In this document: in pieces, positions 1-64,000 of the stretch
How the letters are laid out: every line of letters begins with the position of its first letter
Position numbering within the stretch: position 1 is the first letter of the stretch
NCBI GenBank assembly: GCA_000004985.1
Contig: GG738890.1
Reading direction: 5' to 3' (one strand)
Length of the DNA stretch: 64,000 nt
From: Naegleria gruberi
Taxonomy: Eukaryota
The notes under the pieces: generated by a model
The model's input: the letters and a program-made list of their open reading frames with translations, nothing else
Told to the model about the DNA's origin: nothing
Database searches by the model: none
Made by a program: the position numbers and the translations under genes

Positions 1-194
1 AGTAAGACGTTCAAAATATTCACCAGTGATTGGAAATTAGAGATTGGAAGAAAATTTTGTTGAACTGATTCAGATCACATTCATTCTCAATTGTTTCACA
101 ATAAATCTTAATAATTTATGGACAAATATAAGAATCAATCAGGAGTCAATGGTTTCTAATATTAATTTAATCCGAGGCTATTTATTTACTAGAA

Positions 195-1319
195 TCATCC
201 CTGTGTTAGTGAGTTTAGTTGATTTACAAATTCTGAAAATGTAATTTCCTTTCTAAAACTCAAAAATCCATGAACTTGTTGTTTCCATTCACGAATTTCA
301 ATTCTTTTTTCATTAGTTGACTTGTTAATTACATCTCCAAATAATTGACCTTCATCTCTTAATACATCATATTCAGCTAACCAAATAAATCCTTTTGGAA
401 ATTGAGAATAAAATTGAGAATTACTTGTTGGATCAATTGCACTCATAATTGAAAGAAATGGATTTAATTTTGCATTCTCAATTGAAGTATTAACTCCAAT
501 TAATTGTTTCCAAAACATATCAACCATTGGTGCATTAATAATTAATCCACTATCTCTATATTTAGTAAGTGATTGATATTTCGAATCAGAATTTTCATAA
601 ATTTCAGTTGCTGGATAAATTAATGCTTGATGTGTAATTTTTGGAATATTCTCACTTTCTATAATATTCTTTTCTAATGAAAATATTCTAATTTGTGTGT
701 GAATAGACAAGTGACCACCAGCAGAATCTCCACAAATAGTTAACTGATTAATATTTCCATTATATTTCTTAAAATTCTTTCCAATCCAACAAAGTGCATT
801 TAAGCAATCATTTAAACATGCTGGAAATACATGTTGTGGAGTTTTTCTATAATCAACACTAATAACAAGATAATTATTATTCGAAACATGTCTACAAAAA
901 TCATCACTTGTATCAATACTTCCAAACATCCATCCACCACCATGAATATACATTAAAATAGGATATCCTTCTTCTCTATATTGTTTAGGTTGATAAACTC
1001 TAATAATATATTCGGATAATTCAGAACTTTCTTTTAAATATAATTCTGAAGAATTTGCATCAAAAGATAGTGGAATAGTTTCAATTCTCAACAAATCGCT
1101 TTCAATTACTCGATGAATGGGCGAAACTTTTACATCTAGAACTGATAATTTACTTCCTAAACTTTTAAAAGCAGTTTTTATAAGTAAATTTGCAAGTAAA
1201 ATTTTAAAATTCACTCCTGGAAATTCAAGTTTTTGCATAAACAAACGAGCACCAAGCCAGGTGAAAAGGGCACTTGCTGTACCAACAGCAGAATACACAG
1301 CTAGTTGTTGTGGATGCAT
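195..1319 (-). CDS. alpha/beta-hydrolase fold esterase/lipase (arylacetamide deacetylase / hormone-sensitive-lipase-like)
   Basis: 374-aa ORF; HGGGW oxyanion-hole motif and GDSAGG nucleophile-elbow motif; hydrophobic N-terminal anchor. Confidence 0.75.
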   Translation of the reverse strand: MHPQQLAVYSAVGTASALFTWLGARLFMQKLEFPGVNFKILLANLLIKTAFKSLGSKLSVLDVKVSPIHRVIESDLLRIETIPLSFDANSSELYLKESSELSEYIIRVYQPKQYREEGYPILMYIHGGGWMFGSIDTSDDFCRHVSNNNYLVISVDYRKTPQHVFPACLNDCLNALCWIGKNFKKYNGNINQLTICGDSAGGHLSIHTQIRIFSLEKNIIESENIPKITHQALIYPATEIYENSDSKYQSLTKYRDSGLIINAPMVDMFWKQLIGVNTSIENAKLNPFLSIMSAIDPTSNSQFYSQFPKGFIWLAEYDVLRDEGQLFGDVINKSTNEKRIEIREWKQQVHGFLSFRKEITFSEFVNQLNSLTQG

Positions 1320-1375
1320 TTTGTTTGATACTGTTTTACAACAGTTCCATTACATTGCAAATTTTGTTGACATTT

Positions 1376-1404
1376 AAGCGGACAACTAGCACCGTTGTCC
1401 GCTT
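1376..1404. repeat. GC-rich perfect inverted repeat (11-bp stem, 7-nt loop) in the spacer between two minus-strand genes
   Basis: aagcggacaac-tagcacc-gttgtccgctt read directly; exceptional GC content for this AT-rich spacer. Confidence 0.6.
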
Positions 1405-1688
1405 CATAGGATTTCGATCCAACCATTTTTAATATCAAAATCAAAGAAATTGATTGATTACAGTCTTTAGTAAGGTGTTGAATTATCTATCAAACTGACT
1501 GAATTTCTTAATATCGAAAATTATTATTTGATTTGATGTGAGAATGGTTTGAGCTTTGAGGGTTGATCCAAAACCAGTTTAGTTATTGATATTTGAACAG
1601 TCAGTGTAAATTCATCAAATTCAAACTTGATACAGACATCAAATATGGAGAAATAAACGAGTTAAAACTTGCATTTATGGAAAAATTT

Positions 1689-2611
1689 TTATTCCAAGTC
1701 ACCTCTAATCTTTAGAATAATCTTTCCACTATTCTTATTTTGTTCCATATGTTCATGAGCTTGAATAACTTGATCCATATCAAAGACTGTATCAACATTG
1801 GCAACTAGTTTTTTAGTTTCAAAAGCATCCTTAATGTAATCTTTCAATTCTTGAACAAGTTGTTGCTTATAGAGAGGAGATCTACTTCTCAAAGTACTAT
1901 ATTGAATACGAATTCTCTTTCTCAACATTAATCCTAAATCAATAGTAGCGCTGGTTCCTCCCATTGTTGCAATTCCAATAATAGTGGCATCTAATCTGGC
2001 AATTTGTAAATCTTGTTCCAAATAGGTATTTCCACCAATTGGATCTAGAATATAATCAATGAGTGGTGTAACACCACTTTCAGAATCATTGGTCAAGATT
2101 TTTGAAAGTTTTTCACTCCACTTTGGATTTTCCTTATAATTTACATAATGAGTAGCTCCGTATTGTTTACAAAATTCACCCTTCTCATCACTTCCACAAG
2201 TAACACAAATGTTCTTACACAATCCACTCAATTTACACAATTGAATCAATGCCAATCCAACACCACTTGCACCACCATGAATCAAAACATTGAGATTTCC
2301 CTCAAGTTTTTCATGTAATCTTCCAATTTTGAAGAAACATTGAAATGCAGTCAAGAAAGCTTCTGGAATTGCAGCAGCTTCCTTCAATGAAATTCCATTA
2401 CAATGAAACATTTGACTTGTAGTAGCAATAACATATTCAGAATATGCACCTCCTTCAACAAGACAATAAACATAATCTCCAACTTTGAATTGACCATCAG
2501 TGGATGTTTCTTGTCCATTGGAAAACTTTTCAATAATACCCGAAACTTCTAATCCAATAATTGGACTATTACCAGGTTGTAATGGATACATTCCATTTCT
2601 TTGTACAATAT
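1689..2611 (-). CDS. quinone oxidoreductase / zinc-type alcohol dehydrogenase (MDR superfamily), exon 2
   Basis: GGASGVGLALIQL Rossmann motif; PLQPGNSPIIGLEVSG; joined to exon 1 by a 148-nt GTATGT..TAG intron, phase 1, giving ...ALNRTDIVQRNG. Confidence 0.7.
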
Positions 2612-2759
2612 CTACATTAATCATTAAATAATTATTAAATATTGTGATTAATACATTAATTATCAAATTAATGATCGGAATAAAACATCATCAATTTAAT
2701 CAAATATTAGCCATTAAATATTATTACAATTAATATTTAATATATTTAATAAAACATAC

Positions 2760-2946
2760 CAGTACGATTCAAAGCAGCATAATAAACTTTAATCAAGGCT
2801 TGAGTATTACCAACTGCTGATTGTTGTTGTTGTTGTGATGAAGGTGGTGCAGAAAATTCAGGAATTGGATATTCATTATCAATGTATAAATCTTTGGCTG
2901 ATTTGGTGATTGGTTGACGAACTTGAACAACTCGTTGTTGACTCAT
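2760..2946 (-). CDS. quinone oxidoreductase (MDR), exon 1
   Basis: MSQQRVVQVRQPI...LIKVYYAALNRT- N-terminal strand typical of QOR; GTATGT donor at 2759. Confidence 0.65.
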
Positions 2947-2988
2947 TTTTTTTAATACACTTTACAATATTAAATATATAATACTTTA

Positions 2989-4947
2989 TTAAGCAAGTTT
3001 CTTCCAATTTTGATAAGCATTCTGCACAGCATTAAAAACAGTGTTCAATTCAAATGTAATTAATTCACTCTCCTCTTGGGTTAACAAATCATTCTTCAAT
3101 AGTGGTGATTGATCTGTGTGAATTGTAAAAATTACTTTTTTGTAAACTTTCAATATTTCAGGTCGTTCAGCAGTTGTGCAAAGTAAAAGTGAAGCATGAT
3201 CTGCCTTATTTGTATGATATTTCTCAATGACATAGTTCAATACTTGTCGAAATGTTTTAAATTTACAGAAATTTAAAATTTCTTCTTCGATTTTGTCTTT
3301 CTTTTCTTTTAGTTTCTTTTGAGTTTCGGATAGTTTCAAAAGAGATAATCTTGGCATTTCACATTCGCTTGGAATAACTTGAATTTCATGTGAAAATTCT
3401 TTCAATTTCTTTGATTTGTGAATTAATCTTAAAGTGTAAATTCCAGACCATTCTGGAATAAATTCACAAGAATAATGAGATTCGTCCGCTGATTTCTTAC
3501 ATTGTAATTTAAACTTGTTTTCATTAATTAAATTATGATATTCTTCATTTTCTGTTTTAAATGTAAATTCCAATTCCAGATTTTCAATATTTTGAATTTC
3601 ATTTCCATAAATATCCAATGGTTTAATCTTGATTATTGTTGAATTCAATGAAATTACATGTTTCAAATCGGGTAAATTAATAATTTCAATAGTATGAATT
3701 GAAGATGGTATAATATTACAAAATAATCGATTATCAATAGATGAAATATTTTCACTTTCTAACACTCCGATTGGTATTAAACTTTCTGTTTTTTCATTTT
3801 TGTAAAAAACTTCAATTTCCAATTGACTTATTACAATACTTTCAATAAAAAAGTTAATTAATTGATCTTCCATTGAATAGTTCACTTGAATTCTTTCATT
3901 TTCTTCAATAATACTTTCTTGCAAACTCCATTTCCATCTTGATCTGGAATTCTTTTCAAAGAATTGTAAAATTACATTTTCAGGATTAAACCCCAAAAGA
4001 GTTGTATTTCCAAACATATCTTTCAAGTTCATTGTAATTTTACAACTCTCTCCTGCACCTATTTCAATTTGAGATTTCCCATTCTCAAAAGAAACAAAAC
4101 TATTCTTAAATGAAACTGTTGATGAATGAAATTCCATGTCAAATTTCATTTCACAACATGTTCTATATTGAATATAACTCAATTCCAAGCAATAATTTCC
4201 ACTTTCATTAGTTGTACATGCAAAAACTGAAATATTTTGAGAATGAGAAATCAAATCACATTTTTGAACTTTTCTATTCTTTTTCATATCTGTAAAATAC
4301 CCGCTACTCTTATAAAGTATTGCATTCCATATTGTTTCTTCACTATTAATTGGATTACCGAAAATGTCAAATGTTTCCATTGAGAAATGAAATGGAATTC
4401 CAACATTGGCATTCAGTTTTTTAGAATCTTCTTCCAAAATATTATCTGAAATGATCTTAAATTTACAAAATTTCTCTGAAGGATATAATAAATTACTTCT
4501 TTTCAGTATAGAATAAGTAAATTGTATCACAAATGAATAATAGGTTAATTCATTCTCAAAATGGTAATAAATTGGAGAGTCCATTCCTTGAATGAGTATT
4601 GAAAATCCCTTTAAATCAGGTGTTACATCTGAATCTTCATTAAAATTCAATTCCTTGATGGATTTTAGTGAAATTTGTTTTTGATGATCAATTAAAATAT
4701 TTTCACTTTCTATATTTGTATCTATTTCTAATGATCTTTTATGAGGTTTCCCATTAATATTCTTCTTCCATACAGTATATTGTTGTGTTTCATTAGTAGA
4801 AATGTACTGTTTCATCAATTCTTTCAAGTAATTATTCAATTCTAAACTCCAATCATTATTTGTAAATTGAACCTTGACCTTGTTTTCCTTTTGTGGAATA
4901 ATAATACTGGATGTCTTTTTTAATTTCTTCAAATTCTTGTTGCTCAT
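2989..4947 (-). CDS. hypothetical 652-aa protein with filamin/Ig-like repeat signatures
   Basis: long ORF; repeated ...D.FGN... motifs (DIFGNPI, DMFGNTTLLGF, DIYGNEIQ) resembling filamin-type Ig repeats; no other domain recognised. Confidence 0.45.
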   Translation of the reverse strand: MSNKNLKKLKKTSSIIIPQKENKVKVQFTNNDWSLELNNYLKELMKQYISTNETQQYTVWKKNINGKPHKRSLEIDTNIESENILIDHQKQISLKSIKELNFNEDSDVTPDLKGFSILIQGMDSPIYYHFENELTYYSFVIQFTYSILKRSNLLYPSEKFCKFKIISDNILEEDSKKLNANVGIPFHFSMETFDIFGNPINSEETIWNAILYKSSGYFTDMKKNRKVQKCDLISHSQNISVFACTTNESGNYCLELSYIQYRTCCEMKFDMEFHSSTVSFKNSFVSFENGKSQIEIGAGESCKITMNLKDMFGNTTLLGFNPENVILQFFEKNSRSRWKWSLQESIIEENERIQVNYSMEDQLINFFIESIVISQLEIEVFYKNEKTESLIPIGVLESENISSIDNRLFCNIIPSSIHTIEIINLPDLKHVISLNSTIIKIKPLDIYGNEIQNIENLELEFTFKTENEEYHNLINENKFKLQCKKSADESHYSCEFIPEWSGIYTLRLIHKSKKLKEFSHEIQVIPSECEMPRLSLLKLSETQKKLKEKKDKIEEEILNFCKFKTFRQVLNYVIEKYHTNKADHASLLLCTTAERPEILKVYKKVIFTIHTDQSPLLKNDLLTQEESELITFELNTVFNAVQNAYQNWKKLA

Positions 4948-5089
4948 TTGTTGAGTACTAGCTAAATAGTTCCGAGAGTGAATGTTGTTTGGTTATTTTT
5001 TTCTTTGATTTTTTAACCATTATTGTTCAATTTCGAAAATGAAAGTTGTTTCAGAATTGAGTTTCAATGTGGAAATGAAAAAATGAAAT

Positions 5090-7186
5090 TTACTGGGATA
5101 TCATATTTGAAGGATTAATGTACATTAAAACAACTAAATCCAATAATTCTTGAACAAAATTAGAAAGTGTAAATTCCTTTGTGTTTTCTAACAGTGAAAA
5201 TTCAATAATTTTTGGAAGTTTGATTGAATCATTATCGCTCAATTCAGAATAAACATGTGAGAATGCACTTGACCATGTAATATTAGCTATTTCTGAAGTG
5301 AGAACCAAAGATGAATAGTAGAGAGTGTGAAGTGGTGTGAAATGTTTCATTTCCACCAATCTCTCAATGTCAAGCAGAGAAAGGGCACTGAATTTAACAC
5401 CCAGAAATTGGATTCTACCGACAATGATGTTTACATGGTCTGGATTATCTACAAAGAATCCTTGAAGTCTATTACTAAGAATTTCATTCAAAAGAGTTGA
5501 ATCTCTGCAATCTTGAACGAATCCTCTTTTGAGCAATAAAGTGAATAAATTCTTAAAGTTGTCTAATAAAACATCGAATTGACCAATAGTTTCGGATGGA
5601 TTCTTTTCATGTAGTATATCTAAATCTTTCAAGAATAAATAAAATTGCTTGCAGAGGGCATGGATTAATGAGTATCTAACTGATTTGATAATTTCAAATT
5701 CATTTCCATCAAATAAGTAATTAATGAATTTTGATTGATTTCCATAATCTAATCTATTATCAAATATACTATTAATGAGCTCATTTCCAGTATTTTGTTT
5801 GATACACAATTCTAATAATTTCTTTGACTCTTCCAATCTATTGTAATGTTGAGAAAAAAACTTTGACACATCCAAGCGTGTTAATTGATAGATTATATCT
5901 CCATTAACAATTGATTCAAAAAGTTGCTTCTTTTCATCCACATTGGATATTAATGAAATCAATCCATACTCCCCCAATTCTACTTTTACAGACATTTTCT
6001 TTCCTGCAGATTTTATGGATTCACCCAATTCAAATAAAGAACCAAATAAACCTCTTATATTTGAAGAATCCAATTTAAACTCAATGACATCGGTAAATCC
6101 ATCAATAATATTAGTATGTGGATACTTTTTTTCACAAATGGTTTCGGCGAGTAAGAAATTGAATACTGTTGCAACAAAACTACCTTCATTAGAAATCTTG
6201 TGCATTCTATTTGATTGGATCAAAGACAGAATTTCAGAAATGTCCTTCATAACATTTGATTGAAAATTGTCTTCTTTCAAATGTTTAGCAACTGCCAACT
6301 TGTAAAAATAACAAGCAACATTGATAATAGGAATGAACGTTTCCCTCTTCTCAATTAAGGCCTTTAACGGGGTCATTCTAGACCTGAATGAAATATCTGT
6401 TTTAGAAAAATAACTAAACATCATATCCAACTCTATTATTAAACTGTTGCAAGCAGTTTGTGTGAAATAGGAGCAGTTTTTAAAAGTATTACAGAGTGCA
6501 ATATTATATGCTTGATATCTAATAGCATTATCTGCAACTTGCTCTTTTGCAAATTCCAAACTTTTGACTGCTCCTTCAAAATCTCTAAACAAGTGCACTG
6601 TTTCTGTAGTACTTCTTGTTCTCTTGTTTGTATAAAGATTGAAATACTTTTCATCTATCTTCAACAAGTATGAATTCAATCTTCCAGAGCCGAAATAAGG
6701 AGATAAATTACTCCCACCTGAAGAAACAACTCTCTTCCAAGCCTGTAAAAATACCAATTTAGGATTATCATCCTTCTTTAAATGTTTAGTATGTTTATAA
6801 TGTGTTCCTCTTTTGTATAATAAACTACAGCCTTGAATTTCCTTAATGAAACTTCCAAAATTACTCAAATCCTTCTTATTTTTAGACTGAAATTGAAATT
6901 CTTCCAATAATAAATAAATCAAATGTTTCCAGAACCAATCAAATTCATGAGTGACTTTGTAAATATAAGAATTTGACAGAAATAAATTTAAACATTCTCT
7001 CAAATCATCCTTAAATACTCCATAACTTAAAATCATCATCCACTCAATAGATGAGAGCTGAGTAATTGGAGCAAGCTTCTTCCGATTAGAAACGTTAGCC
7101 TTCTCCAACAAGGTGGTTAGAGATTCATTGACCGGAGAAAGTTGATTCGGATCAAGTGTGGAGTTGTTATTTGCTTGTTTGCTCAT
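5090..7186 (-). CDS. hypothetical large protein (~699 aa), function unknown
   Basis: uninterrupted 2.1-kb ORF; likely start at MSKQANNNST (7186), since the upstream in-frame extension looks like translated 5' UTR. Confidence 0.45.
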   Translation of the reverse strand: MSKQANNNSTLDPNQLSPVNESLTTLLEKANVSNRKKLAPITQLSSIEWMMILSYGVFKDDLRECLNLFLSNSYIYKVTHEFDWFWKHLIYLLLEEFQFQSKNKKDLSNFGSFIKEIQGCSLLYKRGTHYKHTKHLKKDDNPKLVFLQAWKRVVSSGGSNLSPYFGSGRLNSYLLKIDEKYFNLYTNKRTRSTTETVHLFRDFEGAVKSLEFAKEQVADNAIRYQAYNIALCNTFKNCSYFTQTACNSLIIELDMMFSYFSKTDISFRSRMTPLKALIEKRETFIPIINVACYFYKLAVAKHLKEDNFQSNVMKDISEILSLIQSNRMHKISNEGSFVATVFNFLLAETICEKKYPHTNIIDGFTDVIEFKLDSSNIRGLFGSLFELGESIKSAGKKMSVKVELGEYGLISLISNVDEKKQLFESIVNGDIIYQLTRLDVSKFFSQHYNRLEESKKLLELCIKQNTGNELINSIFDNRLDYGNQSKFINYLFDGNEFEIIKSVRYSLIHALCKQFYLFLKDLDILHEKNPSETIGQFDVLLDNFKNLFTLLLKRGFVQDCRDSTLLNEILSNRLQGFFVDNPDHVNIIVGRIQFLGVKFSALSLLDIERLVEMKHFTPLHTLYYSSLVLTSEIANITWSSAFSHVYSELSDNDSIKLPKIIEFSLLENTKEFTLSNFVQELLDLVVLMYINPSNMISQ

Positions 7187-7574
7187 ATTATCGTTGACTG
7201 GATAATGGATCAAATAAATATTGTACGAGTAGAAGTAGCCTACTTTGATTTGTTTTTTTTGATTTTTTAATGTGATCAAAGTTCATTCCCAAATGCTGCT
7301 TGCAACAAAAACTCCCGCCAAAACCGTTCTTGCTACAGTAAGAATCTAGATCCATCCTTTGATATACTTTTGGTTGACCAAAATAACTTGTTGTGTCATG
7401 TTCTCCTTTAAAAAAAATGAAACAACGCAAACAACGAGTTGTTGTTGGCAAAAAGACAAAAATTTGTGATTTGAATGACGACATGTTCCGAGTAATTTAT
7501 CAATTTCTGGTCCATAATTGAAAGAAGGTTTTGTTAGACAATGAGAACTTGTAAATATCAACAATGTCCAGAAA

Positions 7575-7905
7575 TTGATAAATTACTCGGAAATGAATAG
7601 AAAGGCATTTGAAGGAAGAAGGAGAGACGTTCTTTCATTTCCAATAAATGAAGTTTACAATCCAATAACTTTTTCAATGATTCCTTACCAACCAAAACTT
7701 CATTCAATAATTCAAAAATATCATTTTAACACTCGTGAAGAAATTGAATCTATTGAAATACCACAAGATTACAATACGACTGACCTATCTGTCATTCTGG
7801 TTGGACAAGCAGGTTCTGGTAAAAATACAATGAAATGTAAGATTGCAAAGGGAACATATGGGTTTATGCCAGATTGTGAACCTGAAGAGTTGAATTTAGA
7901 AAATG
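7575..7905 (+). CDS. Rho/Rac-like small GTPase, degenerate, exon 1
   Basis: P-loop ILVGQAGSGKNT after a ~75-aa N-terminal extension; the only canonical in-frame donor is aatg|gtcata at 7905, phase 1. Confidence 0.45.
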
Positions 7906-8034
7906 GTCATAAAATTACATTTTACACAAGGTCATGAAGAGTAAGTTAGTAGTCATAAGTTTGAATTCTTACGCCCTTTTTAAGATATGATCAATTAAGA
8001 GCCTTTTCCTATTCTCATTATCCCACACAATTAG

Positions 8035-8423
8035 ATTTGATATTTCTATGCTATTCATTTATTAGAAATGATTCATTATTGGAGTTGAAAAGAAAATATA
8101 TCAGAGAAGTTAATCATCATCTGCCAAATGTTCCATGCATATTGGTGGGAAATAAAGTTGAATGGAGAAATGATAAAGATTATATTAGAAAGATGAAAGA
8201 ACAGAATACAGAATTCATCACCTATGAAGATGGTTTAACAATGGCAAAACAGTTGGGATGTTTATCATTTATTGAAACATCGACACCAGAAAGTAAAGAC
8301 GAACCTGGAATTGGTTTACAAAATATTGGAATGTTTATTAGAAAGCTAATGTATGCAAGTCAGCTACCCAAGAACCACAAGACAAATGAGAATATCCCAA
8401 AAAAGAAATGTATAATTCAGTAA
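8035..8423 (+). CDS. Rho/Rac-like small GTPase, degenerate, exon 2
   Basis: DLIFLCYSF...VNHHLPNVPCILVGNKVE...ITYEDGLTMAKQLGCLSFIETS aligns with Rac DVFLICFS...RHHCPNTPIILVGTKLD...[22 protein letters not shown]; begins at a TTG codon (internal exon); lacks the DTAGQE switch II. Confidence 0.5.
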
Positions 8424-8470
8424 TAGATTTCAAGCTCAATAATTTATTATGTTGCATAAACAAATATGAA

Positions 8471-8844
8471 TTAAGGTCTAATTAACATGGCACATGAATA
8501 ATAACTCATACCAATAGTAATAATTAAACCTAAAAGAGAAACTCCAATAAAAATACCTCCAATTAATGACAGAATGAAAGCGTATGCAGTTTGTACAGAA
8601 TTTACACTAACTTTTGGTGATTCATAATTTTCATAAAAAGTATTGACATAACAATCAATGGTTTTTCCACTTGTATATGAATATGCTTGATCTGATGATG
8701 AAAAGTATTCAGTTGTTAATGATTTTCCTAAGAGTGGAACATAAACTGTTAATTGACAATTTGTTGTACAACTTTTTGAAGCAACTTCCTTTACATTACA
8801 AGAAACTAGTTTAGTTAAAGAATCGGCATCTGGTTTTTCACTTG
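8471..8844 (-). CDS. small Cys-rich two-TM membrane protein, exon 2 (ORF with no start codon)
   Basis: open frame without ATG encoding a Cys-rich loop (6 Cys) then TM helix AFILSLIGGIFIGVSLLGLIITIG; acceptor aataatag| at 8845/8846. Confidence 0.4.
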
Positions 8845-8880
8845 CTATTATTATATTAGAAAAATGTATAATTTAAAATG

Positions 8881-8907
8881 TGTGATGATAGTGATGATAG
8901 TGATGAT
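8881..8907. repeat. short tandem repeat (GTGATGATA)x3 inside the putative intron
   Basis: read directly: gtgatgata gtgatgata gtgatgatg. Confidence 0.6.
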
Positions 8908-8996
8908 GAATATTATTGTATTTGTTCATAATTATTAACAGTTAGTTATTAGAAAGTGATGATCAATTTTATCCGAAACTTTAAATTGACACAAAC

Positions 8997-9243
8997 CTCC
9001 AAGTATTATAATTCCAATAAAAACACCAAGTAGCGAAACAGCTAACATGAGTGCCACACATAAATTGAGACAAAATTTAGCAGTACTTTTAGCCTTCTTC
9101 TTTCCTTGTGGATTTACAATTGTCATTTTTTTATTTCTTTTTAATAGTGATCGATGATAGACAGCGTTTAAAATGTCAGATAATGATGTTTCACTTTTGG
9201 TGAGACAATTAGATATCAAGCAACAGTTTAATTTCATGTACAT
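8997..9243 (-). CDS. small Cys-rich two-TM membrane protein, exon 1
   Basis: ORF with TM helix LCVALMLAVSLLGVFIGIIILGG; GTTTGT donor after GGA G (phase 1) joins in frame to the exon at 8844; the unspliced ORF would stop at 8935. Confidence 0.4.
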
Positions 9244-9271
9244 TTTATTAAGAAGAATTTAAAATCACAAA

Positions 9272-10555
9272 TTAATCAAATAGTTCAACGAAAAATTGAT
9301 CTACATCACTAGGTTGGTGGTTGGCAGCAAATGATAACTGAGAAGGATTAATTGGTTGTGGTTGGTGTTGTTGTGGAATTGATTGTTGTGATTGTTGAGG
9401 TGGAATTTGATGTTGAGGAATTGAAGATTGGGCAATAAGGACTTGAGGAATTTGTGAAGGAACATTCAATTGTACCATTTGCATTCCATGATCATTTGGT
9501 TGAGAATTTACAACACCTCCATTTAATGCTGTAAAGTAAGCATAGAGATCTTGTTGTTGCTGTTGAATCATTTGATATTGTTGAAGCATTGTTTGTAAAT
9601 GATTCGATTGTTGTGCAGAGTAATTATAATTTGAGCTTTCTCCATAATCACTTGATTCAAAATATTTTCTAAAGAGGAATTCTCTTTCATGTGGATAACA
9701 AAGTTCAATAAAATTACAAAGCAATTTCTTTCTGTCTGGATCTGCCATGTTTTGGAAAGTTTCTGTAATATTCTTAATCTTTTCTTCAGTATTAACTGGA
9801 TGTTGAGAACTACTTGATGCAGCACTACTACTACCAGATGTACTTGGAGCAGTTCCTAATAATGAAGGATCAACAAATCCACCATTATTCTTATATAAAC
9901 TTTCTAATAATTCATCAATGGCTTGAGTGGCTGCTTGATTTTGATGTGGAGCCACTTCAATAGTGGATCCATTATTAGATCTTGCAATATGATGATAATT
10001 TGGAATTGCATCTTCATTTAGAGGTTCTTTCATCCTCTTATGATTTGTTGGAGATGGTTCACCTTCCATTTCATCCTCACCAGAATCATCTTCATCAACT
10101 CCTCTCTTTCTCTTTGATTTAATACCAGGTTTTACAATTGGTTTCTTGGCTCTAATAGTAAAACTTGGAGAAATTAAACAACAACACAAAACTGCATTAC
10201 TATTAGCAGATGTTAAATCTAAAGGTTGTTGCTGTTGGAATGGATGATATGGTGTTGAATTATTTAAAGTATAAAGATAGACAACCATACGGAATTTCTT
10301 TCCTTCTTGTTTGTAACTGCAAATATTATACATGAAAGGACCTATTGTAACAGTACTCTTACTTGTAGATTGATAATTGAAAAAGCTTTCATTATTAGTA
10401 ATGACTGGTTCATCATTTTTCTTATCGTCTTCATCTTCTTCATCTTGCTTTTTCTTCTTCTTCTTTTTACCATCTTTTGATTTTTGTGACAATACTTTTT
10501 GTCCATCTTCATAGTTTAAATCAATGTGAGCCATCACATTTTCTTCCCGAATCAT
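9272..10555 (-). CDS. Q/N/S-rich low-complexity nuclear-type protein, 3' segment
   Basis: 427-aa ORF with poly-K/E and poly-Q tracts; sits on the same strand immediately after the 10552..11577 ORF in a frame offset by 1. Confidence 0.45.
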   Translation of the reverse strand: MIREENVMAHIDLNYEDGQKVLSQKSKDGKKKKKKKQDEEDEDDKKNDEPVITNNESFFNYQSTSKSTVTIGPFMYNICSYKQEGKKFRMVVYLYTLNNSTPYHPFQQQQPLDLTSANSNAVLCCCLISPSFTIRAKKPIVKPGIKSKRKRGVDEDDSGEDEMEGEPSPTNHKRMKEPLNEDAIPNYHHIARSNNGSTIEVAPHQNQAATQAIDELLESLYKNNGGFVDPSLLGTAPSTSGSSSAASSSSQHPVNTEEKIKNITETFQNMADPDRKKLLCNFIELCYPHEREFLFRKYFESSDYGESSNYNYSAQQSNHLQTMLQQYQMIQQQQQDLYAYFTALNGGVVNSQPNDHGMQMVQLNVPSQIPQVLIAQSSIPQHQIPPQQSQQSIPQQHQPQPINPSQLSFAANHQPSDVDQFFVELFD

Positions 10556-11577
10556 ATTTCCAACTTCTTTCTCTTCTTACAATATTTAAATTGTGGTACT
10601 TTAAGTTTCCACTTTTGTCTTTTATCTTCATTGAACCATTGTGCAATCCAACCATCATCATCATCCATATATTCAACAATTGGTTGATCAGCTGTAGCAA
10701 CACCACTTGCTTTAACTGCAACTGGTTTTTCAACTTGTGGGCTTGAAGTAACAGCAGATGATGAAGCAGTACGAGGAATGTGACCATGTGATTGATAATG
10801 ATCATCTTGGAGATTACTACTACTTGTCGAATGTTTTGTTGTGTTCGTTGCTGCTGTAGTTGGATAATGACTCATTGAATGATGGTGATGATTAGAACTT
10901 GAATTTAAAACTGTTGTTGGAATGGAAAAACTTGGAATTGTTTCACCCATAGATTGAAGAACCATTGCTTGTTGTTTTTCAGATGATCCATTCATACTAA
11001 TTGATCCATTATTATTAGAATTGGTTGATAATTGTGGATAGGCTGATGAACTTAGGGATGGGAGAGAAAAATTAGGTGTTGAAAGTGATGGATAATTCTG
11101 GGAATTTGCCTGCTGTTGTGGATTCATATTGAATAAAGAAGGAAGAGGTCCTTGTTGATTCATATTTTGTTGTTGTTGCGAATTTATAAATAGTGTAGGA
11201 TCAGAGGCAGCTACTGAAGTACGTGCTTGTTGATAACTCATTTGATTATTATATACAATTTGTTGTTGTTGTTGATGTTGTTGTTGGGTAGGTGTTGAAA
11301 AAGTAGGACTTGATTGGAATAATGTCGATTGCAATGTAGAAGGACTGGTTATATTAAAGAATGATGATTCCAATGGCAGTGAAGTTGCCGAAGCCAATTG
11401 ATGTTGTTGTTGATGACCAAAGGCAGCTAAACCAAGCAATGAATTTGTAACACCACTATTGTTGCTACTGATTGATATCGTTGAAGTAGCACCACCAAAA
11501 TTTGTACTATTCGTTGTAGTTACCGAAGTAGGAGTTAGAGGAGATGTTTGTTGTCTTTCTTTCAATATCTTCTTCAT
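10552..11577 (-). CDS. Q/N/S-rich low-complexity protein, 5' segment (probably the same gene as 9272..10555)
   Basis: 341-aa ORF, poly-Q encoded by CAA runs, S/T/N-rich; ends ...KRKKLEI 4 nt inside the next ORF. Confidence 0.45.
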   Translation of the reverse strand: MKKILKERQQTSPLTPTSVTTTNSTNFGGATSTISISSNNSGVTNSLLGLAAFGHQQQHQLASATSLPLESSFFNITSPSTLQSTLFQSSPTFSTPTQQQHQQQQQIVYNNQMSYQQARTSVAASDPTLFINSQQQQNMNQQGPLPSLFNMNPQQQANSQNYPSLSTPNFSLPSLSSSAYPQLSTNSNNNGSISMNGSSEKQQAMVLQSMGETIPSFSIPTTVLNSSSNHHHHSMSHYPTTAATNTTKHSTSSSNLQDDHYQSHGHIPRTASSSAVTSSPQVEKPVAVKASGVATADQPIVEYMDDDDGWIAQWFNEDKRQKWKLKVPQFKYCKKRKKLEI

Positions 11578-11715
11578 TGATGAAACGTCTTGATCCGGTG
11601 TGTGACCTCGTTAATTACTGCTGTGTTGTGGTGGATTATTGCAAGGGAATACCGTTGAAAATTAACAATCTTCTAAATGAAACTAAAAATAGTCTGTTAG
11701 AAGGAAAAGGACAAT

Positions 11716-11727
11716 TTGCGCGCGCAA
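11716..11727. promoter_or_regulatory. 12-bp perfect GC palindrome TTGCGCGCGCAA (E2F-site-like, TTTGCGCGC) ~140 bp upstream of the Q/N-rich gene start
   Basis: read directly; resembles a palindromic E2F/DP site TTTSGCGC; conspicuous in an AT-rich spacer. Confidence 0.25.
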
Positions 11728-12486
11728 TGAGAAGGAAGGGTTTTTCTTTTGAGCGAACTAAATTATTATCAAACTTTTTGTCAACCAAGAGAGAAAGGAT
11801 GCAATATTTGAGTTGTTGTTGTTATTGAAGCTCTAGATTGTCCAAACAATTATTATTACTGTAACAACAAGCTTGGAGTGAAGAGAGAACTTCAATTGTG
11901 TGATGATAATATATTACTTGTCGGTAGATATCACAAAGTATTTTGATGGTGGAAAATGCAAAGATAATGATGAGTAAAATCTTGCAATTACTTGATGATA
12001 TTAATAAATACTAGTATGTTGATAGTCCTTCGGAAGAGATGTCCAAGTTGGGTGGATATTTTGGACAAGTCCTATTATCGTAATTGATGTGCAGTAGATA
12101 TTGAGCCTTGCGGAATGCAAATTAATATCTATTGTGAAATATTTAGACTATTCCAAAGGAAAATCAAAGAAGATGGAGATTTAAAAAAGCAATACGTGGT
12201 AAAACAATAAATTGTCAGTACTTTCTCGGACGCAAAGTTTTCCGATATTGTTTGGCAGCAATTTTTTTCTTCTAAAATGCTTCCACTTTATTTACAACAG
12301 TTTTCAAAATGAACACATCAAGATGTTATTTGTACTTTCAGCTAACAGAAATGTGTTAAGGTTGTGTGTGGATTCAACTGCACACATTGTGCAGTAACGA
12401 GGAAACAATGTAGAGGTAGGCAATGTTGCTCTTCTTCTTTCCATAATTATTGTTGTTACTTGAACGATTCCAAATATTAGAAAAAA

Positions 12487-12931
12487 TTATTTTCTTTTGT
12501 TTGTTGAGGTCTTTACAGAATTTCTTCTCATTGATGTGGTGCTTGAGGACCTTTGAGTTATGGTTGTTGTACTCTTGGAGGATTTTCTAGGTGATTGCTT
12601 CTTCTTTTCGTCGTGTGAAATTTGAGGTGATGAATTATCTTTGATAGTAAGAGGTTTTGGAGGGGAAATCAAAGGAACATCAGGAAGTGGTACATGTCTT
12701 GTCTTGATTTCTCTGTATTTAGCACCCTTTTCAGGGAGGAATGATAGAATTTCTTCTTGTATCTCTTTAATACCATTCATTTTCTTGGACGAGACAACAA
12801 TCATTTCTTCACACGTATGATTAAATGGTCTTACCCTAATTTGATTAATCAAATATTCATACTGCTTGGCTATTTCATCATCGTATAACAAATCACATTT
12901 GGTGAGAATGATTTGATTCTTGATTTTGTTT
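12487..12931 (-). CDS. GTPBP8-like: EngB/YihA-family GTPase (GTPBP8-like, probably mitochondrial), exon 2
   Basis: G4 motif LTKCD after splicing; 54-nt GTAAGT..CAG intron; C-terminal S/K-rich tail. Confidence 0.75.
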
Positions 12932-12985
12932 CTGAATGTTTGAAAAATAATTATGAATATCATGTTGAAGGTCATATAAACTTAC

Positions 12986-13875
12986 TGATTGAGAAATGTG
13001 AGGAATGAATAATCAGTTTCTTTAAATCCATGTCTTGCATCAATAAGAATGAAAACTCTTCTGAGCTTGGATGCTGTAAGTAAAAAGTTTCTAATTTGTT
13101 CTTGCCATTCTAGTCTCTTTTCTTCTTCAGCAAATGCAAAACCATATCCTGGTAAATCGACAATATTGATGGCATCCGATAATTGATAGCAATTGAGACT
13201 TTGAGTTTCACCTGGTTTGCTACTAACTGCAGCTTTGCCTCCTTTACCCGTTTTAGTGACTAGTGCATTAATTAAACTACTCTTTCCAACATTGGATCTT
13301 CCAGCAAAGACAATTTTTGGAAGTGATTGATTCATATTTTCCAATTGAACTCTTTTCAAAAATTTAGAGGAAAACAATTTTGGATAATTTTCATTAAGCT
13401 CAATTGTTTTTTCCTTTTCACCATGTTTTCTTTTACCAACAGATGCTTTATCCACTTTAATAATAACTGAAGATCTTGGTTCAATTTTCTTTCTTGATTC
13501 TGGAACAACATTTTGAATAAGTTTAGTACTCAAAAGGTTTTTCTGTTCTGCTATTTTCTTTTCAGAATTTTTAGTTTGGGCTAATTCTTTCCATTTATGC
13601 ACTCTTTGAACATCTTGAAGTTTTTTCTCTGTTTTTGATAATTTAGTTATTGTAGAATCGGAGTGATTAATTGTTGTTGGTTTTGATGGCTTTTTGAAAT
13701 TTAAAATCGAACATGTTGAAAAACTTGTTGAATTATTTTCCATAATTTTCATCATTGTCCATATTGATTGGTTTGTGCTCTGTTGTTGAATGATTTTTCG
13801 GAAAGTTGATGATGGTTGTTGCATCAAACAATTTCCAAGCTTTATGGTGTTTATCATGGTCTTCATTTTTTTCAA
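12986..13875 (-). CDS. GTPBP8-like: EngB/YihA-family GTPase (GTPBP8-like), exon 1
   Basis: G1 GRSNVGKSSLINAL, G3 DLPGYG; long N-terminal extension consistent with an organellar presequence. Confidence 0.75.
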
Positions 13876-13934
13876 TCAATTATAATAAAATTGGTTTTGC
13901 AATTTAAAGTTTTATTACAAATTTGGGAAATAAA

Positions 13935-14461
13935 TTAATTGAGGTGGTTGTTACCATCATAGAGAACTTTTAACATGTAAGCTTGTGATAAGAGAAGTTC
14001 CATCTCATTAAAAGTCCAGGTACGAGTTGGTAAATGTTGAAGGAACATGACCATTTCTGCAAAGTCCATCTTTTGAAGTCTTTCACTCCACGTCTTGAGG
14101 AATGCTGCACAAACATAAGTGTGGAAATTTTCAAATTCATCACCTTCTGCAATATAAGCATCAAACAATTTTACAACAAGTTTAAGTGATAATTCTCTCA
14201 TTAATAAACAATTCATCCATCTGAATGAGAATTGAATAAATTCTAATCCGTTCGATTGTAAATGATTAAATAGAGATTCATCAATCTTTTGAATAATTTC
14301 TTCGAGTTTGTTAACCATTCTTTGAATACCTGGTTGAGCAAATGTATAGTGATCTTGAATGAAATCAATGAATTGTGTAAAACACCAAAAACTATCACAT
14401 TCCATATGTTCCATAATTTCATTTGAAATTGTATCAGGATCACAAGTTAAAATATCACATT
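13935..14461 (-). CDS. TBC-domain Rab GTPase-activating protein (Gyp1/TBC1D22-like), exon 2
   Basis: C-terminal half of the TBC fold (DSFWCFTQFIDFIQDHYTFAQPGIQ); acceptor aatag| at 14462. Confidence 0.75.
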
Positions 14462-14549
14462 CTATTCATGATTATCATCATATAACAAAATACATTACAA
14501 ATAAATAAAAATTATTCAAAATAAGTTATTAACTATTAAAACTACTTAC

Positions 14550-15711
14550 TCATAAAATCATATAAAAATACACTCATAAATGGTGTCACAAGATCATTTA
14601 AACCTTGTACATATCCACTGGCTGGATGTCTAATACTCCATATATATAAAATTCTTTCCAAGGCTTGCTGTATTCTTGGATTTTGATAAAGTTGAAGATC
14701 TGGATTTGTTCTAATTACATCAATATGAATTTGTTTTTGAAGAGCAGTTTCTTGTTCTGTTTTTTGTAAATGTTCTTCATTATAATACTTGGACACGTAA
14801 TCAAGGTATTCCTTTCTTTTTCTATTTATAATTTGTTCGGTTCTTTCTCTATTCAATGGCATGTAACCAAGAAGAATTTTCCATACAACTGCTCTCACAG
14901 ATGAAGGTATTCCTCTCCAACTTAATTTCCGTAAATTTTCAATATCGATATCATCGTTAGAGTTTAATATTTGTCTGAATTTTTCTAATTTTGATTCAGA
15001 AACACCTTCATCATCACTCAGATAATTACTAATATTTCCAGAGTTTCTAATTACAAATGTATTTCCTGCTGATGAAGAATTTGAACCATTATCACTTCCG
15101 ATAGACATTCTTGGGCCTTCTTCAAAAGGATCATAAACTTTAGATTTTTCAGAGAGTGAATCATCTTCTGATGTTGTTATATTCGAATTTTGAGGGAAAA
15201 CACCAACAATTTGTTCGGAAATGGCTTCTATTGGGAAAGAAGCTCCTCTAACTTTTGATATTGTTCCTGGTTTTGGTGTTGTTCCCTTCTTCTTTTGCTT
15301 CTTTTGAAGTTGTTTTTGTTTTTGTTGGTAATAGTCGGGAGTATTTGTACTCCCAACAACATTACTAGTATTTGGTGTTGTTATTGTACTATTACTACTA
15401 CCTATATTATTAACAGAATTTGAATAATATTGTCCAGTTGTACTTGTACTATTATTATTACCTCCACCAGAAGGAGTTAAAGTAGAAGGAGATGTAACTG
15501 TTGATGACGAAGAGGTTGGTGTTGGTGGAGTTGATGATTTAAAGTATTTGGAAATTTTAGAGAGAAAACCATCACTACTTGGTGATGATCCAATCCCTTG
15601 ATTGGAAAATGTTCTAGTATGCCCTTGAGGATTAGAACCTGTGTTTGTTGTTGGATCAATGCTCACGTCATCCGAAGGGGATAATACAGATGAATGAGCC
15701 TGTAAAGACAT
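14550..15711 (-). CDS. TBC-domain Rab GTPase-activating protein (Gyp1/TBC1D22-like), exon 1
   Basis: Arg-finger IHIDVIRT (IxxDxxR) and Gln-finger YVQGLND (YxQ); S/T/N-rich N-terminus; GTAAGT donor at 14549. Confidence 0.8.
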
Positions 15712-15952
15712 TTTTTAATAATATTAGTGGGTAAGTAGTTGAGATGATTAATAAACGGTTACTTTTCATAAAAGTTCTTCGAAAGTACTTCATAATATTA
15801 AAGAGTTATATTATTGTTTCTATTAAATGTATCATTAAGGTTTAATGGAATGTTAATGTTTAATGATTTTCTTGTTTGGAAAATGGTAGATTATGCAAAG
15901 ATTTTCATCTATTTCAATGATAGAATGAATACAAAAATAATGTTATCGACTA

Positions 15953-16025
15953 GCCCCGCTAGCTCAGTCGGTAGAGCGTTGGACTTTTAATCCAACGGTC
16001 GTGGGTTCGAGCCCCACGTGGGGCG
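15953..16025 (+). tRNA. tRNA-Lys (anticodon UUU)
   Basis: 73-nt cloverleaf: acceptor GCCCCGC/GTGGGGC (one G-U), D-arm TAGCTCAGTCGGTAGAGC, anticodon loop CTTTTAA, T-arm GTGGGTTCGAGCCCCAC, discriminator G; no intron, CCA not encoded. Confidence 0.9.
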
Positions 16026-16161
16026 GCTTCGTTTTTGTAATGCTTCATAATCTATTTTGCAAAATTGAAATATTCAAAATCAAATAAATTAATCAAATAT
16101 TATTTTTCTCAATAAAGAAGGAAAATCAATAATGACAAAATTTAGTAGAGTTGATTTCAGA

Positions 16162-17334
16162 TTAGTTTTGATTTGGTTCGTATGGATCTCCCGAAAATGT
16201 ACTATGTCTCCTTTGAAGATTGTTGTTTGCAATCATTCCAGTATTGTTTGCTGCATTTAGTAAATTTGTACTTGAAGAAGGTAATATATGGTGGTAATAT
16301 TTCATTCTATAGTGACGTATTTCATTATTGTGAGATAATTGTTTTTTAGTATTGCCTGATCTTTCTAGCTCTACAATTTTTCTTTCATACTCTTCTATCA
16401 GTGCATTTTCTTTACAAATGGGAGAAACTTTTTCAATAATTTCAGTCCACCTTTTCATTTCATTTTCAGATCTACAAAAGAATTTATATACAACTGTGGG
16501 AGAAACAAGTTCAAAACAATAATAGAAATATACTTCCATAGGATCAACCTTTTCACATAACATTAGAAAGTTTGAATAGGTTAAAAAACTTACTCTCACT
16601 GCAATATTACTCAAAGAAATTTGCATACTCGGTTTCATGGTCTCTGACAAAATTGGAAGTGAATTTTTCATAAAGGAACTTGGAGAAGGAGATGACTGTA
16701 CAGTAGAAGATGATTTTGAGGTATTGGAGGATGAGGAAATGGAAGTAGAGGGAATATTCTTTAAATTGGAATTATTTGGAGTAATATTAACAAGGGAAGA
16801 AGGATTGGTTGTTGTTGAAGATACAGTACTACTACGAGATGATGGATCCTTTTCAGATAACGATGGAGCTACTGTTGATGTAGAAGTAGGATTTTCCTCT
16901 ATTATATTTTGTAAATATTCTGGAGGTGGTTTCTCGAATAGATTTAAAAAGTGTTGTACTTGTGGAGCTGATGAAGATGTTAAAGTTCCTGTATAATATG
17001 CAAACATTGATCCCAAAGTACTCAGTGATATTGTGGATTTTCCTGATGTATTAGAAACCTGAGCATACAATTCACAATAGTATTCTTTACAAGAAACATT
17101 CGGTATTGCTGTTGTTGTTGATGCTTTTTTAGAGTTTGATGATACAGAATTCGGAATATATAATAATCCAGCATAGAGTATGGTACTCGTCGCTGGTGTT
17201 GTTGTTGTAGTATTATTATTGTTATTATTATTGGTGGTGGCAGTATTAGATAATAATGGATTGATATTGTTCATTGAATTATTAATTCCACCATTAGTAC
17301 TAAAACCACCATTCAAAGATTGTCTATTGCTCAT
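16162..17334 (-). CDS. S/T/N-rich protein with a PH-domain-like C-terminal region
   Basis: 390-aa ORF; poly-N/poly-T tracts; C-terminal ...YFYYCFELVSPTVVYKFFCRSENEMKRWTEIIEKV resembles a PH-domain C-terminal helix. Confidence 0.4.
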   Translation of the reverse strand: MSNRQSLNGGFSTNGGINNSMNNINPLLSNTATTNNNNNNNTTTTTPATSTILYAGLLYIPNSVSSNSKKASTTTAIPNVSCKEYYCELYAQVSNTSGKSTISLSTLGSMFAYYTGTLTSSSAPQVQHFLNLFEKPPPEYLQNIIEENPTSTSTVAPSLSEKDPSSRSSTVSSTTTNPSSLVNITPNNSNLKNIPSTSISSSSNTSKSSSTVQSSPSPSSFMKNSLPILSETMKPSMQISLSNIAVRVSFLTYSNFLMLCEKVDPMEVYFYYCFELVSPTVVYKFFCRSENEMKRWTEIIEKVSPICKENALIEEYERKIVELERSGNTKKQLSHNNEIRHYRMKYYHHILPSSSTNLLNAANNTGMIANNNLQRRHSTFSGDPYEPNQN

Positions 17335-17871
17335 AATTCAAGATGATGAAATCGTAGACACATTAATATTCTCTCTTAAAACAACATAAAGGTAAAAACA
17401 CCTCACAATAATACACGACTCCAATAGGAAAATATTCTCTTACACACACGATCTAACTGGGTGAGTAAATAAAGATACAATTTTTTTACTTTTCTTCCGT
17501 TGGCCAAAGAAGTTTGCATCTTCATTGGAGGGAAATTTGAAAAGGCTTCTTCTTGATGAAAGTGCTGATTGGTTTCTGTGGCCATAGAAAATTATTCAGT
17601 GGAGAAGAATTGTTCGGACATGTTGAGCAAATAGGAGTTGGATTTTAATTCTTCAAGGACAATAAATATCTTCATTAACAAGACTAATAAAATATCAAAA
17701 GGTTCTATGATTAAAGAATAATATTCTTCATTTTGTATGACCATCGATTATTAACTCTGAATCAATAATATGAGATTTGTATTATTCATGATTTGGTGAT
17801 GATATTTAATGGTTTCATGATGAAGGCTTGCTTAACTACCGTTACAAAAATAAAAAATTAATTTAAAAAAA

Positions 17872-19740
17872 ATGATATCATCAGGTGCAACTGTTGGTTC
17901 AACCTCTTCCTCGCAAGTTGTTGCACCATCGGGTGAAAGCGATCCAACAAAATCTGTCTTGGAGGAGTGTGAGAGACATTTTTCAGAGAATGATGCCATT
18001 ACAAATCCTTATATATTTGACTATTTAAAACAATATATTAAAAATGGCGGAAAACCATCTACTATTGTTCAAATGTTGAGCAGTAGCTACAAGGGTTATC
18101 CCCAAATGACATCATTATTGTGTGATTGGATGTCTATGGCAAATATTGATAATGAGACAATTAACAAAATACTTATGGATTACTTGAAGAACTTGATCAT
18201 TGAAAATTTCGATTCAAAGAAGGCTGATGCCATTTTTACAGCTTCTCAAGATCCACCAAAGTGGCTTGAATATATGATCAATGATGTAGAATGGAGAAAT
18301 CTTATTTATCAATTATCTGAAAAACATCCTAATTGTCTCATGTTAAACTTTGCCATTCAAAGAATTAGTGAATCTGGTTATCATAACGAGATTGCTTCAG
18401 TAACAACAGCAACAACATCTTTAAAGGTATTCCATAGAATTCTAACAGATTCTATCGAAAAATTAATCCGAGAGAGTGAAGAATCTATTAGTTCTAGCCC
18501 ACAATTTTCTGATTTCAGAAAGATTTGTTGTCACTCTCAATATACATACATCTATGCTCAATGCATTATTAGATCACTAATGACTAGTGTCCCAAGTTAT
18601 AGAAGTCAATTAAGCTTACTCTCAGATGAACTCGAACAAAATGCACTTAAAGATGGTAAAGCATCTGAATACCTTATTAGAAAAATTCGTTATTTATTCC
18701 TAGAATACGAGCATCGTTACAAAATTGAACAATCTGACTATACTCAAACAGCAGCTATTTCAGATACAACCACTATAATACTTTCTATGCTTAATAGCAA
18801 TACCACAAATCCAGCTGATATCCTTAAATTGTACAAATACTATTCAAGTGCCAATCCTCCTCCTGTAGAAATGTTACAAAGTTGTGAATTTTTGGACTTG
18901 TTGATTCAGGATTTGTTTAATCCTTCAAAGAAAGTTAATCAAGCTCACAGATCAAAATATATTTTCGTATTGGCCTATGCATCAACTGCAACTAATGATG
19001 GAAATAATACTGTAAATGTAAACCCAGTTGTGAATGCTTTAGAAAAAGCTGTAGCAATTTGCTCCAACAATACACTTCCTAAGAGTGTTGCAGTATTTAG
19101 ACCATATTTGGCATATAATATTGTTTGTGTAGGAGTATTGTATTGGATTGGTATTGTTTTTACAGACTCACAATTCTCCATTACAATGTTCACACTTAAC
19201 AATACTAAATTATACATGGCTTTACTGAAAGAAATTGCCTTTAGACACGAATCACTTTCATCACTGGTATTAGCAATTGTAAAGAAGTGCTTCTTTGCTA
19301 ATCAAGGTGATTTAGATCCACTTCAAGCTATGGAAATCAAGAAAGTTTTTCTTGATGTTTTTATTTATTTAATGCAACTAGGATATGTTTTACCAACTCT
19401 TGAAACAATTCAAGGACTAGTATTAGAGAAAATGGATATGTCTTTGATTAGACATATCATTAACTCTATTCTAGATATGATTGAAAGCCCTTTCTCTCTA
19501 GAGTTTATTACTAAATTTGTAGAAATACTATGTACAGATCATGCCAGAGATGCTATCTCATCTAAGATTTCACCTAATTTCACAGTCTTTTTAAAGCATA
19601 TTGTTGAAGAAGGTTCTGAATTATACAAATTATCCAGTGATACAATATCTTTCTTTAGAAATATTTATTCTTCACAAATTTCTGTAAAATCTGAAGGTGA
19701 TAAAAAGAAGAGATCTTCTGCTTATGAAGCTGACGAATAA
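17872..19740 (+). CDS. NELFCD-like: negative elongation factor C/D (NELF-C/D, TH1-like family)
   Basis: 622-aa ORF colinear with metazoan NELF-C/D: NPADILKLYKYYSSANPPPVEMLQSCEFLDLLIQDLFNPSKKVNQAHRSKYIFVLAYAS vs NPADITVLFKMFTSMDPPPVELIRVPAFLDLFMQSLFKPGARINQDHKHKYIHILAYAAS; also PPKWLEYMINDVEWRNLIYQLSEKHPNCLMLNF. Confidence 0.8.
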   Translation: MISSGATVGSTSSSQVVAPSGESDPTKSVLEECERHFSENDAITNPYIFDYLKQYIKNGGKPSTIVQMLSSSYKGYPQMTSLLCDWMSMANIDNETINKILMDYLKNLIIENFDSKKADAIFTASQDPPKWLEYMINDVEWRNLIYQLSEKHPNCLMLNFAIQRISESGYHNEIASVTTATTSLKVFHRILTDSIEKLIRESEESISSSPQFSDFRKICCHSQYTYIYAQCIIRSLMTSVPSYRSQLSLLSDELEQNALKDGKASEYLIRKIRYLFLEYEHRYKIEQSDYTQTAAISDTTTIILSMLNSNTTNPADILKLYKYYSSANPPPVEMLQSCEFLDLLIQDLFNPSKKVNQAHRSKYIFVLAYASTATNDGNNTVNVNPVVNALEKAVAICSNNTLPKSVAVFRPYLAYNIVCVGVLYWIGIVFTDSQFSITMFTLNNTKLYMALLKEIAFRHESLSSLVLAIVKKCFFANQGDLDPLQAMEIKKVFLDVFIYLMQLGYVLPTLETIQGLVLEKMDMSLIRHIINSILDMIESPFSLEFITKFVEILCTDHARDAISSKISPNFTVFLKHIVEEGSELYKLSSDTISFFRNIYSSQISVKSEGDKKKRSSAYEADE

Positions 19741-20342
19741 ACAACACACATTATTTTCAAAACTAAACTGGTTGACCAAATGCTTTACAAATATTCATCA
19801 ACAATATGTCCCAACCTCATGGCAACGATTTTGTTTTTACAATCGTCATTGAATTGTGGCTTTTCATTTGTGTGAAACAGTTCCCAACCCATAAATGTAA
19901 GGAGAAATTGTCTCAACTCTTTTCACACTCGTCACATTTAATGTGCTTTTAATCGTTAATTGATTTTAGAACCTTTCAAAGGTTGGTACTTGTCATTGTA
20001 ATGTCAAATTTAATATTATAATTATCCATGAGTAACTATTTATCCAACAGTTTGTCCTTCCAAAGAACTTGTTTTATGTTATCTTCAACAACTTATTCTT
20101 TCCTATACCAACAATAAAATTTATAAGAAACTATTAGCCAGTACAATTTTCACATAGTTTCAAAATCATTGTTTATACATTGCTGATAGCTGAATGTTTA
20201 CTGTTGTAATTTTCTGATTTGTCGTACTATTTCTTTAAATAGGTTGCCCTTTCTCTTTGACATTATAACTGAAATCACTCAATACAAGTGACGTGGTCAT
20301 CGCTTTTATTCAATTAGAAATCAACACATAAAAAAAATTGTC

Positions 20343-22661
20343 ATGTCCTCCCTCTCCACTTCCTCATCTTCTATTAATTTTATAAACAGTGATTTGTTTT
20401 TTGGAGTTTCAGACCTTTGTCAAGTTGAAAATAATTTAATTGACAAGTGGCAAGAGAAATTATCAAGTGCTTTACAAATAGATAATTTAAAAATACAAAT
20501 TAGATGGGAAAGTTTATTTAGTAATGTGTTTAGGAATGAAAATAAGTTAGTTCTCTTCAACGGATCAAAATTATCATTAAGAAATGAATTTTCCTTTTTA
20601 AAAAGTGAAATGCAGAGTCAGGAATTGCCTTCCGATAAGAGAAATTCGAATCATTTATTGGTAATTGTTCCACCATTTACAAGTAGCAAGCTACTTTCGA
20701 GTATTGAAAAATATTTTTCATTATTTATTCTTTCGTTAATGAAGGAATCGGATTCGAATAGAATTCCAGTGTTATTTGAAGAAATTAGAAAGTTTGTAAT
20801 TGAATTTCAAAGTGAAGAAACAAATAATCAAAGTAGATTTGATAGAAAGAATGGCGAGTTTATAGAAATTATTAATTTTGATAGAAAAAATCAAAGATGG
20901 TCAATAATTGACAATTTACCAAATTTAATTTTAAATGATGACATTTGTGTTGAAACAATTTTCAAAAAAGTAATTTTAGAAAATATTAATTTAAAATTGA
21001 GAAAGAATTTTTCAAAATATTTAACACATCCAATTAATAGTTCATTTAAATTTGAAAATAATCAAAAATTAATTGAAAATCTAGTTCCAAAATTGGATAT
21101 TGATTGGTCGAGTTTCCAAAATAGTCAAATTGATAAGATTTTATTTACAAAATTTGTTCAATTTAATAATTCACAATATTTTCTACAATTAATTTTACAA
21201 TCATTTGAATATTTATTTGAAAATATTCCAAATGAAGTATTTTTCAATGTAATTACTGATTCAATTCATTCCATAGAAATTGAATGCTCACACTCTTCTT
21301 ATATTAAAGATTGTGCAAGAGATAAATACTCTTGTGAAAAATCTCATAAGGAAGGTTTTACAATGAGATCTAAAATTCAATATTTACCACATTTACAAAA
21401 GTATACTCTTAAATTATTATATCCTTCTTTTAAATTTGATGATAATATATTATTGGAATATAGTGATGAACAAGTACTTCGAGAATATGAACAACATTTA
21501 TTGAATATTATTGAAATTGCTAATATTATTTCATACAGTTCATTTCAATGTATATTTAAATTTATTTATTCAAAGTTTTACTTGTTGGAAAAGTATCAGC
21601 TACAGTGGTTGCAATCTGTGAGTGAATTACCTGAAATTAAGGAATCTCCAAGAAAACTTCGATGTTTCTATAATCAATTCCAATTGGAGAAACCATTCAT
21701 TACTTATACTCATTTATCGGCTGCTCCAGCAAAAGCTAAATCACCAAAATCACCAATATCTCCAAACATGGAACCACCAGTAGATGAAGATTTAAAGGAT
21801 TCTGAAACAGTTTTTCATGATACGACCAACAAACTCTTCAACTCTGAAAGAAATGTTTTTGTTATTGATGGAATTCCTTTCAGATTCTTTCCACATCATG
21901 TTCATTCATCGAATTTGAATGCATTCTTTGATGCCAATTTGAAAAAGAAGGGATTTTTAGGTGAGAAGGTTATTAGAATTTGGAAAATTGTTAAATTCAA
22001 CAAGAATCATGTTGCTCAAGAACGTTTATTCATTTTAACAACAAAAGCCTATTGGACATTCAAGTATACAGATAACGAAAAGGCAGATTTGATTGAACTC
22101 AATGAAAAGAAGAGTTTCAAGAGACATGCCTTAATTGACTATGCAATGATTGATGTTACAAAGCTCTATCAACAAGTGTCTCTTACATCTTCATCAAGTG
22201 TTTATGGAAGTGGAATGAGAATTTTAACTCGAGAATCTAAAAGAAGAAATACTGTCATGCTTTCTAAAAACGGAAGTCAATTCGAAGAAAATATTCAAGA
22301 TTCCAAATCAAAAACAGTTGAAGAGGAATGTGATCCAGATCTTGAATTTGTAATGTTTGTAGAAGAAGGATGGACAACAATGTCAAGCTCAATCTATGAT
22401 CACAACATGACTGAAAATGCAAGAAAACAAAAAGAAAAGAGAAGCAAATCAAATGAACATTACGAAAGCTTATTAATGGTTGATTCAGGGAAATCAATCA
22501 TTACAACAGATTTACAAAAACAAATCCTTTTGGAAATGGCTTATTGTATCTATTCAACAGCTAAGAGTTGTGTTCCATTCAGTCAATCAATTAGTCCACC
22601 ATTTACGGATTGTATCGTGTTAAGACAAAAGAAAAATCTCTTGAATTCATTCAGATTTTAA
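20343..22661 (+). CDS. hypothetical 772-aa protein
   Basis: single long ORF, N/K/F-rich, no recognisable domain. Confidence 0.45.
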   Translation: MSSLSTSSSSINFINSDLFFGVSDLCQVENNLIDKWQEKLSSALQIDNLKIQIRWESLFSNVFRNENKLVLFNGSKLSLRNEFSFLKSEMQSQELPSDKRNSNHLLVIVPPFTSSKLLSSIEKYFSLFILSLMKESDSNRIPVLFEEIRKFVIEFQSEETNNQSRFDRKNGEFIEIINFDRKNQRWSIIDNLPNLILNDDICVETIFKKVILENINLKLRKNFSKYLTHPINSSFKFENNQKLIENLVPKLDIDWSSFQNSQIDKILFTKFVQFNNSQYFLQLILQSFEYLFENIPNEVFFNVITDSIHSIEIECSHSSYIKDCARDKYSCEKSHKEGFTMRSKIQYLPHLQKYTLKLLYPSFKFDDNILLEYSDEQVLREYEQHLLNIIEIANIISYSSFQCIFKFIYSKFYLLEKYQLQWLQSVSELPEIKESPRKLRCFYNQFQLEKPFITYTHLSAAPAKAKSPKSPISPNMEPPVDEDLKDSETVFHDTTNKLFNSERNVFVIDGIPFRFFPHHVHSSNLNAFFDANLKKKGFLGEKVIRIWKIVKFNKNHVAQERLFILTTKAYWTFKYTDNEKADLIELNEKKSFKRHALIDYAMIDVTKLYQQVSLTSSSSVYGSGMRILTRESKRRNTVMLSKNGSQFEENIQDSKSKTVEEECDPDLEFVMFVEEGWTTMSSSIYDHNMTENARKQKEKRSKSNEHYESLLMVDSGKSIITTDLQKQILLEMAYCIYSTAKSCVPFSQSISPPFTDCIVLRQKKNLLNSFRF

Positions 22662-22673
22662 TGTACATAAAAA

Positions 22674-23975
22674 TCATTTCCTTGTTAGTGTTACAACTAA
22701 ACCACAATGATCAGATGGGAATATATCAACAGTTCCACTCTTCACCTCTTTAGTTTTAAATGGAGTATCTCCCAATATTTCAATATCTGTTGGTTGGAAT
22801 GTATCACTTTTGAGAATCGTTCTATCATATCTTGAGCCATCAGTATGAGTTTTACCAAGATTTGGATATTTCAATTGTTGCCAAATGTCAACATGTTCTG
22901 GGAAGAAGTTTACAAGATTTTCATTTTCCAAAGGTTTTGTAAACCTATTAAAATTGGCTTCACTGTCAAAGTTAAAATCACCACAAACAAATGAGGTAGA
23001 ATAGAGTTTGGAGAATGAAGAAATGAGATAGAGTTGTTGAGCTCTCAATGATTGATTATTCAAAGATTCCAAATGTACAGTTGTAAAACACACCAACTCT
23101 CCATTCACATTCAATTCTACACTCATTGCCCACCGAGACATGTTTGTTGGAAGTTTGTTCATAAACATTCTTGTCATTGGCATACTCTTCTTAATAAATA
23201 TTGAAACACCATATGGCATTACTGTTCTATTTCCAAATTCAACACTATCTGAAATGTAGAAATTCTCTCTTACATATGAAAGATTAGTCATAATTTCCAA
23301 AGTTCCTTTTGTCATTTCTTGTAAACAAACTATATCAGCGTTACAATCTTTACAAATATCAATAATTTTAATCATTCTATCTTCTCTATCTTGTAAATCA
23401 AACCAAACATTGAATGTAAGAACTTTAAAAGATGTCAAATCTGAATTAATATTTTTCAATTTTGATGTCTTTACAATCCATTTATCTCTAACAAATTCAT
23501 GAATTGGAATTTGATAGCAATCACTCTCAGGAACAGTATCAGGATCAAAAACAATCTTTGATTTTACCTCTGATGAAACTTGTCGATCAATCTTTTGAAT
23601 GATTTTAGTATTTTGTGATGGATTTTCCTCTCTGTCTGATGACTGGTTTGATGATGGCGTATTTCCTCCTCCACATAATTTTACTTTAATATCAAGTGTA
23701 GTTATTCCTTCTTTATTGATGGGAATTATTTCATCATCCAAATCCAATTTATCATCATCATAAAGTGAGAAGGAAGAATTGGTTGAAGAATTGTAAACTG
23801 ACAAGTTGTGTGGTTGTTGCATAGTAGTGCATGATGGTGGTATATTTAAATTTTCGTTAATTAATTTCTTGAGTCTACTTGTTGTGAGTGGTTCATGATC
23901 CCTAACATTGAAAGCTTTGATTTTTTGGTGTGGGAACTTGATATGAAATTGAGACATTTTTTTGAAAAGTATCAT
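22674..23975 (-). CDS. TDP2-like: TDP2/TTRAP-like endonuclease-exonuclease-phosphatase (EEP) family phosphodiesterase with N-terminal ubiquitin-like segment
   Basis: LTFNVWFD...IVCLQEM, FTTVHLES, CGDFNFD, FPSDHCGLVVTL (TDP2 FPSDHWGLL); N-terminus HIKFPHQKIKAFNVRDHEPLTTSRLKKLINENLNIPP aligns with ubiquitin residues 2-38. Confidence 0.75.
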   Translation of the reverse strand: MILFKKMSQFHIKFPHQKIKAFNVRDHEPLTTSRLKKLINENLNIPPSCTTMQQPHNLSVYNSSTNSSFSLYDDDKLDLDDEIIPINKEGITTLDIKVKLCGGGNTPSSNQSSDREENPSQNTKIIQKIDRQVSSEVKSKIVFDPDTVPESDCYQIPIHEFVRDKWIVKTSKLKNINSDLTSFKVLTFNVWFDLQDREDRMIKIIDICKDCNADIVCLQEMTKGTLEIMTNLSYVRENFYISDSVEFGNRTVMPYGVSIFIKKSMPMTRMFMNKLPTNMSRWAMSVELNVNGELVCFTTVHLESLNNQSLRAQQLYLISSFSKLYSTSFVCGDFNFDSEANFNRFTKPLENENLVNFFPEHVDIWQQLKYPNLGKTHTDGSRYDRTILKSDTFQPTDIEILGDTPFKTKEVKSGTVDIFPSDHCGLVVTLTRK

Positions 23976-24051
23976 TATTCATCAAACAAGATTCATTGAA
24001 TCATACTTTTATAGAATTGAGTATTTAGATTGGAGTGGTTTATTGGATAAT

Positions 24052-26262
24052 CTAGTCGAATTGTTTTAAGAAATAAGAAGGATTTGGTTCTTCACCAAGC
24101 ATGTTTCGAACAATTTCTGTTGGATCCTTGCTAGCTCCACACAATGCTTCCTTTCTAAACTTTTCGCCTGCTTCTCTGTTGAGTGGATTTTCGAGTGGAT
24201 AATAGAATTTATACCACAAATGATCACTGAAAACTTTAGAGTAGAGGTAAGAGTAATAACCAGCGCCGTAATTACTAAAGTGAATGAATTGACCAGGGTA
24301 TGATGTCATTTCACAATGAGGTTGAGCAGAGTATTGCTTTCTCAAGTCGTAATAAACCTGTGGAATTGATTTCTTAGTTTTTGTAACTGGATCGATAATT
24401 GGCCATCCACTATGATAAGTAATATCCATTAATCCAAACATGATTTGTTCTTCAATATCCAATCCTGTAAACATTTGTTTTCTCTTCTTTAAAATTTCAA
24501 ATTGTGAGTAAGGCAGTGGTTCATCAGTTCTGTAATGTCTAGCAAATGTTTGCAGAACTCTGTAATCCCAAGCAAAATGTTCCATAAATTGTGAAGGTGT
24601 TTCAACAAAATCAATACTAGTTCTAGTACCAGAGAGATTTTGATATGGAGTTTGTCCGAAAATAATATGAAGACTGTGACCCAACTCGTGGAAGATGGTA
24701 ATTACTTCAGAGTGGCTTAATAGATAGACACGTTCTGCTGAGAAATTGTCTACGACTGTAGGATCAATATTACAAACAAGGGCAGTAACTGGTTTTTGAT
24801 CTATTGTGGTCTTTCCACATCGAATACTAAAGTTTGCAGCTTCAACATTCTTTGATTGTCTACTGAAAAGATCCAAGTAAATTGTACCCAAAAATCCTTC
24901 TGTTTCATGGATTACTGATAATTTTCTAATACTTGGATGATAGGTTTCGCTATCTGTCATCTTAACTGGCTCCAATCGAATACCAAAAAGGCTATAACAA
25001 ATAGAATAGATTCCTTCCATTACCTTATGAAGTGGGAAATAGTCAGAAACTGAAACTGAGAAAGGTTCGACCTTTTGAGTGGCAATTGATCTAAGCAAAT
25101 GATAATCCCATGGATAAATATCATCACTCTTCTTGATAGCTCTCATTACATCAATTTCTTGTTCAACTTTTGGCCTTATGCTTTGAGCCAAATCTGTTAA
25201 AAATTTGTGTACATTTTCTGGATTTCTGGCACATTGGTCATGTAAAAACCAGTGAGAATAAGAAGGATAACCCATATCCTTAGCATATGTATCTCTGACT
25301 TGCAATAATTCATCTAAAATTGACAAGTTTGTCTCAGAGGAAGAATATTTGGCATGATAAATCTTTTTCCTGGTATCTTCATCCTTCAAGCTCACTAATA
25401 TTTGATTGTAATATGAAGGTCTCACAAATTGCTTTCCTTCATATGAGAAAATATATTTAGAATTATAAAGTGGTTCTCCTTGTTTAACTTCAACAAGTAC
25501 AGCATCTTTAGTTTCCAAATTATTGAATTTTGATACGGATTCACTAAATAAATATGCCAAAGAATCCATGTATGATCTTAATTCAACTGTTTTTGCTTCT
25601 TCCTTTTGTTGATGTACACCTCCATGTTTTTCCATATCCTCTTGAAGTAATCTTAAACAACGTTGTTGTAAAGGATTTAAGTATTCTGCAAATGATTTGT
25701 CTTTAACAACACTTGCTATTTTTTGATGAAGGAGTGAATCAGTATTCAATTTGTGAAGATATTGAGAAAATTTAGAATGTACAGTATCAGCCTTTTGTCT
25801 GAATGGATTTCTTGGATCTACACATCTAATAAATTCCATAGCATCTAAAAAAAGGCATAATTGATTAGAAATTTCATCAGACATGTCCAAAATCTTTTCT
25901 GCAAAATCTTTTTTAGAACTGCATTCCTCCTCCGTTAAATTTATAATTGCATTTCTTAAATTATCACAATTTTGATGAGCTTTATCCATCAATTTATCAA
26001 AATCAGTTAATTTTTGAATATCCAAACCAATAAGACCTGTTGACTCATCGGAAATGTGTTTGTAAGGAAAATTATTTGGTTGATTTTTTTCTGTAAGAAG
26101 AAGTTCAAAATTAGGTATGGTTGGATCTTTCTTTTGACTTTTAAATGTTCTACAATTATTATTATTAATACTATTAATCAGAAGAATATTTTTGAGTGTT
26201 GTTGTATTTTGATTCTTTACTCCCGAAATAATTCTCGAAAGTGCTGATGATGATTTTAGCAT
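24052..26262 (-). CDS. MIPEP-like: M3-family zinc metallopeptidase (mitochondrial intermediate peptidase / thimet-oligopeptidase-like)
   Basis: 736 aa; HEXXH in FHELGHSLHIIFGQTPYQNLSGTRTSIDFVETPSQFMEHFAWD matches the MIP [23 protein letters not shown]...; N-terminal presequence-like region. Confidence 0.8.
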   Translation of the reverse strand: MLKSSSALSRIISGVKNQNTTTLKNILLINSINNNNCRTFKSQKKDPTIPNFELLLTEKNQPNNFPYKHISDESTGLIGLDIQKLTDFDKLMDKAHQNCDNLRNAIINLTEEECSSKKDFAEKILDMSDEISNQLCLFLDAMEFIRCVDPRNPFRQKADTVHSKFSQYLHKLNTDSLLHQKIASVVKDKSFAEYLNPLQQRCLRLLQEDMEKHGGVHQQKEEAKTVELRSYMDSLAYLFSESVSKFNNLETKDAVLVEVKQGEPLYNSKYIFSYEGKQFVRPSYYNQILVSLKDEDTRKKIYHAKYSSSETNLSILDELLQVRDTYAKDMGYPSYSHWFLHDQCARNPENVHKFLTDLAQSIRPKVEQEIDVMRAIKKSDDIYPWDYHLLRSIATQKVEPFSVSVSDYFPLHKVMEGIYSICYSLFGIRLEPVKMTDSETYHPSIRKLSVIHETEGFLGTIYLDLFSRQSKNVEAANFSIRCGKTTIDQKPVTALVCNIDPTVVDNFSAERVYLLSHSEVITIFHELGHSLHIIFGQTPYQNLSGTRTSIDFVETPSQFMEHFAWDYRVLQTFARHYRTDEPLPYSQFEILKKRKQMFTGLDIEEQIMFGLMDITYHSGWPIIDPVTKTKKSIPQVYYDLRKQYSAQPHCEMTSYPGQFIHFSNYGAGYYSYLYSKVFSDHLWYKFYYPLENPLNREAGEKFRKEALCGASKDPTEIVRNMLGEEPNPSYFLKQFD

Positions 26263-26676
26263 TTTTTCTTCTTCAATTTTGATTGAATTTGAATAAAGTT
26301 ATTATTAATAATAATTTACATCATCACTATTATCCTATACTCTGGTGAATTCATAAAGAGGAGTTCTGTTAATGTGACTTCACAAATGTCTCCAAGGTTC
26401 TGTTAGTGGTTTGATCAGAATTGGTCAACCAGTTTGATTGCAAGAAACAAACTCTTGATATCTTTAGGACCTAATGTATGATTTGAAGGGAATGGGTTGA
26501 TCACAATTCTTCATCTTTCTTCTTTCCTATTTGACACATAATGTCCTTGCTTTCTTGTGAGCTTTCCATAAGGAATTGAAAGGAATTTGAGAGCATTGAA
26601 TCTGGCTTTTCAATCAGATTAACCCTAAGAAATAAGATAACTCAATGAATAAAAGAATATATAAAATTTAATTACA

Positions 26677-28332
26677 TTATTGATTTACAGGTGTCACCCT
26701 ATTTCCAACTTTTTTTCTTACGGCTTGATTTCTATTTTGATTTCTCTTAGGTTGTTGAGCAGCTTTACCACCACCAAAGCATGACAATAATCCTCCTAAA
26801 CAGCCAACTTGAACTTCTTGTTGGGTGTGGTTGATATTACCTGTACTGTTATTTGGATTACTGTTCTGGGCCGTTTGCTCATTTTGCCCAGTACTTTGCT
26901 GGTGTTGCAGCTGTTTTTTTGCCACTTTATCTACAGCTTTTCTTTCATTGTTTTGTTTTACCTGTTGTTGAAGTTGTTTCTTTTCTTTCATCAGCAGCTC
27001 AGTAATTTCATGGAGTTTGGCAAGTTCAGTCTCTTTCACTGAGAGAATTTCTTTCATATCCTTAATCATTAAAGCCTTTTGGTTGAGTGACTCGGTTAAT
27101 AGACGTATTTCTTCTTCTTTATCTTTTCCATGAGACATGAATTGTTCATCTCCTAAATGGAAAGATGCACTTATACCAGCCTGTATATAATATCCTTTTG
27201 GTTTCTTTCCAAGTGGGAATGGTTCGCAATCTTTATCTAGCATTACAACACCATCCCATTGAGGTGGCAGTTCACTCTGTTGGTACATTCTGCATACTTT
27301 TACATATAGTAATGATAATTTATCATTATCATTCATTCTGTGAAGTTTGGAGAAAGTATTCATTGCAGCTATGAATTTTCTCTGTTGAAACATATCTAGA
27401 GAGGTCTTGAAATCTTTCCTTCTGTCAGGAGAGTACAAAAATACATCCCAATTAGAGTCATAAACTTGGAAGAGATCATAAGGGGAATTAGAGAGGAAGA
27501 ATTTACCGAAAGGACTAATGTTCATGGCTTGATTAGATGTTTTAGATGTTAGTGCATCACTCTTCTGTACAACTTGTGAGGATACAACAATTGGTATATC
27601 ATACATTCTACCTAGGTTTGCCATTCTTCTCATAATTTCTTTAGAAGCGGTCATAATTAGAAAATCTGAATGTTTGTCATTAAAGTGTACTGGTCCTACT
27701 TTGCAAGGACATGTATGAATTACTATATTGATATTTTCTAATAACAAGTAATTTCTCTCTGCACCATTAGATGAATAACTTGAAGACTTGGAGCATTCAA
27801 GTGCGTTTTTCCTAACGGTATCTATACAATCAAAAGCACACTCTATAGCATTTAAGGAATGTCTTGCTTCAAATACAACAATGAAATAATCATCAAAGAA
27901 CTTGTGAAAGATACCATGTTGTTTTTGAATGATCGGGCTACAAAGGGTTAAAAAGTTATTGATGAAAACATTTTCATCATTGCTATTCAATCCATTAAGA
28001 CCTGAAAATTGAAATAAGGCCACTGTCATATCCTTTGGTTTCCCATCAGAAAATGTGCTCCTTGCCATACCAAAAAAGTCTTGAGGAATTAATGCAGAAG
28101 TAGATAAGGCATATATACTGTGTTTGCTTTGTATCAGGTTTGCTGTAGATCCACCCGTATGTGTCGAAACCAGTCTTTCCATCAATGATCCTCCTCCATC
28201 CTTTTTCCTCGAATCCAAATTTGCTGTAGATTTTGAAGAATACATAGTGCTCAAAGAATTCTTAGATGATTTATCATCCTGACTACTTCTTGTTGATGAC
28301 AACGAATCAACGTCGTCCTTAGGTTCGTTCAT
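26677..28332 (-). CDS. cyclase-homology-domain (class III adenylyl/guanylyl cyclase-like) protein, probably catalytically degenerate, with C-terminal coiled coil
   Basis: TVALFQFSGLNGL...GIFHKFFDDYFIVVF...IVIHTCPCKVGPVHF...DFLIMTASKEIMRRMANLGRMYDIPIVVSSQV follows CHD topology (FxDIxGFT / GDxY / RIGIHxGPV / VNxASRMES) with substitutions at the metal/substrate positions; coiled-coil and Q-rich tail ending CLGGLLSCFGGGK. Confidence 0.5.
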   Translation of the reverse strand: MNEPKDDVDSLSSTRSSQDDKSSKNSLSTMYSSKSTANLDSRKKDGGGSLMERLVSTHTGGSTANLIQSKHSIYALSTSALIPQDFFGMARSTFSDGKPKDMTVALFQFSGLNGLNSNDENVFINNFLTLCSPIIQKQHGIFHKFFDDYFIVVFEARHSLNAIECAFDCIDTVRKNALECSKSSSYSSNGAERNYLLLENINIVIHTCPCKVGPVHFNDKHSDFLIMTASKEIMRRMANLGRMYDIPIVVSSQVVQKSDALTSKTSNQAMNISPFGKFFLSNSPYDLFQVYDSNWDVFLYSPDRRKDFKTSLDMFQQRKFIAAMNTFSKLHRMNDNDKLSLLYVKVCRMYQQSELPPQWDGVVMLDKDCEPFPLGKKPKGYYIQAGISASFHLGDEQFMSHGKDKEEEIRLLTESLNQKALMIKDMKEILSVKETELAKLHEITELLMKEKKQLQQQVKQNNERKAVDKVAKKQLQHQQSTGQNEQTAQNSNPNNSTGNINHTQQEVQVGCLGGLLSCFGGGKAAQQPKRNQNRNQAVRKKVGNRVTPVNQ

Positions 28333-28936
28333 AGTATTAGAGCTCTAAAGAGTAGAGGAAGAGATAATTAAGGAATGGATTTGTAATTTTTTTTCTAGTT
28401 AGGGTCCGCACCGTTATGTATTTAAATTGGATCTTTGAAAAAGTTAGGCCTACGTTTATGCCGACTTTTTTTTGTTGGTTGTTTTCATAAAATTGGGATG
28501 TAATTGGTCTTCAACAGCAACAAACTGTAGATTTTGAAAAATATGGTAAGAATATTTTAATCAATCCAACCCATCAAATTACATTAGCCTCTCAACTCAT
28601 ATATTGACATGCAGAGATTAGTGTTTGGAGACAAGAATTATCATTTCAAATTAACATCTCTCACCTCTCTCTCATTCAATCACTAAGAGTTCTTCAGAAG
28701 TCTATCAACATCAATTGGTAACGATTAAGGATTCTTAAATTGGTTGTAGAGAGATTTAAAAGTGGTGCGATGGTTGAGCTCAAGCCTGTTGAGCAGTTAA
28801 AAACGTACGATAACCGAATATTCGGGCGCCTTTTCGAACTCTAAGGCTCGAAAATTGTTCTGCAGTAGTTTAGGTTCCAAAAAGTTCATTCAAATTCAGT
28901 AGTTTGTTGGCCAAATTATATACAACACTTACTATT

Positions 28937-31172
28937 TTATTGATAGGCAGGGTTTTGGTTCATTACCTTAACAAATTTACGTCCTTGATCACTATTATTG
29001 TTATTGGTTGTTTCATCATCACCACCAAAATCAAGGGTTCTCTTTACACCCCTCTTTGAAATATCACTATTATTGATCACTGACGATGTCGATTCACGAT
29101 TAGGTGTTGTCGATATTTGATCAAAGTGTTTCTTTGTACTATTTGTTCCAAATTCATAAAGTGCTTTTGTTCTTGGTGTCAAAAGAAGGGTTGTATGATA
29201 ATTATCTTGATGTCTCATTGGTGATAGTAAACTGTTCTTGGAATAGTTAGACTTTCGTGGAGAGAGAACAAAGTTAGGTGCAATTTTGGTTTTTGTGAAA
29301 ATTTCAACATATGGCATTTCTGGTCTATCAAGTGCTGCACCTGAAGTCTTATCGAGAATGAATCCTTTAACAGATGGAATATATACCAAGTTATAGAATT
29401 TGACAATATCTCCCAAATCACCTTCTTTGTCTAATGGTACTTGCCAAAGAATTTTACCAATTTCGACTGGCGATATCATTCTTATATTTTCGCATATAAT
29501 TCTATAGTTATAAATAATATCTTTAAATGAAATACGCATTCTATTCACCTTATTACAAATAGCATACATGCTACACATGATTATATGATCAACATGTCTG
29601 CTAACCATCAGACCTCTAGCTTCATTCAATACATAATACACTGTGTGCCACACTTCTTCCATAAGATCCATTGATATTATCATTGGTTCCTCAGAGTTAC
29701 TTTGTTGTGTTTGGTTAAAGTGATAACATAATTCTTGAATTCTTCTGGAGACTAGTTTGTACATTTTTCTGAAAAAGAATAGAACAGAATATGAACCCTT
29801 TGGAGCTGATTGTGGTTGTTGTTTTCTTGAGGCCATTGGGCTATACATTCCAAAGGATTCAATATTTGAATTTCTGTTTGGAGTTTCATTTCCAGGTTTT
29901 GGTGGTTGTGGAACAACACTTGTACTAAGTTTGGAATACAGCACAGAGTTCTTCTTCCAGGCTAATGAGTCCAATAACACTTCTTCTATTGATTTAAATT
30001 GACGTTTCAGGGCACTGTTTAGCCATGTGGCATTTTGGACAAAACTTTCGAGAACTATCGATAATTCAAATGGTTCTAATACAAACTCATTGAGTAATAC
30101 TTGGAGGTCAATGGTATCTTTTGAATTGTAGGCGAATGAAACGCATTCAATAGAACAAATTGTTAAAGATCTGTGGAAGTTTTCGTTTGTGAGGAGAGTT
30201 GAAAAATTAGCAGTGCCACTTAGTCTTTTTTCTTCGCCTTGGAGCATATGTTTCAAGGTACCATAGTAAATTTTCATTATTTCCTGTTTTCTCTTTTCCT
30301 TATTAAATAATAATAGTGATTCAAAGTTAACTTTGTCAACCAAGCTCTTAAGTCTGTTTTCTATTGTGGATGTTTGATCTATATTACAGGATTTAAAGTA
30401 GCCTAGTAAAGTTTCATCTGGTGAGCTAGAAAGACCTTTTGTAGACTCTTCAATAAGCTGTATAACAAGAAGACTTGCTTGTAATGGAGTTTGGGATGTT
30501 GCAGTAAAGTGTCCTGGAGATCTTAAAGGGGATCGGAATGGATCGTTATGTTGTGTTGGTTTAGGTGGATTGAGTTGATAAACTGGTGCAGAACTGATTT
30601 TTGAAATGTCACCAATAAGATTGATATCATTTCTGTAGAGGAAAATTCTTTCATCAAAACCTAACGATCCCAAGGTTAAATCTTCATCCTTATCAAACAA
30701 CATATTCAATTTAGAGAGTGAATCAATATTGTTAACAAAATCTGAAAGGTTTTCAATTGTTAACTTTGAAAGGGTTGTTCTAATATATTCATCATATCTT
30801 GAATCTAATTTATCCTTTGAGATATTGCAAATAGAAAATAATTCTTCAATTGTTTCGGATAGTCTAGAGTTTTGTGATGCTTTCCACATTGAGATCATAA
30901 AATTAATCAACAAGTTTACACTTTCTGTAAAATCCAATAATGAAGAAGGTAAATGTCTAGCAAGAAGAACCAATATTATCCAACCAGCCTTAAAGTTATC
31001 CATTTGCAAGTTTGGAGTAATTACTTCTTGGAAACATTCTTGGTATTTCTCAAAAAGACAATGGCAAAGAACTAACTTCTTTTGAACCTTTTGGAGAACA
31101 CTATAGCAAGTGGTTGATTCGAATTGTAATGATACCATGTTATTATTCAATAATTCAAACAATTCTACCAAA
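28937..31172 (-). CDS. RB-like: retinoblastoma-like pocket protein, exon 3
   Basis: pocket B signature DHIIMCSMYAICNKVNRMRISFKDIIYNYR (Rb [28 protein letters not shown]); cyclin-fold A/B regions; starts at a TTG codon, so it is an internal exon. Confidence 0.75.
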
Positions 31173-31214
31173 CTTGATGAATGTTGTTAGAAATATCAAT
31201 TTGATAATACTCAC

Positions 31215-31390
31215 TTCATAGAAAAAGATCTGATATTGACTAAACTTCCAACAGATACAGAACTGTCAATCTTTAAAGAAAATTTGTTAAGATCAATCAT
31301 TTGCTCATCAGTAAATTTATCATCCTTTGAATTTTCTAATCTTGATGCTATAAACAAGGAACAAAATGCTAAATATGCTTGTCTATTCGG
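31215..31390 (-). CDS. RB-like: retinoblastoma-like pocket protein, exon 2
   Basis: 176-nt exon between two 42-nt introns (GTAAGT..TACTAAC..ACAG and GTGAGT..CAAG); skipping either intron hits in-frame stops. Confidence 0.6.
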
Positions 31391-31432
31391 CTGTAATATC
31401 GGTTAGTAAAATACTAACACTTTTCTACTTAC

Positions 31433-31714
31433 ACCAAACTCTAAAACCTGAGAAAGAGAAGAACATTTTTGGTATATTAATTTGGCTCTGTTGATTAATA
31501 AATCGTTATATGATACTTTTAACTCTTGGCAAAGTTGTACGAGTATAATGCTAATATCTCCTGTTGCGTCCAACTTTGCATATTGCGGAGTATTGTCTTG
31601 GTTTCTGTATGATTCTTGTTGTTGAAAAATTGGCTTGTGTTCATCGTAGTGATCATTCGTGTGGTCTGATGATACTCCACCTTGTGGCAAAAAGTCTCGA
31701 TGATGATTAGACAT
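31433..31714 (-). CDS. RB-like: retinoblastoma-like pocket protein, exon 1
   Basis: N-terminal LCQELKVSYNDLLINRAKLIYQKCSS resembles the Rb N-domain ([27 protein letters not shown]). Confidence 0.65.
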
Positions 31715-32002
31715 TTTTTATGATGAAAAAATAGAAAATTGAGCGCCAACTTTTAAAAAAGGCGGGAAGGATATCACATACAAAGCAAAGGTGGCAAATT
31801 GAGTGTTGTGATCACTTTGAGTGAATAGCTTAACTTGTTGTATAATCATCATTTAATTGTTTCAATATTATGATAAATTCCTTAGTAGGTTTAAGACTAC
31901 AGCAATTATCTATGAATTGTACATTCGAAAAAGTTATCTCTTTGAAAAAAAGCAAAGAGACTCTTGATCTGTATTAAAATTGGCGGAGAAACATAAAAAA
32001 GA

Positions 32003-32221
32003 ATGTTCAGTAACTCACCCAACTTCAATCACCACCCACATCCTCCTGAAAATGAGGTTGGTGACCACCAACAAGAAATTCCGAACAATGACTTTGATGA
32101 TATTGATATAGAGGCTAAAAAAGAGCCAATTAAAGTTTGTATAAGGATACGACCCCTAAATGCAAAAGAAAAAAAGAGAGGAGATGAACTTGTTGTTGAT
32201 TTTGATGATTTTTCAATTGGA
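32003..32221 (+). CDS. kinesin motor protein, exon 1
   Basis: IKVCIRIRPLNAKEKKRGD start of the kinesin motor domain; GTAAGT donor at 32222. Confidence 0.8.
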
Positions 32222-32268
32222 GTAAGTAATTCATCACAATGATTGGAGGTTTGGAACTATGTTTAAAG

Positions 32269-32445
32269 TTTAATCCTAAAATTTATAAATCAAAAGGGAG
32301 TGGTGTTCGAGAAAAAGCATTCACCTTTGATTGTTGTTTTGGACCAAACAGTACTCAGGATGATGTATTCTCGGAAAGTGGTTTGACAACCTTATTAAAA
32401 TATGCAATTGATGGTTATTCATCAACAATTTTTGCATACGGTCAG
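32269..32445 (+). CDS. kinesin motor protein, exon 2
   Basis: KAFTFDCCFGPNSTQDDVF...IFAYGQ; 47-nt intron before it, 39-nt GTAAGT..ATAG intron after it. Confidence 0.8.
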
Positions 32446-32484
32446 GTAAGTAAAGGATTGACAACCAATCAACAATTATAATAG

Positions 32485-33993
32485 ACTGGCTCTGGAAAAA
32501 CATATACAATTATTGGAAATGAGGAAGATTCTCCTGGAATATTACAGAGAGCATCAATGTTTATTTTTGACTATATTGCTCATATTACAGCAAAGCAAGA
32601 GGAAGCACAAATTAGTATTAAAACTAGAGCATCTTGTTTGGAAATATATCAGGAGACTGTAAATGATTTACTGAATACCAGCTCTAAAAATTTACCAGTA
32701 CGATGGAGCAATAGAGATGGTTTTTTTGTTGAAAACTTGTGTGTTGTAGAAGTGGACAATTTGCAGGAATTAATGACAGTTCTTAATGAAGGAATTTCAA
32801 ATAGAAAAGTAGCTTCACACGAATTGAATAAGGATTCTTCAAGAAGCCATTCAATTTTCACAATACAATTTGAAGTTACAACTTCAGATGTAAACGATGG
32901 ATTTGAATCAAAAAAATATGGATCTATTAGATTTGTGGATTTGGCTGGTTCAGAAAAGTTGAAAGTGTCAAAATCAAAATCAGTCTATGAGACTTCGAGT
33001 ATCAACAAGTCTTTATTAACCCTCGGAAAAGTAATTAGTGCACTAAGTTCCCCAAAAAAAGAAACCCCTTACGTTCCTTTTAGAGATAGTAAACTCACGA
33101 AATTGTTGATGGATTCCCTAGGTGGGGAGGCAAAAACAATGATGATTGGTTGCATTACACCATCTTCTCACTATGCAGAAGAAACTCATAGAACATTGAC
33201 TTATGCTAGCCGAGTTAAAAAAATCAAAAACATTCCTGTCACAAAAATTGACCCAAAGGAGAAATACATAATGAAATTGAAAGAAGAAATTAAGAGTCTA
33301 AGAGATGAACTAGCAGTTTACAAGACCAAATCTGTTTCATCTACTCCTTCAACCAAAGTGAGAACAATAGTCTCTCGATCCGACTATAGAGCAGCAGTAA
33401 TAGAATTTCCAAGAGTTGAAAGAAGAAGGGTTTCAACAAAGCATCCAGAAGCAGATCAAGTTTTATTCGAACCAAAACTTCCATTTATTGAAAAGAAAAG
33501 AAAGGATGATAGAGCAGCTACGGGTTTTACTAAAATAATTGAAAGTAATGAATCTGGAAGAGATGAAGAAGAAGAGCATGAAAAAAGAAAGGAAATCAAT
33601 CAGTCGATTCAAAGTCTTAAAGGTCTTTTGGAAGAAGAAAGGCAAATCAATCTTGAAAAGATACCTCAATTAAAAGCCAAAATTCGTCTCTTGGCAGAAG
33701 ACAATAAGAGGTGGAAGAGAATTGTTAGGAGAAATATGGACTTTGACTCTGAGGAATACGATAAGATTAAATTGGAAAATAAGATTTTAAAAAAGTTTTT
33801 GGAAGAGAGTGGAATTCCAAACCCTTTACAAGATTTGAAAAATTATTTACCACCTTCATTGGAAGAAGATCATGAACTAGATAGTTTATCTGATAAGGAT
33901 GGAAAGGAAAGCAGAATTAGCGATATTTCTGATGTTTATTCAGATCCTTCTGAAATGAATTTGGTTTCCTGCAAGGATGAAGAAGACTATTAA
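32485..33993 (+). CDS. kinesin motor protein, exon 3 (motor core plus coiled-coil tail)
   Basis: P-loop TGSGKTYT completed across the splice (AYGQ|TGSGKT); SSRSHS switch I, DLAGSE switch II, LINKSLLTLGKVISAL, HVPFRDSKLT-like YVPFRDSKLTKLL. Confidence 0.85.
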   Translation, partial: TGSGKTYTIIGNEEDSPGILQRASMFIFDYIAHITAKQEEAQISIKTRASCLEIYQETVNDLLNTSSKNLPVRWSNRDGFFVENLCVVEVDNLQELMTVLNEGISNRKVASHELNKDSSRSHSIFTIQFEVTTSDVNDGFESKKYGSIRFVDLAGSEKLKVSKSKSVYETSSINKSLLTLGKVISALSSPKKETPYVPFRDSKLTKLLMDSLGGEAKTMMIGCITPSSHYAEETHRTLTYASRVKKIKNIPVTKIDPKEKYIMKLKEEIKSLRDELAVYKTKSVSSTPSTKVRTIVSRSDYRAAVIEFPRVERRRVSTKHPEADQVLFEPKLPFIEKKRKDDRAATGFTKIIESNESGRDEEEEHEKRKEINQSIQSLKGLLEEERQINLEKIPQLKAKIRLLAEDNKRWKRIVRRNMDFDSEEYDKIKLENKILKKFLEESGIPNPLQDLKNYLPPSLEEDHELDSLSDKDGKESRISDISDVYSDPSEMNLVSCKDEEDY

Positions 33994-34685
33994 GCTGTTT
34001 TTTTAGTGTATCCACTTTTCACACATTTGGATTGATACTCTACAGTAGATTCTACTCCTTCATTTGAGTGGAAACACAAATGATTGGATACGAATGACAA
34101 ACTATCCAGTATTGGTATCACTTTTGGAACTAGAATCAAAGAGGTAACATAACTCCAAATTGTTCCTGTAATCAATCCTACAGATACACCCACGAGTACT
34201 TGAGGAATAGTATGATAATGCATTGCAATTCGTGAGTAGGCCACTAGACCTGCCACTGAAAAGAGTGAAATCCTTGCAATATTTCTCCAAAAACTAGTTC
34301 TTACTTTAAACCAGCATAAACAAGTGCATGCAAAGAAAAACATAAATTGACTATGAGATGATGGCATTCCAAAATGTTCCACTAACTCTGGTGTATCCAC
34401 AGAAACATTCCTAAATTTAGCAACATAGATATTGGCTGGTCTATCCTGTGCAAATGTATGTTTCAGAAAATCATTCATCAATTCATTGACAAGTAATCCG
34501 ATCATCAAGAACAATGACTGATATTCTCTATTCACAAAAACTACTACAACAATTGCTGCTACAATAAATATTGGTAACAAGGCACACAATGCATAAATTA
34601 AAGATAATAAATTTCCCTTCTCATACACAACAAAAGTGAAACTAAATGCCTTGATGATGGCTTCTGCTTCCGAAACTGACGACAT
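33990..34685 (-). CDS. DOLPP1-like: dolichyldiphosphatase (PAP2 superfamily, DOLPP1/Cwh8-like)
   Basis: PAP2 motifs KxxxxxxRP (KHTFAQDRP), PSSH (MPSSHSQFMFFF), SRxxxxxHxxxQ (SRIAMHYHTIPQ); multiple TM helices; 3' end overlaps the kinesin stop by 4 nt, convergent. Confidence 0.75.
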   Translation of the reverse strand: MSSVSEAEAIIKAFSFTFVVYEKGNLLSLIYALCALLPIFIVAAIVVVVFVNREYQSLFLMIGLLVNELMNDFLKHTFAQDRPANIYVAKFRNVSVDTPELVEHFGMPSSHSQFMFFFACTCLCWFKVRTSFWRNIARISLFSVAGLVAYSRIAMHYHTIPQVLVGVSVGLITGTIWSYVTSLILVPKVIPILDSLSFVSNHLCFHSNEGVESTVEYQSKCVKSGYTKKTA

Positions 34686-34983
34686 TTTTTAATAATATTA
34701 AATTATAGATAATATCTATCTAATGTTCTCCTCTATCACAAGACATCATTCATCTGATTGTTTATTTCAATACAACTCATCATCCAATCGAAGTAGTTTT
34801 ATCTATAAATCAGCAACATCAAGTACGATAAGCATTCTGCTGTGCTTTTCAATCAACAAAAAATAAAGCCTCAATAGAAAGTGATACTACAACATCAAAC
34901 CTTTAATATTTCTGATCCGAATAATACAAGATTTTCAACCAAAGAAACAGATAATTAATAGATCATTATTGTAAATAATAATT

Positions 34984-35019
34984 ATGGATACAAAAGGAAC
35001 TCCATTAGTGATAGATAAT
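34984..35019 (+). CDS. ARP1: actin-related protein Arp1 (centractin), exon 1
   Basis: MDTKGTPLVIDN; GTAGGT donor; 52-nt intron. Confidence 0.75.
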
Positions 35020-35071
35020 GTAGGTTTTCAAAAAGAAAAATATAATAAGGAAAATTTAAATCAATTAATAG

Positions 35072-35136
35072 GGATCTGGTCTTATTAAAGCAGGATTAGC
35101 TGGTGATGAAATTCCAAATTATGTATTTAATAATTA
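35072..35136 (+). CDS. ARP1: actin-related protein Arp1 (centractin), exon 2
   Basis: GSGLIKAGLAGDEIPNYVFNN(Y); 43-nt GTAAGT..GATAG intron follows. Confidence 0.75.
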
Positions 35137-35179
35137 GTAAGTTTATTTGAGGAAACAAACGGGGTATTTACAATGATAG

Positions 35180-36242
35180 TGTTGGATCGACGAAACATGT
35201 CCGAGTTATGCCAGTGGCTGGACCCAAATATGATTTTTGTGTTGGAAAAGTAGCAGAGGAGAAGAGAGGAATTTTAAAACTGAAATATCCAATGGAACAC
35301 GGAGTTGTTACTGATTGGAGTGCTATGGAACGAGTTTGGGATTATTTATATGCTTGTTTAATGGATAAAGATACAGGTCTAGGTGAAACATTTAAAAGAG
35401 AAGACAGTCCTGTTCTTTTAACAGAAGCACCTCTCAATCCTAGAAAGAATAGAGAAAAGGCAGCTGACATTTTCTTTGAATCTTATAATGTTCCTAAATT
35501 ATTTATTTCTCTTCAAGCAGTTTTATCATTGTATGCTTCGGGATCAATGACAGGTGTTGTATTGGATAGTGGTGATGGTGTGACTCATTGTGTTCCAATT
35601 TATGATGGTTTTGCTATTCCCAATGCAATCACCAGAATTGACGTTGCAGGAAGAGATATTACCAATTACTTGCAATTGTTGCTGAGGAAATCAGGATATA
35701 ATTTCCATACCTCTAGTGAAATTGAAGTTGTAAAAAGTATTAAGGAGAGTGATTTAATGTATGTAGCAGCAGTGTACGAAAAGGAAATGATCATGGATGA
35801 GGAGAAGGGAATGCTTGACCCTAAACCTTACAAGTTGCCTGATGGTTCAATAATTCAACTTGGATCTGAAAGATATATGGCTCCAGAAATATTATTCAAA
35901 CCATACTTGATTGGATTGGAATATATGGGTGTTCATGAATGCGTACTTCGTTCTATTCAAACATCTGATTTGGATATTAGAAAAGATTTGTACTCTAACA
36001 TATTCTTTGCTGGTGGATCAACACTGTTTGATGGATTTTGTTCAAGAATGCTTAGTGAATTGAAGAAATCAGCTCCAAAAGACGTTCCCTCTCTCAGAAT
36101 CTCAGCTCCTAACGAAAGGGCCTATACAACATGGCTTGGTGGTTCCATTTTAGCTTCACTTCCTTCCTTTAGCGATATGTGGATTACCAAAAATGATTAT
36201 GAAGAACATGGCTCTTCAATAGTTCACAAAAAAACATTTTAA
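35180..36242 (+). CDS. ARP1: actin-related protein Arp1 (centractin), exon 3
   Basis: near-colinear with vertebrate Arp1: [73 protein letters not shown]...HKKTF. Confidence 0.9.
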
Positions 36243-36335
36243 AATTGTACAAATGTAAAAATACAATATTGTTTATTATTCAAATTTAATAATAACAATT
36301 AATTGAAATAATTTTCAATTTATCGTTACAGTAAT

Positions 36336-36733
36336 TTACAAAATTAAGCAACCCTTCTTCTTCTTTTCTGAAGGAGCCTTCTTTGTTTTGTTTGTGGCTT
36401 CAGCAGTCTTGCTACCCTTTTCCTTTCTAATTTCTCTGACCAATTCAAAGAAGGAGTTTTCAACATTAGTTCTAGTCTTGGCAGAACCTTCAAAGAAAGG
36501 AATGCCCCATTCATCAGCCTTATTCTTTCCTTCAGCAGTTGATACTTGTCTTTCGCTTTCCAAATCGCACTTGTTACCTATCATACACATTGGAACTCTA
36601 TCCTTATCCTTAACTCTCAAAATTTGATCTCTGAAAGTGTTCAATTCTTCTAAGGATCTCTTTTCTACAATGCTGAAAACGAGCAAAAATCCTTGCCCAG
36701 ATCTCATGTATTGGTCTCTGAGAGCAGCATATT
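36336..36733 (-). CDS. Ras-subfamily small GTPase (RasG-like), exon 3
   Basis: (E)[15 protein letters not shown]...MIGNKCDL...EGSAK... C-terminal CAAX box CLIL; the 5' boundary is ambiguous by 1 nt (see findings). Confidence 0.75.
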
Positions 36734-36828
36734 CTATTATAATAATAATTAAAATTATTTGCTATTATTTTTGAAAATATTTACCTTCCTATGAAACGGG
36801 TTAGAATTTCAATTTTTAAAACACTTAC

Positions 36829-36977
36829 TTGACCAGCAGTATCGAGAATATCCAAGAAACAAGTTTCAGTATCAACAGTAACTTGCTTACGATAGCTGTC
36901 TTCAATAGTTGGGTCGTATTCTTCAAGGAAATGGCCTTGAATTAATTGGATTGTAAGAGCAGATTTACCGACACCAC
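36829..36977 (-). CDS. Ras-subfamily small GTPase (RasG-like), exon 2
   Basis: [49 protein letters not shown]; GTAAGT donor. Confidence 0.8.
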
Positions 36978-37081
36978 CTGTTTTAATAATGTATTATAAT
37001 TCGTTATTTGTTATTTATAAATAATATATTGGTATTAAGGTTAATGTTTTTTCAATGTCTTAACTACGTACCACCACCAAC

Positions 37082-37115
37082 AACAACAAGCTTGTATTCA
37101 GTCATTTTATTCTGT
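37082..37115 (-). CDS. Ras-subfamily small GTPase (RasG-like), exon 1
   Basis: MTEYKLVVVGG(G); GTACGT donor; 94-nt intron. Confidence 0.8.
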
Positions 37116-37365
37116 TATGTATTAATGTTATTTTTTTTATGTTTTCCAACAGCCTTAATTACTTCTGCTTTTAAGGGTGCCGGTTGTAAACGTTTGTAAG
37201 TCTCCAAAGACGCGGGCGTTTGTTGTGAAAGACAAGCACACAACGTTGCTCGTTAGTATGTCTTAGAAGTTCTGTGGAATTTCCTAGTAACATTGTGTGT
37301 TGTTCTCTCTGTAGCAGTAATAAAATTTGAGGCTATGAGTGTACCTCATGTTCGTTCATCTCCTC

Positions 37366-38699
37366 TTATATTTGTTCGGTGGTAAATGTATGCCTTTTTA
37401 GAATGGTGTTCAAGGCATGTGATTCGGTATCCAATTCTAATAAATCAAATGCTGCAATAATCTTTTTGATGGTATCTTGATAGCATTCCTCCCACTCACA
37501 TTCTGAGAATGCAGTAACAACTACTTCACCAGTTTCAATGAAATATTCTTGGACATTGACTCCACTTCTAAGAAATGCTTCAAGATTAATATTTTCTACA
37601 AAGATAGATAGTGTGCTTAATATTTGCTTCTTGAGTGTCTTGATATACTTGTACTCTGAGAATTGAGCAGGTGGATTGTCTGACGAAAGTTCGTTGATGG
37701 AATCAATCAAGCAACGCCATACTCTAAAATTGTTCATTGAACTACCGTAATCTTTTGTTAAAAGAGAAAGTGCTAGAACTGCTTGAATCCTCACTTTGAA
37801 GTTTTCATCTGAAGAAATCCTTTCACACAACATGTTTACAATTTCATCGATTGTTTGAATGGCTATGTTTGTGTTGCCAATCAAATTGCCCAAAGCATAG
37901 CAAGTATTCCACCTTGACTTAACAGAAGATCCGCTGGAAATAAGAGCGCTTGAGAGTGTTTGAAGTAACACTTGTTCTACAGTAGTTAGGTTTGTTGAAG
38001 TCTCTCCTTTTCCTTCCTTGGAAGTACGAACAAAATAAGATACCCCTTCTTGTTGTACGTGGTTGTTCAAAAGCTCTCGGTCAGCAAAGCTGGCAATATT
38101 ACCTAACGCTCTTACAGCATTACAAAGAACCTTATCATTGTCGTGACATGAGCTTAAACTAGAAATTAGAACAGGAATGACAAGCTCTAAATTGCTTCTC
38201 AAATCAGAGGATCTCAATGCATCACATAGGTTTGCAAAGGACCACGAAGCTCTAATTCTTACATTAAGAGATGAATCGCTTAACATATCCTGGAAATATT
38301 TGAGAGACTTGCTCATGAATTGTAAATTGTTTTGAAGTTTTCCAAACAATACAAACACTCCAACGGTACGACATGCAGATGATTTAACATTTGCATTTTC
38401 GTCATTCATACTTGAAAATACTAAGGAAATAATTTTTTCTGACAATTGTTCTCCGAAAGAGTCAAAGGTAGATGGAACAATATTAGAAAATATTGAAACA
38501 GCAGCAGACCTGATGGACTGATTAGAATCTTGAAGTGCATGAGCAAGAACCATATCAGTTATGCTCTCCCATACACTTTCATCAATTTTGAGTGTGTTAA
38601 ATCCTTCTACTGGTTTCTTGAAAGAAACAGCAGGTATCTTTGATTCACTGAACGGTGAGGTAAAATTGTTGACAATTTGAATAACTGTAAGACGAAGAG
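37366..38699 (-). CDS. HEAT/ARM-repeat protein, exon 6 (last)
   Basis: repeated ..VR..A..AL.NL.. HEAT-like motifs (NVRIRASWSFANLCDAL, NFKVRIQAVLALSLL); 43-nt GTAAGT..CAG intron upstream. Confidence 0.55.
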
Positions 38700-38742
38700 C
38701 TGTTGAAAGAAATTGTAAATAAAAATAAATCTTTCAACTTAC

Positions 38743-39124
38743 TTTGGTCATTGTGATTCAAACCAATCCTAATCTTTCTCAAAATAATCCTCCAATTATC
38801 CCACAGTAGATCTGGATAGTTTTTGGCAATATTGGCCAAAACTTGTGCAGCTTCTGTTCTTATGACATAGACATACTCTTCGGATAAATATTCTATCAAG
38901 AGTGGAATAATACTCAACTTGGAGTTCCTTAGAATTGCACCAACCTCACTTAGAGGTTCCTTGGTTCCAAATAATGTAGCCAAACATAAAAATGATTGAT
39001 TTTGAACTGTCTTGTCTACTTGTGAAGAATTGATAAGACCAACCAGAATTTCTGAAATGTTTGTAAGGATAATATCACAATTCATCTTATTGTAAGGAGT
39101 ATTTTCGATTAGTAAAGAAAGTGT
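38743..39124 (-). CDS. HEAT/ARM-repeat protein, exon 5
   Basis: KVRTEAAQVLANIAKNY HEAT motif; flanked by GTAAGT donors and a TTATAG acceptor. Confidence 0.55.
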
Positions 39125-39172
39125 CTATAATTTTTGCAATGAGAATTGATATGAATGTAATGTCATACTTAC

Positions 39173-39618
39173 TCTGATAGAAACTGGAAGAATAGGAAGA
39201 GACTCTTTTTTGATTGATAATATTAATGTGTAGTGTAATTCTTTGATTATCGATGCAAGAGTTTGAGAAAATGATGTAAATGCAGACTTTGTCTTCATTT
39301 CACTTGCTTGAGCAAGGTAAAGTTCACTATTCTCCAGCATTGAAGCTAACGCTTGAGCTGCTGCTAATCTAACCTTTGAGGATGGATCAAAGAGTAAAAC
39401 TGTAGATAAAGTCTGCTTAGATTTTGGATTTTGATTTGTACTATCATTGTCTGAGAATAAAATCTTCCACTGAGCGAATAACGACTTGAAATCCTTCTTA
39501 GCCAATGTGTTGATAAGTTGGAGTGCTGCTATTCTAATCTTTACAGCATCTCTATTTATATGTGGAGAATCTGAATCTGAATAATCTGAATCTGATGCAA
39601 ATCCTGAGTCTATTGATA
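39173..39618 (-). CDS. HEAT/ARM-repeat protein, exon 4
   Basis: SKVRLAAAQALASMLE HEAT motif; acceptor AATTTAG. Confidence 0.55.
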
Positions 39619-39653
39619 CTAAATTCAATAACATGATCAAAATAAAAACATAC

Positions 39654-40140
39654 CCTTCTTTGGATTTGTAGAAGATTGAGCAGGGAAAAATATTGTTCCA
39701 AAAAGCATTAGTTTCGAAATGTGAGAAACTATCTTTTCAATATCTGGCAAATGAATCTTGTCACCAGTTTGAATAACACCAGAAAGCAATTTAAGAGAAG
39801 AGTAAAGGACTTTTTGGGCATTTTCTACTGCTATTCCTTTTGTAAGCATTTCCAAATTTTGCAATGTAGAAGAGTAAATTGTCTTGCAATATGGTGATAA
39901 CACTTCTGGGTTTGGTTTTGAGAATAAATTCACAAGGCAATTGATAGATTGTTTCCTTACTTCCAAGTCCGATACAGAAACCTTCATTTGTGGTATTACA
40001 ACTGTTAAAATCGACTTGTAGGTTTCAGAAGAGCATTTGGAGGCCATATCATAAAGAATAAAACTCAATGTCCTCAAACAATCAGCTAATAACCATGTAG
40101 ATGATGATGAAATAAATTGTGTAAACACAGATATTAAATC
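39654..40140 (-). CDS. HEAT/ARM-repeat protein, exon 3 (5' boundary uncertain)
   Basis: an in-frame junction requires the acceptor GAGAG| at 40141; the stronger TTTTCAG at 40155 would shift the frame. Confidence 0.4.
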
Positions 40141-40210
40141 CTCTCCCCTCTTTTCTGAAAATTGAAACTATCCAAAGGTCAACCATTATAATATGATTAA
40201 TTCAACATAC

Positions 40211-40324
40211 TTCTTGTTTGATTGTCAATGTAGAAATCAATTGGCATAATTTCGAAATTAGCAAATCTTGTGATTCAGCCGATTGTAAATATTGAGCAAT
40301 TCTCACAACGACATCCAAACAAAA
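40211..40324 (-). CDS. HEAT/ARM-repeat protein, exon 2
   Basis: FCLDVVVRIAQYLQSAESQDLLISKLCQLISTLTIKQE; GTATGT donors on both sides. Confidence 0.45.
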
Positions 40325-40368
40325 CTAATTATTGATTTTTCTAATTTTCAATTAAAACTAAAACATAC

Positions 40369-40614
40369 TTCAGTGTCAATTCCTCTAACAGGATAAGAAA
40401 TTGAGTTTAAAGACTCCAAAATATCCTCAACAGATTTTGTTGTATTAACATTTGTTGTATCAAGTGATTGCAATAATTCTTTTGCTTCCGACCACTGTTT
40501 TGGAATAATTGTTTTATCCGATTGTATTGATGATGAAAATTTAGCACTATTATAACTTCTTCTAGTTGATGAAGAAGAATTTGGCTTATTATTCTTCTTT
40601 GGTGAATGTAGCAT
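40369..40614 (-). CDS. HEAT/ARM-repeat protein, exon 1
   Basis: ATG at 40614; MLHSPKKNNK...VRGIDTE then a GTATGT donor. Confidence 0.5.
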
Positions 40615-40693
40615 ATTGTTTTGTAGGAATAGAACACACCAACAGAAGACAAAGATAATAAATTATTTTACTGGTAATGATGTACTAGTATTT

Positions 40694-40701
40694 TTTCGCG
40701 C
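40694..40701. promoter_or_regulatory. E2F-like motif TTTCGCGC in the 256-bp divergent promoter shared by the HEAT-repeat gene (-) and the PP4c gene (+)
   Basis: ttttttcgcgcc read directly; matches the E2F consensus TTTSSCGC. Confidence 0.25.
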
Positions 40702-40870
40702 CTTCTGTTGTAAGACAAAGCCACTGTTAGCCATTAAAGAGCATCTAAAAAAAGACCAAGGCAAACTCGCAAAAAAAATATCTGGTCATCGGTTGTTTTT
40801 CTTCTCTTCTCTTTTAAACTTGGACGCGGATAGTTTTTTTTCATCATCACAATAATCAATTGATACAAAG

Positions 40871-41020
40871 ATGACCTCACCCTCTGATTTGGATAGACAA
40901 ATTGAAAAATTAAAACGTTGCGAGCTTATAAAAGAATCTGAAGTCAAGGCTCTCTGTCAAAAGGCTAAAGAAATTCTTATTGAAGAAGCTAACGTACAAC
41001 GTGTTTTTGCCCCAGTTACC
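40871..41020 (+). CDS. PPP4C-like: serine/threonine protein phosphatase 4 catalytic subunit, exon 1
   Basis: [50 protein letters not shown] vs human PP4c [50 protein letters not shown]. Confidence 0.9.
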
Positions 41021-41061
41021 GTAAGTATTATAGTCATCATGATTATTAAAAGTCATCATAG

Positions 41062-41248
41062 GTATGCGGTGATATTCATGGTCAATTCTATGATCTGAAA
41101 GAACTTTTTAAAGTAGGAGGTGATATTCCTGATACAAATTATTTATTTATGGGTGATTTTGTAGATAGAGGATTTTATAGTGTAGAGACCTTCTTGCTTT
41201 TGCTTGCATTGAAGGTAAGATATCCTGACCGTATAACACTCATCAGAG
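41062..41248 (+). CDS. PPP4C-like: protein phosphatase 4 catalytic subunit, exon 2
   Basis: [63 protein letters not shown]; 41-nt intron before it. Confidence 0.9.
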
Positions 41249-41301
41249 GTTTGTATTATTCTTGTAAATTGAAAAATTCCTAACCAACAATATTATTTTA
41301 G

Positions 41302-41568
41302 GTAATCACGAAAGTAGACAAATTACACAAGTTTATGGTTTCTATGATGAATGTCTTAGAAAATATGGTAGTGTTAACGTTTGGAGATATTGTACTGAAA
41401 TATTTGACTACTTGAGTTTGTCAGCTTTAATTGAAGATAAAGTATTCTGTGTCCATGGAGGTCTTTCGCCTTCTGTTACTTCATTAGATCAAATTCGTAA
41501 AATTGATAGAAAACAAGAAGTCCCACATGATGGTCCAATGTGCGACTTGCTTTGGTCTGATCCAGATG
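41302..41568 (+). CDS. PPP4C-like: protein phosphatase 4 catalytic subunit, exon 3
   Basis: [22 protein letters not shown]...CVHGGLSP...DLLWSDPD; preceded by GTTTGT donor, followed by GTACGT donor. Confidence 0.9.
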
Positions 41569-41638
41569 GTACGTTTTATTGATATTATTTCAAAATTTCT
41601 TAATCATTTATTGTTGTTGTGATTTTAATACTATTTAG

Positions 41639-41958
41639 ATATTGATGGGTGGGGATTGAGTCCAAGAGGTGCTGGTTATTTATTCGGTGGAGACGTCGTT
41701 ACTCAATTTAACCAAACTAACGGTATTGAACTCATTTGTCGTGCTCACCAATTGGTCATGGAAGGATACAAACACATGTTTAATGAAAGCTTAGTTACTG
41801 TTTGGTCAGCTCCAAACTATTGCTATAGATGCGGTAACGTTGCTGCCATTCTTGAATTGGATGAAAACCTGAAGAGGAATTTCAAAGTTTTCGAATCTGC
41901 TCCTCAAGAATCTAGAGGTATCCCAGGAAAGAAGCCAGCTCCTGATTACTTTTTGTAA
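41639..41958 (+). CDS. PPP4C-like: protein phosphatase 4 catalytic subunit, exon 4
   Basis: [18 protein letters not shown]...[14 protein letters not shown]...[20 protein letters not shown]...[14 protein letters not shown] (PP4-type C-terminus RGIPSKKPVADYFL). Confidence 0.9.
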
Positions 41959-42204
41959 ACAATATAACCTAGTATTAATATATAATTTTATGATGTATTT
42001 TAAAATTTGAATGTTTAACATTAAATAATATCTTTTCATTTAATACATTCTGTAACGAATCTTATGCCTTAAACGAACGGCTTAAGGAGGAGTAAACTAA
42101 ATGTTAAAAGCTGTAAGTGATTTGGCGCCTTCAAAAACCGTTAAATAATTGTTAACTTTGCATTTAAAACATAAAAAAAATACCCAAACGACCTTCTCCA
42201 AATC

Positions 42205-43530
42205 ATGATGTACCAAAGATCCCACTCTTTGGTGCTTGATGAAAATACCAATCCTATCACCATTGCCGACAAGGACCCTATCAAACCAATTTCCATCCAT
42301 CCAACTAAAGCCCCTATTAAAAAATCCATTAAAGATGACAATTCATCAGTTAGGACTGCTCTTTCTACCATCATGGCTCGTGTTAAGAATTTGAGAAAAC
42401 GACCTGGTGATGAGAAGAGAGTTGAACTCAAGAGACAAACTAGTGACTATATTACCACTTCCACTCATTATAATACTGTAAATAATCAAGAGAATAGAGA
42501 TCCACAACAACAAGAACAATCACTCAATACATCCACCACCTCCTCAACAGCAATAATTGAACAGGAACAACAACCACCATCCATTTCCAAATCATTGTCC
42601 ACATCATCCCTTCCAACAAGTACTTTATCTACTACTAGTAGTGTGAGTGAGGAATCCAAACCTACCACACCTCAAAAGAAGACTACAGACGAATTGACTT
42701 CTCCTGGTATTGATAAAGCAGATTCTGAAGATCCTCAGTCTTGTATCGAATATGTTAAAGATATTCATTCACATTATAAGAAGATTGAAAACAAATATAG
42801 AGCAGATCCAGCTTACTTGTCGAGACAACCTTTCATGAGACACAAGCATAGATTCACCATTGTGAATTGGATGATTGAAGTTCATCAAAAGTTTAGACTC
42901 AGTACTCCAACAATGTATTTGGCTGTAGATCTTTTAGATCGTTTCCTTTCGAAGAATGACATTAATTTGAATCATCTTCAATTATTGGGAGCTACCTGTA
43001 TATTTGTTGCTTCAAAGTATGAAGATCTTCAATATCCACTTTCTTCAGAATTGGTTAAGATTTCAATGAATTTATTTACTAAGGAAGATGTTCTGAAAAT
43101 GGAAAGACTCTTGCTGAGAGATTTGGATTTCAATATCACAGTTGCTACAGTATATCCATTCCTTAAGAGATATCTCAAATGTGCTAGATGTGACTTTAAT
43201 CAATTAGCTCTTGCCTATTACTTATCAGAATTGTCATTGTTAGAAGAGGCCTCTCTTTACTATCCTCCATCTCAAATTGCTAGTGCATGCATTTACGTTG
43301 CAGGAAGACTTTGTAATAAGAAGGATAGTTGGGATAGTGTTTTACAATACTATACTGGTTATTCTGAACAAGATATTGAGGCATGTGCTAGTGTAATTGT
43401 TAAAATTGCCAAAAAGTACAATACTAATGAGATTAAGACTTGTACAAGATCAAAATACTCTCAAGAAGAAAAGGCCAAGGTTGCTTGGATAGTAATGTCA
43501 TACTTTAACAATAGATCCAAAAAGGATTAG
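42205..43530 (+). CDS. B-type (mitotic) cyclin
   Basis: cyclin box MRHKHRFTIVNWMIEVHQKFRLSTPTMYLAVDLLDRFLS...LQLLGATCIFVASKYEDL; N-terminal destruction-box-like RTALSTIMA; second cyclin fold present. Confidence 0.8.
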   Translation: MMYQRSHSLVLDENTNPITIADKDPIKPISIHPTKAPIKKSIKDDNSSVRTALSTIMARVKNLRKRPGDEKRVELKRQTSDYITTSTHYNTVNNQENRDPQQQEQSLNTSTTSSTAIIEQEQQPPSISKSLSTSSLPTSTLSTTSSVSEESKPTTPQKKTTDELTSPGIDKADSEDPQSCIEYVKDIHSHYKKIENKYRADPAYLSRQPFMRHKHRFTIVNWMIEVHQKFRLSTPTMYLAVDLLDRFLSKNDINLNHLQLLGATCIFVASKYEDLQYPLSSELVKISMNLFTKEDVLKMERLLLRDLDFNITVATVYPFLKRYLKCARCDFNQLALAYYLSELSLLEEASLYYPPSQIASACIYVAGRLCNKKDSWDSVLQYYTGYSEQDIEACASVIVKIAKKYNTNEIKTCTRSKYSQEEKAKVAWIVMSYFNNRSKKD

Positions 43531-43730
43531 TCAAACATTCTAACTAGATCGTCACTAAAGGAATACTTTGTGACATAAATCGTAAATAAACAAATTACCT
43601 TGATAAACTTTGCATTGATTGAAATTAGTATTTTCTGAATTTAATGTTCTTAATATCTTCATCAACATGAAAGCTTTTCAACACTGTTCAACCAGGATGA
43701 GAGTAATGTTTCATGATAAAACAGAGAAGT

Positions 43731-44452
43731 TTAATCAACTATAATTCTATCTGTGTCCATAGGAATTTCAAACTCTTCAAGACAACTTGGATTGACGAAT
43801 TGCCTTGCCTTCATAAAATCATCAAACATTAATTCTCTTGGCATAATATTAGCCATAGATGTTTTGGATTTGATTTCTCTGTCAATTAATTCCTTAATAG
43901 GGAAGGATAAAGCTTTCTTACACAATTCTGTCAAGTCACTTCCACTGAAGAATTGAGTAGCATCAGCAAGCTTTTCAAAGCTGACAGTTGGAGAAACTCT
44001 TTCATTCTTGAGGAGCAATTTCAAGATTTGAATTCTGCTATTACGATCAGGGGCATCTATCTTGAATTGTAAAGGCATTCTTCTCAAAGCAGCTGTATCC
44101 AATTGAGATCTCAAATTGGTTGCGCCAATTACCATAACTTGATCACCATCAGATGTAGTTTCAAAACCATCCCATGCTGAAAGAATAATACTAATTCTTG
44201 CCTTTGATACTTCATGCATTTGATAACTGGCTTGTCTTGAAGGTAATAAACTTTCAATTTCATCAATGAAAATAATACATGGCTTGACTTTGGTGGCAAA
44301 ACTGAAGAGAGCTCCAACTAATTTCTCAGTTTCTCCATAAAGGAAATCAGATAAGAATTCTCTTTTAACATTTAAGAAGGCACAATTACATTCCTTTGCA
44401 ATAGCTTTAGCCAAACTTGTTTTACCAGTTCCAGGAGGGCCATAAAACAGAA
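43731..44452 (-). CDS. ATAD1-like: ATAD1/Msp1-like membrane-anchored AAA ATPase, exon 2
   Basis: Walker A (V)LFYGPPGTGKTSLAKAIA, Walker B CIIFIDEIESLL, second region of homology; 51-nt GTAAGT..TACAG intron. Confidence 0.8.
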
Positions 44453-44503
44453 CTGTATAAATTTTGAATTATTAAATAATCAATTGTTAATAAGGATACT
44501 TAC

Positions 44504-45161
44504 CTCCTTTTGGAAGCATTCTGAGTTTAATACTTGTTGAATCAGAGCTATTTCCTTCATAAATGTGTGGATATTTAAGTGGGAAACAAACAGATTCATA
44601 AATCTCCTTCTTTAATTTATCCATTCCTCCAATATCATCAAAATTATTATCCAAATCTTCAGGTAAAACTAAAAAGTCAGCTACAATTTTTTCATACTTA
44701 TTCAAATATCTTTCATATAAAGAAATGTAATAGCTGTCATCATCCTTTCTCGGATTTTCTAAATGTAAACACTTATGAATTAATTCTCCAATTTTTCTCT
44801 TTTTTCTCGGCAGTAAATTTGTACCTGTTTGTTTGTTGTTAGTATTCAGCAAATTTGATAAGAGTGGCATGAACAAATACTTTATCGATAAGAAGGTTAA
44901 TAGTAAAGTCAATCCAGTTTCAGAAAGAGAAAATATCAGCCTCGACAAACCAGAAGAGCCTCCACCACCAGATGAAGAGCTTCCTGTTGCCAATATTAAT
45001 TCCGTATTTCCATTATTATTAAATAAAACTCCAGCTGGTGAACCGCTACTACCAGTCGAATTATTATTTAAAGATGTATCACTTGATGATGACGATGAAG
45101 GTGTTGTTGTCGTTGAAGTCTGCTCACTCAGAGAGGACCATAAATCCCGTAAATAATTCAT
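44504..45161 (-). CDS. ATAD1-like: ATAD1/Msp1-like AAA ATPase, exon 1
   Basis: S/T-rich N-terminus, TM helix GLTLLLTFLSIKYLFMPLL, then YE..IA..LVLPEDLDNNFDDIGGMDKLKKEIYESVCFPLKYP. Confidence 0.75.
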
Positions 45162-45436
45162 TATTATTATAATTATTAAAATTAAACGCTATTAGCAAAG
45201 AAGGGGAGCCAAAACAATCAGCAAAATGTGAACGACGAAATATATGAGACCGGAAATTAGAGCTGTCTTTAATGCACAATTCTTGGTGCTTTAATTTTTT
45301 TGTAGTTGAAGTTTTTAAAAATCACGTTAATAATTTTCAATCAATTTTAATTATTATTAAATCGATATGAATTAAATTGAATTTTTATTTAAATTGATAG
45401 GGGGTCAATGAGAAATAAGAACATTGTCTAATAAAA

Positions 45437-46465
45437 ATGCCACCATTCAAATGTTCGATTAATACTGATGACAATGATGATGATCGAATGCTGAAGAAAT
45501 TACAGGCCCTGAATAAGCCAAATCCACCTCCGAAGACTAAATCATCTCATAAGAAAAGAATGGAAGATAAAAATCAATTAAAAATTTCTCCAATTGGAAT
45601 TCCATTTGAGGTAATTTTTGATCATGTGGTGAAATATTTGGATATTGGAACGGCTCATAAGAAATTGAGATTAGTTTCAAGGCAGTGGAATGATATTATT
45701 TTGGGAAATGATGAGGATTATTCAGTGGAGTTTGAGATTGATATTGATTTTTCTAGGCAGCAATTTTTGAGTAAGAAATTTTACTCAACTGCTGAACGTG
45801 GATTTTTCAAAAATGTTACAAAACTTACAATGAAAGCATTGCCTCAAGGGATGAAGAAGACAGAAAATCGTACATTAATTCCAGGTAAAACGATTGTTAC
45901 GAGAGGTTACAAGGAAAATGTTGGTGGAAGTGTTCTCAAATTCTTTCCAAATTTGAAAGTTTTGAATTTGAATGAAAATGAAATTCCAGAAGAAAAATTC
46001 AATTGGCTTTTAGACTTGAAATCCAATCAATTGGAAGAGCTTTATTTGGAGGGTAATGATTTTAAATTGAAAACTTGTGAACACATCAGTTCATGTGAAA
46101 ATCTACAGAGCTTGACAGTTTTAAATTTATCCCACAACCAACTCACTGATGCAGGATGTAAATTACTATCTCAGAGTGTTTGTCTTCAAAATCTCAAAAA
46201 CTTGAACATTTCCTCAACTGATTCCTCTCTTGACGGCTTGATGTATATTTCCAATGCAACATTTTCATGCAATTTAACAATTTTGAGAGCAAACAATAAT
46301 AATCTTTCAGATGCATTTCATCAAAGAATCACAAATGGAGAATTTAAATTCAAATCTCTTCAAACTTTCTCAATTAGAAATTGTGAAATATCACAAGAAA
46401 CTCAAACCCAAATTGCAAAGGACAAGAAATTGATTTCTACTACATTGGATCGAATCCTCCTGTAA
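45437..46465 (+). CDS. F-box/leucine-rich-repeat (RNI-like) protein
   Basis: F-box-like IPFEVIFDHVVKYLDIGTAHKKLRLVSRQWNDII followed by LRRs (LNLNENEI, LNLSHNQLTDAGCKLL). Confidence 0.6.
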   Translation: MPPFKCSINTDDNDDDRMLKKLQALNKPNPPPKTKSSHKKRMEDKNQLKISPIGIPFEVIFDHVVKYLDIGTAHKKLRLVSRQWNDIILGNDEDYSVEFEIDIDFSRQQFLSKKFYSTAERGFFKNVTKLTMKALPQGMKKTENRTLIPGKTIVTRGYKENVGGSVLKFFPNLKVLNLNENEIPEEKFNWLLDLKSNQLEELYLEGNDFKLKTCEHISSCENLQSLTVLNLSHNQLTDAGCKLLSQSVCLQNLKNLNISSTDSSLDGLMYISNATFSCNLTILRANNNNLSDAFHQRITNGEFKFKSLQTFSIRNCEISQETQTQIAKDKKLISTTLDRILL

Positions 46466-46702
46466 TAACATTAAATAATATTCAACATTTTCATCATCAT
46501 CGCCGTGATCTGAAGCTTCCTTTTCATTGTTGCTGATTTTTCGTTAATGTTATCCAAATCGGCCCATCCACCCTTCACTTGTCAACAATAATTTTCTCCT
46601 TTCAATTTGATCTCTCCAATAGAAAAACAGACAATTCATTGTTAATCATTCTATTGTGTGTGGGTGTGTAAACGAAGATCCTCATCTTTAAAAAAAAACG
46701 CC

Positions 46703-46923
46703 ATGTCATCCTCCAGATCATTGTTGTTGACTCAACTCGTCGCAACATGTTGTTTCTTGTTATTCTGTTATTCAACAACAATTACTTTCGCCAATGCCCA
46801 AGATTTAACTGGTTTAACAAAGTGTGCTAGTTATGGAAACCATTTTATTCAATGGACTATTTCTAATAGAGCTGATGGTACTCCATACTTACGTGCTCGT
46901 TATATTAAAAAAGGAGGTTACAA
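46703..46923 (+). CDS. secreted, probably GPI-anchored DOMON-like protein, exon 1
   Basis: signal peptide MSSSRSLLLTQLVATCCFLLFCYSTTITFANA; GTAAGT donor; 88-nt intron. Confidence 0.55.
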
Positions 46924-47011
46924 GTAAGTTTTATTTCAATGATTGGTACTGAGTCAGTTATTATGATTATTGTGTTTCGAATACTACTATTTTATAACTT
47001 TCGAATAATAG

Positions 47012-47188
47012 TGGTTGGGCTGCTTTCGGATTTAGATATGGTTACGCTTGGTCTCAACCTGTTGCTGATCCAGACAATCAACAACAACCAGACAAGATGG
47101 GTGAAGACACTAATCCATCTACTCTCTACATGGTTTACAGAAATCCACAAACCGATGCTCACAATTTTTATGAATTGATGGCTACTGC
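47012..47188 (+). CDS. secreted, probably GPI-anchored DOMON-like protein, exon 2
   Basis: NGWAAFGFRYGYAW...MVYRNPQTDAHNFYELMATA; strong T/C-ending codon preference (GCT, GGT, TCT, ACT, TAC); 148-nt intron follows. Confidence 0.55.
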
Positions 47189-47336
47189 GTAAGTTTTATT
47201 ATCATGTGATGATTTTCTCATCATTCTATTATTTCATCATTCTATTATATATTTTCACACATGATCACACCATGAATATATCCATACACATGATAATTTG
47301 TAAACATTATTCGAATAATATTATTCATGAGTTTAG

Positions 47337-47811
47337 AAGTGACACTCCATCAAATGTTGCTATTGCTGATTATGCTACTTCTAACGTTACAGTTCGTTCC
47401 TCCACCACCACTGGTCATATTCACTTGTATTTTGAACGTGATTTGGTTGTTAAGAAGGGTTCCAAGAATTACTTTAATTTCAATGCTACTAGAACTGATT
47501 GTAATCTCATGTTTGCTACTGCTGATAATGCTGCAATTACTAGTATTAATGATTTTGCCAATTCTCAACACAATTCTGCCAAGATTTTAAAGTATAATTT
47601 CATTTCTGAAACTGGAATTGATGCTGGCTCTGTTTCTCGTAGTTGTGCTGATTCTGTTTATGCAAGTGCTATGCCTGCTTATCGTACTCCAAAGGTTATT
47701 GTTGAACCAAGTTATGGAAATACCAAGAATGAGGCTCCACTTTCTCAATCTATTTTCCTCGTTGCTTATATTTTGGGAGCTATGGTTTTGGGCTTGTTTG
47801 CTTACTTTTAA
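47337..47811 (+). CDS. secreted, probably GPI-anchored DOMON-like protein, exon 3
   Basis: beta-rich domain then C-terminal SYGNTKNEAPLSQS + hydrophobic tail IFLVAYILGAMVLGLFAYF, typical of a GPI-attachment signal. Confidence 0.55.
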
Positions 47812-47898
47812 TACTCTCCTTGCTATAATGTAAATGATTTATTACATAGACAAATCATCAGTAGTATTTATATATTGAAAATAAAGTATTTTCACAAA

Positions 47899-49254
47899 TT
47901 AAAAGTTGAACTCTTCTAATGTTTGATATTGGAATTGTTCCAACTCTTCTCTTGTCTTTTTCTTTGGTTTGAGAGGTTTGGCAAAGTAAGGAAGTTTCAA
48001 TTCTAGATTTTTCACTAATTTCAAACTTTCTTTCAAGGTTTCTACTTTCGTTTCAGAGAGATTAGTTCTTTCAATATTTAAATATTGCAAATTTTTCATC
48101 AAACACAAATGTTCTATACTGAAATCATCAATTTTTGTGCCATCCAAATCTAAACCTTTCAGCTGTTTCATTTTAGATAGGTAGAGAGCTCCAATATTTC
48201 GAATAGGATTTTCTCCAAGATTAAGCTTTGTCAGATTCTTCATTTTGGAAATAAATTGTACACCTCGTTCATCTATTCTATTGCGGATTAGTTCTAATTG
48301 AGATAGATTCTCTAGTTTTGAAATAAATTGCACTCCATCATTTCCTATATTATTATAACTCAAAGAAAGATATTCGAGTGATTGTAGCAATGATAAATAT
48401 TCAACTCCTTCATCATCTATTTTGTTATATGCAAGACTTAGATATTTCAAATTTGAAAGTTTGACTAAATGACGTAAAGATTCACTTCCAAAATTATTTC
48501 CAAACAATTTCAATTTTGAAAGAGTGGTAATTTGTGAAATGTTTCCCAGACCAATCTCATCAATATTTGATGCTTCCAATTCAAGTGTAATAAGGGGGAG
48601 TTTAGAAATATATTCCATGCACTTTCCTCCAAGATCAACTCCATTCAAATTCAAATGATTGAGATTGGAAATTTCACTCAATTGTTCAATATCATCCATG
48701 GATAGAACATTTTTCGATAAATCCAACTTTTTCAGACCTTTCAATTTCTTTAAATGATATAATCCTCCACTGACCTTATTATATGGGAGGGTGAGCTCCT
48801 CTAATGAGTTCAAATTTGAGAAATATTGTAAACTCTTTGGCCCCAAATTACATGAGCAAGCATTCAACCTCTTTAAACATTTAAACTTTGAAAGATAAAT
48901 TGCATTTTCATCTCCAATATAACTGCCATCAATTATTAACTCTTTCAAATTCTCAAGATATGGAAAATTCTCCAAAATTGCAACTCCCACACTTCGACAA
49001 CTAAATTTAACCATTGAAGATAACATTCCACTATCACAACATTCCCTAAATGATTCCTCCTTCTCAAATTCCATACCAATAGAGAAGCTTCTGGTCATTG
49101 AGAAGGGTGTTCCTTGTATTAGACTCTGCCACTGCTTGCACACATGCTGAAAATAACACAACAATTCAGAGCCATCAATGAATGAAAATATTTGATCTCT
49201 AATGATCTCTGCTGGGAGAATTTGAGAAAAATCTGTGAGTTGTTTTTCTTGCAT
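47899..49254 (-). CDS. F-box/leucine-rich-repeat (RNI-like) protein
   Basis: N-terminal F-box LPAEIIRDQIFSFIDGSELLCYFQHVCKQWQSLI then ~14 LRRs (LKxLDLSxNxI...). Confidence 0.65.
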   Translation of the reverse strand: MQEKQLTDFSQILPAEIIRDQIFSFIDGSELLCYFQHVCKQWQSLIQGTPFSMTRSFSIGMEFEKEESFRECCDSGMLSSMVKFSCRSVGVAILENFPYLENLKELIIDGSYIGDENAIYLSKFKCLKRLNACSCNLGPKSLQYFSNLNSLEELTLPYNKVSGGLYHLKKLKGLKKLDLSKNVLSMDDIEQLSEISNLNHLNLNGVDLGGKCMEYISKLPLITLELEASNIDEIGLGNISQITTLSKLKLFGNNFGSESLRHLVKLSNLKYLSLAYNKIDDEGVEYLSLLQSLEYLSLSYNNIGNDGVQFISKLENLSQLELIRNRIDERGVQFISKMKNLTKLNLGENPIRNIGALYLSKMKQLKGLDLDGTKIDDFSIEHLCLMKNLQYLNIERTNLSETKVETLKESLKLVKNLELKLPYFAKPLKPKKKTREELEQFQYQTLEEFNF

Positions 49255-49414
49255 TTTTTTAAACGAGTTTACAAAATAAATGTCATATTTGACGTCATTG
49301 TTGATATTAATAGGAAGCTAGTTCATTAATTTAATGAATTGAATCTTTTAGTGAATAGGTAGTTCATTACCTGCATTACAAAGTTGAACTTGGATTAAAA
49401 CAAACTTTAAAAAA

Positions 49415-50227
49415 ATGTCTCAACAACCTCCTGTACTAATTTCCACTCCCCAACAGTTTCATGATATGGTCTTGAACCCTGAAACAATTCCGAAACAATT
49501 CCGAGTTGAAAATTTAATAGGAAGAATAGTGAAGGGAAGAAGGGATAAACCAGAGGAATTTTTACAATTGACTGATGATGCTACTGATAGAACTGCTTTC
49601 ATGTTTGGAGAGGATGGTGTAGAGAAATTGTTAGAAATTGCAGCAAAATTTGAACATACAGATGGGAAATTATCAAATGGAGCTGCTTTGGAAATGTTTC
49701 ACTTGATTGGATTTGAGGAATCGTATGTGAAGGAAAAAATCAGTCAGAATGTTAGATTTGAGTTGTTAATAATTAGTAAGAGCTCTTTTATGAATGACTC
49801 GGGATCATTTGTAGAGGTTGCTAGTTGGGATGGTATTTGCTCTTTGGTGGAACATGTATTTCCAAGAATTCACCCAATTTGTTGTAAATATTTGGATCAA
49901 CTCAAGACTACTACATTCGAAGAGATTAAGAAAATGGCAGATTTTGATTTTGGAGAAATTAGAAGATTCGGTTCAAGCCATCCTCTTTATTTTAATGAAG
50001 AAAAATTCTTTGAATATTGTAAAGAAAAGAAATTAACTAAGAATGAGGAACCATCTCTATTGGATATTAGAACTTTTTTCTATTATGCATGTGGAATGAG
50101 AGAATTATATTCAGGTGATGGATGGACTTACACTGAAAAAGGCGTAAAAGGTCTGAAGGAATATTTAGGACAAAATATTAAGAGATCACAACTTGTGGAT
50201 CATACCTGTATGCATCTTGATGTTTAG
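49415..50227 (+). CDS. hypothetical 270-aa protein
   Basis: single ORF with balanced composition; 160 bp from the divergent F-box/LRR gene start. Confidence 0.45.
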   Translation: MSQQPPVLISTPQQFHDMVLNPETIPKQFRVENLIGRIVKGRRDKPEEFLQLTDDATDRTAFMFGEDGVEKLLEIAAKFEHTDGKLSNGAALEMFHLIGFEESYVKEKISQNVRFELLIISKSSFMNDSGSFVEVASWDGICSLVEHVFPRIHPICCKYLDQLKTTTFEEIKKMADFDFGEIRRFGSSHPLYFNEEKFFEYCKEKKLTKNEEPSLLDIRTFFYYACGMRELYSGDGWTYTEKGVKGLKEYLGQNIKRSQLVDHTCMHLDV

Positions 50228-50329
50228 AATAACTGTGAATGATGTCTAAATATTATCAGGCATTGAATTTCAAAGAAGGAACAAGATCTTGGTTTGAAAT
50301 AAAGTTAGACGATTCCCTTTGGATTTTAC

Positions 50330-52303
50330 TTATTGCTTTGCAAATCGGCTTGGTAGCTTGTCTGGTATGGATAATAGGGATGGACATGAGAGAGCTTGTT
50401 TAATTTGTGTATCTTTCCTCAAGTGTTTAGGAGCATACAAGTATACAACTGATGAGTACCTTTCCATGCATTCCAATAGGAGATCCTTGTCAGATCTAAC
50501 TCTTTCTGAAGCATAATTGAAAATCTCGCCACCTGAATTTTCAATCACTGTCTTATCATCCCTCATCTTGTAGGTCAATAAACGAGGATCTATATTGCTC
50601 AAATCTGAAGGATATTTTTCTCTCAAGATGTCAATTGGTACCACTCCATACTTCAACAAATCTTGATTCGATTCAAAGGCCATACTCCAGAAAGTTTTAT
50701 CCTTACGAAGCTTACTACTCATGAGAACGTTTGTAAATGCTGAAATTTCAAGCAAATGCAACATAAACTCATCATCTTTCAAGTATTCTGCTGGAATGAA
50801 ATTTTTAACTGCATTGTAATTCATAGCATAGTCGATATCATCATTTTCCATATTTCTCAGTATTTCCAAGATTTGATTCATTGTCAATTGTAGTCCACTG
50901 ACATATGTCAAAGCTGTAGGATTTGCTAATATTTTGACATCATTCTTGAGAGAATCACCAATGAAAAGAGCACTTTTTTCATTGATTTCAATACATTCTA
51001 ACATGAATTCCCTATTATTTCTCAATTCAGGAGAAGCAATACTTAAGAAAATTACATTTCTATTTGAGATTTCCTCAAGGATTACATCTCTATCTTCCAA
51101 ATATTCATTAGTCTTGTAATTTCTATGGAAATGTTGATTGATAACTTCAACCATGAGTGTTAAATTGTTCAACAATTCTGGCTCTACTGATTCAACATCC
51201 AATGTTACCTGCAAGAACCTTAAAATGTCCTCCTTTGTCTTGATTTTGAATGCACTTTCTTTCAAATCAATAGTATAGACCCAGTGTTTAGCCACTTCTG
51301 GATCATTGACAAATTCTGTTTGAACACGATTTGGATCTACTGAATAAGGGTACTGTTTCATTAATCTGATTGTAAAATCCTTATCCTTTCTTAAGCTATG
51401 ATGCAAGAAAATGTGAGAACTATTGATATTGAACAAGTCAAAGTAAGCATCCTTATCCTTTCTAATCTCAGAAGGAAAAAACGCTGGAATATTTTGAAAA
51501 TAACAATCTGGATCAGTTTCAAACATTTTCTTGACTGCTCCCAATATTTCTGGATCTCTTCTCAATTCAATACTGAGATATGGATAGAAATTAGCATTGG
51601 CTTTCAAAAACTCGACCAGATCCTTCTTATCTCCTTCTTGCATAATTTTCACATACTTTGTCATATTTCCTATCATTTCCTCATCTGGATAAAGTTCATT
51701 ACCAAACAATGAAATTGGTTTGATTACATGAATTGGAATACTTTCAATCCAATCTTTGATATGCCCAATGCATTTCAATGATGGGAACATTGAAGTACCT
51801 GTAAATATGAAAAATAAGCCATTTCTCTTATCTAAAAGTGTCAATACTGAAGTGAAATGTCCTTTGTGTACCATAATCAAATTCTCTTGCCATTGATTTT
51901 CACCAAATTCACTATTCAATATCAAGGGAAAGGTTGAGTGTTCAGAGATTGGTGTTTCTGCAATAAATTCCCAATCATCAACTGGGGCAATAGAAATTAA
52001 ATTAGAGAAGTGATATCTGCCACTTGCACAATTAGTCAACCAAACCTTCAAGTGAAATTGCATATTGGTAAAACCAAATTGATTAATTAAATTGGTTAAT
52101 TGTTCATTGCTGAGTACAGGAGAATCATAATCATGGGCAAGTTCTTGGCAATATTTATGCCACTTGTCAATCAAGTCATTCTTCTCTTCTGTTTGATAAA
52201 TTGCATCAAAGGTTGAATTTATCAATCTGTTGTGTGCTCTGTCTTCTGTTGAAAGGAATGGGAAAATCCTAACCACAACCTCTGGGATGTTGAAGATATT
52301 CAT
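50330..52303 (-). CDS. hypothetical protein with DUF4116-like tandem repeats
   Basis: 657 aa; recurring ~35-aa units (...LRKDKDFTIRLMKQ..., ...SPELRNNREFMLECIE..., ...KLRKDKTFWSMAFESN..., ...RVRSDKDLLLECMER...). Confidence 0.45.
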   Translation of the reverse strand: MNIFNIPEVVVRIFPFLSTEDRAHNRLINSTFDAIYQTEEKNDLIDKWHKYCQELAHDYDSPVLSNEQLTNLINQFGFTNMQFHLKVWLTNCASGRYHFSNLISIAPVDDWEFIAETPISEHSTFPLILNSEFGENQWQENLIMVHKGHFTSVLTLLDKRNGLFFIFTGTSMFPSLKCIGHIKDWIESIPIHVIKPISLFGNELYPDEEMIGNMTKYVKIMQEGDKKDLVEFLKANANFYPYLSIELRRDPEILGAVKKMFETDPDCYFQNIPAFFPSEIRKDKDAYFDLFNINSSHIFLHHSLRKDKDFTIRLMKQYPYSVDPNRVQTEFVNDPEVAKHWVYTIDLKESAFKIKTKEDILRFLQVTLDVESVEPELLNNLTLMVEVINQHFHRNYKTNEYLEDRDVILEEISNRNVIFLSIASPELRNNREFMLECIEINEKSALFIGDSLKNDVKILANPTALTYVSGLQLTMNQILEILRNMENDDIDYAMNYNAVKNFIPAEYLKDDEFMLHLLEISAFTNVLMSSKLRKDKTFWSMAFESNQDLLKYGVVPIDILREKYPSDLSNIDPRLLTYKMRDDKTVIENSGGEIFNYASERVRSDKDLLLECMERYSSVVYLYAPKHLRKDTQIKQALSCPSLLSIPDKLPSRFAKQ

Positions 52304-52707
52304 TTTTTTTAATGCTTATCTCACAGGGAGTTATGTGTCCATTATTTAAAGGTTACACCAGTCTATTCAAGGTTTCATATCTGTTTATAATTTCTTCCAA
52401 ATTTACTGCCATGGATGGTAACATCTTATCAAATGCAAGTGTAAAAAAGCAGTCTTCAATCATAATAAATGTGAATAGAATAAAAATCTCAATTTCCAAA
52501 AATAAATTCATCTTCACAACCATCCAAACAGAATTGGATTGCCAAGTCAAACCCCCAAGGAATATTATTGATGATAAAGCAGATGAAGGAGCTAAATATT
52601 AACTATTCTTTATATTGGTGACAACTCAATAAATCTTTTTTCCCTTTTTCCATTACATTAATTTACTAAACTTTTAAAAATAAAAATCACAGTTTACTAA
52701 GGCTTTC

Positions 52708-53685
52708 ATGATGAAAAAATCAACTAATCAATACAACAAGAATAATTATCATCAAAATATGAATAATTCAAGAAGGCAAATACCTCAATCACAACAACAT
52801 CAATCGGTAGTTTCTTCTAATAATAATAATCAAACAATGAATAGGATAAACAATATAAATAATATGAACACCAATAGTGCAACAATTGGATCAAATTCTC
52901 AAAAGCCTTCAATTATTGTTCATCAAAGACTAAGATATCCTCCTGCTAGAAATGAGTTGAGTAAATATTATTCAATCCGAAACGCTGTTGATGATGAGCA
53001 GATGGCTGATGTTATATTTCCAACAATGAGATTAGCCTTCATTATTGTTAGCATTGATCATATTCACTTCCCTAATGAAAATAACAAGGAACACGGAGTT
53101 GCATCAAATACTGTAAATAATCAGAGAAAGGCTACAATAGAAGAGCTTGTCTCCATTGGATCATTCTTTGAAAGACCATTTGTAATATGTATGATTTCAA
53201 ATCCAACAATGCTTGGAAGATTTACCGAATTGCAAAATATATTCACTTCAAAAGTAGTGGAGAGACAAACTGTGAGAGAAATCTATGTTGAAAACTCAAA
53301 GAAAGAGAATAAGAAAGTGGTTGTTAAGGATGATACTTTTCCACCAACTCTATTCAGACCTCCTCAACTTCTTCTTTGTAGCTCTGTGAGTGGTATGATG
53401 AATTGTATTCAAGAGTTGACCAAAATAGAAAGCAGAAAGAGCAGGGTAAAGCAAACTGAACAAGAAATGTTAGAAGCTCCTCAATTTGCTCAACAAGTTG
53501 CAGAGCAGATCTTTACCAATTCTGAGATTGGACATGGGTTGTCCTCTTACGAAACTAGCATCCTCTTGCAGGGAATGGGATCTGTCTCCAATGTCATTCT
53601 TTCACAAAACTACCAAGAGATTATCAACAAAACTCCACTTGAAACAAGGAAGGCCAAACTTGTTTTTGAGTATTTCAACCAATAA
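52708..53685 (+). CDS. hypothetical protein with N/Q-rich N-terminus
   Basis: 325-aa ORF; globular C-terminal two-thirds, no domain recognised. Confidence 0.45.
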   Translation: MMKKSTNQYNKNNYHQNMNNSRRQIPQSQQHQSVVSSNNNNQTMNRINNINNMNTNSATIGSNSQKPSIIVHQRLRYPPARNELSKYYSIRNAVDDEQMADVIFPTMRLAFIIVSIDHIHFPNENNKEHGVASNTVNNQRKATIEELVSIGSFFERPFVICMISNPTMLGRFTELQNIFTSKVVERQTVREIYVENSKKENKKVVVKDDTFPPTLFRPPQLLLCSSVSGMMNCIQELTKIESRKSRVKQTEQEMLEAPQFAQQVAEQIFTNSEIGHGLSSYETSILLQGMGSVSNVILSQNYQEIINKTPLETRKAKLVFEYFNQ

Positions 53686-53689
53686 AGCG

Positions 53690-55486
53690 TTACAGTTTAT
53701 TCATTCTTCTTCCTTTAGCAGCTTGGCCGCTCTCTTTCATCCAAGCAATTGCCTTAGAGTTGAGAAGCACACTATTTCCCTTTATCCAAAGGCCATTATT
53801 AGGTCCAATGATAACTCCCTGCAATTGTTCATATCCTCTTGGTTTGTAGGTTGGAATGGAATCTTGCGAAATGGATTGAATAATTTGTGGAAGAGCTTGA
53901 TAAACGGTTTTTGCATGTTTGTGAGCACAAGTAGCAAGTTTAGTTTCCTTAACATTGGTGGCATCTCCAATTGCAAAGATATGATTGTAAGGTTTACCAT
54001 TTTCATCGAGTACTTGCATGCTTGGATTGACTTTCACGAATCCCTTCTCATCCAAACATTTGGAAAAGGTTGACTCCATAAAATCTGTTTGAGGTTTCAT
54101 ACCTGTACAGATAAAGCACACTGAGAAGCTTAAATTTGATTCCGTCTCCTCACCACTCTCACTCTTTGTGCGTACAGTGAAGGTGTATGGATCTTTCTGA
54201 GCTACAACTTGGCTCTTGAGTAGCACCTTAACATTACCCATTGTTTTGTAAATTTCAGAGACTGATTTGTGAGCTTCAGTGGATGGACGCATCAAAATGT
54301 CAGATCTCTGTATCAGAGTGACATTTTTCTTTTGATATTTTTCAGCTAGGAATCCAGCAACTTCTACACCAACATAACCTCCACCAATTACACATATTTC
54401 ATCTGCATGTTCTTTAGCATTTGAAATGAATTCATGAGATTCTACCAAGCTATCAGCACAATATGTATTTACAAATTTGATTTGGGAATCATTACTAATT
54501 GGTAACTCATTCCAACAAGTACATCCAGGTCCAACTACCAGATAATCATATCTGATAAAGTAGGTATTCTCTCGCTTACTTATTTTTCTAACATCCTCAT
54601 TCTCATTGATTATTTCCTTAGTTTCAAAAAAAACTCCAAACTTTGTGACATTGGTTGCAATTCCCTTAATACAAGTCACTGTTTCTGGGAGAGTTTTTTT
54701 GTGATCTACTGAAATATGATTAACATTATTCTTATCAGAAATAATTGTTGGATAAATTGGAACCAAATCAAGAGTTCCCTCCTTATCAATAACTGTTAAA
54801 TCGAATATTTCATTCAGAATACTCTTACAAATCTTATAACCGCTCATTCCTCCTCCAATTAAAACCAATTTGGGTTTTTGTAAAATCTTGAAAATATCAC
54901 TCTTTGATATCGTTGTACTATTTGATGATTGTGCATGTCCAATCCATCCCAAAACATTCATAATATTTACAAAAATCATTGAATCCTTCTCATTGAGATG
55001 CAACTGTGTACCAATCCAATCAATTAAATCACTCACTAAAAAGCAATGATAGGTCGTACTTCCAAACCATTGAAATCTCTTCTCTGACATTTTAACTCCA
55101 CTGTATGGCTTTTGAAATTCCTTAAAAACAATCATTTTGAGAGCTTTTACAAATTTTCCATCGAATAATTGTTCAAAAAATTCCTTTTTCATTTCTATTG
55201 ATGATGATTTTTCAATAATCATCTTTTCTATAATTTCCTTATCAATTAATTGTTTATATTCCGAAATTATTTGATCATTTAAAAATTCATCATCTTTTTG
55301 CATTCCGTGACTCTGATTTTCACTCATTTTCAATTCATTTTCATCAACATCTTGTAATTGTTCGGAAAAATCCAACACTTCTGTGGCAGCAGATTCAGTG
55401 GCCATGGTTGTTGTATTTTTTTGTGTTGTTGTAATGTTCTGTTGCAATGCATCCCAATATTTCAAGAGAATTAAATTTGTGCGCAC
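53690..55486 (-). CDS. FAD/NAD(P)-dependent pyridine-nucleotide-disulfide oxidoreductase (AIF/FSP1-like) with N-terminal DEP-like domain
   Basis: two Rossmann motifs (LVLIGGGMSGYKI, VIGGGYVGVEVAGFLA), FAIGDATNV FAD-binding end; N-terminal FQWFGSTTYHCFLVSDLIDWIGTQLHLNEKDSMIFVNIMNVLGWI resembles a DEP domain. Confidence 0.65.
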   Translation of the reverse strand: MRTNLILLKYWDALQQNITTTQKNTTTMATESAATEVLDFSEQLQDVDENELKMSENQSHGMQKDDEFLNDQIISEYKQLIDKEIIEKMIIEKSSSIEMKKEFFEQLFDGKFVKALKMIVFKEFQKPYSGVKMSEKRFQWFGSTTYHCFLVSDLIDWIGTQLHLNEKDSMIFVNIMNVLGWIGHAQSSNSTTISKSDIFKILQKPKLVLIGGGMSGYKICKSILNEIFDLTVIDKEGTLDLVPIYPTIISDKNNVNHISVDHKKTLPETVTCIKGIATNVTKFGVFFETKEIINENEDVRKISKRENTYFIRYDYLVVGPGCTCWNELPISNDSQIKFVNTYCADSLVESHEFISNAKEHADEICVIGGGYVGVEVAGFLAEKYQKKNVTLIQRSDILMRPSTEAHKSVSEIYKTMGNVKVLLKSQVVAQKDPYTFTVRTKSESGEETESNLSFSVCFICTGMKPQTDFMESTFSKCLDEKGFVKVNPSMQVLDENGKPYNHIFAIGDATNVKETKLATCAHKHAKTVYQALPQIIQSISQDSIPTYKPRGYEQLQGVIIGPNNGLWIKGNSVLLNSKAIAWMKESGQAAKGRRMNKL

Positions 55487-56022
55487 GAAGAGGAGTTTTT
55501 AACGAATATTTTGCCATCCGATTTAATAAGTGGACATTTGGCATGGATTGAGATTGGTTTTGGAAGAGGAATTGGAATTGCTGATGACATCCGCTTTCCA
55601 ATAGCCATGGGATTCATCTATTGAGTCTGTGCAAACACTTCTCAACACATTTCCCGCGCTTATTTACTGTTAGCTTTTCAATCATGAAGCTGTGGTAAAG
55701 TATCACCAAACATATGTGTCACAGTAGAAATCTTAATAATAACGATTCAGCAGCATAAATGAACATCTTATTCCCAGAATGTCAATCTTGGTCTATCTTT
55801 GGATCTCTCCAAATTTCTTAATAAATAACAAAATATCTAAGGGAACCATCTCCCTTTTTAGTAATTGTACAATGTGAACTATTTACTGTGAATGAACTTG
55901 TTGAGAGATACAGATGTGATGAACCTGCACAACACACAGTTTTGTAAACTCATACAATGTAGTGAGATGTAGTGAGTGTTGTGGTTCTGATTCAAAATAT
56001 CATTATCTGATTATATTCTTCT

Positions 56023-56204
56023 TTAACATTGACAGTAAGAACTCCAACTCTGATCTGCTCCTGCTTCCTCACTTGCTGAATTTTCTGGCGTTTTTGTCAC
56101 TCCTGGTATTATTATTGATTCCTTAGCTTTTGGCTTTAAATCATTATTCTCTACTTTGGTCAAAATTAGTTTTGTCAATTTGTTAAAAACATCAGAAACT
56201 CCAT
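56023..56204 (-). CDS. Rab-family small GTPase, exon 5
   Basis: hypervariable tail ending CQC (di-Cys geranylgeranylation motif); 100-nt GTATGT..TTCAG intron upstream. Confidence 0.75.
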
Positions 56205-56304
56205 CTGAATTTTTTTACAATATTTTTTCAATATTTCAATATCCAAGATTACAACATTTCAAATAATTGAATTAATATTGAATTAATTGAACTTGGAAAC
56301 ATAC

Positions 56305-56579
56305 CTCCTGTCACTGCAGAAGCTTCAAAAAATGCAGCATCCATATCATGTGCCAATTGAGATCCTCTCATGAAATTAACCTTTCTTTCATCTTCTTTAT
56401 CTTTTTTATTTCCAACTATAATGCAAGTAACATTATCATCACTCAATTCACGTGCATCCTCAATCCATCGTTTCACATTTTTAAATGATTCTTCATTGGT
56501 TATATCATAAACAACAATGGCACCAATTGCATCTCTATAATAACTTCTCACAACACTTCTATATCTTTCTTGACCTGCA
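56305..56579 (-). CDS. Rab-family small GTPase, exon 4
   Basis: (WD)TAGQERYRSV...YYRDAIGAIVVYDIT...IIVGNKKD...FFEASAVTG; Rab2/4/14-like. Confidence 0.8.
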
Positions 56580-56655
56580 CTGTTTAATGTTTCAATGTAT
56601 AATTTGTAAAAATTGTGATTTTTTTGTAAATTTTCAAATAATTTCATTTACGTAC

Positions 56656-56749
56656 GTATCCCAAATTTGAAGTTTAATTCGTTTTCCTCCGCAAATCACA
56701 TTTTTTGATCCAAATTCAACTCCGATGGTGTGTGTTTGGTCTTCATAGA
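56656..56749 (-). CDS. Rab-family small GTPase, exon 3
   Basis: [31 protein letters not shown]; GTACGT donor. Confidence 0.8.
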
Positions 56750-56792
56750 CTAGAAAATTGTCATGTTAGTTAAATAATAATGGAAAACTTAC

Positions 56793-56831
56793 AATTTGCT
56801 TCTAAATATCTTCGCATGACACATGACTTTC
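56793..56831 (-). CDS. Rab-family small GTPase, exon 2
   Basis: (G)KSCVMRRYLEAN; 39-nt exon between 48- and 43-nt introns. Confidence 0.65.
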
Positions 56832-56879
56832 CTATAGTTTGATAATGTTAATAAAATTGATGATGGAAAATAAATTTAC

Positions 56880-56943
56880 CTGCACCAGAGTCTCCGATAA
56901 CAATTAATTTAAAGCAATAATCCAAAGCGTTGGCTGTTGTCAT
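56880..56943 (-). CDS. Rab-family small GTPase, exon 1
   Basis: MTTANALDYCFKLIVIGDSGA(G) start of the P-loop; GTAAAT donor. Confidence 0.7.
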
Positions 56944-57592
56944 TTTTTTGAATTTTGGTTATTAAAATCAAACTGGCACCTGACAGTTAAAAATAGGAGG
57001 GATGACGTAAGAGCAGATTTTTGTTGACCTGCCACAATAACCATTATTTTTGCTATTTCACATCAAACATTCTCGATTCATCCAATATTCAACAATCCCA
57101 AAAAGTTTTCTAACATGTTAATTAACATTAAAAGCTAATCATGCCTTAATAAATGCAACATAAGCGATTCTCCGAAACGGTAAAGATTCAAATACCCTTT
57201 TTTACCTTTAACAAACTCAGTAAATAAAACCAAAGAGAGAAACCATATCAAAATCCCATTAGGGCATTCACACATTCCTCCATAGTGGAATGGACTCTCT
57301 TCTAAATCACTTGAGGTTTTTGTCTCTGCGCGCAAGGTTGATATCCTGGAAGGATTCAATTGACAATGAATTGTTGTTGTTGAGGCCGATAACAACAGAG
57401 TAAGGACCTCATCAGTAATGATAACCTTGATTCAGAGTCAAAATCTAAAGGCTTCCTCTAGCGGATAGAGTTGCGCTGATGATGGTTGCGTGATGGTCCA
57501 CTTTATATTGAGGTTCAAATGGCCGGATTATCAGCAACGCTCTTGGATGCTTAAAAAAAACATCAGCAATACATTGCTTTTCTCACTTGAAA

Positions 57593-57904
57593 ATGGGTGT
57601 TTCATGTTCAACAAACCTGCAACCATCAGTATCATCAGGATCAGATTTATCTAGCTATAAAAATCATAATAGACACACTTCTCCTGTTAAACTTAAAAAA
57701 TCAAATTCTACAGGAAATTATAATTCTAGTTCTTCTTCAAGGAGAAGTTCTTCGAGTAAACACAGATCCTCATCAAGAGGGGGAACAGCCTCTATGTCTG
57801 ATAAGGAGAGAAGAAGAAGAAGGAAAGAAGAGGAAAACAGTGCACCAGATAACTTCTCTCTTCGGGAAACAATGAGAAGAAGCTCGTCAGCTTACCTTGA
57901 ATAG
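57593..57904 (+). CDS. small S/R-rich basic protein with N-terminal MGxxxS myristoylation-type motif
   Basis: MGVSCSTN... then SSRRSSSSKHRSSSRGG...ERRRRRKEEE; low-complexity composition, so may not be a real gene. Confidence 0.3.
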   Translation: MGVSCSTNLQPSVSSGSDLSSYKNHNRHTSPVKLKKSNSTGNYNSSSSSRRSSSSKHRSSSRGGTASMSDKERRRRRKEEENSAPDNFSLRETMRRSSSAYLE

Positions 57905-58012
57905 TTTTTCATTCAAACCGTTTTTTCTTACCCTTACTTCCTTAATTTATTCCTTCTGTAAATATATCTTCACTAGTATTATTATCAATATGATACATTT
58001 ATAAATCGTTTA

Positions 58013-58480
58013 TTATAATAGTAGAGCTTCCCTTTTATCCTGATCAGACAGTTCTATAGAGTTGTACATGAAAGAGACATAGTTTTCACCAAATAAACCA
58101 TTATCTTCAGAGAATACAAGATGGTCGTATTCTTCAGAGTTTTGCCTCTTCATTTTGGCAACCATATCCACTGATCTCCATCCAAAGCTCTTCCACCAAT
58201 TGAAATAGTTATCAGCATGGAAATTTTGAATGTTATCACGAATCTTTTTCATTTCTGTAAGGTATTCTGATTGAGAGATTTGAATTGTTGCATTCAATGA
58301 TTGAATCCAACTTGTATCTGTTAGGGTTGGTCTCACATGGAAATAAATATTGTTAACAACCAACATATTTGTTGTCTTCCATTTAAGTGGTAGTTGAGGA
58401 AGACAGTTTTTCAATATTTTACAAGAGTATTTACAAAGTGCTTCTATATCTTCAACTTGAAGTACCTTTTTGAGAGTTCT
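58013..58480 (-). CDS. conserved-looking hypothetical protein (~810 aa, 5 exons), exon 5
   Basis: phase-0 continuation after a 51-nt GTAAGT..ACAG intron; ...NYFNWWKSFGWRSVDMVAKMK... Confidence 0.5.
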   Translation of the reverse strand, partial: RTLKKVLQVEDIEALCKYSCKILKNCLPQLPLKWKTTNMLVVNNIYFHVRPTLTDTSWIQSLNATIQISQSEYLTEMKKIRDNIQNFHADNYFNWWKSFGWRSVDMVAKMKRQNSEEYDHLVFSEDNGLFGENYVSFMYNSIELSDQDKREALLL

Positions 58481-58531
58481 CTGTTGTAAAATGTGAAATT
58501 AGAAATTAAATTTTGAAAGAATGATACTTAC

Positions 58532-58712
58532 ATGCATTTTGTGTTTTCTGATTAACTTTGACATTAAATATTGATCATCTTTTGTCATTTGATGAATAAT
58601 TCTTAAGGCTACTGTTAAAACATAAACATTTCTCCAATTTGGTTTAGGGAAATTACTACTATTACTACTACTGGTGCTAGATTGGGTGCTCCTTTGATCG
58701 CCTCTCATAAAA
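58532..58712 (-). CDS. hypothetical protein (5 exons), exon 4
   Basis: FMRGDQRS...NWRNVYVLTVALRIIHQMTKDDQYLMSKLIRKHKMH between AG|GTAAGT donor and TTCAAAG acceptor. Confidence 0.5.
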
Positions 58713-58757
58713 CTTTGAATAATTTGATTCAAAATTTCAAATAAATTCAAGACTTAC

Positions 58758-59068
58758 CTTACGTCAGCATTACATTCATCTTGTACAATGTAGGACTTAA
58801 CCTCCAAATCCAAAAGTCTAAATAAGAGCACTTGAGTATCTGCCTCTTCCAATAGGTGAATAAAGTATTTGGCTTGCATTTGGCAACTCTTTCTCCAATT
58901 CTTAATCATCAATAAAACCACTGATAGAATAGATTTCAATAAAATATTGCAATATCTTCTCTTTTGTTCAGTTCCAACAAATCCTGTTCCTAATTCACCT
59001 TTTGTGGTCTTGTCAAGCAATGTAAGAATTGTTAGAACAAAATCTGGTAAATCCTCAATCATTAATCT
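58758..59068 (-). CDS. hypothetical protein (5 exons), exon 3
   Basis: RLMIEDLPDFVLTILTLLDK...NWRKSCQMQAKYFIHLLEE...; 50-nt intron upstream. Confidence 0.5.
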
Positions 59069-59118
59069 CTATATTCAAGTTAGATGTCAAAGGTTAAAAT
59101 CAATTAATGCCAACTTAC

Positions 59119-60120
59119 GTATAACGTCTCAGTTGTACTTGGAGATTCTATCAAAGCTCTTGGAAGAGTTACGTTGGTCTTATTATTTTCCTTCTTTTCA
59201 GGAGCTCTGTTATAGATATCGATGGCTTCTTCAACCAGTTTTGAAGAAATATTATCTTGATTTTGCTTAATATAGGCAGCTTTGGTTTCTGTGCTCACCT
59301 TCAATTTGAGAGACTTGGCTCTTTCTTTTTCTAAAACCTTGGTTAGTTTTGTGTATCCCTTCTTCTTTTGAATATTGTCAACGTCACAAAGGAAGAGAAT
59401 ATGAAGAGTTTTGTGCATTAGCATACACAATTTTTTCAAACTATGAATATTGTAAATATCACTAACTTCATGGAAAAGAGTTTTCTTAACAAGTTTCACA
59501 AGAACCAAAAAGAAGTGTTCAGAATCTTGTTTCTGTCCATACTTGGTTCTGTTAACAACTCCTCTCTCAAATAAATCATACTTCAATTCTTCTAGAACAT
59601 CTTGAGATGGATTCCAAGATTGCATAGTAAGGAAAATATAAAGAATGTTAGAGTAAAGGTTGAACCATTTTTCCTTTTCCTTACACTCCTTTTCAAATTT
59701 CTCAGTATCTATGAGTCTTTTGATTTGAATGTCAGCCAATACAAATGCGTGATGTTTAAATGCCATAAGAATTGTTGGCAATGCATTTGATTCGAGTATA
59801 ATATTACAATTTGCTTTTGCAACAGATGTACTTCCTCCAGAACCTTGAGTTCCAACATAACCCATAACAATTGCCAATAAATGATATCCATATTCCCAGT
59901 GAGATCCCTCAATTTTAGAAATAATTTTATCCAATTCCTTGTCAATAGCTGTTGCACCTATACTTTTTAAAAGGTCAGAACCTTTACAAGTGTGAAAAGT
60001 GAGCGCCTCACTCTTATCAAAAAATTCATCACAAGCTTCCAATAATAGAGCATGACCTCTCTCAATATCACTTGTATAATCCTCAATAACTCCCTTTTTC
60101 ATTACTGTAATATTTTTCAA
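59119..60120 (-). CDS. hypothetical protein (5 exons), exon 2
   Basis: LKNITVMKKGVIEDYTSDIERGHALLLEACDEFF...; starts at a TTG codon (internal exon). Confidence 0.55.
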
Positions 60121-60160
60121 CTATTATAAAATGTAAACACCTCAAAATCATCATACATAC

Positions 60161-60643
60161 ATTTCCTGAAAACTTGGAAAATGAAAGATTCTTTTTTCTG
60201 GTTTTCAATCTTTTAAAAGCGCTTCCAAGAGCTTCTCCAGTTGATGGTTTTCCTTCTTCTTGTTGTTGGTTACTATTATTTTTAGGACTCGATACATCTT
60301 CCATTATTGGTTTGTTGTTGGTGGGTTTTGTATTCTTTTGTTGATGTTCTATTGGAGGTGAAGATGATCTAGTTGGAGCAAAACTCTCAACATCTCCATC
60401 CACAATTGATGATAAATATTTATCTTGTAATTTTCTGCCATTACTACTTGTTCCGATATTATTTTCAGAGGTAATGACCATATCATCATCATCCATCATT
60501 GATGAGGAATTTTGATCGACACTATTTGGACCAAGGGAAGGTGATTCATCACCTGTATTCATATCGGAAGGATAAGCCAAATAATGTTGATCTGCTTGCT
60601 GTTTGGCTAGCTGTTTAGAGAACGCAGCAGCAAATCTTTTCAT
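60161..60643 (-). CDS. hypothetical protein (5 exons), exon 1
   Basis: MKRFAAAFSKQLAKQQ..., S/N-rich; a 40-nt GTATGT..AATAG intron follows. Confidence 0.5.
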
Positions 60644-60753
60644 TTTTTAATAATTGAAATCTTTCATGTTTGTTCCTTATTCAGAAATCCATTTACTATT
60701 TAGAGTTCTTTAGAGAGTTTCTTAATGAAAATTATTACAACATTGCAAATTAT

Positions 60754-62010
60754 TTATTGTTCTGCTTTATAGGGTCCTGAGTAAGCTATGCCACTAACTA
60801 TCAATACAAAGAATATCGGAACACTCACACATAACAAGAGTACCAAGTTAAGAACACACAACATGTTGAATATTACAACACTGACATGACCTAGAGACCT
60901 AATTCTTGCAACACTTGAATGTCTGTATGGGAATAATAGAAGGAAAGGAAAACAGGAAAGAAATGGTAAACCTATAAAGAATAAGGCTACACTAATAATT
61001 ACTGCATTGGAAAATCTCTTCTCCACTGCTGAAACATAATCTCCATTTTCTTCAGTAATATGTATAGTGATTGTTGGTTGATTTACAGTTCGAAACATTG
61101 AGTTTTCATTGTTTGATGGGGAACCTTGAAGAGTTGGAATGTCTGGTAATGGTTGGTCAAGGGAAGGTCTGTATCTGTTAGCTGATGGAGATGCATGTGG
61201 GTCTGGTTTCGAATATGGGCTGCTTGTTTGCTGAAACGACATTGTGTCTGAAGCAGTGGATCCTCTTGGAAACAATGGATTGGAAAAGAATGGCTGAGTA
61301 GAAATAGAAGGACTTGGTGTTGGGCCTCCCAAATCAATATCATGAAAGTCATCATTATGTGAGACTGGAGAGAAGTGTTTCTGAGGTGTGGTTACGACTC
61401 GACTTGAAATATTGTTTGCATCGTTGAGTGTAACCTGATGATGAGATCCATACTGAACACCAGGTACATCATCTATGATAAGAGGAGGATGTTGATTATT
61501 TGAGCTTATTTCAATTACTGTTGCAGGAGCTTGTGTTGATTGTGAATTAAATTCGTCATCTGGGATATCAATATTATCAGTGCCAAATGGATCTTCTTCA
61601 TCCTGAACAATTTGTTCGGTTTCTCTGTTTCTTGGAGTAGCGTATGGGTTCTCGCAACCTACATATATTCCATTTTGATTACTGAGTACTAGATGATTAA
61701 TAGGCACTCCAACGGGTGGTGGAATGAAGTTTTGTTGATGTGGTTCTCCCACTGATGATGATTGATTTAATGTATCGGATGAGGTTGAAAAGGTAACTCC
61801 CAAAGGATTAAGGATACTCGTTGTTGTAGTCACCGTTGTCAATCCATCAACAGAAGTCGATGAATAAACAATAGGAATATTATTAGCTTGTTGATTAATT
61901 TCCCTACTAAGTGATTCATCATCATCGTTCTCCACTACGAGATTATTTGCTGAAGTCAAAGATGAAGATGACGATGACGAGTGAGAATTATTAAGAGGGT
62001 CAAGTCCCAT
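60754..62010 (-). CDS. S/T/P-rich membrane protein with two C-terminal TM helices
   Basis: 418-aa ORF; poly-S N-terminus, P-rich middle, C-terminal TMs AVIISVALFFIGLPFLSCFPFLLL and VVIFNMLCVLNLVLLLCVSVPIFFVLIVSGI. Confidence 0.5.
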   Translation of the reverse strand: MGLDPLNNSHSSSSSSSLTSANNLVVENDDDESLSREINQQANNIPIVYSSTSVDGLTTVTTTTSILNPLGVTFSTSSDTLNQSSSVGEPHQQNFIPPPVGVPINHLVLSNQNGIYVGCENPYATPRNRETEQIVQDEEDPFGTDNIDIPDDEFNSQSTQAPATVIEISSNNQHPPLIIDDVPGVQYGSHHQVTLNDANNISSRVVTTPQKHFSPVSHNDDFHDIDLGGPTPSPSISTQPFFSNPLFPRGSTASDTMSFQQTSSPYSKPDPHASPSANRYRPSLDQPLPDIPTLQGSPSNNENSMFRTVNQPTITIHITEENGDYVSAVEKRFSNAVIISVALFFIGLPFLSCFPFLLLFPYRHSSVARIRSLGHVSVVIFNMLCVLNLVLLLCVSVPIFFVLIVSGIAYSGPYKAEQ

Positions 62011-62365
62011 TGTTTTGTGTATTATTAAAATAAATATGCGTGCGTGAACATGGGTTCTATTGAGCGGCTTAAAAGAAATCTACTTGGTTTGAAAACCCAT
62101 TTAGAAGCTATATCCTTAAAGATCAGAATACATGAAAGATAAAATGGAAAGATTGATTCCCTAAATCACCATTCAAGATTATTAACCAATTCATTTTCTT
62201 TAGAATACTTATAAGCTACATAAGGTTTAACACTGAGAAAATGCATATAAAGAAGCACTATGGATTATTGGTTATTAAACATATTCGTTGTTAACAAGTA
62301 GTAATTTATTGCTATAAATGTTGTCAGTCTAGTATTTGAATAGAAAGTTATCATAGAAATATGTT

Positions 62366-62637
62366 ATGTCATATCTTTTAAATAATTCAAAGAAATATTT
62401 GCGCCAGAATTTTGAAAAAATGTCTATTGATGCATCCCAAGAAATATCACCAAATGATGATGGAATAATCCAACTAACCATTGAACCTCCTCCAACTTTA
62501 ACTTTGGAAGACAGCATCCCATCAAATAATCATCAATCTTCATCACTACTAGGAGAGGAATCTCATGTGAGAAATGAGGAAGGCTTACAAGTTGCAGTGC
62601 AAAATTCCAGTACCTCGGATTTAGGAAGCATTGAAAG
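62366..62637 (+). CDS. MFS transporter (MFSD4/NaGLT1-like), putative exon 1
   Basis: ATG-initiated ORF that joins the downstream open frame (which begins at TTG) through a 34-nt GTATCA..CCAG intron, phase 2; alternatively a uORF. Confidence 0.35.
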
Positions 62638-62671
62638 GTATCACTTCAAATGATGTACTGCTGGATACCAG

Positions 62672-63371
62672 TAGCTCCATTCCTGGAAACAATGATGAAG
62701 ACTATTCGAACGTGAAGCAGGAACAAACAATAACGAAAGAAGAAATTTTGGAACCAAAAATAGGAGTTACCTTTGCTGAGCCACTCGAAAAAGGAGATGA
62801 TAAGGTAGAATTAGAGGAATTGAAAAGAAAACTCAGAAAATTACAACTCAAGCACATGTTTTCACGATTGGTGTTAACTGTTGCTTATTTCATAATCATG
62901 TTTGCATTTGGAGCATCACAATCAATAGTTGGGCCTTGTTTGGCATTCCTTACAGTGAACGTGGGAGCAACCCCAGCAACAATAGGTTTTATTTTCACAC
63001 TTAAAGGTCTTGGTTCAATAACTGGTACTCTTTTTGGTGGAAAAGTTTTGGATATAATTGCTGAACAATTGTCAAACTTTAGAGGATTTCTGTATGAATG
63101 GAAAAAGAAAAGGCTGTTAAAGAATAATCCCTATTCAACAGATGCTCTCGATAGCGAAAAGGAGATTGGGAAAATAAGAGGCCTTACTCCATTCAAACAA
63201 TATATTGCAAGAAATTATGCAATTAATTCTTACTTTGCAACTTGTGTGCTTGTGTTGGTGGGCTCATTGGTGGCAACTCCTTTTGTTAGAAATTATGGGC
63301 TGTTGTTGTTTGTTTATTTCATGTTTGGGTTAGGCTCTGGCCTCACTGTTATGCAAGGAAATGTCTTGTGT
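62672..63371 (+). CDS. MFS transporter (MFSD4/NaGLT1-like), exon 2
   Basis: TM1-TM5 region: LVLTVAYFIIMFAFGASQSIVGPCLAFL..., FIFTLKGLGSITGTLFGGKVLD, MFGLGSGLTVMQGNVLC; GTAAGT donor at 63372. Confidence 0.7.
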
Positions 63372-63412
63372 GTAAGTACACTGTAAATTGCAGGTTAATA
63401 ATCTCTGTTAAG

Positions 63413-64000
63413 GCATGGCTTTGGGGACAATACGCTGGTACAGCTCTCTTACTGAACTCAGCCATTATTGGTTTAGGGGCCTTCCTCTGTCCAATTATTT
63501 TGAATGGATTGATCGCATCTGATTCGCCATCGTCCACAATCACTACGAATAGTACTAGTTCATCATTCAGTTTTGCATTTGAACAAACAATTTTAGCAAC
63601 CTTTGAAAATTCCACCTCAAACTCTACCTCAATTAATGTGGATGCAATAGTGAATGGTAATTGGAGATTTACCTATGTAATTATTGGAGGTGTTTTATTT
63701 GCATCTGTAGCTATTCTATTACCTTTATTCCAAGTTATTCTAACCAAATTTGAATTATACAGACTCCATGGAATTATTTCAATTGATGGAATGGAAGAGG
63801 AAAATCTTAAAAAAACAATCGAAGCATACACAAAGAAACCAAAAGAGGAAGAATATGAAATGAAACAATCTCCAAGTATGGTTACGAATGAAATGATTCC
63901 TTCCCAGAGTACAGTAGACTTTTTAGAAAAAGAAGAGGAAATCGAGAAACAAGAAAAAGAAGAGGAAATGAAAGAGGGATTCTCTTTTGGTAAGATTATA
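63413..64000 (+). CDS. MFS transporter (MFSD4/NaGLT1-like), exon 3, open to the window end
   Basis: AWLWGQYAGTALLLNSAIIGLGAFLCPIIL... more TM helices, then an acidic/K-rich loop; no stop before position 64000. Confidence 0.65.

Follow-up and report, generated by a model that had tools for sequence, protein, structure and literature searches.

Known animal G2/M genes use CDE/CHR elements, the RB1 promoter has an E2F site, and the DREAM and Myb-MuvB complexes of plants and animals bring E2F-DP together with an Rb-like protein and Myb. The p107 (RBL1) promoter of human and mouse contains two tandem E2F sites that mediate both activation by E2F and repression by Rb/E2F, forming a feedback loop (Burkhart et al. 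2010, PMC2891812), and the B-type cyclin promoters of plants share the MSA consensus (T/C)C(T/C)AACGG(T/C)(T/C)A, built on the Myb core AACGG (PMC5405339). For the heterolobosean Naegleria gruberi, the proteins of such a network—Rb, E2F, DP, an E2F7/8-type DEL, cyclins and CDKs—have already been catalogued (Medina et al. 2016, eLife, PMC4862756), so that neither the Rb gene nor the trans-factors described below are new. A literature search returned no description of Naegleria cis-elements and no paper connecting Naegleria with MuvB. The new part is the cis-regulatory layer of the circuit and not its existence.

We analysed a 64,000-nt stretch of N. gruberi DNA, referred to throughout as the window, in which the coding sequence at 28937-31714 on the minus strand encodes a true Rb-family pocket protein. 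The spliced protein has 897 aa and comes from three exons (Table 1), and N. gruberi has no Rb-family gene besides this one. Pfam assigns pocket A to aa 381-568 (PF01858 RB_A, E=4.2e-45, full-length at 1-196/196) and pocket B to aa 616-755 (PF01857 RB_B, E=8.6e-25), and the top PDB structure matches are human RB (8e-30) and p107 (4e-28), in an alignment that spans A, the spacer and B. The RbN domain (PF11934/DUF3452) scored 16.4 bits in Pfam (E=0.0076), under the 26.3-bit cut-off, and a heterolobosean Rb profile aligned with the RbN+pocket chain 4elj across residues 62-505; the C-terminal tail gave no match in the PDB. Two motifs, LCQELKVSYNDLL in exon 1 and DHIIMCSMYAICNKV, correspond to residues 61-73 and 681-695 of the spliced protein. 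There are 13 CDK-type S/T-P sites, clustered in the linker between RbN and pocket, in the spacer of the pocket and in the C-terminal tail, and six residues followed by proline (S367, S371, T583, S790, S803 and T818) are invariant in 6/6 aligned Rb sequences from five species.

The gene structure departs from the public record. The public model has 733 aa, starts at MVSLQF and lacks exons 1-2 (164 aa); the NCBI entry 'retinoblastoma protein [Naegleria gruberi]' is 100% identical to our protein across 82% of its length, and the published NgruRB (P0001) is 100% identical to exon 3. Both introns are GT..AG, with the branch-like motifs tactaac in intron 1 and ttctaac in intron 2. The N-terminal 164 residues and both exon junctions, VLEFG/PNRQAYLAFCSL at intron 1 and SFSM/NLVELFELLNN at intron 2, are conserved in the N. 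fowleri and Willaertia magna orthologues. Judged by this conservation of the junctions, both 42-nt introns are real and the 897-aa model is better than the public one. An earlier sequence-only reading of this DNA, all of whose strings and coordinates are present in the window, had called an Rb-like gene with two 42-nt introns; the Pfam pockets, the RB/p107 structures and the conserved junctions all bear it out. The corrected model gains two exons, two 42-nt introns and 164 residues at the N terminus, which matters for phylogenies that used the truncated protein.

Table 1. Features of the Rb locus and of the promoter elements discussed in the text, in window coordinates
Feature	Position	Strand	Remarks
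Second composite copy CTCCCGCCAAAACCGTT	7312..7328	+	~130 bp upstream of ATG 7186 of a 698-aa minus-strand ORF; 7/8 E2F match at 7315
Palindrome TTGCGCGCGCAA	11716..11727		(GC)4 run flanked by TT/AA; 139 bp upstream of ORF start 11577
Rb exon 3	28937..31172	-	Includes stop codon; remaining RbN-like region, pockets A/B, spacer, C-terminal region with conserved S/T-P sites
Rb intron 2	31173..31214	-	42 nt, gtgagt...ttctaac...caag
Rb exon 2	31215..31390	-	Between the two 42-nt introns
Rb intron 1	31391..31432	-	42 nt, gtaagt...tactaac...acag
Rb exon 1	31433..31714	-	ATG at 31714; residues 1-94; conserved counterparts in N. fowleri (P0002) and in Willaertia (P0004)
Proximal E2F-like site GTTGGCGCT	31743..31749	-	35 bp upstream of Rb ATG; 7/8 consensus match
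Distal E2F-like site CTTCCCGCC(TTTTTT)	31761..31769	-	54 bp upstream of Rb ATG; 7/8 match at 31762
E2F-like TTGGCGG	31980..31986	+	23 bp upstream of kinesin ATG (32003); 7/8 match
Exact E2F consensus TTTCGCGC(C)	40694..40701	+	Spacer between divergent HEAT/DUF4042 (ATG 40614, -) and PP2A-family PP4c-like (ATG 40871, +) genes
Composite TTTGGCGCC-TTCAAAA-ACCGTT	42121..42142	+	84 bp upstream of cyclin B ATG; exact E2F consensus plus Myb/MSA-type core (reverse complement AACGGTT)
B-type cyclin gene	42205..43530	+	Cyclin_N 8e-39, Cyclin_C 1e-25; NCBI 'cyclin B1-like protein'
Exact consensus candidate TTTCCCGC(GC)	55650..55657	+	~165 bp upstream of Pyr_redox_2 gene (53690-55486, -)

The sequence-only reading had proposed that an Rb/E2F-type circuit could be mapped in this organism, and the E2F and DP homologues for such a circuit are present in the N. 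gruberi genome, together with DEL; we took the NgruE2F, NgruDP and NgruDEL sequences from the source-data FASTA of the same study (Medina et al. 2016, PMC4862756). The winged-helix DNA-binding domains of NgruE2F and NgruDP match the E2F4-DP2-DNA structure (PDB 1CF7) at 7e-25 and 3e-28, and in this alignment each has, residue for residue, the recognition helix of its human counterpart, E2F4 or DP2, which predicts the same CGCG-core specificity for the Naegleria pair, on sequence identity alone. NgruE2F ends in DDFMFEMESGEGVSDLFL, which we take to resemble the pocket-binding motif of animal E2Fs. If these proteins behave as their families do, hypophosphorylated Rb would bind the C-terminal transactivation motif of the E2F-DP heterodimer, E2F-DP would occupy TTTSSCGC-type sites at promoters that the bound Rb would repress, and phosphorylation by cyclin-CDK at the conserved S/T-P sites would free Rb. 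A switch of the kind found in animals and plants probably works in Naegleria too, as the conserved promoter motifs described below suggest.

For candidate sites we used the E2F consensus TTTSSCGC, as in Burkhart et al. 2010 (PMC2891812), and a relaxed form, TTSSCGS, that was chosen post hoc. In four heterolobosean genomes the Rb ATG is preceded, at a distance of 24-69 bp, by a tandem pair of E2F-like sites, at -54/-35 in N. gruberi, -43/-24 in Naegleria sp. L002, -46/-31 in W. magna and -69/-53 in L005. The proximal site has an equivalent in L002, W. magna (L001) and L005, and the distal site has counterparts in the same three: an identical CTTCCCGCCTTTTTT in L002, ATTGGCGCCTTTT in W. magna and ATCCCGCCTTTT, with one mismatch, in L005. 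A further sequence, L004, ends 41 bp before the Rb start codon and is uninformative for this comparison. Matches to TTSSCGS are concentrated here, with 2/2 of those in the 7.7-kb L002, 3/4 of those in the 14.4-kb L001 and 3/8 of those in the 64-kb window falling in the Rb promoter. The divergent gene on the other side of this promoter is a kinesin (motor domain 1.8e-67; its PDB matches gave no family assignment), and the head-to-head pairing of Rb and kinesin is retained in W. magna and L002.

At the position read as cyclin B, the Pfam cyclin domains agree with that call. Its promoter holds a composite in which an E2F-like core is followed, after 7-8 nt, by ACCGTT, and this arrangement is shared by the cyclin B orthologues of N. 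gruberi, N. lovaniensis, L009, L011 and W. magna, five promoters in all; the promoter of a W. magna cyclin paralogue has both motifs, ~40 bp apart. The only non-AT-rich 7-mers common to the cyclin B spacers are GCGCCTT and ACCGTTA. Across species the constant part of the E2F-like core is GCGCC/CCGCC: the T-run is gone in L009 (AATGGCGCC), and the N. lovaniensis position holds an off-register TTTGCGCC. AACCGTT occurs five times in the window, and two of the five adjoin an E2F-like core. The second composite copy stands upstream of an ORF (5090-7186) that is lineage-restricted, with 4 relatives among 1.8 billion representatives and no Pfam or PDB match even at relaxed thresholds. A CHR-like TTCAAA in the N. 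gruberi cyclin B element was considered as part of a CDE/CHR pair and rejected, being absent in the other species.

The spacer between the HEAT-repeat and PP4c-like genes carries the 40694 site, which the sequence-only reading had listed as E2F-like. It is an exact consensus match, and two other Naegleria species, N. lovaniensis (L007:8410) and the one represented by L009 (at 8288), have an orthologous exact match, TTTGCCGC; it is the sole exact TTTSSCGC in the 21 kb of L007 and in the 15.6 kb of L009. The Pyr_redox_2 gene behind the exact match at 55650 has no evident cell-cycle link.

The conserved-promoter set comprises Rb in 4 genomes, cyclin B in 5 genomes plus the paralogue, and HEAT/PP4c in 3 Naegleria species, the promoters of E2F, DP, DEL, cyclin A and the G1/S targets MCM, PCNA and RNR lying outside the sample. 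In a sample of this size the motifs might be chance matches with no regulatory meaning. Exact TTTSSCGC occurs three times in the 64 kb (40694, 42121 and 55650) against 0.94 expected, and a count of at least three comes up in 7 of 100 shuffles; TTSSCGS is a post hoc relaxation; a GGCGCC box at 28823, 3′ of Rb, was dropped as a candidate, not being conserved in L002; and coding DNA yields chance matches of its own, such as the paired W. magna L008 matches at 5976 and 6018, rejected because they lie within a coding exon. Measured against dinucleotide shuffles of the 64-kb sample, non-ORF DNA has 3 matches to TTTSSCGC where 0.35 are expected (P=0.007) and 7 to TTSSCGS where 1.8 are expected (P=0.003), with no enrichment inside the ORFs of the window. 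An excess over shuffled sequence, on which the sequence-only reading had staked its motif, is thus present in the non-ORF DNA, but so is a general GC/CpG bias: CpG-containing GC pentamers as a class are enriched there (31 versus 6), and TT-flanked GC cores of other kinds match 2-5 times, versus 7 in the E2F register. Because of this general bias and the modest register contrast, the enrichment within the window is not specific; nor did we keep as an argument that all three exact matches lie outside ORFs, CpG-rich pentamers being intergenic in general. The enrichment over shuffles is modest, and the case for putative E2F-type elements rests on conservation. Orthologous promoters share the sites across 3-5 heterolobosean genomes, whose surrounding spacers otherwise have only AT-rich words in common, and both L002 matches and the single exact matches of L007 and L009 land in the predicted spacers. 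Set beside the non-ORF enrichment, this recurrence makes chance a very improbable account.

Alternatively, the conserved GC-rich boxes could be real cis-elements of another factor, such as a zinc-finger GC-box binder or a heterolobosean core-promoter/initiator factor, and only superficially like E2F sites. The over-representation of GC/CpG pentamers across non-coding DNA and the weak flank and register specificity within the window fit such a factor, as do the invariant part of the cyclin B element, which is GCGCC(TT) and not the TTT run, and the placement of sites at -24 to -84 from the ATG, where core-promoter elements are also expected. Yet the motif is present in only ~6/35 promoters of the window and so is not a general core element; the genes for Rb, a B-type cyclin, a kinesin and a PP4c-like phosphatase are among those that have it; TTTSSCGC or TTCCCGCCAAA-type E2F sites are matched exactly in several cases; and the N. 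gruberi E2F/DP recognition helices are those of human E2F4/DP2. We consider another factor unlikely. The best explanation, and in our judgement a likely one, is an Rb locus accompanied by conserved E2F-type promoter elements, with E2F/DP, or the E2F7/8-type DEL, reading those at Rb/kinesin, cyclin B and HEAT/PP4c.

Whether the palindrome at 11716 belongs with these elements is doubtful. The sequence-only reading had counted TTTGCGCGC within it as E2F-like, but this string is absent from the exact TTTSSCGC matches and fits only if one mismatch is allowed (TTgCGCGC). A role as a functional E2F site, or as a symmetric site for E2F/DP or DEL, would accord with the CGCGCG core and TT/AA flanks of TTGCGCGCGCAA, with the related off-register TTTGCGCC that N. 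lovaniensis has at the orthologous position before cyclin B, and with the recurrence of TTGCGCGC at 57328 and of TTTGCGCC at 62401. Against this, the palindrome fails the consensus, its (GC)4 dinucleotide run could come from slippage, and the Q/N-rich gene downstream has no recognisable function. The circuit drawn earlier from promoter sites keeps its candidate at 40694, that at 11716 is improbable, and the candidates that appear strongest, the Rb tandem and the cyclin B TTTGGCGCC, were not on its list.

Taken together, the comparisons suggest, at the level of sequence, that selection maintains E2F-type elements in a lineage far removed from animals and plants. They would add cis-regulatory support, besides gene presence and absence, for an ancestral complex Rb-E2F (possibly DREAM-like) network, and they supply concrete candidate sites in an organism with which genetic work is difficult. 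A broader proposal, which we put forward tentatively and hold somewhat less probable than its negation, is that the cis-logic of the Rb network is conserved in Heterolobosea (Discoba), in the form of autoregulatory E2F sites in tandem at the pocket-protein promoter and an E2F+Myb composite of fixed spacing at B-type cyclins that would imply a DREAM or Myb-MuvB-like complex. If it is true, this promoter grammar would go back to the last common ancestor of eukaryotes, and the cell-cycle regulons of Naegleria could be read from sequence alone.

The closest parallel to the Rb promoter is RBL1 (p107): the Rb genes of Naegleria and Willaertia have tandem sites 15-19 bp apart, at most 70 bp from the ATG, an arrangement that suggests an autoregulatory feedback loop like that of mammalian p107/RB1. 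Unlike in RBL1, several of the heterolobosean predicted sites are only 7/8 matches (GTTGGCGC, CTTCCCGC and ATCCCGCC), and the promoter is common to Rb and the head-to-head kinesin gene. The cyclin B promoters resemble those governed by plant MSA/MYB3R in that all five orthologues have AACGGTT 7-8 nt from the E2F-like core, which points to control of a DREAM or Myb-MuvB-like kind, or of a plant E2F+MSA-like kind. To our knowledge, an E2F+Myb composite of fixed spacing is not a canonical arrangement in plants or animals.

The identity of the gene previously read as a retinoblastoma-family pocket protein is established by its 897-aa spliced product, which contains both protein strings quoted in that sequence-only reading, matches Pfam RB_A (4.2e-45) and RB_B (8.6e-25), with a sub-threshold match to RbN/DUF3452, and finds the human RB and p107 pockets as its top solved structures; the RbN part of chain 4elj is also aligned by a profile made from heterolobosean Rb proteins. 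The protein is 100% identical to the public 'retinoblastoma protein [Naegleria gruberi]' (P0001), followed by relatives in N. fowleri (68%), an environmental Naegleria (69%) and Willaertia magna (53%), a more distant heterolobosean-like sequence (37%) and then animal RBL1 (~26%). The window accordingly comes from the nuclear DNA of N. gruberi. The public model, which also serves as NgruRB in Medina et al. 2016 (PMC4862756), has 733 aa, starts at MVSLQF and is without exons 1 and 2. These exons add 164 residues that are kept in N. fowleri and W. magna over both junctions (VLEFG/PNRQAYLAFCSL and SFSM/NLVELFELLNN), and the two proposed introns, with their exact length and GT..AG ends, are therefore correct and improve on the annotation: as judged from this alignment, the conserved full-length product is the 897-aa form. 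Six S/T-P sites in the linker, pocket spacer and C-terminal tail are invariant in all six aligned Rb sequences (five species), a layout matching that expected under CDK control.

Features of the window discussed in the text (~32% G+C overall)
Feature	Position	Strand	Remarks
ORF	2989-4947	minus	652 aa
ORF 5090-7186	5090-7186	minus	698 aa; lineage-restricted
Composite CTCCCGCCAAAACCGTT	7312-7328		E2F-like + Myb core as in cyclin B promoters; ~130 bp upstream of ORF 5090-7186
TTSSCGS match	7315		E2F-like; upstream of unknown ORF
Palindrome TTGCGCGCGCAA	11716-11727		
tRNA-Lys (UUU)	15953-16025	+	Rfam 70.9 bits
Rb gene	28937-31714	minus	ATG 31714, stop 28937
Rb introns	31432-31391 and 31214-31173	minus	42 nt each, GT..AG; tactaac or ttctaac branch-like motifs
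TTSSCGS matches GTTGGCGCT and CTTCCCGCCTTTTTT			E2F-like; 35 and 54 bp upstream of Rb ATG
TTSSCGS match			E2F-like; 23 bp upstream of divergent kinesin ATG
Kinesin to AAA ATPase genes	32003-45161		
Exact E2F consensus TTTCGCGC	40694-40701	+	HEAT/PP4c spacer
Myb-core copies AACGAACGGCTT	42080-42100		upstream of cyclin B
Exact E2F consensus TTTGGCGC	42121	+	84 bp upstream of cyclin B
Cyclin B gene	42205-43530		
Oxidoreductase gene	53690-55486	minus	pyridine nucleotide-disulphide; no obvious cell-cycle role; downstream of 55650 consensus
Exact E2F consensus TTTCCCGC(GC)	55650-55657	+	~165 bp upstream of oxidoreductase gene
Off-register form TGCGCGCAAG	57326-57335		reverse complement contains TTGCGCGC
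Off-register form TTTGCGCC	62399-62406		

The partners needed for the proposed Rb/E2F circuit are encoded in the genome: Medina et al. 2016 (PMC4862756) give the sequences of NgruE2F, NgruDP and NgruDEL in their source-data FASTA files, so that the proteins of the circuit are not new to the literature. NgruE2F and NgruDP have intact DNA-binding domains, which align to the E2F4–DP2–DNA structure 1CF7 at 7e-25 and 3e-28, respectively, and whose recognition helices are identical to those in 1CF7; canonical CGCG-core specificity is therefore expected.

Two E2F-like sites precede the Rb ATG in N. gruberi, and two are again found upstream of each Rb ATG in W. magna (L001; ATTGGCGCCTTTT and the palindromic TTTTGGCGCCAAAT), the environmental Naegleria (L002; CTTCCCGCCTTTTTT and, on the opposite strand, TTTTTTGGCGGGGAG) and a more distant genome whose Rb is 41% identical (L005, JAESGV010000063.1; ATCCCGCCTTTT and, on the opposite strand, TTTTGGCGC). 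The pairs lie at -54/-35 in N. gruberi, -43/-24 in L002, -46/-31 in W. magna and -69/-53 in L005. The head-to-head order of Rb and kinesin is kept in L001 and L002; L002 (7.7 kb) has no TTSSCGS match besides the two promoter sites, and of the four matches in L001 (14.4 kb) three are sites of the Rb upstream region.

The gene read as cyclin B is indeed a B-type cyclin, and we compared its locus among N. gruberi, N. lovaniensis (L007), two other Naegleria (L009 and L011) and W. magna (L008), together with a W. magna paralogue (L010). In all five orthologue promoters, ACCGTT stands 7-8 nt behind an E2F-like GC core (TTTGGCGCCTTCAAAAACCGTT, TTTGCGCCTTGAGAAACCGTT, AATGGCGCCTTGCACGACCGTT, ATTGCCGCCTTGTAAAACCGTT and CTTCCCGCCAAAAAGCAACCGTT, respectively); the paralogue has TTTCCCGCCAAAC, with ACCGTTA ~40 bp further upstream. 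Among the spacer 7-mers common to three Naegleria species, GCGCCTT and ACCGTTA are the sole non-AT-rich ones. AACCGTT, the reverse complement of AACGGTT, includes the Myb/MSA core AACGG (PMC5405339). The window has just five copies of it, and a second one that adjoins an E2F-like core lies upstream of ORF 5090-7186, whose protein has no Pfam or PDB match and only four relatives among 1.8 billion representatives; this ORF is a candidate lineage-specific mitotic gene. Further Myb-core copies stand upstream of cyclin B in N. gruberi and in W. magna (ACCCGTTAC, L008 ~9915-9925); plant G2/M genes typically have several MSA-like cores in one promoter.

The E2F-type site proposed for the divergent promoter between a HEAT/DUF4042 gene (left) and a PP2A-family catalytic subunit gene (right), whose N-terminus we take to be PP4c-like, is an exact TTTSSCGC and has exact counterparts, TTTGCCGC, at the same place beside the start of the HEAT gene in L007 and L009; neither locus (21 kb and 15.6 kb, respectively) has another exact match. 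The surrounding gene order, kinesin, PAP2, actin-like, small GTPase, HEAT/DUF4042, PP4c-like, cyclin B and AAA ATPase, is conserved in these three Naegleria, and the W. magna Rb and cyclin B genes share one 505-kb contig. Elsewhere in the window, the 652-aa ORF has a borderline match to the GEX2 N-terminal Ig-like domain (E=4e-6, 27.3 bits vs a 27-bit cut-off), which is curious because GEX2 is a plant gamete-attachment protein and, to our knowledge, no sexual cycle has been observed in Naegleria.

All three TTTSSCGC matches in the window fall in non-ORF DNA, which makes up 23% of it (dinucleotide shuffles predict 0.35; P=0.007), as do seven TTSSCGS matches (1.8 expected, P=0.003); only one TTSSCGS match is inside a coding region, and ORFs show no excess of the motif over shuffles. 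This enrichment is weakened because CpG-containing GC pentamers (SSCGS/SCGSS) are themselves strongly non-ORF (31 vs 6) and TT-flanked GC cores of other kinds have 2-5 matches, against 7 for the E2F register, so that the window statistics on their own are suggestive, not decisive. In this AT-rich genome, GC boxes as a class look to be a feature of promoters or intergenic DNA. The main rival, to which we give some weight, is that a different GC-box factor reads the conserved elements: GC boxes are generally intergenic here, and the T-run is not conserved throughout. Pure chance is unlikely because the sites recur across species.

The palindrome singled out by the sequence-only reading is present, but it holds no TTTSSCGC match and fits only as TTgCGCGC. 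This off-register form recurs twice in the window, and it occupies the cyclin B site of N. lovaniensis; the E2F-like element may tolerate such a variant, or the copies may be due to chance. The tRNA-Lys gene explains several GC-rich runs in its spacer, including an apparent CCCCACGTGGGG palindrome.

The evidence is read most simply as a canonical Rb–E2F/DP module with conserved E2F-type elements on the promoters of Rb itself and of B-type cyclin genes. E2F/DP or DEL would occupy these elements, Rb would repress the promoters, CDK phosphorylation would release that repression, and expression would be periodic. A literature search found no paper on E2F cis-elements in Naegleria or linking Naegleria with MuvB or DREAM, although its coverage was incomplete and this is absence of evidence only. 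What is new is a known kind of regulation seen in a distant lineage, together with a corrected Rb gene model, rather than a new kind of system. In mammals, the RB1 promoter carries an E2F site. The mammalian p107 promoter places tandem E2F sites on a pocket-protein gene (PMC2891812), an arrangement like the paired E2F-like sites of Naegleria Rb. The pairing of an E2F-type element with a Myb-type core at cyclin B recalls both the DREAM and Myb–MuvB complexes and plant E2F+MSA control.

Follow-up and report, generated by a model that had tools for sequence, protein, structure and literature searches.

The window, a 64,000-nucleotide stretch of contig GG738890.1 from Naegleria gruberi, carries on its minus strand a complete single-exon coding sequence (53690..55405) for a protein of 571 amino acids, closed by a stop codon at 53690-53692. 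The ORF tool listed this frame at 53690..55486 with 598 amino acids, counted from a GTG; the first ATG of the frame is at 55405, and the coding sequence runs from there without interruption. An exact-sequence look-up in the protein collection matched the 571-residue product at every residue to XP_002673520.1 (EFC40776.1, UniProt D2VQV3; locus tag NAEGRDRAFT_71358), whose deposited annotation is merely 'predicted protein', and the coding sequence is colinear with the orthologues from N. lovaniensis and from metagenomes (family alignment A1). A search of the 571-residue protein for a hydrophobic or transmembrane segment found none, which ruled out a transmembrane protein. An antisense ORF falling in the coding sequence (53486..54073, plus strand) was also rejected as unsupported. 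The genes adjoining NAEGRDRAFT_71358 were unrelated and gave no functional link, and gene order says little in this eukaryote. Naegleria is a heterolobosean (Discoba), and the amoebozoan grouping given in the initial annotation was therefore incorrect.

The C-terminal oxidoreductase

Residues 179-571 (53693..54871; minus strand, as are all features below) constitute an oxidoreductase of the AIFM2/FSP1 family with FAD-binding, NAD(P)H-binding and C-terminal domains, as indicated by the Pfam Pyr_redox_2 match (residues 179-498, E = 2e-32), by matches in the PDB and by alignment. The C-terminal ~420 residues had initially been described as a pyridine-nucleotide-disulfide oxidoreductase with two GxGxxG motifs; the enzyme class and both motifs (GGGMSG and GGGYVG) were borne out, while the module itself measures about 395 residues. 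The proposed AIF/AIFM2/FSP1 type also held, with FSP1 chains as the best PDB matches both in a single-sequence phmmer search (E = 6e-19) and with a family profile (FSP1/AIFM2, E = 4.7e-27, about 5e-27). With the same profile the other classes followed at 3e-13 (NADH oxidase), 5e-10 (CoADR), 1e-6 (Ndi1) and 6e-4 (AIF1), which places FSP1 ahead of every other flavoenzyme class in the PDB by at least 14 orders of magnitude in E, and far ahead of AIF1. The next-best PDB relatives were NADH oxidase/nitrite reductase and CoA-disulfide reductases, and database matches outside the family bear the names FSP1-like or AIF homologue. Judged from its sequence, the C-terminal module is specifically AIFM2/FSP1-like, with an identity of 25-32% to any FSP1.

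Cofactor and catalytic motifs of the E156, E160, G244, D285 and K355 type are required in human FSP1 (hFSP1; PMC10643123), and their equivalents were located in an alignment of 12 AIFM2-like sequences (A4), three from the DEP-fused clade and nine others. The FAD-binding GxGxxG motif is GGGMSG (residues 184-189, 54839..54856), in which G184, G185, G186 and G189 are invariant, and the FAD-binding GD motif is AIGDAT (residues 478-483, 53957..53974), with G480 and D481 invariant; D481 is the equivalent of D285 and is retained in all 12 sequences. The NAD(P)H-binding GxGxxGxE motif is GGGYVGVE (residues 341-348, 54362..54385; GGGYVG at 341-346), and its E348, the E156 equivalent, is likewise invariant across the 12 proteins. 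The second NAD(P)H motif, ICTGMKPQ (residues 432-439, 54089..54112), was assigned from the alignment and the published motif (PMC10643123), and the glycine of its CTG, G435, is the invariant equivalent of G244.

A probable C-terminal domain of FSP1 type (residues 520-571, 53693..53848; YKP...G-N-G...K) was recognized from the phmmer alignment to FSP1, which runs through YKP...G-N-G into this domain, and from K557 (53735..53737), the K355 equivalent, which is invariant across the 12 sequences. It comprises 52 residues, compared with about 55 in the FSP1 domain of two strands plus a helix, and was modelled with low confidence. In FSP1 this domain is responsible for dimer formation and for the quinone pocket, and dimerisation is needed for function (PMC10516921).

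Two positions set the DEP-fused clade apart. The first is F352 (54350..54352), at the position of the proton-relay residue E160, whose substitution abolishes hFSP1 function (PMC10643123); this position is F, F and A in the three members of the clade and E in the nine other AIFM2-like proteins. The second is PGCTCW (residues 293-298, 54512..54529), a clade-specific replacement of the ATGS motif, seen in alignment A1 and in the comparison with AIFM2-like proteins: GPGCTCW stands where the others have ATGS, and T296-C297-W298 is invariant in the clade. The replacement of ATGS by a motif with an invariant cysteine suggests that the electron acceptor may differ from that of FSP1. The FAD-domain segment 190-310 was too divergent for HMMER to align to FSP1. 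Neither a conserved CxxxxC redox-disulfide motif nor a CoADR-type N-terminal cysteine was present in family alignment A1, and a class I disulfide reductase was ruled out because CxxxxC is not conserved.

The N-terminal DEP domain

Residues 84-174 (54884..55156) form a divergent DEP domain, as shown by Pfam, a family profile, hhalign, AlphaFold2 (AF2) and Foldseek. The Pfam DEP model (PF00610) matched residues 103-163 in the correct place with 16.2 bits (E = 0.01), below its gathering threshold of 32.7 bits, which was also missed by the orthologue P0003 (25.5 bits, E = 1.2e-5); the N. lovaniensis orthologue, which carries an insertion, gave no Pfam DEP match. Because the Pfam score is below threshold, the DEP assignment rests on profile and fold evidence. 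A family-only profile built from four orthologue sequences was searched against 177,635 PDB sequences, and all 16 of its 16 matches were DEP proteins (DEPTOR, 2.4e-6; DVL1, 1.3e-5). Against 1.84 billion sequences the same profile retrieved true DEP proteins with E down to 1e-11, and those matches that were checked are Pfam DEP proteins in their own right (Pfam E 1e-31 to 1e-103). Comparison of the family with a DEP-only profile by hhalign gave 98.9% (E = 2.5e-17).

The fold agrees with the profiles. The AF2 model of the domain, built on an alignment in which DEP domains predominated, reached pLDDT 88.2 and pTM 0.76 with the element order H-E-E-H-H-E-E, laid out as alpha1, a beta-hairpin arm, alpha2, alpha3 and two beta strands. 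When this model was compared with the PDB by Foldseek, DEP domains took all of the first 39 places (TM up to 0.76), domain-swapped DVL2 DEP dimers among them, and generic winged-helix proteins came only after these. The full-length AF2 model, computed from a five-sequence family alignment, had a mean pLDDT of 47, with the N-terminus below 50, and is unusable for interdomain geometry.

The DEP core residues are kept: the hairpin is preceded by G-V, alpha2 contains C-F and W, alpha3 is followed by G-x-I-x-H, and the last strand has an aromatic residue. In an alignment of 45 sequences including the N. gruberi protein (A3), G28, F47 and W55 show no variation, and conservation of C46 exceeds 90%. 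The segment quoted in the initial annotation, FQWFGSTTYHCFLVSDLIDWIGTQLHLNEKD (residues 111-141, 54983..55075), spans the hairpin strand, helix alpha2 (whose core is CF...DW) and the first part of alpha3, and aligns to CF, W and G-I-H of the DEP consensus. At the junction of alpha1 and the beta-hairpin, QKPYSGVK (residues 98-105, 55091..55114) is invariant in all orthologues (A2), as is a WF surface motif. For each of the three orthologues the computed net charge of the domain lies between 0 and +1, and the polybasic patch that lipid-binding DEP domains carry on helix 3 was sought in these three and found to be absent; direct binding of acidic lipids is therefore not supported.

The N-terminal domain of the N. 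gruberi protein is thus a divergent yet genuine DEP domain, and its resemblance to DEP exceeds chance. The DEP-like fold that the initial annotation proposed to look for was found by both structure prediction and HMM search, and its DEP-like segment within the N-terminal ~180 residues (about 176 by our count) is upheld by profile, hhalign and fold evidence together.

The N-terminal region and the linker

The DEP domain is preceded by an acidic, predicted-helical and weakly conserved region (residues 1-83, 55157..55405), in which the full-length model places helices at low confidence and which is poorly conserved in alignment A1; the computed net charge of residues 1-97 is about -11. The three proteins of the Naegleria family begin with MATESA, MSSGIN and MSLHLD, that is, with MA, MS and MS, and the myristoylation motif MGxxxS is absent from all three N-termini, no member having Gly2. 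Because Gly2 is missing, the N. gruberi protein has no N-myristoylation motif. Metazoan FSP1-like matches begin with MG. MGxxxS marks animal FSP1; for the AIFM2 family as a whole it is not a defining feature, and members from plants and prokaryotes likewise lack it. In the other AIFM2-like homologues the Rossmann strand begins within about 5-20 residues of the N-terminus. In the N. gruberi protein a linker of about four residues (LQKP, residues 175-178, 54872..54883), delimited by the secondary structure of the DEP model and the start of Pyr_redox_2, joins the last DEP strand to the first strand of the Rossmann fold; alignment A2 shows F and P as invariant there.

Conservation and distribution of the fusion

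The DEP-oxidoreductase fusion is shared by P0002 from N. lovaniensis, by the metagenomic relative P0003 and by L003, a Naegleria-like contig of a Logan assembly. The same architecture in these sequences indicates a conserved fusion, and a gene-model artefact was ruled out by the continuous ORF and by conservation in four lineages. Homologue and profile searches found the fusion nowhere outside N. gruberi, N. lovaniensis and a small set of related environmental sequences: among 95 homologues of the full protein the N-terminal extension was confined to family members, and among 59 non-family matches of the DEP profile an oxidoreductase was present only in P0113, a fragment of a family member. 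The latter count covers 62 significant profile matches and does not amount to a full survey of DEP proteins. The architecture of DEP plus FSP1-like reductase is thus apparently rare, in line with its initial description as unusual. A literature search on DEP, FSP1, AIF and ferroptosis in Naegleria and on DEP-oxidoreductase architectures found no account of the protein or of the architecture; Klim et al. (2018) placed excavate sequences in the AIFM2 branch and did not mention a DEP fusion.

Discussion

Considering all the above results, we propose, with a confidence slightly better than even, that the N. gruberi protein is a soluble, peripheral enzyme of two modules, a DEP-targeted, quinone-reducing reductase of FSP1 type. 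The FSP1-like module, with the three-domain layout of FSP1 (FAD domain, NAD(P)H domain and a short C-terminal domain for the dimer and quinone pocket), would pass hydride from NAD(P)H to FAD and on to a lipophilic acceptor in the membrane, for which ubiquinone or a related quinone is the likeliest candidate. In FSP1 the myristoylation motif (residues 1-11) lies directly before the first Rossmann strand, on the membrane-facing side with the C-terminal domain (PMC10516921). The DEP module, about four residues ahead of the enzyme, sits exactly where animal FSP1 has this anchor and in its place would dock the reductase on a non-mitochondrial membrane. Given this position, and given that Gly2 is lacking throughout the family, the DEP domain probably brings the reductase to a membrane or to a membrane protein without the lipid anchor of animals. 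As the domain is electrically neutral, docking through a membrane protein partner would be likelier than docking through acidic lipids. The reading as a membrane- or signal-recruited reductase should be tempered by this neutral surface and by the missing E160 equivalent.

It is possible, though we would not call it probable, that the DEP domain is a signalling adaptor, which docks the reductase on a receptor or regulator (a GPCR tail, or a G-protein/RGS-type or TOR-pathway complex), so that redox activity is delivered or switched upon a signal. The closest structural matches (RGS7/RGS9, Dishevelled, DEPTOR and DEPDC5) all act via protein partners, DEP domains interact with phospholipids and membrane receptors (PMC5784254), the domain is neutral and not basic, and the invariant surface motifs QKPYSGVK and WF point to a conserved surface for protein contacts. 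However, the sequence points to no partner and the neighbouring genes are unrelated; moreover, this explanation mostly overlaps with that of a DEP-targeted quinone reductase, the sole difference being the kind of docking site.

Rather unlikely, in our view, is a flavoenzyme other than a quinone reductase of the FSP1 kind, such as an NAD(P)H oxidase, or a thiol, persulfide or other small-acceptor reductase using Cys297. The loss of the E160 equivalent, the invariant T-C-W within GPGCTCW, the low identity to FSP1 and the NADH oxidase/nitrite reductase and CoA-disulfide reductases that come next in the PDB would all be consistent with such changed chemistry, whereas the conserved E156/K355 pair, the GD and CTG motifs, the probable FSP1-type C-terminal domain, FSP1 as by far the best match, and the lack of CxxxxC and of a conserved CoADR-type N-terminal cysteine argue against it. 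We give still less weight to a DEP domain that has no targeting role and acts within the molecule or between subunits, as an autoinhibitory lid or as a dimerisation or oligomerisation module. With so short a linker the DEP domain has to lie directly against the flavoenzyme, Dishevelled DEP domains can domain-swap, as in the DVL2 dimers among the structural matches, and FSP1 function depends on dimerisation (PMC10516921); however, the FSP1-type C-terminal domain, already the dimerisation device, appears to be retained with its invariant lysine. Finally, a chance or generic winged-helix similarity to DEP, or a fusion produced by gene prediction, is very improbable, for although no family member reaches the Pfam gathering threshold and the confident DEP model came from an alignment of mostly DEP domains, the evidence from testing goes against it, in that the family-only profile matched DEP alone in the PDB and reached DEP proteins library-wide, hhalign agreed, winged-helix proteins ranked after 39 DEP structures, and a continuous ORF is conserved as a fusion in four lineages.

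We extend the proposal of a DEP-targeted quinone reductase only tentatively to an extramitochondrial regeneration of membrane quinol antioxidants of the FSP1 type in a free-living heterolobosean, in which the DEP domain would have replaced the myristoyl anchor independently of animals and recruitment would depend on a signalling partner such as a receptor tail. If true, this would be a signal-gated defence against lipid peroxidation or a plasma-membrane redox system.

FSP1 is a glutathione-independent suppressor of ferroptosis and a vitamin K reductase, and is now a major topic; its function depends absolutely on membrane placement by N-myristoylation. The catalytic modules recruited by DEP domains are otherwise found in RGS, GEF, kinase and scaffold proteins. 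If the DEP domain replaces the anchor, membrane delivery and not the lipid anchor itself would be the conserved requirement of FSP1, the fusion would represent a natural experiment on targeting of the FSP1 family outside animals, and a redox enzyme would join the short list of DEP-recruited catalytic modules. The analysis also provides a first annotation for this 'predicted protein' from Naegleria, the genus to which the pathogen N. fowleri belongs. Its scope is limited: the fusion seems to be restricted to a few Naegleria-like lineages, with a function deduced from sequence.

Comparison with known systems

With NDH-2 and AIF1 the protein shares the superfamily of flavoproteins with two dinucleotide-binding domains and the Glu/Lys logic of proton transfer (PMC10643123). 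In contrast to these, its family profile matches them far more weakly than FSP1 (Ndi1 about 1e-6 and AIF1 about 6e-4 vs 5e-27), and no NDH-2-type C-terminal amphipathic membrane helices, AIF_C domain or mitochondrial presequence were detected in it.

The N-terminal domain has the same fold and order of secondary structure as the PF00610 DEP domains of RGS7/RGS9, Dishevelled, DEPTOR, DEPDC5, pleckstrin, P-Rex1 and Epac, with the shared core P-x-x-G-V, C-F, W, G-x-I-x-H and terminal aromatic strand and with significant profile matches. Unlike the lipid-binding DEP domains of the Dishevelled and Epac type, its surface is neutral and without the basic hairpin and helix-3 residues, and unlike the usual DEP proteins, which have RGS, GEF, kinase or PDZ partners, it is joined to a redox enzyme and scores below the Pfam gathering threshold.

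By sequence, the C-terminal 395 residues match animal FSP1/AIFM2 best and share its domain layout and length, with conserved equivalents of GxGxxG, GxGxxGxE (E156), CTG (G244), GD (D285) and K355; like FSP1, the Naegleria protein would be soluble and would need an N-terminal device to reach membranes. The Naegleria protein differs from FSP1 in the hydrophobic residue at the E160 position, in GPGCTCW for ATGS, in insertions in the FAD domain and in an identity of 25-32%. Where FSP1 has MGxxxS, it carries instead a 176-residue extension with a DEP domain.

Results

Gene and Locus

In the AT-rich window (G+C ~32%), one long ORF fills 53690..55486, the interval given in the initial annotation, and lies on the minus strand. 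Its 598-aa reading begins with GTG, and the first ATG, at 55405, gives a protein of 571 aa, which by exact-sequence look-up is 100% identical to N. gruberi XP_002673520.1 (EFC40776.1, NAEGRDRAFT_71358, UniProt D2VQV3), named 'predicted protein' and nothing more. Two ORFs beside this DEP-FSP1 gene (53690..55405, minus strand) likewise match N. gruberi proteins exactly and belong to the same 350-kb scaffold. Both GxGxxG motifs were found in the translation, and the two-module layout first proposed (~180 and ~420 aa) stood, with the lengths corrected to ~176 and 395 aa. The accompanying amoebozoan framing was mistaken, as N. gruberi is a heterolobosean.

A convergent plus-strand gene (52708..53685) encodes a Q/N-rich protein of 325 aa without Pfam family. 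The stop codons of the two genes are 4 bp apart (53685..53690), so their 3' UTRs must overlap, and the environmental contig L001 (98% identical) retains the same pair. A 195-aa antisense ORF inside the DEP-FSP1 coding sequence (53486..54073, plus strand) has a TTG start and no support, and is most likely a chance ORF of AT-rich DNA. The ORF at 56249..56647 (minus strand) matched only positions 47-152 of 162 in a Ras/Rab family model (E 6e-31); the P-loop N-terminus must lie in an exon upstream, across an intron. The upstream ORFs at 45437..46465 (plus), 47899..49254 (minus) and 50330..52303 (minus) comprise two that are leucine-rich-repeat-like by eye, of which one has an F-box-like N-terminus, and a DUF4116-repeat protein of 657 aa (E 1e-23). 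They look like members of families expanded in Naegleria, and a link to DEP-FSP1 is not evident.

Oxidoreductase Module

Pfam placed Pyr_redox_2 at residues 179-498 (E 2e-32) and Pyr_redox at residues 337-403. FSP1/AIFM2 chains were the top PDB-sequence matches (E 6e-19 with the single sequence, 4.7e-27 with the family profile), bearing out the AIF/FSP1-type assignment made initially; the family profile matched NADH oxidase/nitrite reductase at 3e-13, CoA-disulfide reductases at ~5e-10, Ndi1 at ~1e-6 and AIF1 at ~6e-4. Database matches outside the family were named FSP1-like or AIF homologue A/B (24-32% identity). In an alignment with nine AIFM2-like proteins, taken from animals and plants, from one oomycete and one archaeon, and from environmental sequences, the FAD GxGxxG motif (residues 184-189), E348 of the NAD(P)H GxGxxGxE motif, G435 of the CTG motif, D481 of the GD motif and K557 of the C-terminal domain were invariant, the last four corresponding to E156, G244, D285 and K355 of human FSP1 (hFSP1). 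Mutagenesis has shown that FSP1 activity needs residues equivalent to this set (PMC10643123). The C-terminal domain, which in FSP1 builds the functional dimer and quinone pocket (PMC10516921), is equal in length to that of FSP1, and its start is alignable. Its cofactor and catalytic motifs and best matches place the predicted enzyme in the wider AIFM2 family, as an FSP1-family flavoenzyme with intact FAD and NAD(P)H motifs.

DEP Domain

The initial annotation also claimed a DEP-like N-terminus, quoting a peptide at residues 111-141 (54983..55075, minus strand). The Pfam DEP match lies in the right place (residues 103-163) and is weak (E 0.01, 16.2 bits; cut-off 32.7 bits), and one orthologue reached 25.5 bits, still below the cut-off. 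The independent evidence comes from a profile made from four family sequences only (alignment A2). All 16 of its PDB-sequence matches were DEP-domain proteins, namely DEPTOR (2.4e-6), Dishevelled-1 DEP (1.3e-5, nearly full length), DEPDC5, DVL2, RGS9 and P-Rex1/2. Searched exhaustively against 1.84 billion representative proteins, it gave 62 significant matches, four of them family members (including the fragment P0113). Seven of the eight non-family matches checked were bona fide Pfam DEP proteins (DEP E 1e-31 to 1e-103), often with multi-copy DEP and RGS or kinase domains; the remaining one, P0100, matched no Pfam family. Profile-profile comparison of the family and DEP-only alignments gave a probability of 98.9% (E 2.5e-17), and in the joint alignment the hallmarks P-x-x-G-V, C-F, W, G-x-I-x-H and the terminal aromatic strand matched column by column.

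The AlphaFold2 model from the joint alignment (pLDDT 88.2, pTM 0.76) has the DEP element order of helix, beta-hairpin, helix, helix, strand and strand. A Foldseek search of the PDB with it ranked 39 DEP domains first, those of RGS9, RGS7, DEPTOR, DVL2, pleckstrin, P-Rex1, DEPDC5, Epac2 and LYCHOS among them, and generic winged-helix regulators only after these; this model is not independent evidence, because the input alignment consisted mostly of DEP domains. From profile, core residues and fold, we concluded that residues 84-174 are a genuine divergent DEP domain, though under the Pfam threshold. Chance resemblance or an annotation artefact is effectively excluded.

Distribution of the Fusion

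The architecture was seen in four further sequences: the environmental N. gruberi variant L001, N. lovaniensis C9374_010064 (P0002; 45% identity over 94% of length), the metagenomic protein P0003 (43%), and 3116..5029 of L003, a Naegleria-like Logan contig (SRR29240419, 38.5% G+C). In the last, the gene was called as two (280 and 342 aa) and the frame shifts at the conserved DYLVLAPGC/TCW site, pointing either to a frameshift from sequencing or to an intron of very short length. P0113 seems to be another model of this gene from the L003 species, with DEP helix alpha2 spliced out. P0002 carries two insertions, one of ~18 aa that separates DEP helices alpha2 and alpha3 (residues ~120-137) and one of ~32 aa in the FAD domain (residues ~290-320); the former is probably why Pfam DEP is silent on it.

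The continuous ORF and the shared architecture establish the fusion as real and conserved. Among 95 whole-protein homologues, no sequence outside the family had the N-terminal extension, and among the other 59 DEP-profile matches only the family fragment P0113 had the oxidoreductase. Within reach of these searches, the fusion appears confined to a few Naegleria-like lineages. Our literature search found no description of it, and a survey of AIF-family evolution covering N. gruberi does not mention it (Klim et al., 2018).

Discussion

The myristoylation motif of FSP1 sits immediately before the first strand, the very position of the Naegleria DEP domain, and shares with the C-terminal domain the face that the dimer turns to the membrane, at the quinone tunnel openings (PMC10516921). 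Gly2 for myristoylation was absent from every family member, animal FSP1-like matches starting with MG, and no transmembrane segment was found in the DEP-FSP1 protein. Considering these results, we have proposed that the DEP domain substitutes for the lipid anchor and would take the enzyme to a membrane, where it could catalyze NAD(P)H-driven reduction of a quinone or similar lipophilic acceptor. The DEP net charge is 0 to +1 in three orthologues, and the domain is without the basic residues that DEP domains elsewhere commonly carry in the hairpin and helix 3, which favors docking on a membrane protein over electrostatic binding to lipids. The DEP domain could also be a signaling adaptor, which is compatible with membrane delivery and would refine it.

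Two motifs that are strictly invariant in alignment A2, QKPYSGVK and WF, may form the surface that contacts such a partner or may pack against the enzyme. The linker to the first Rossmann strand is ~4 residues, and residues 1-83 are acidic, with low-confidence helices and no conservation. The DEP domain could instead be an intramolecular regulator or oligomerization device.

The enzyme chemistry may also have shifted. E160 of hFSP1, essential there and part of a proposed proton relay (PMC10643123), is E in 9/9 other aligned proteins and F/F/A in the DEP-fused clade (F352, 54350..54352), so its equivalent is lost; at the ATGS motif position (54512..54529) the clade has GPGCTCW, with T296, Cys297 and W298 invariant. 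These clade-specific features hint at an altered proton relay or substrate chemistry.

Membrane delivery of FSP1-family reductases appears to have a lineage-restricted natural experiment in Naegleria, of inferred function, and DEP domains gain an unusual catalytic partner. The Naegleria enzyme shares the cofactor and catalytic motifs of FSP1/AIFM2 and is predicted to work alike, whereas it differs from animal-type FSP1 in lacking the myristoylation motif and E160, at 25-32% identity. Judged on profile, core residues and fold, its N-terminal domain is a DEP domain, although it scores below the Pfam threshold. Both modules are known and the system itself is of no new kind; what is new is their combination.
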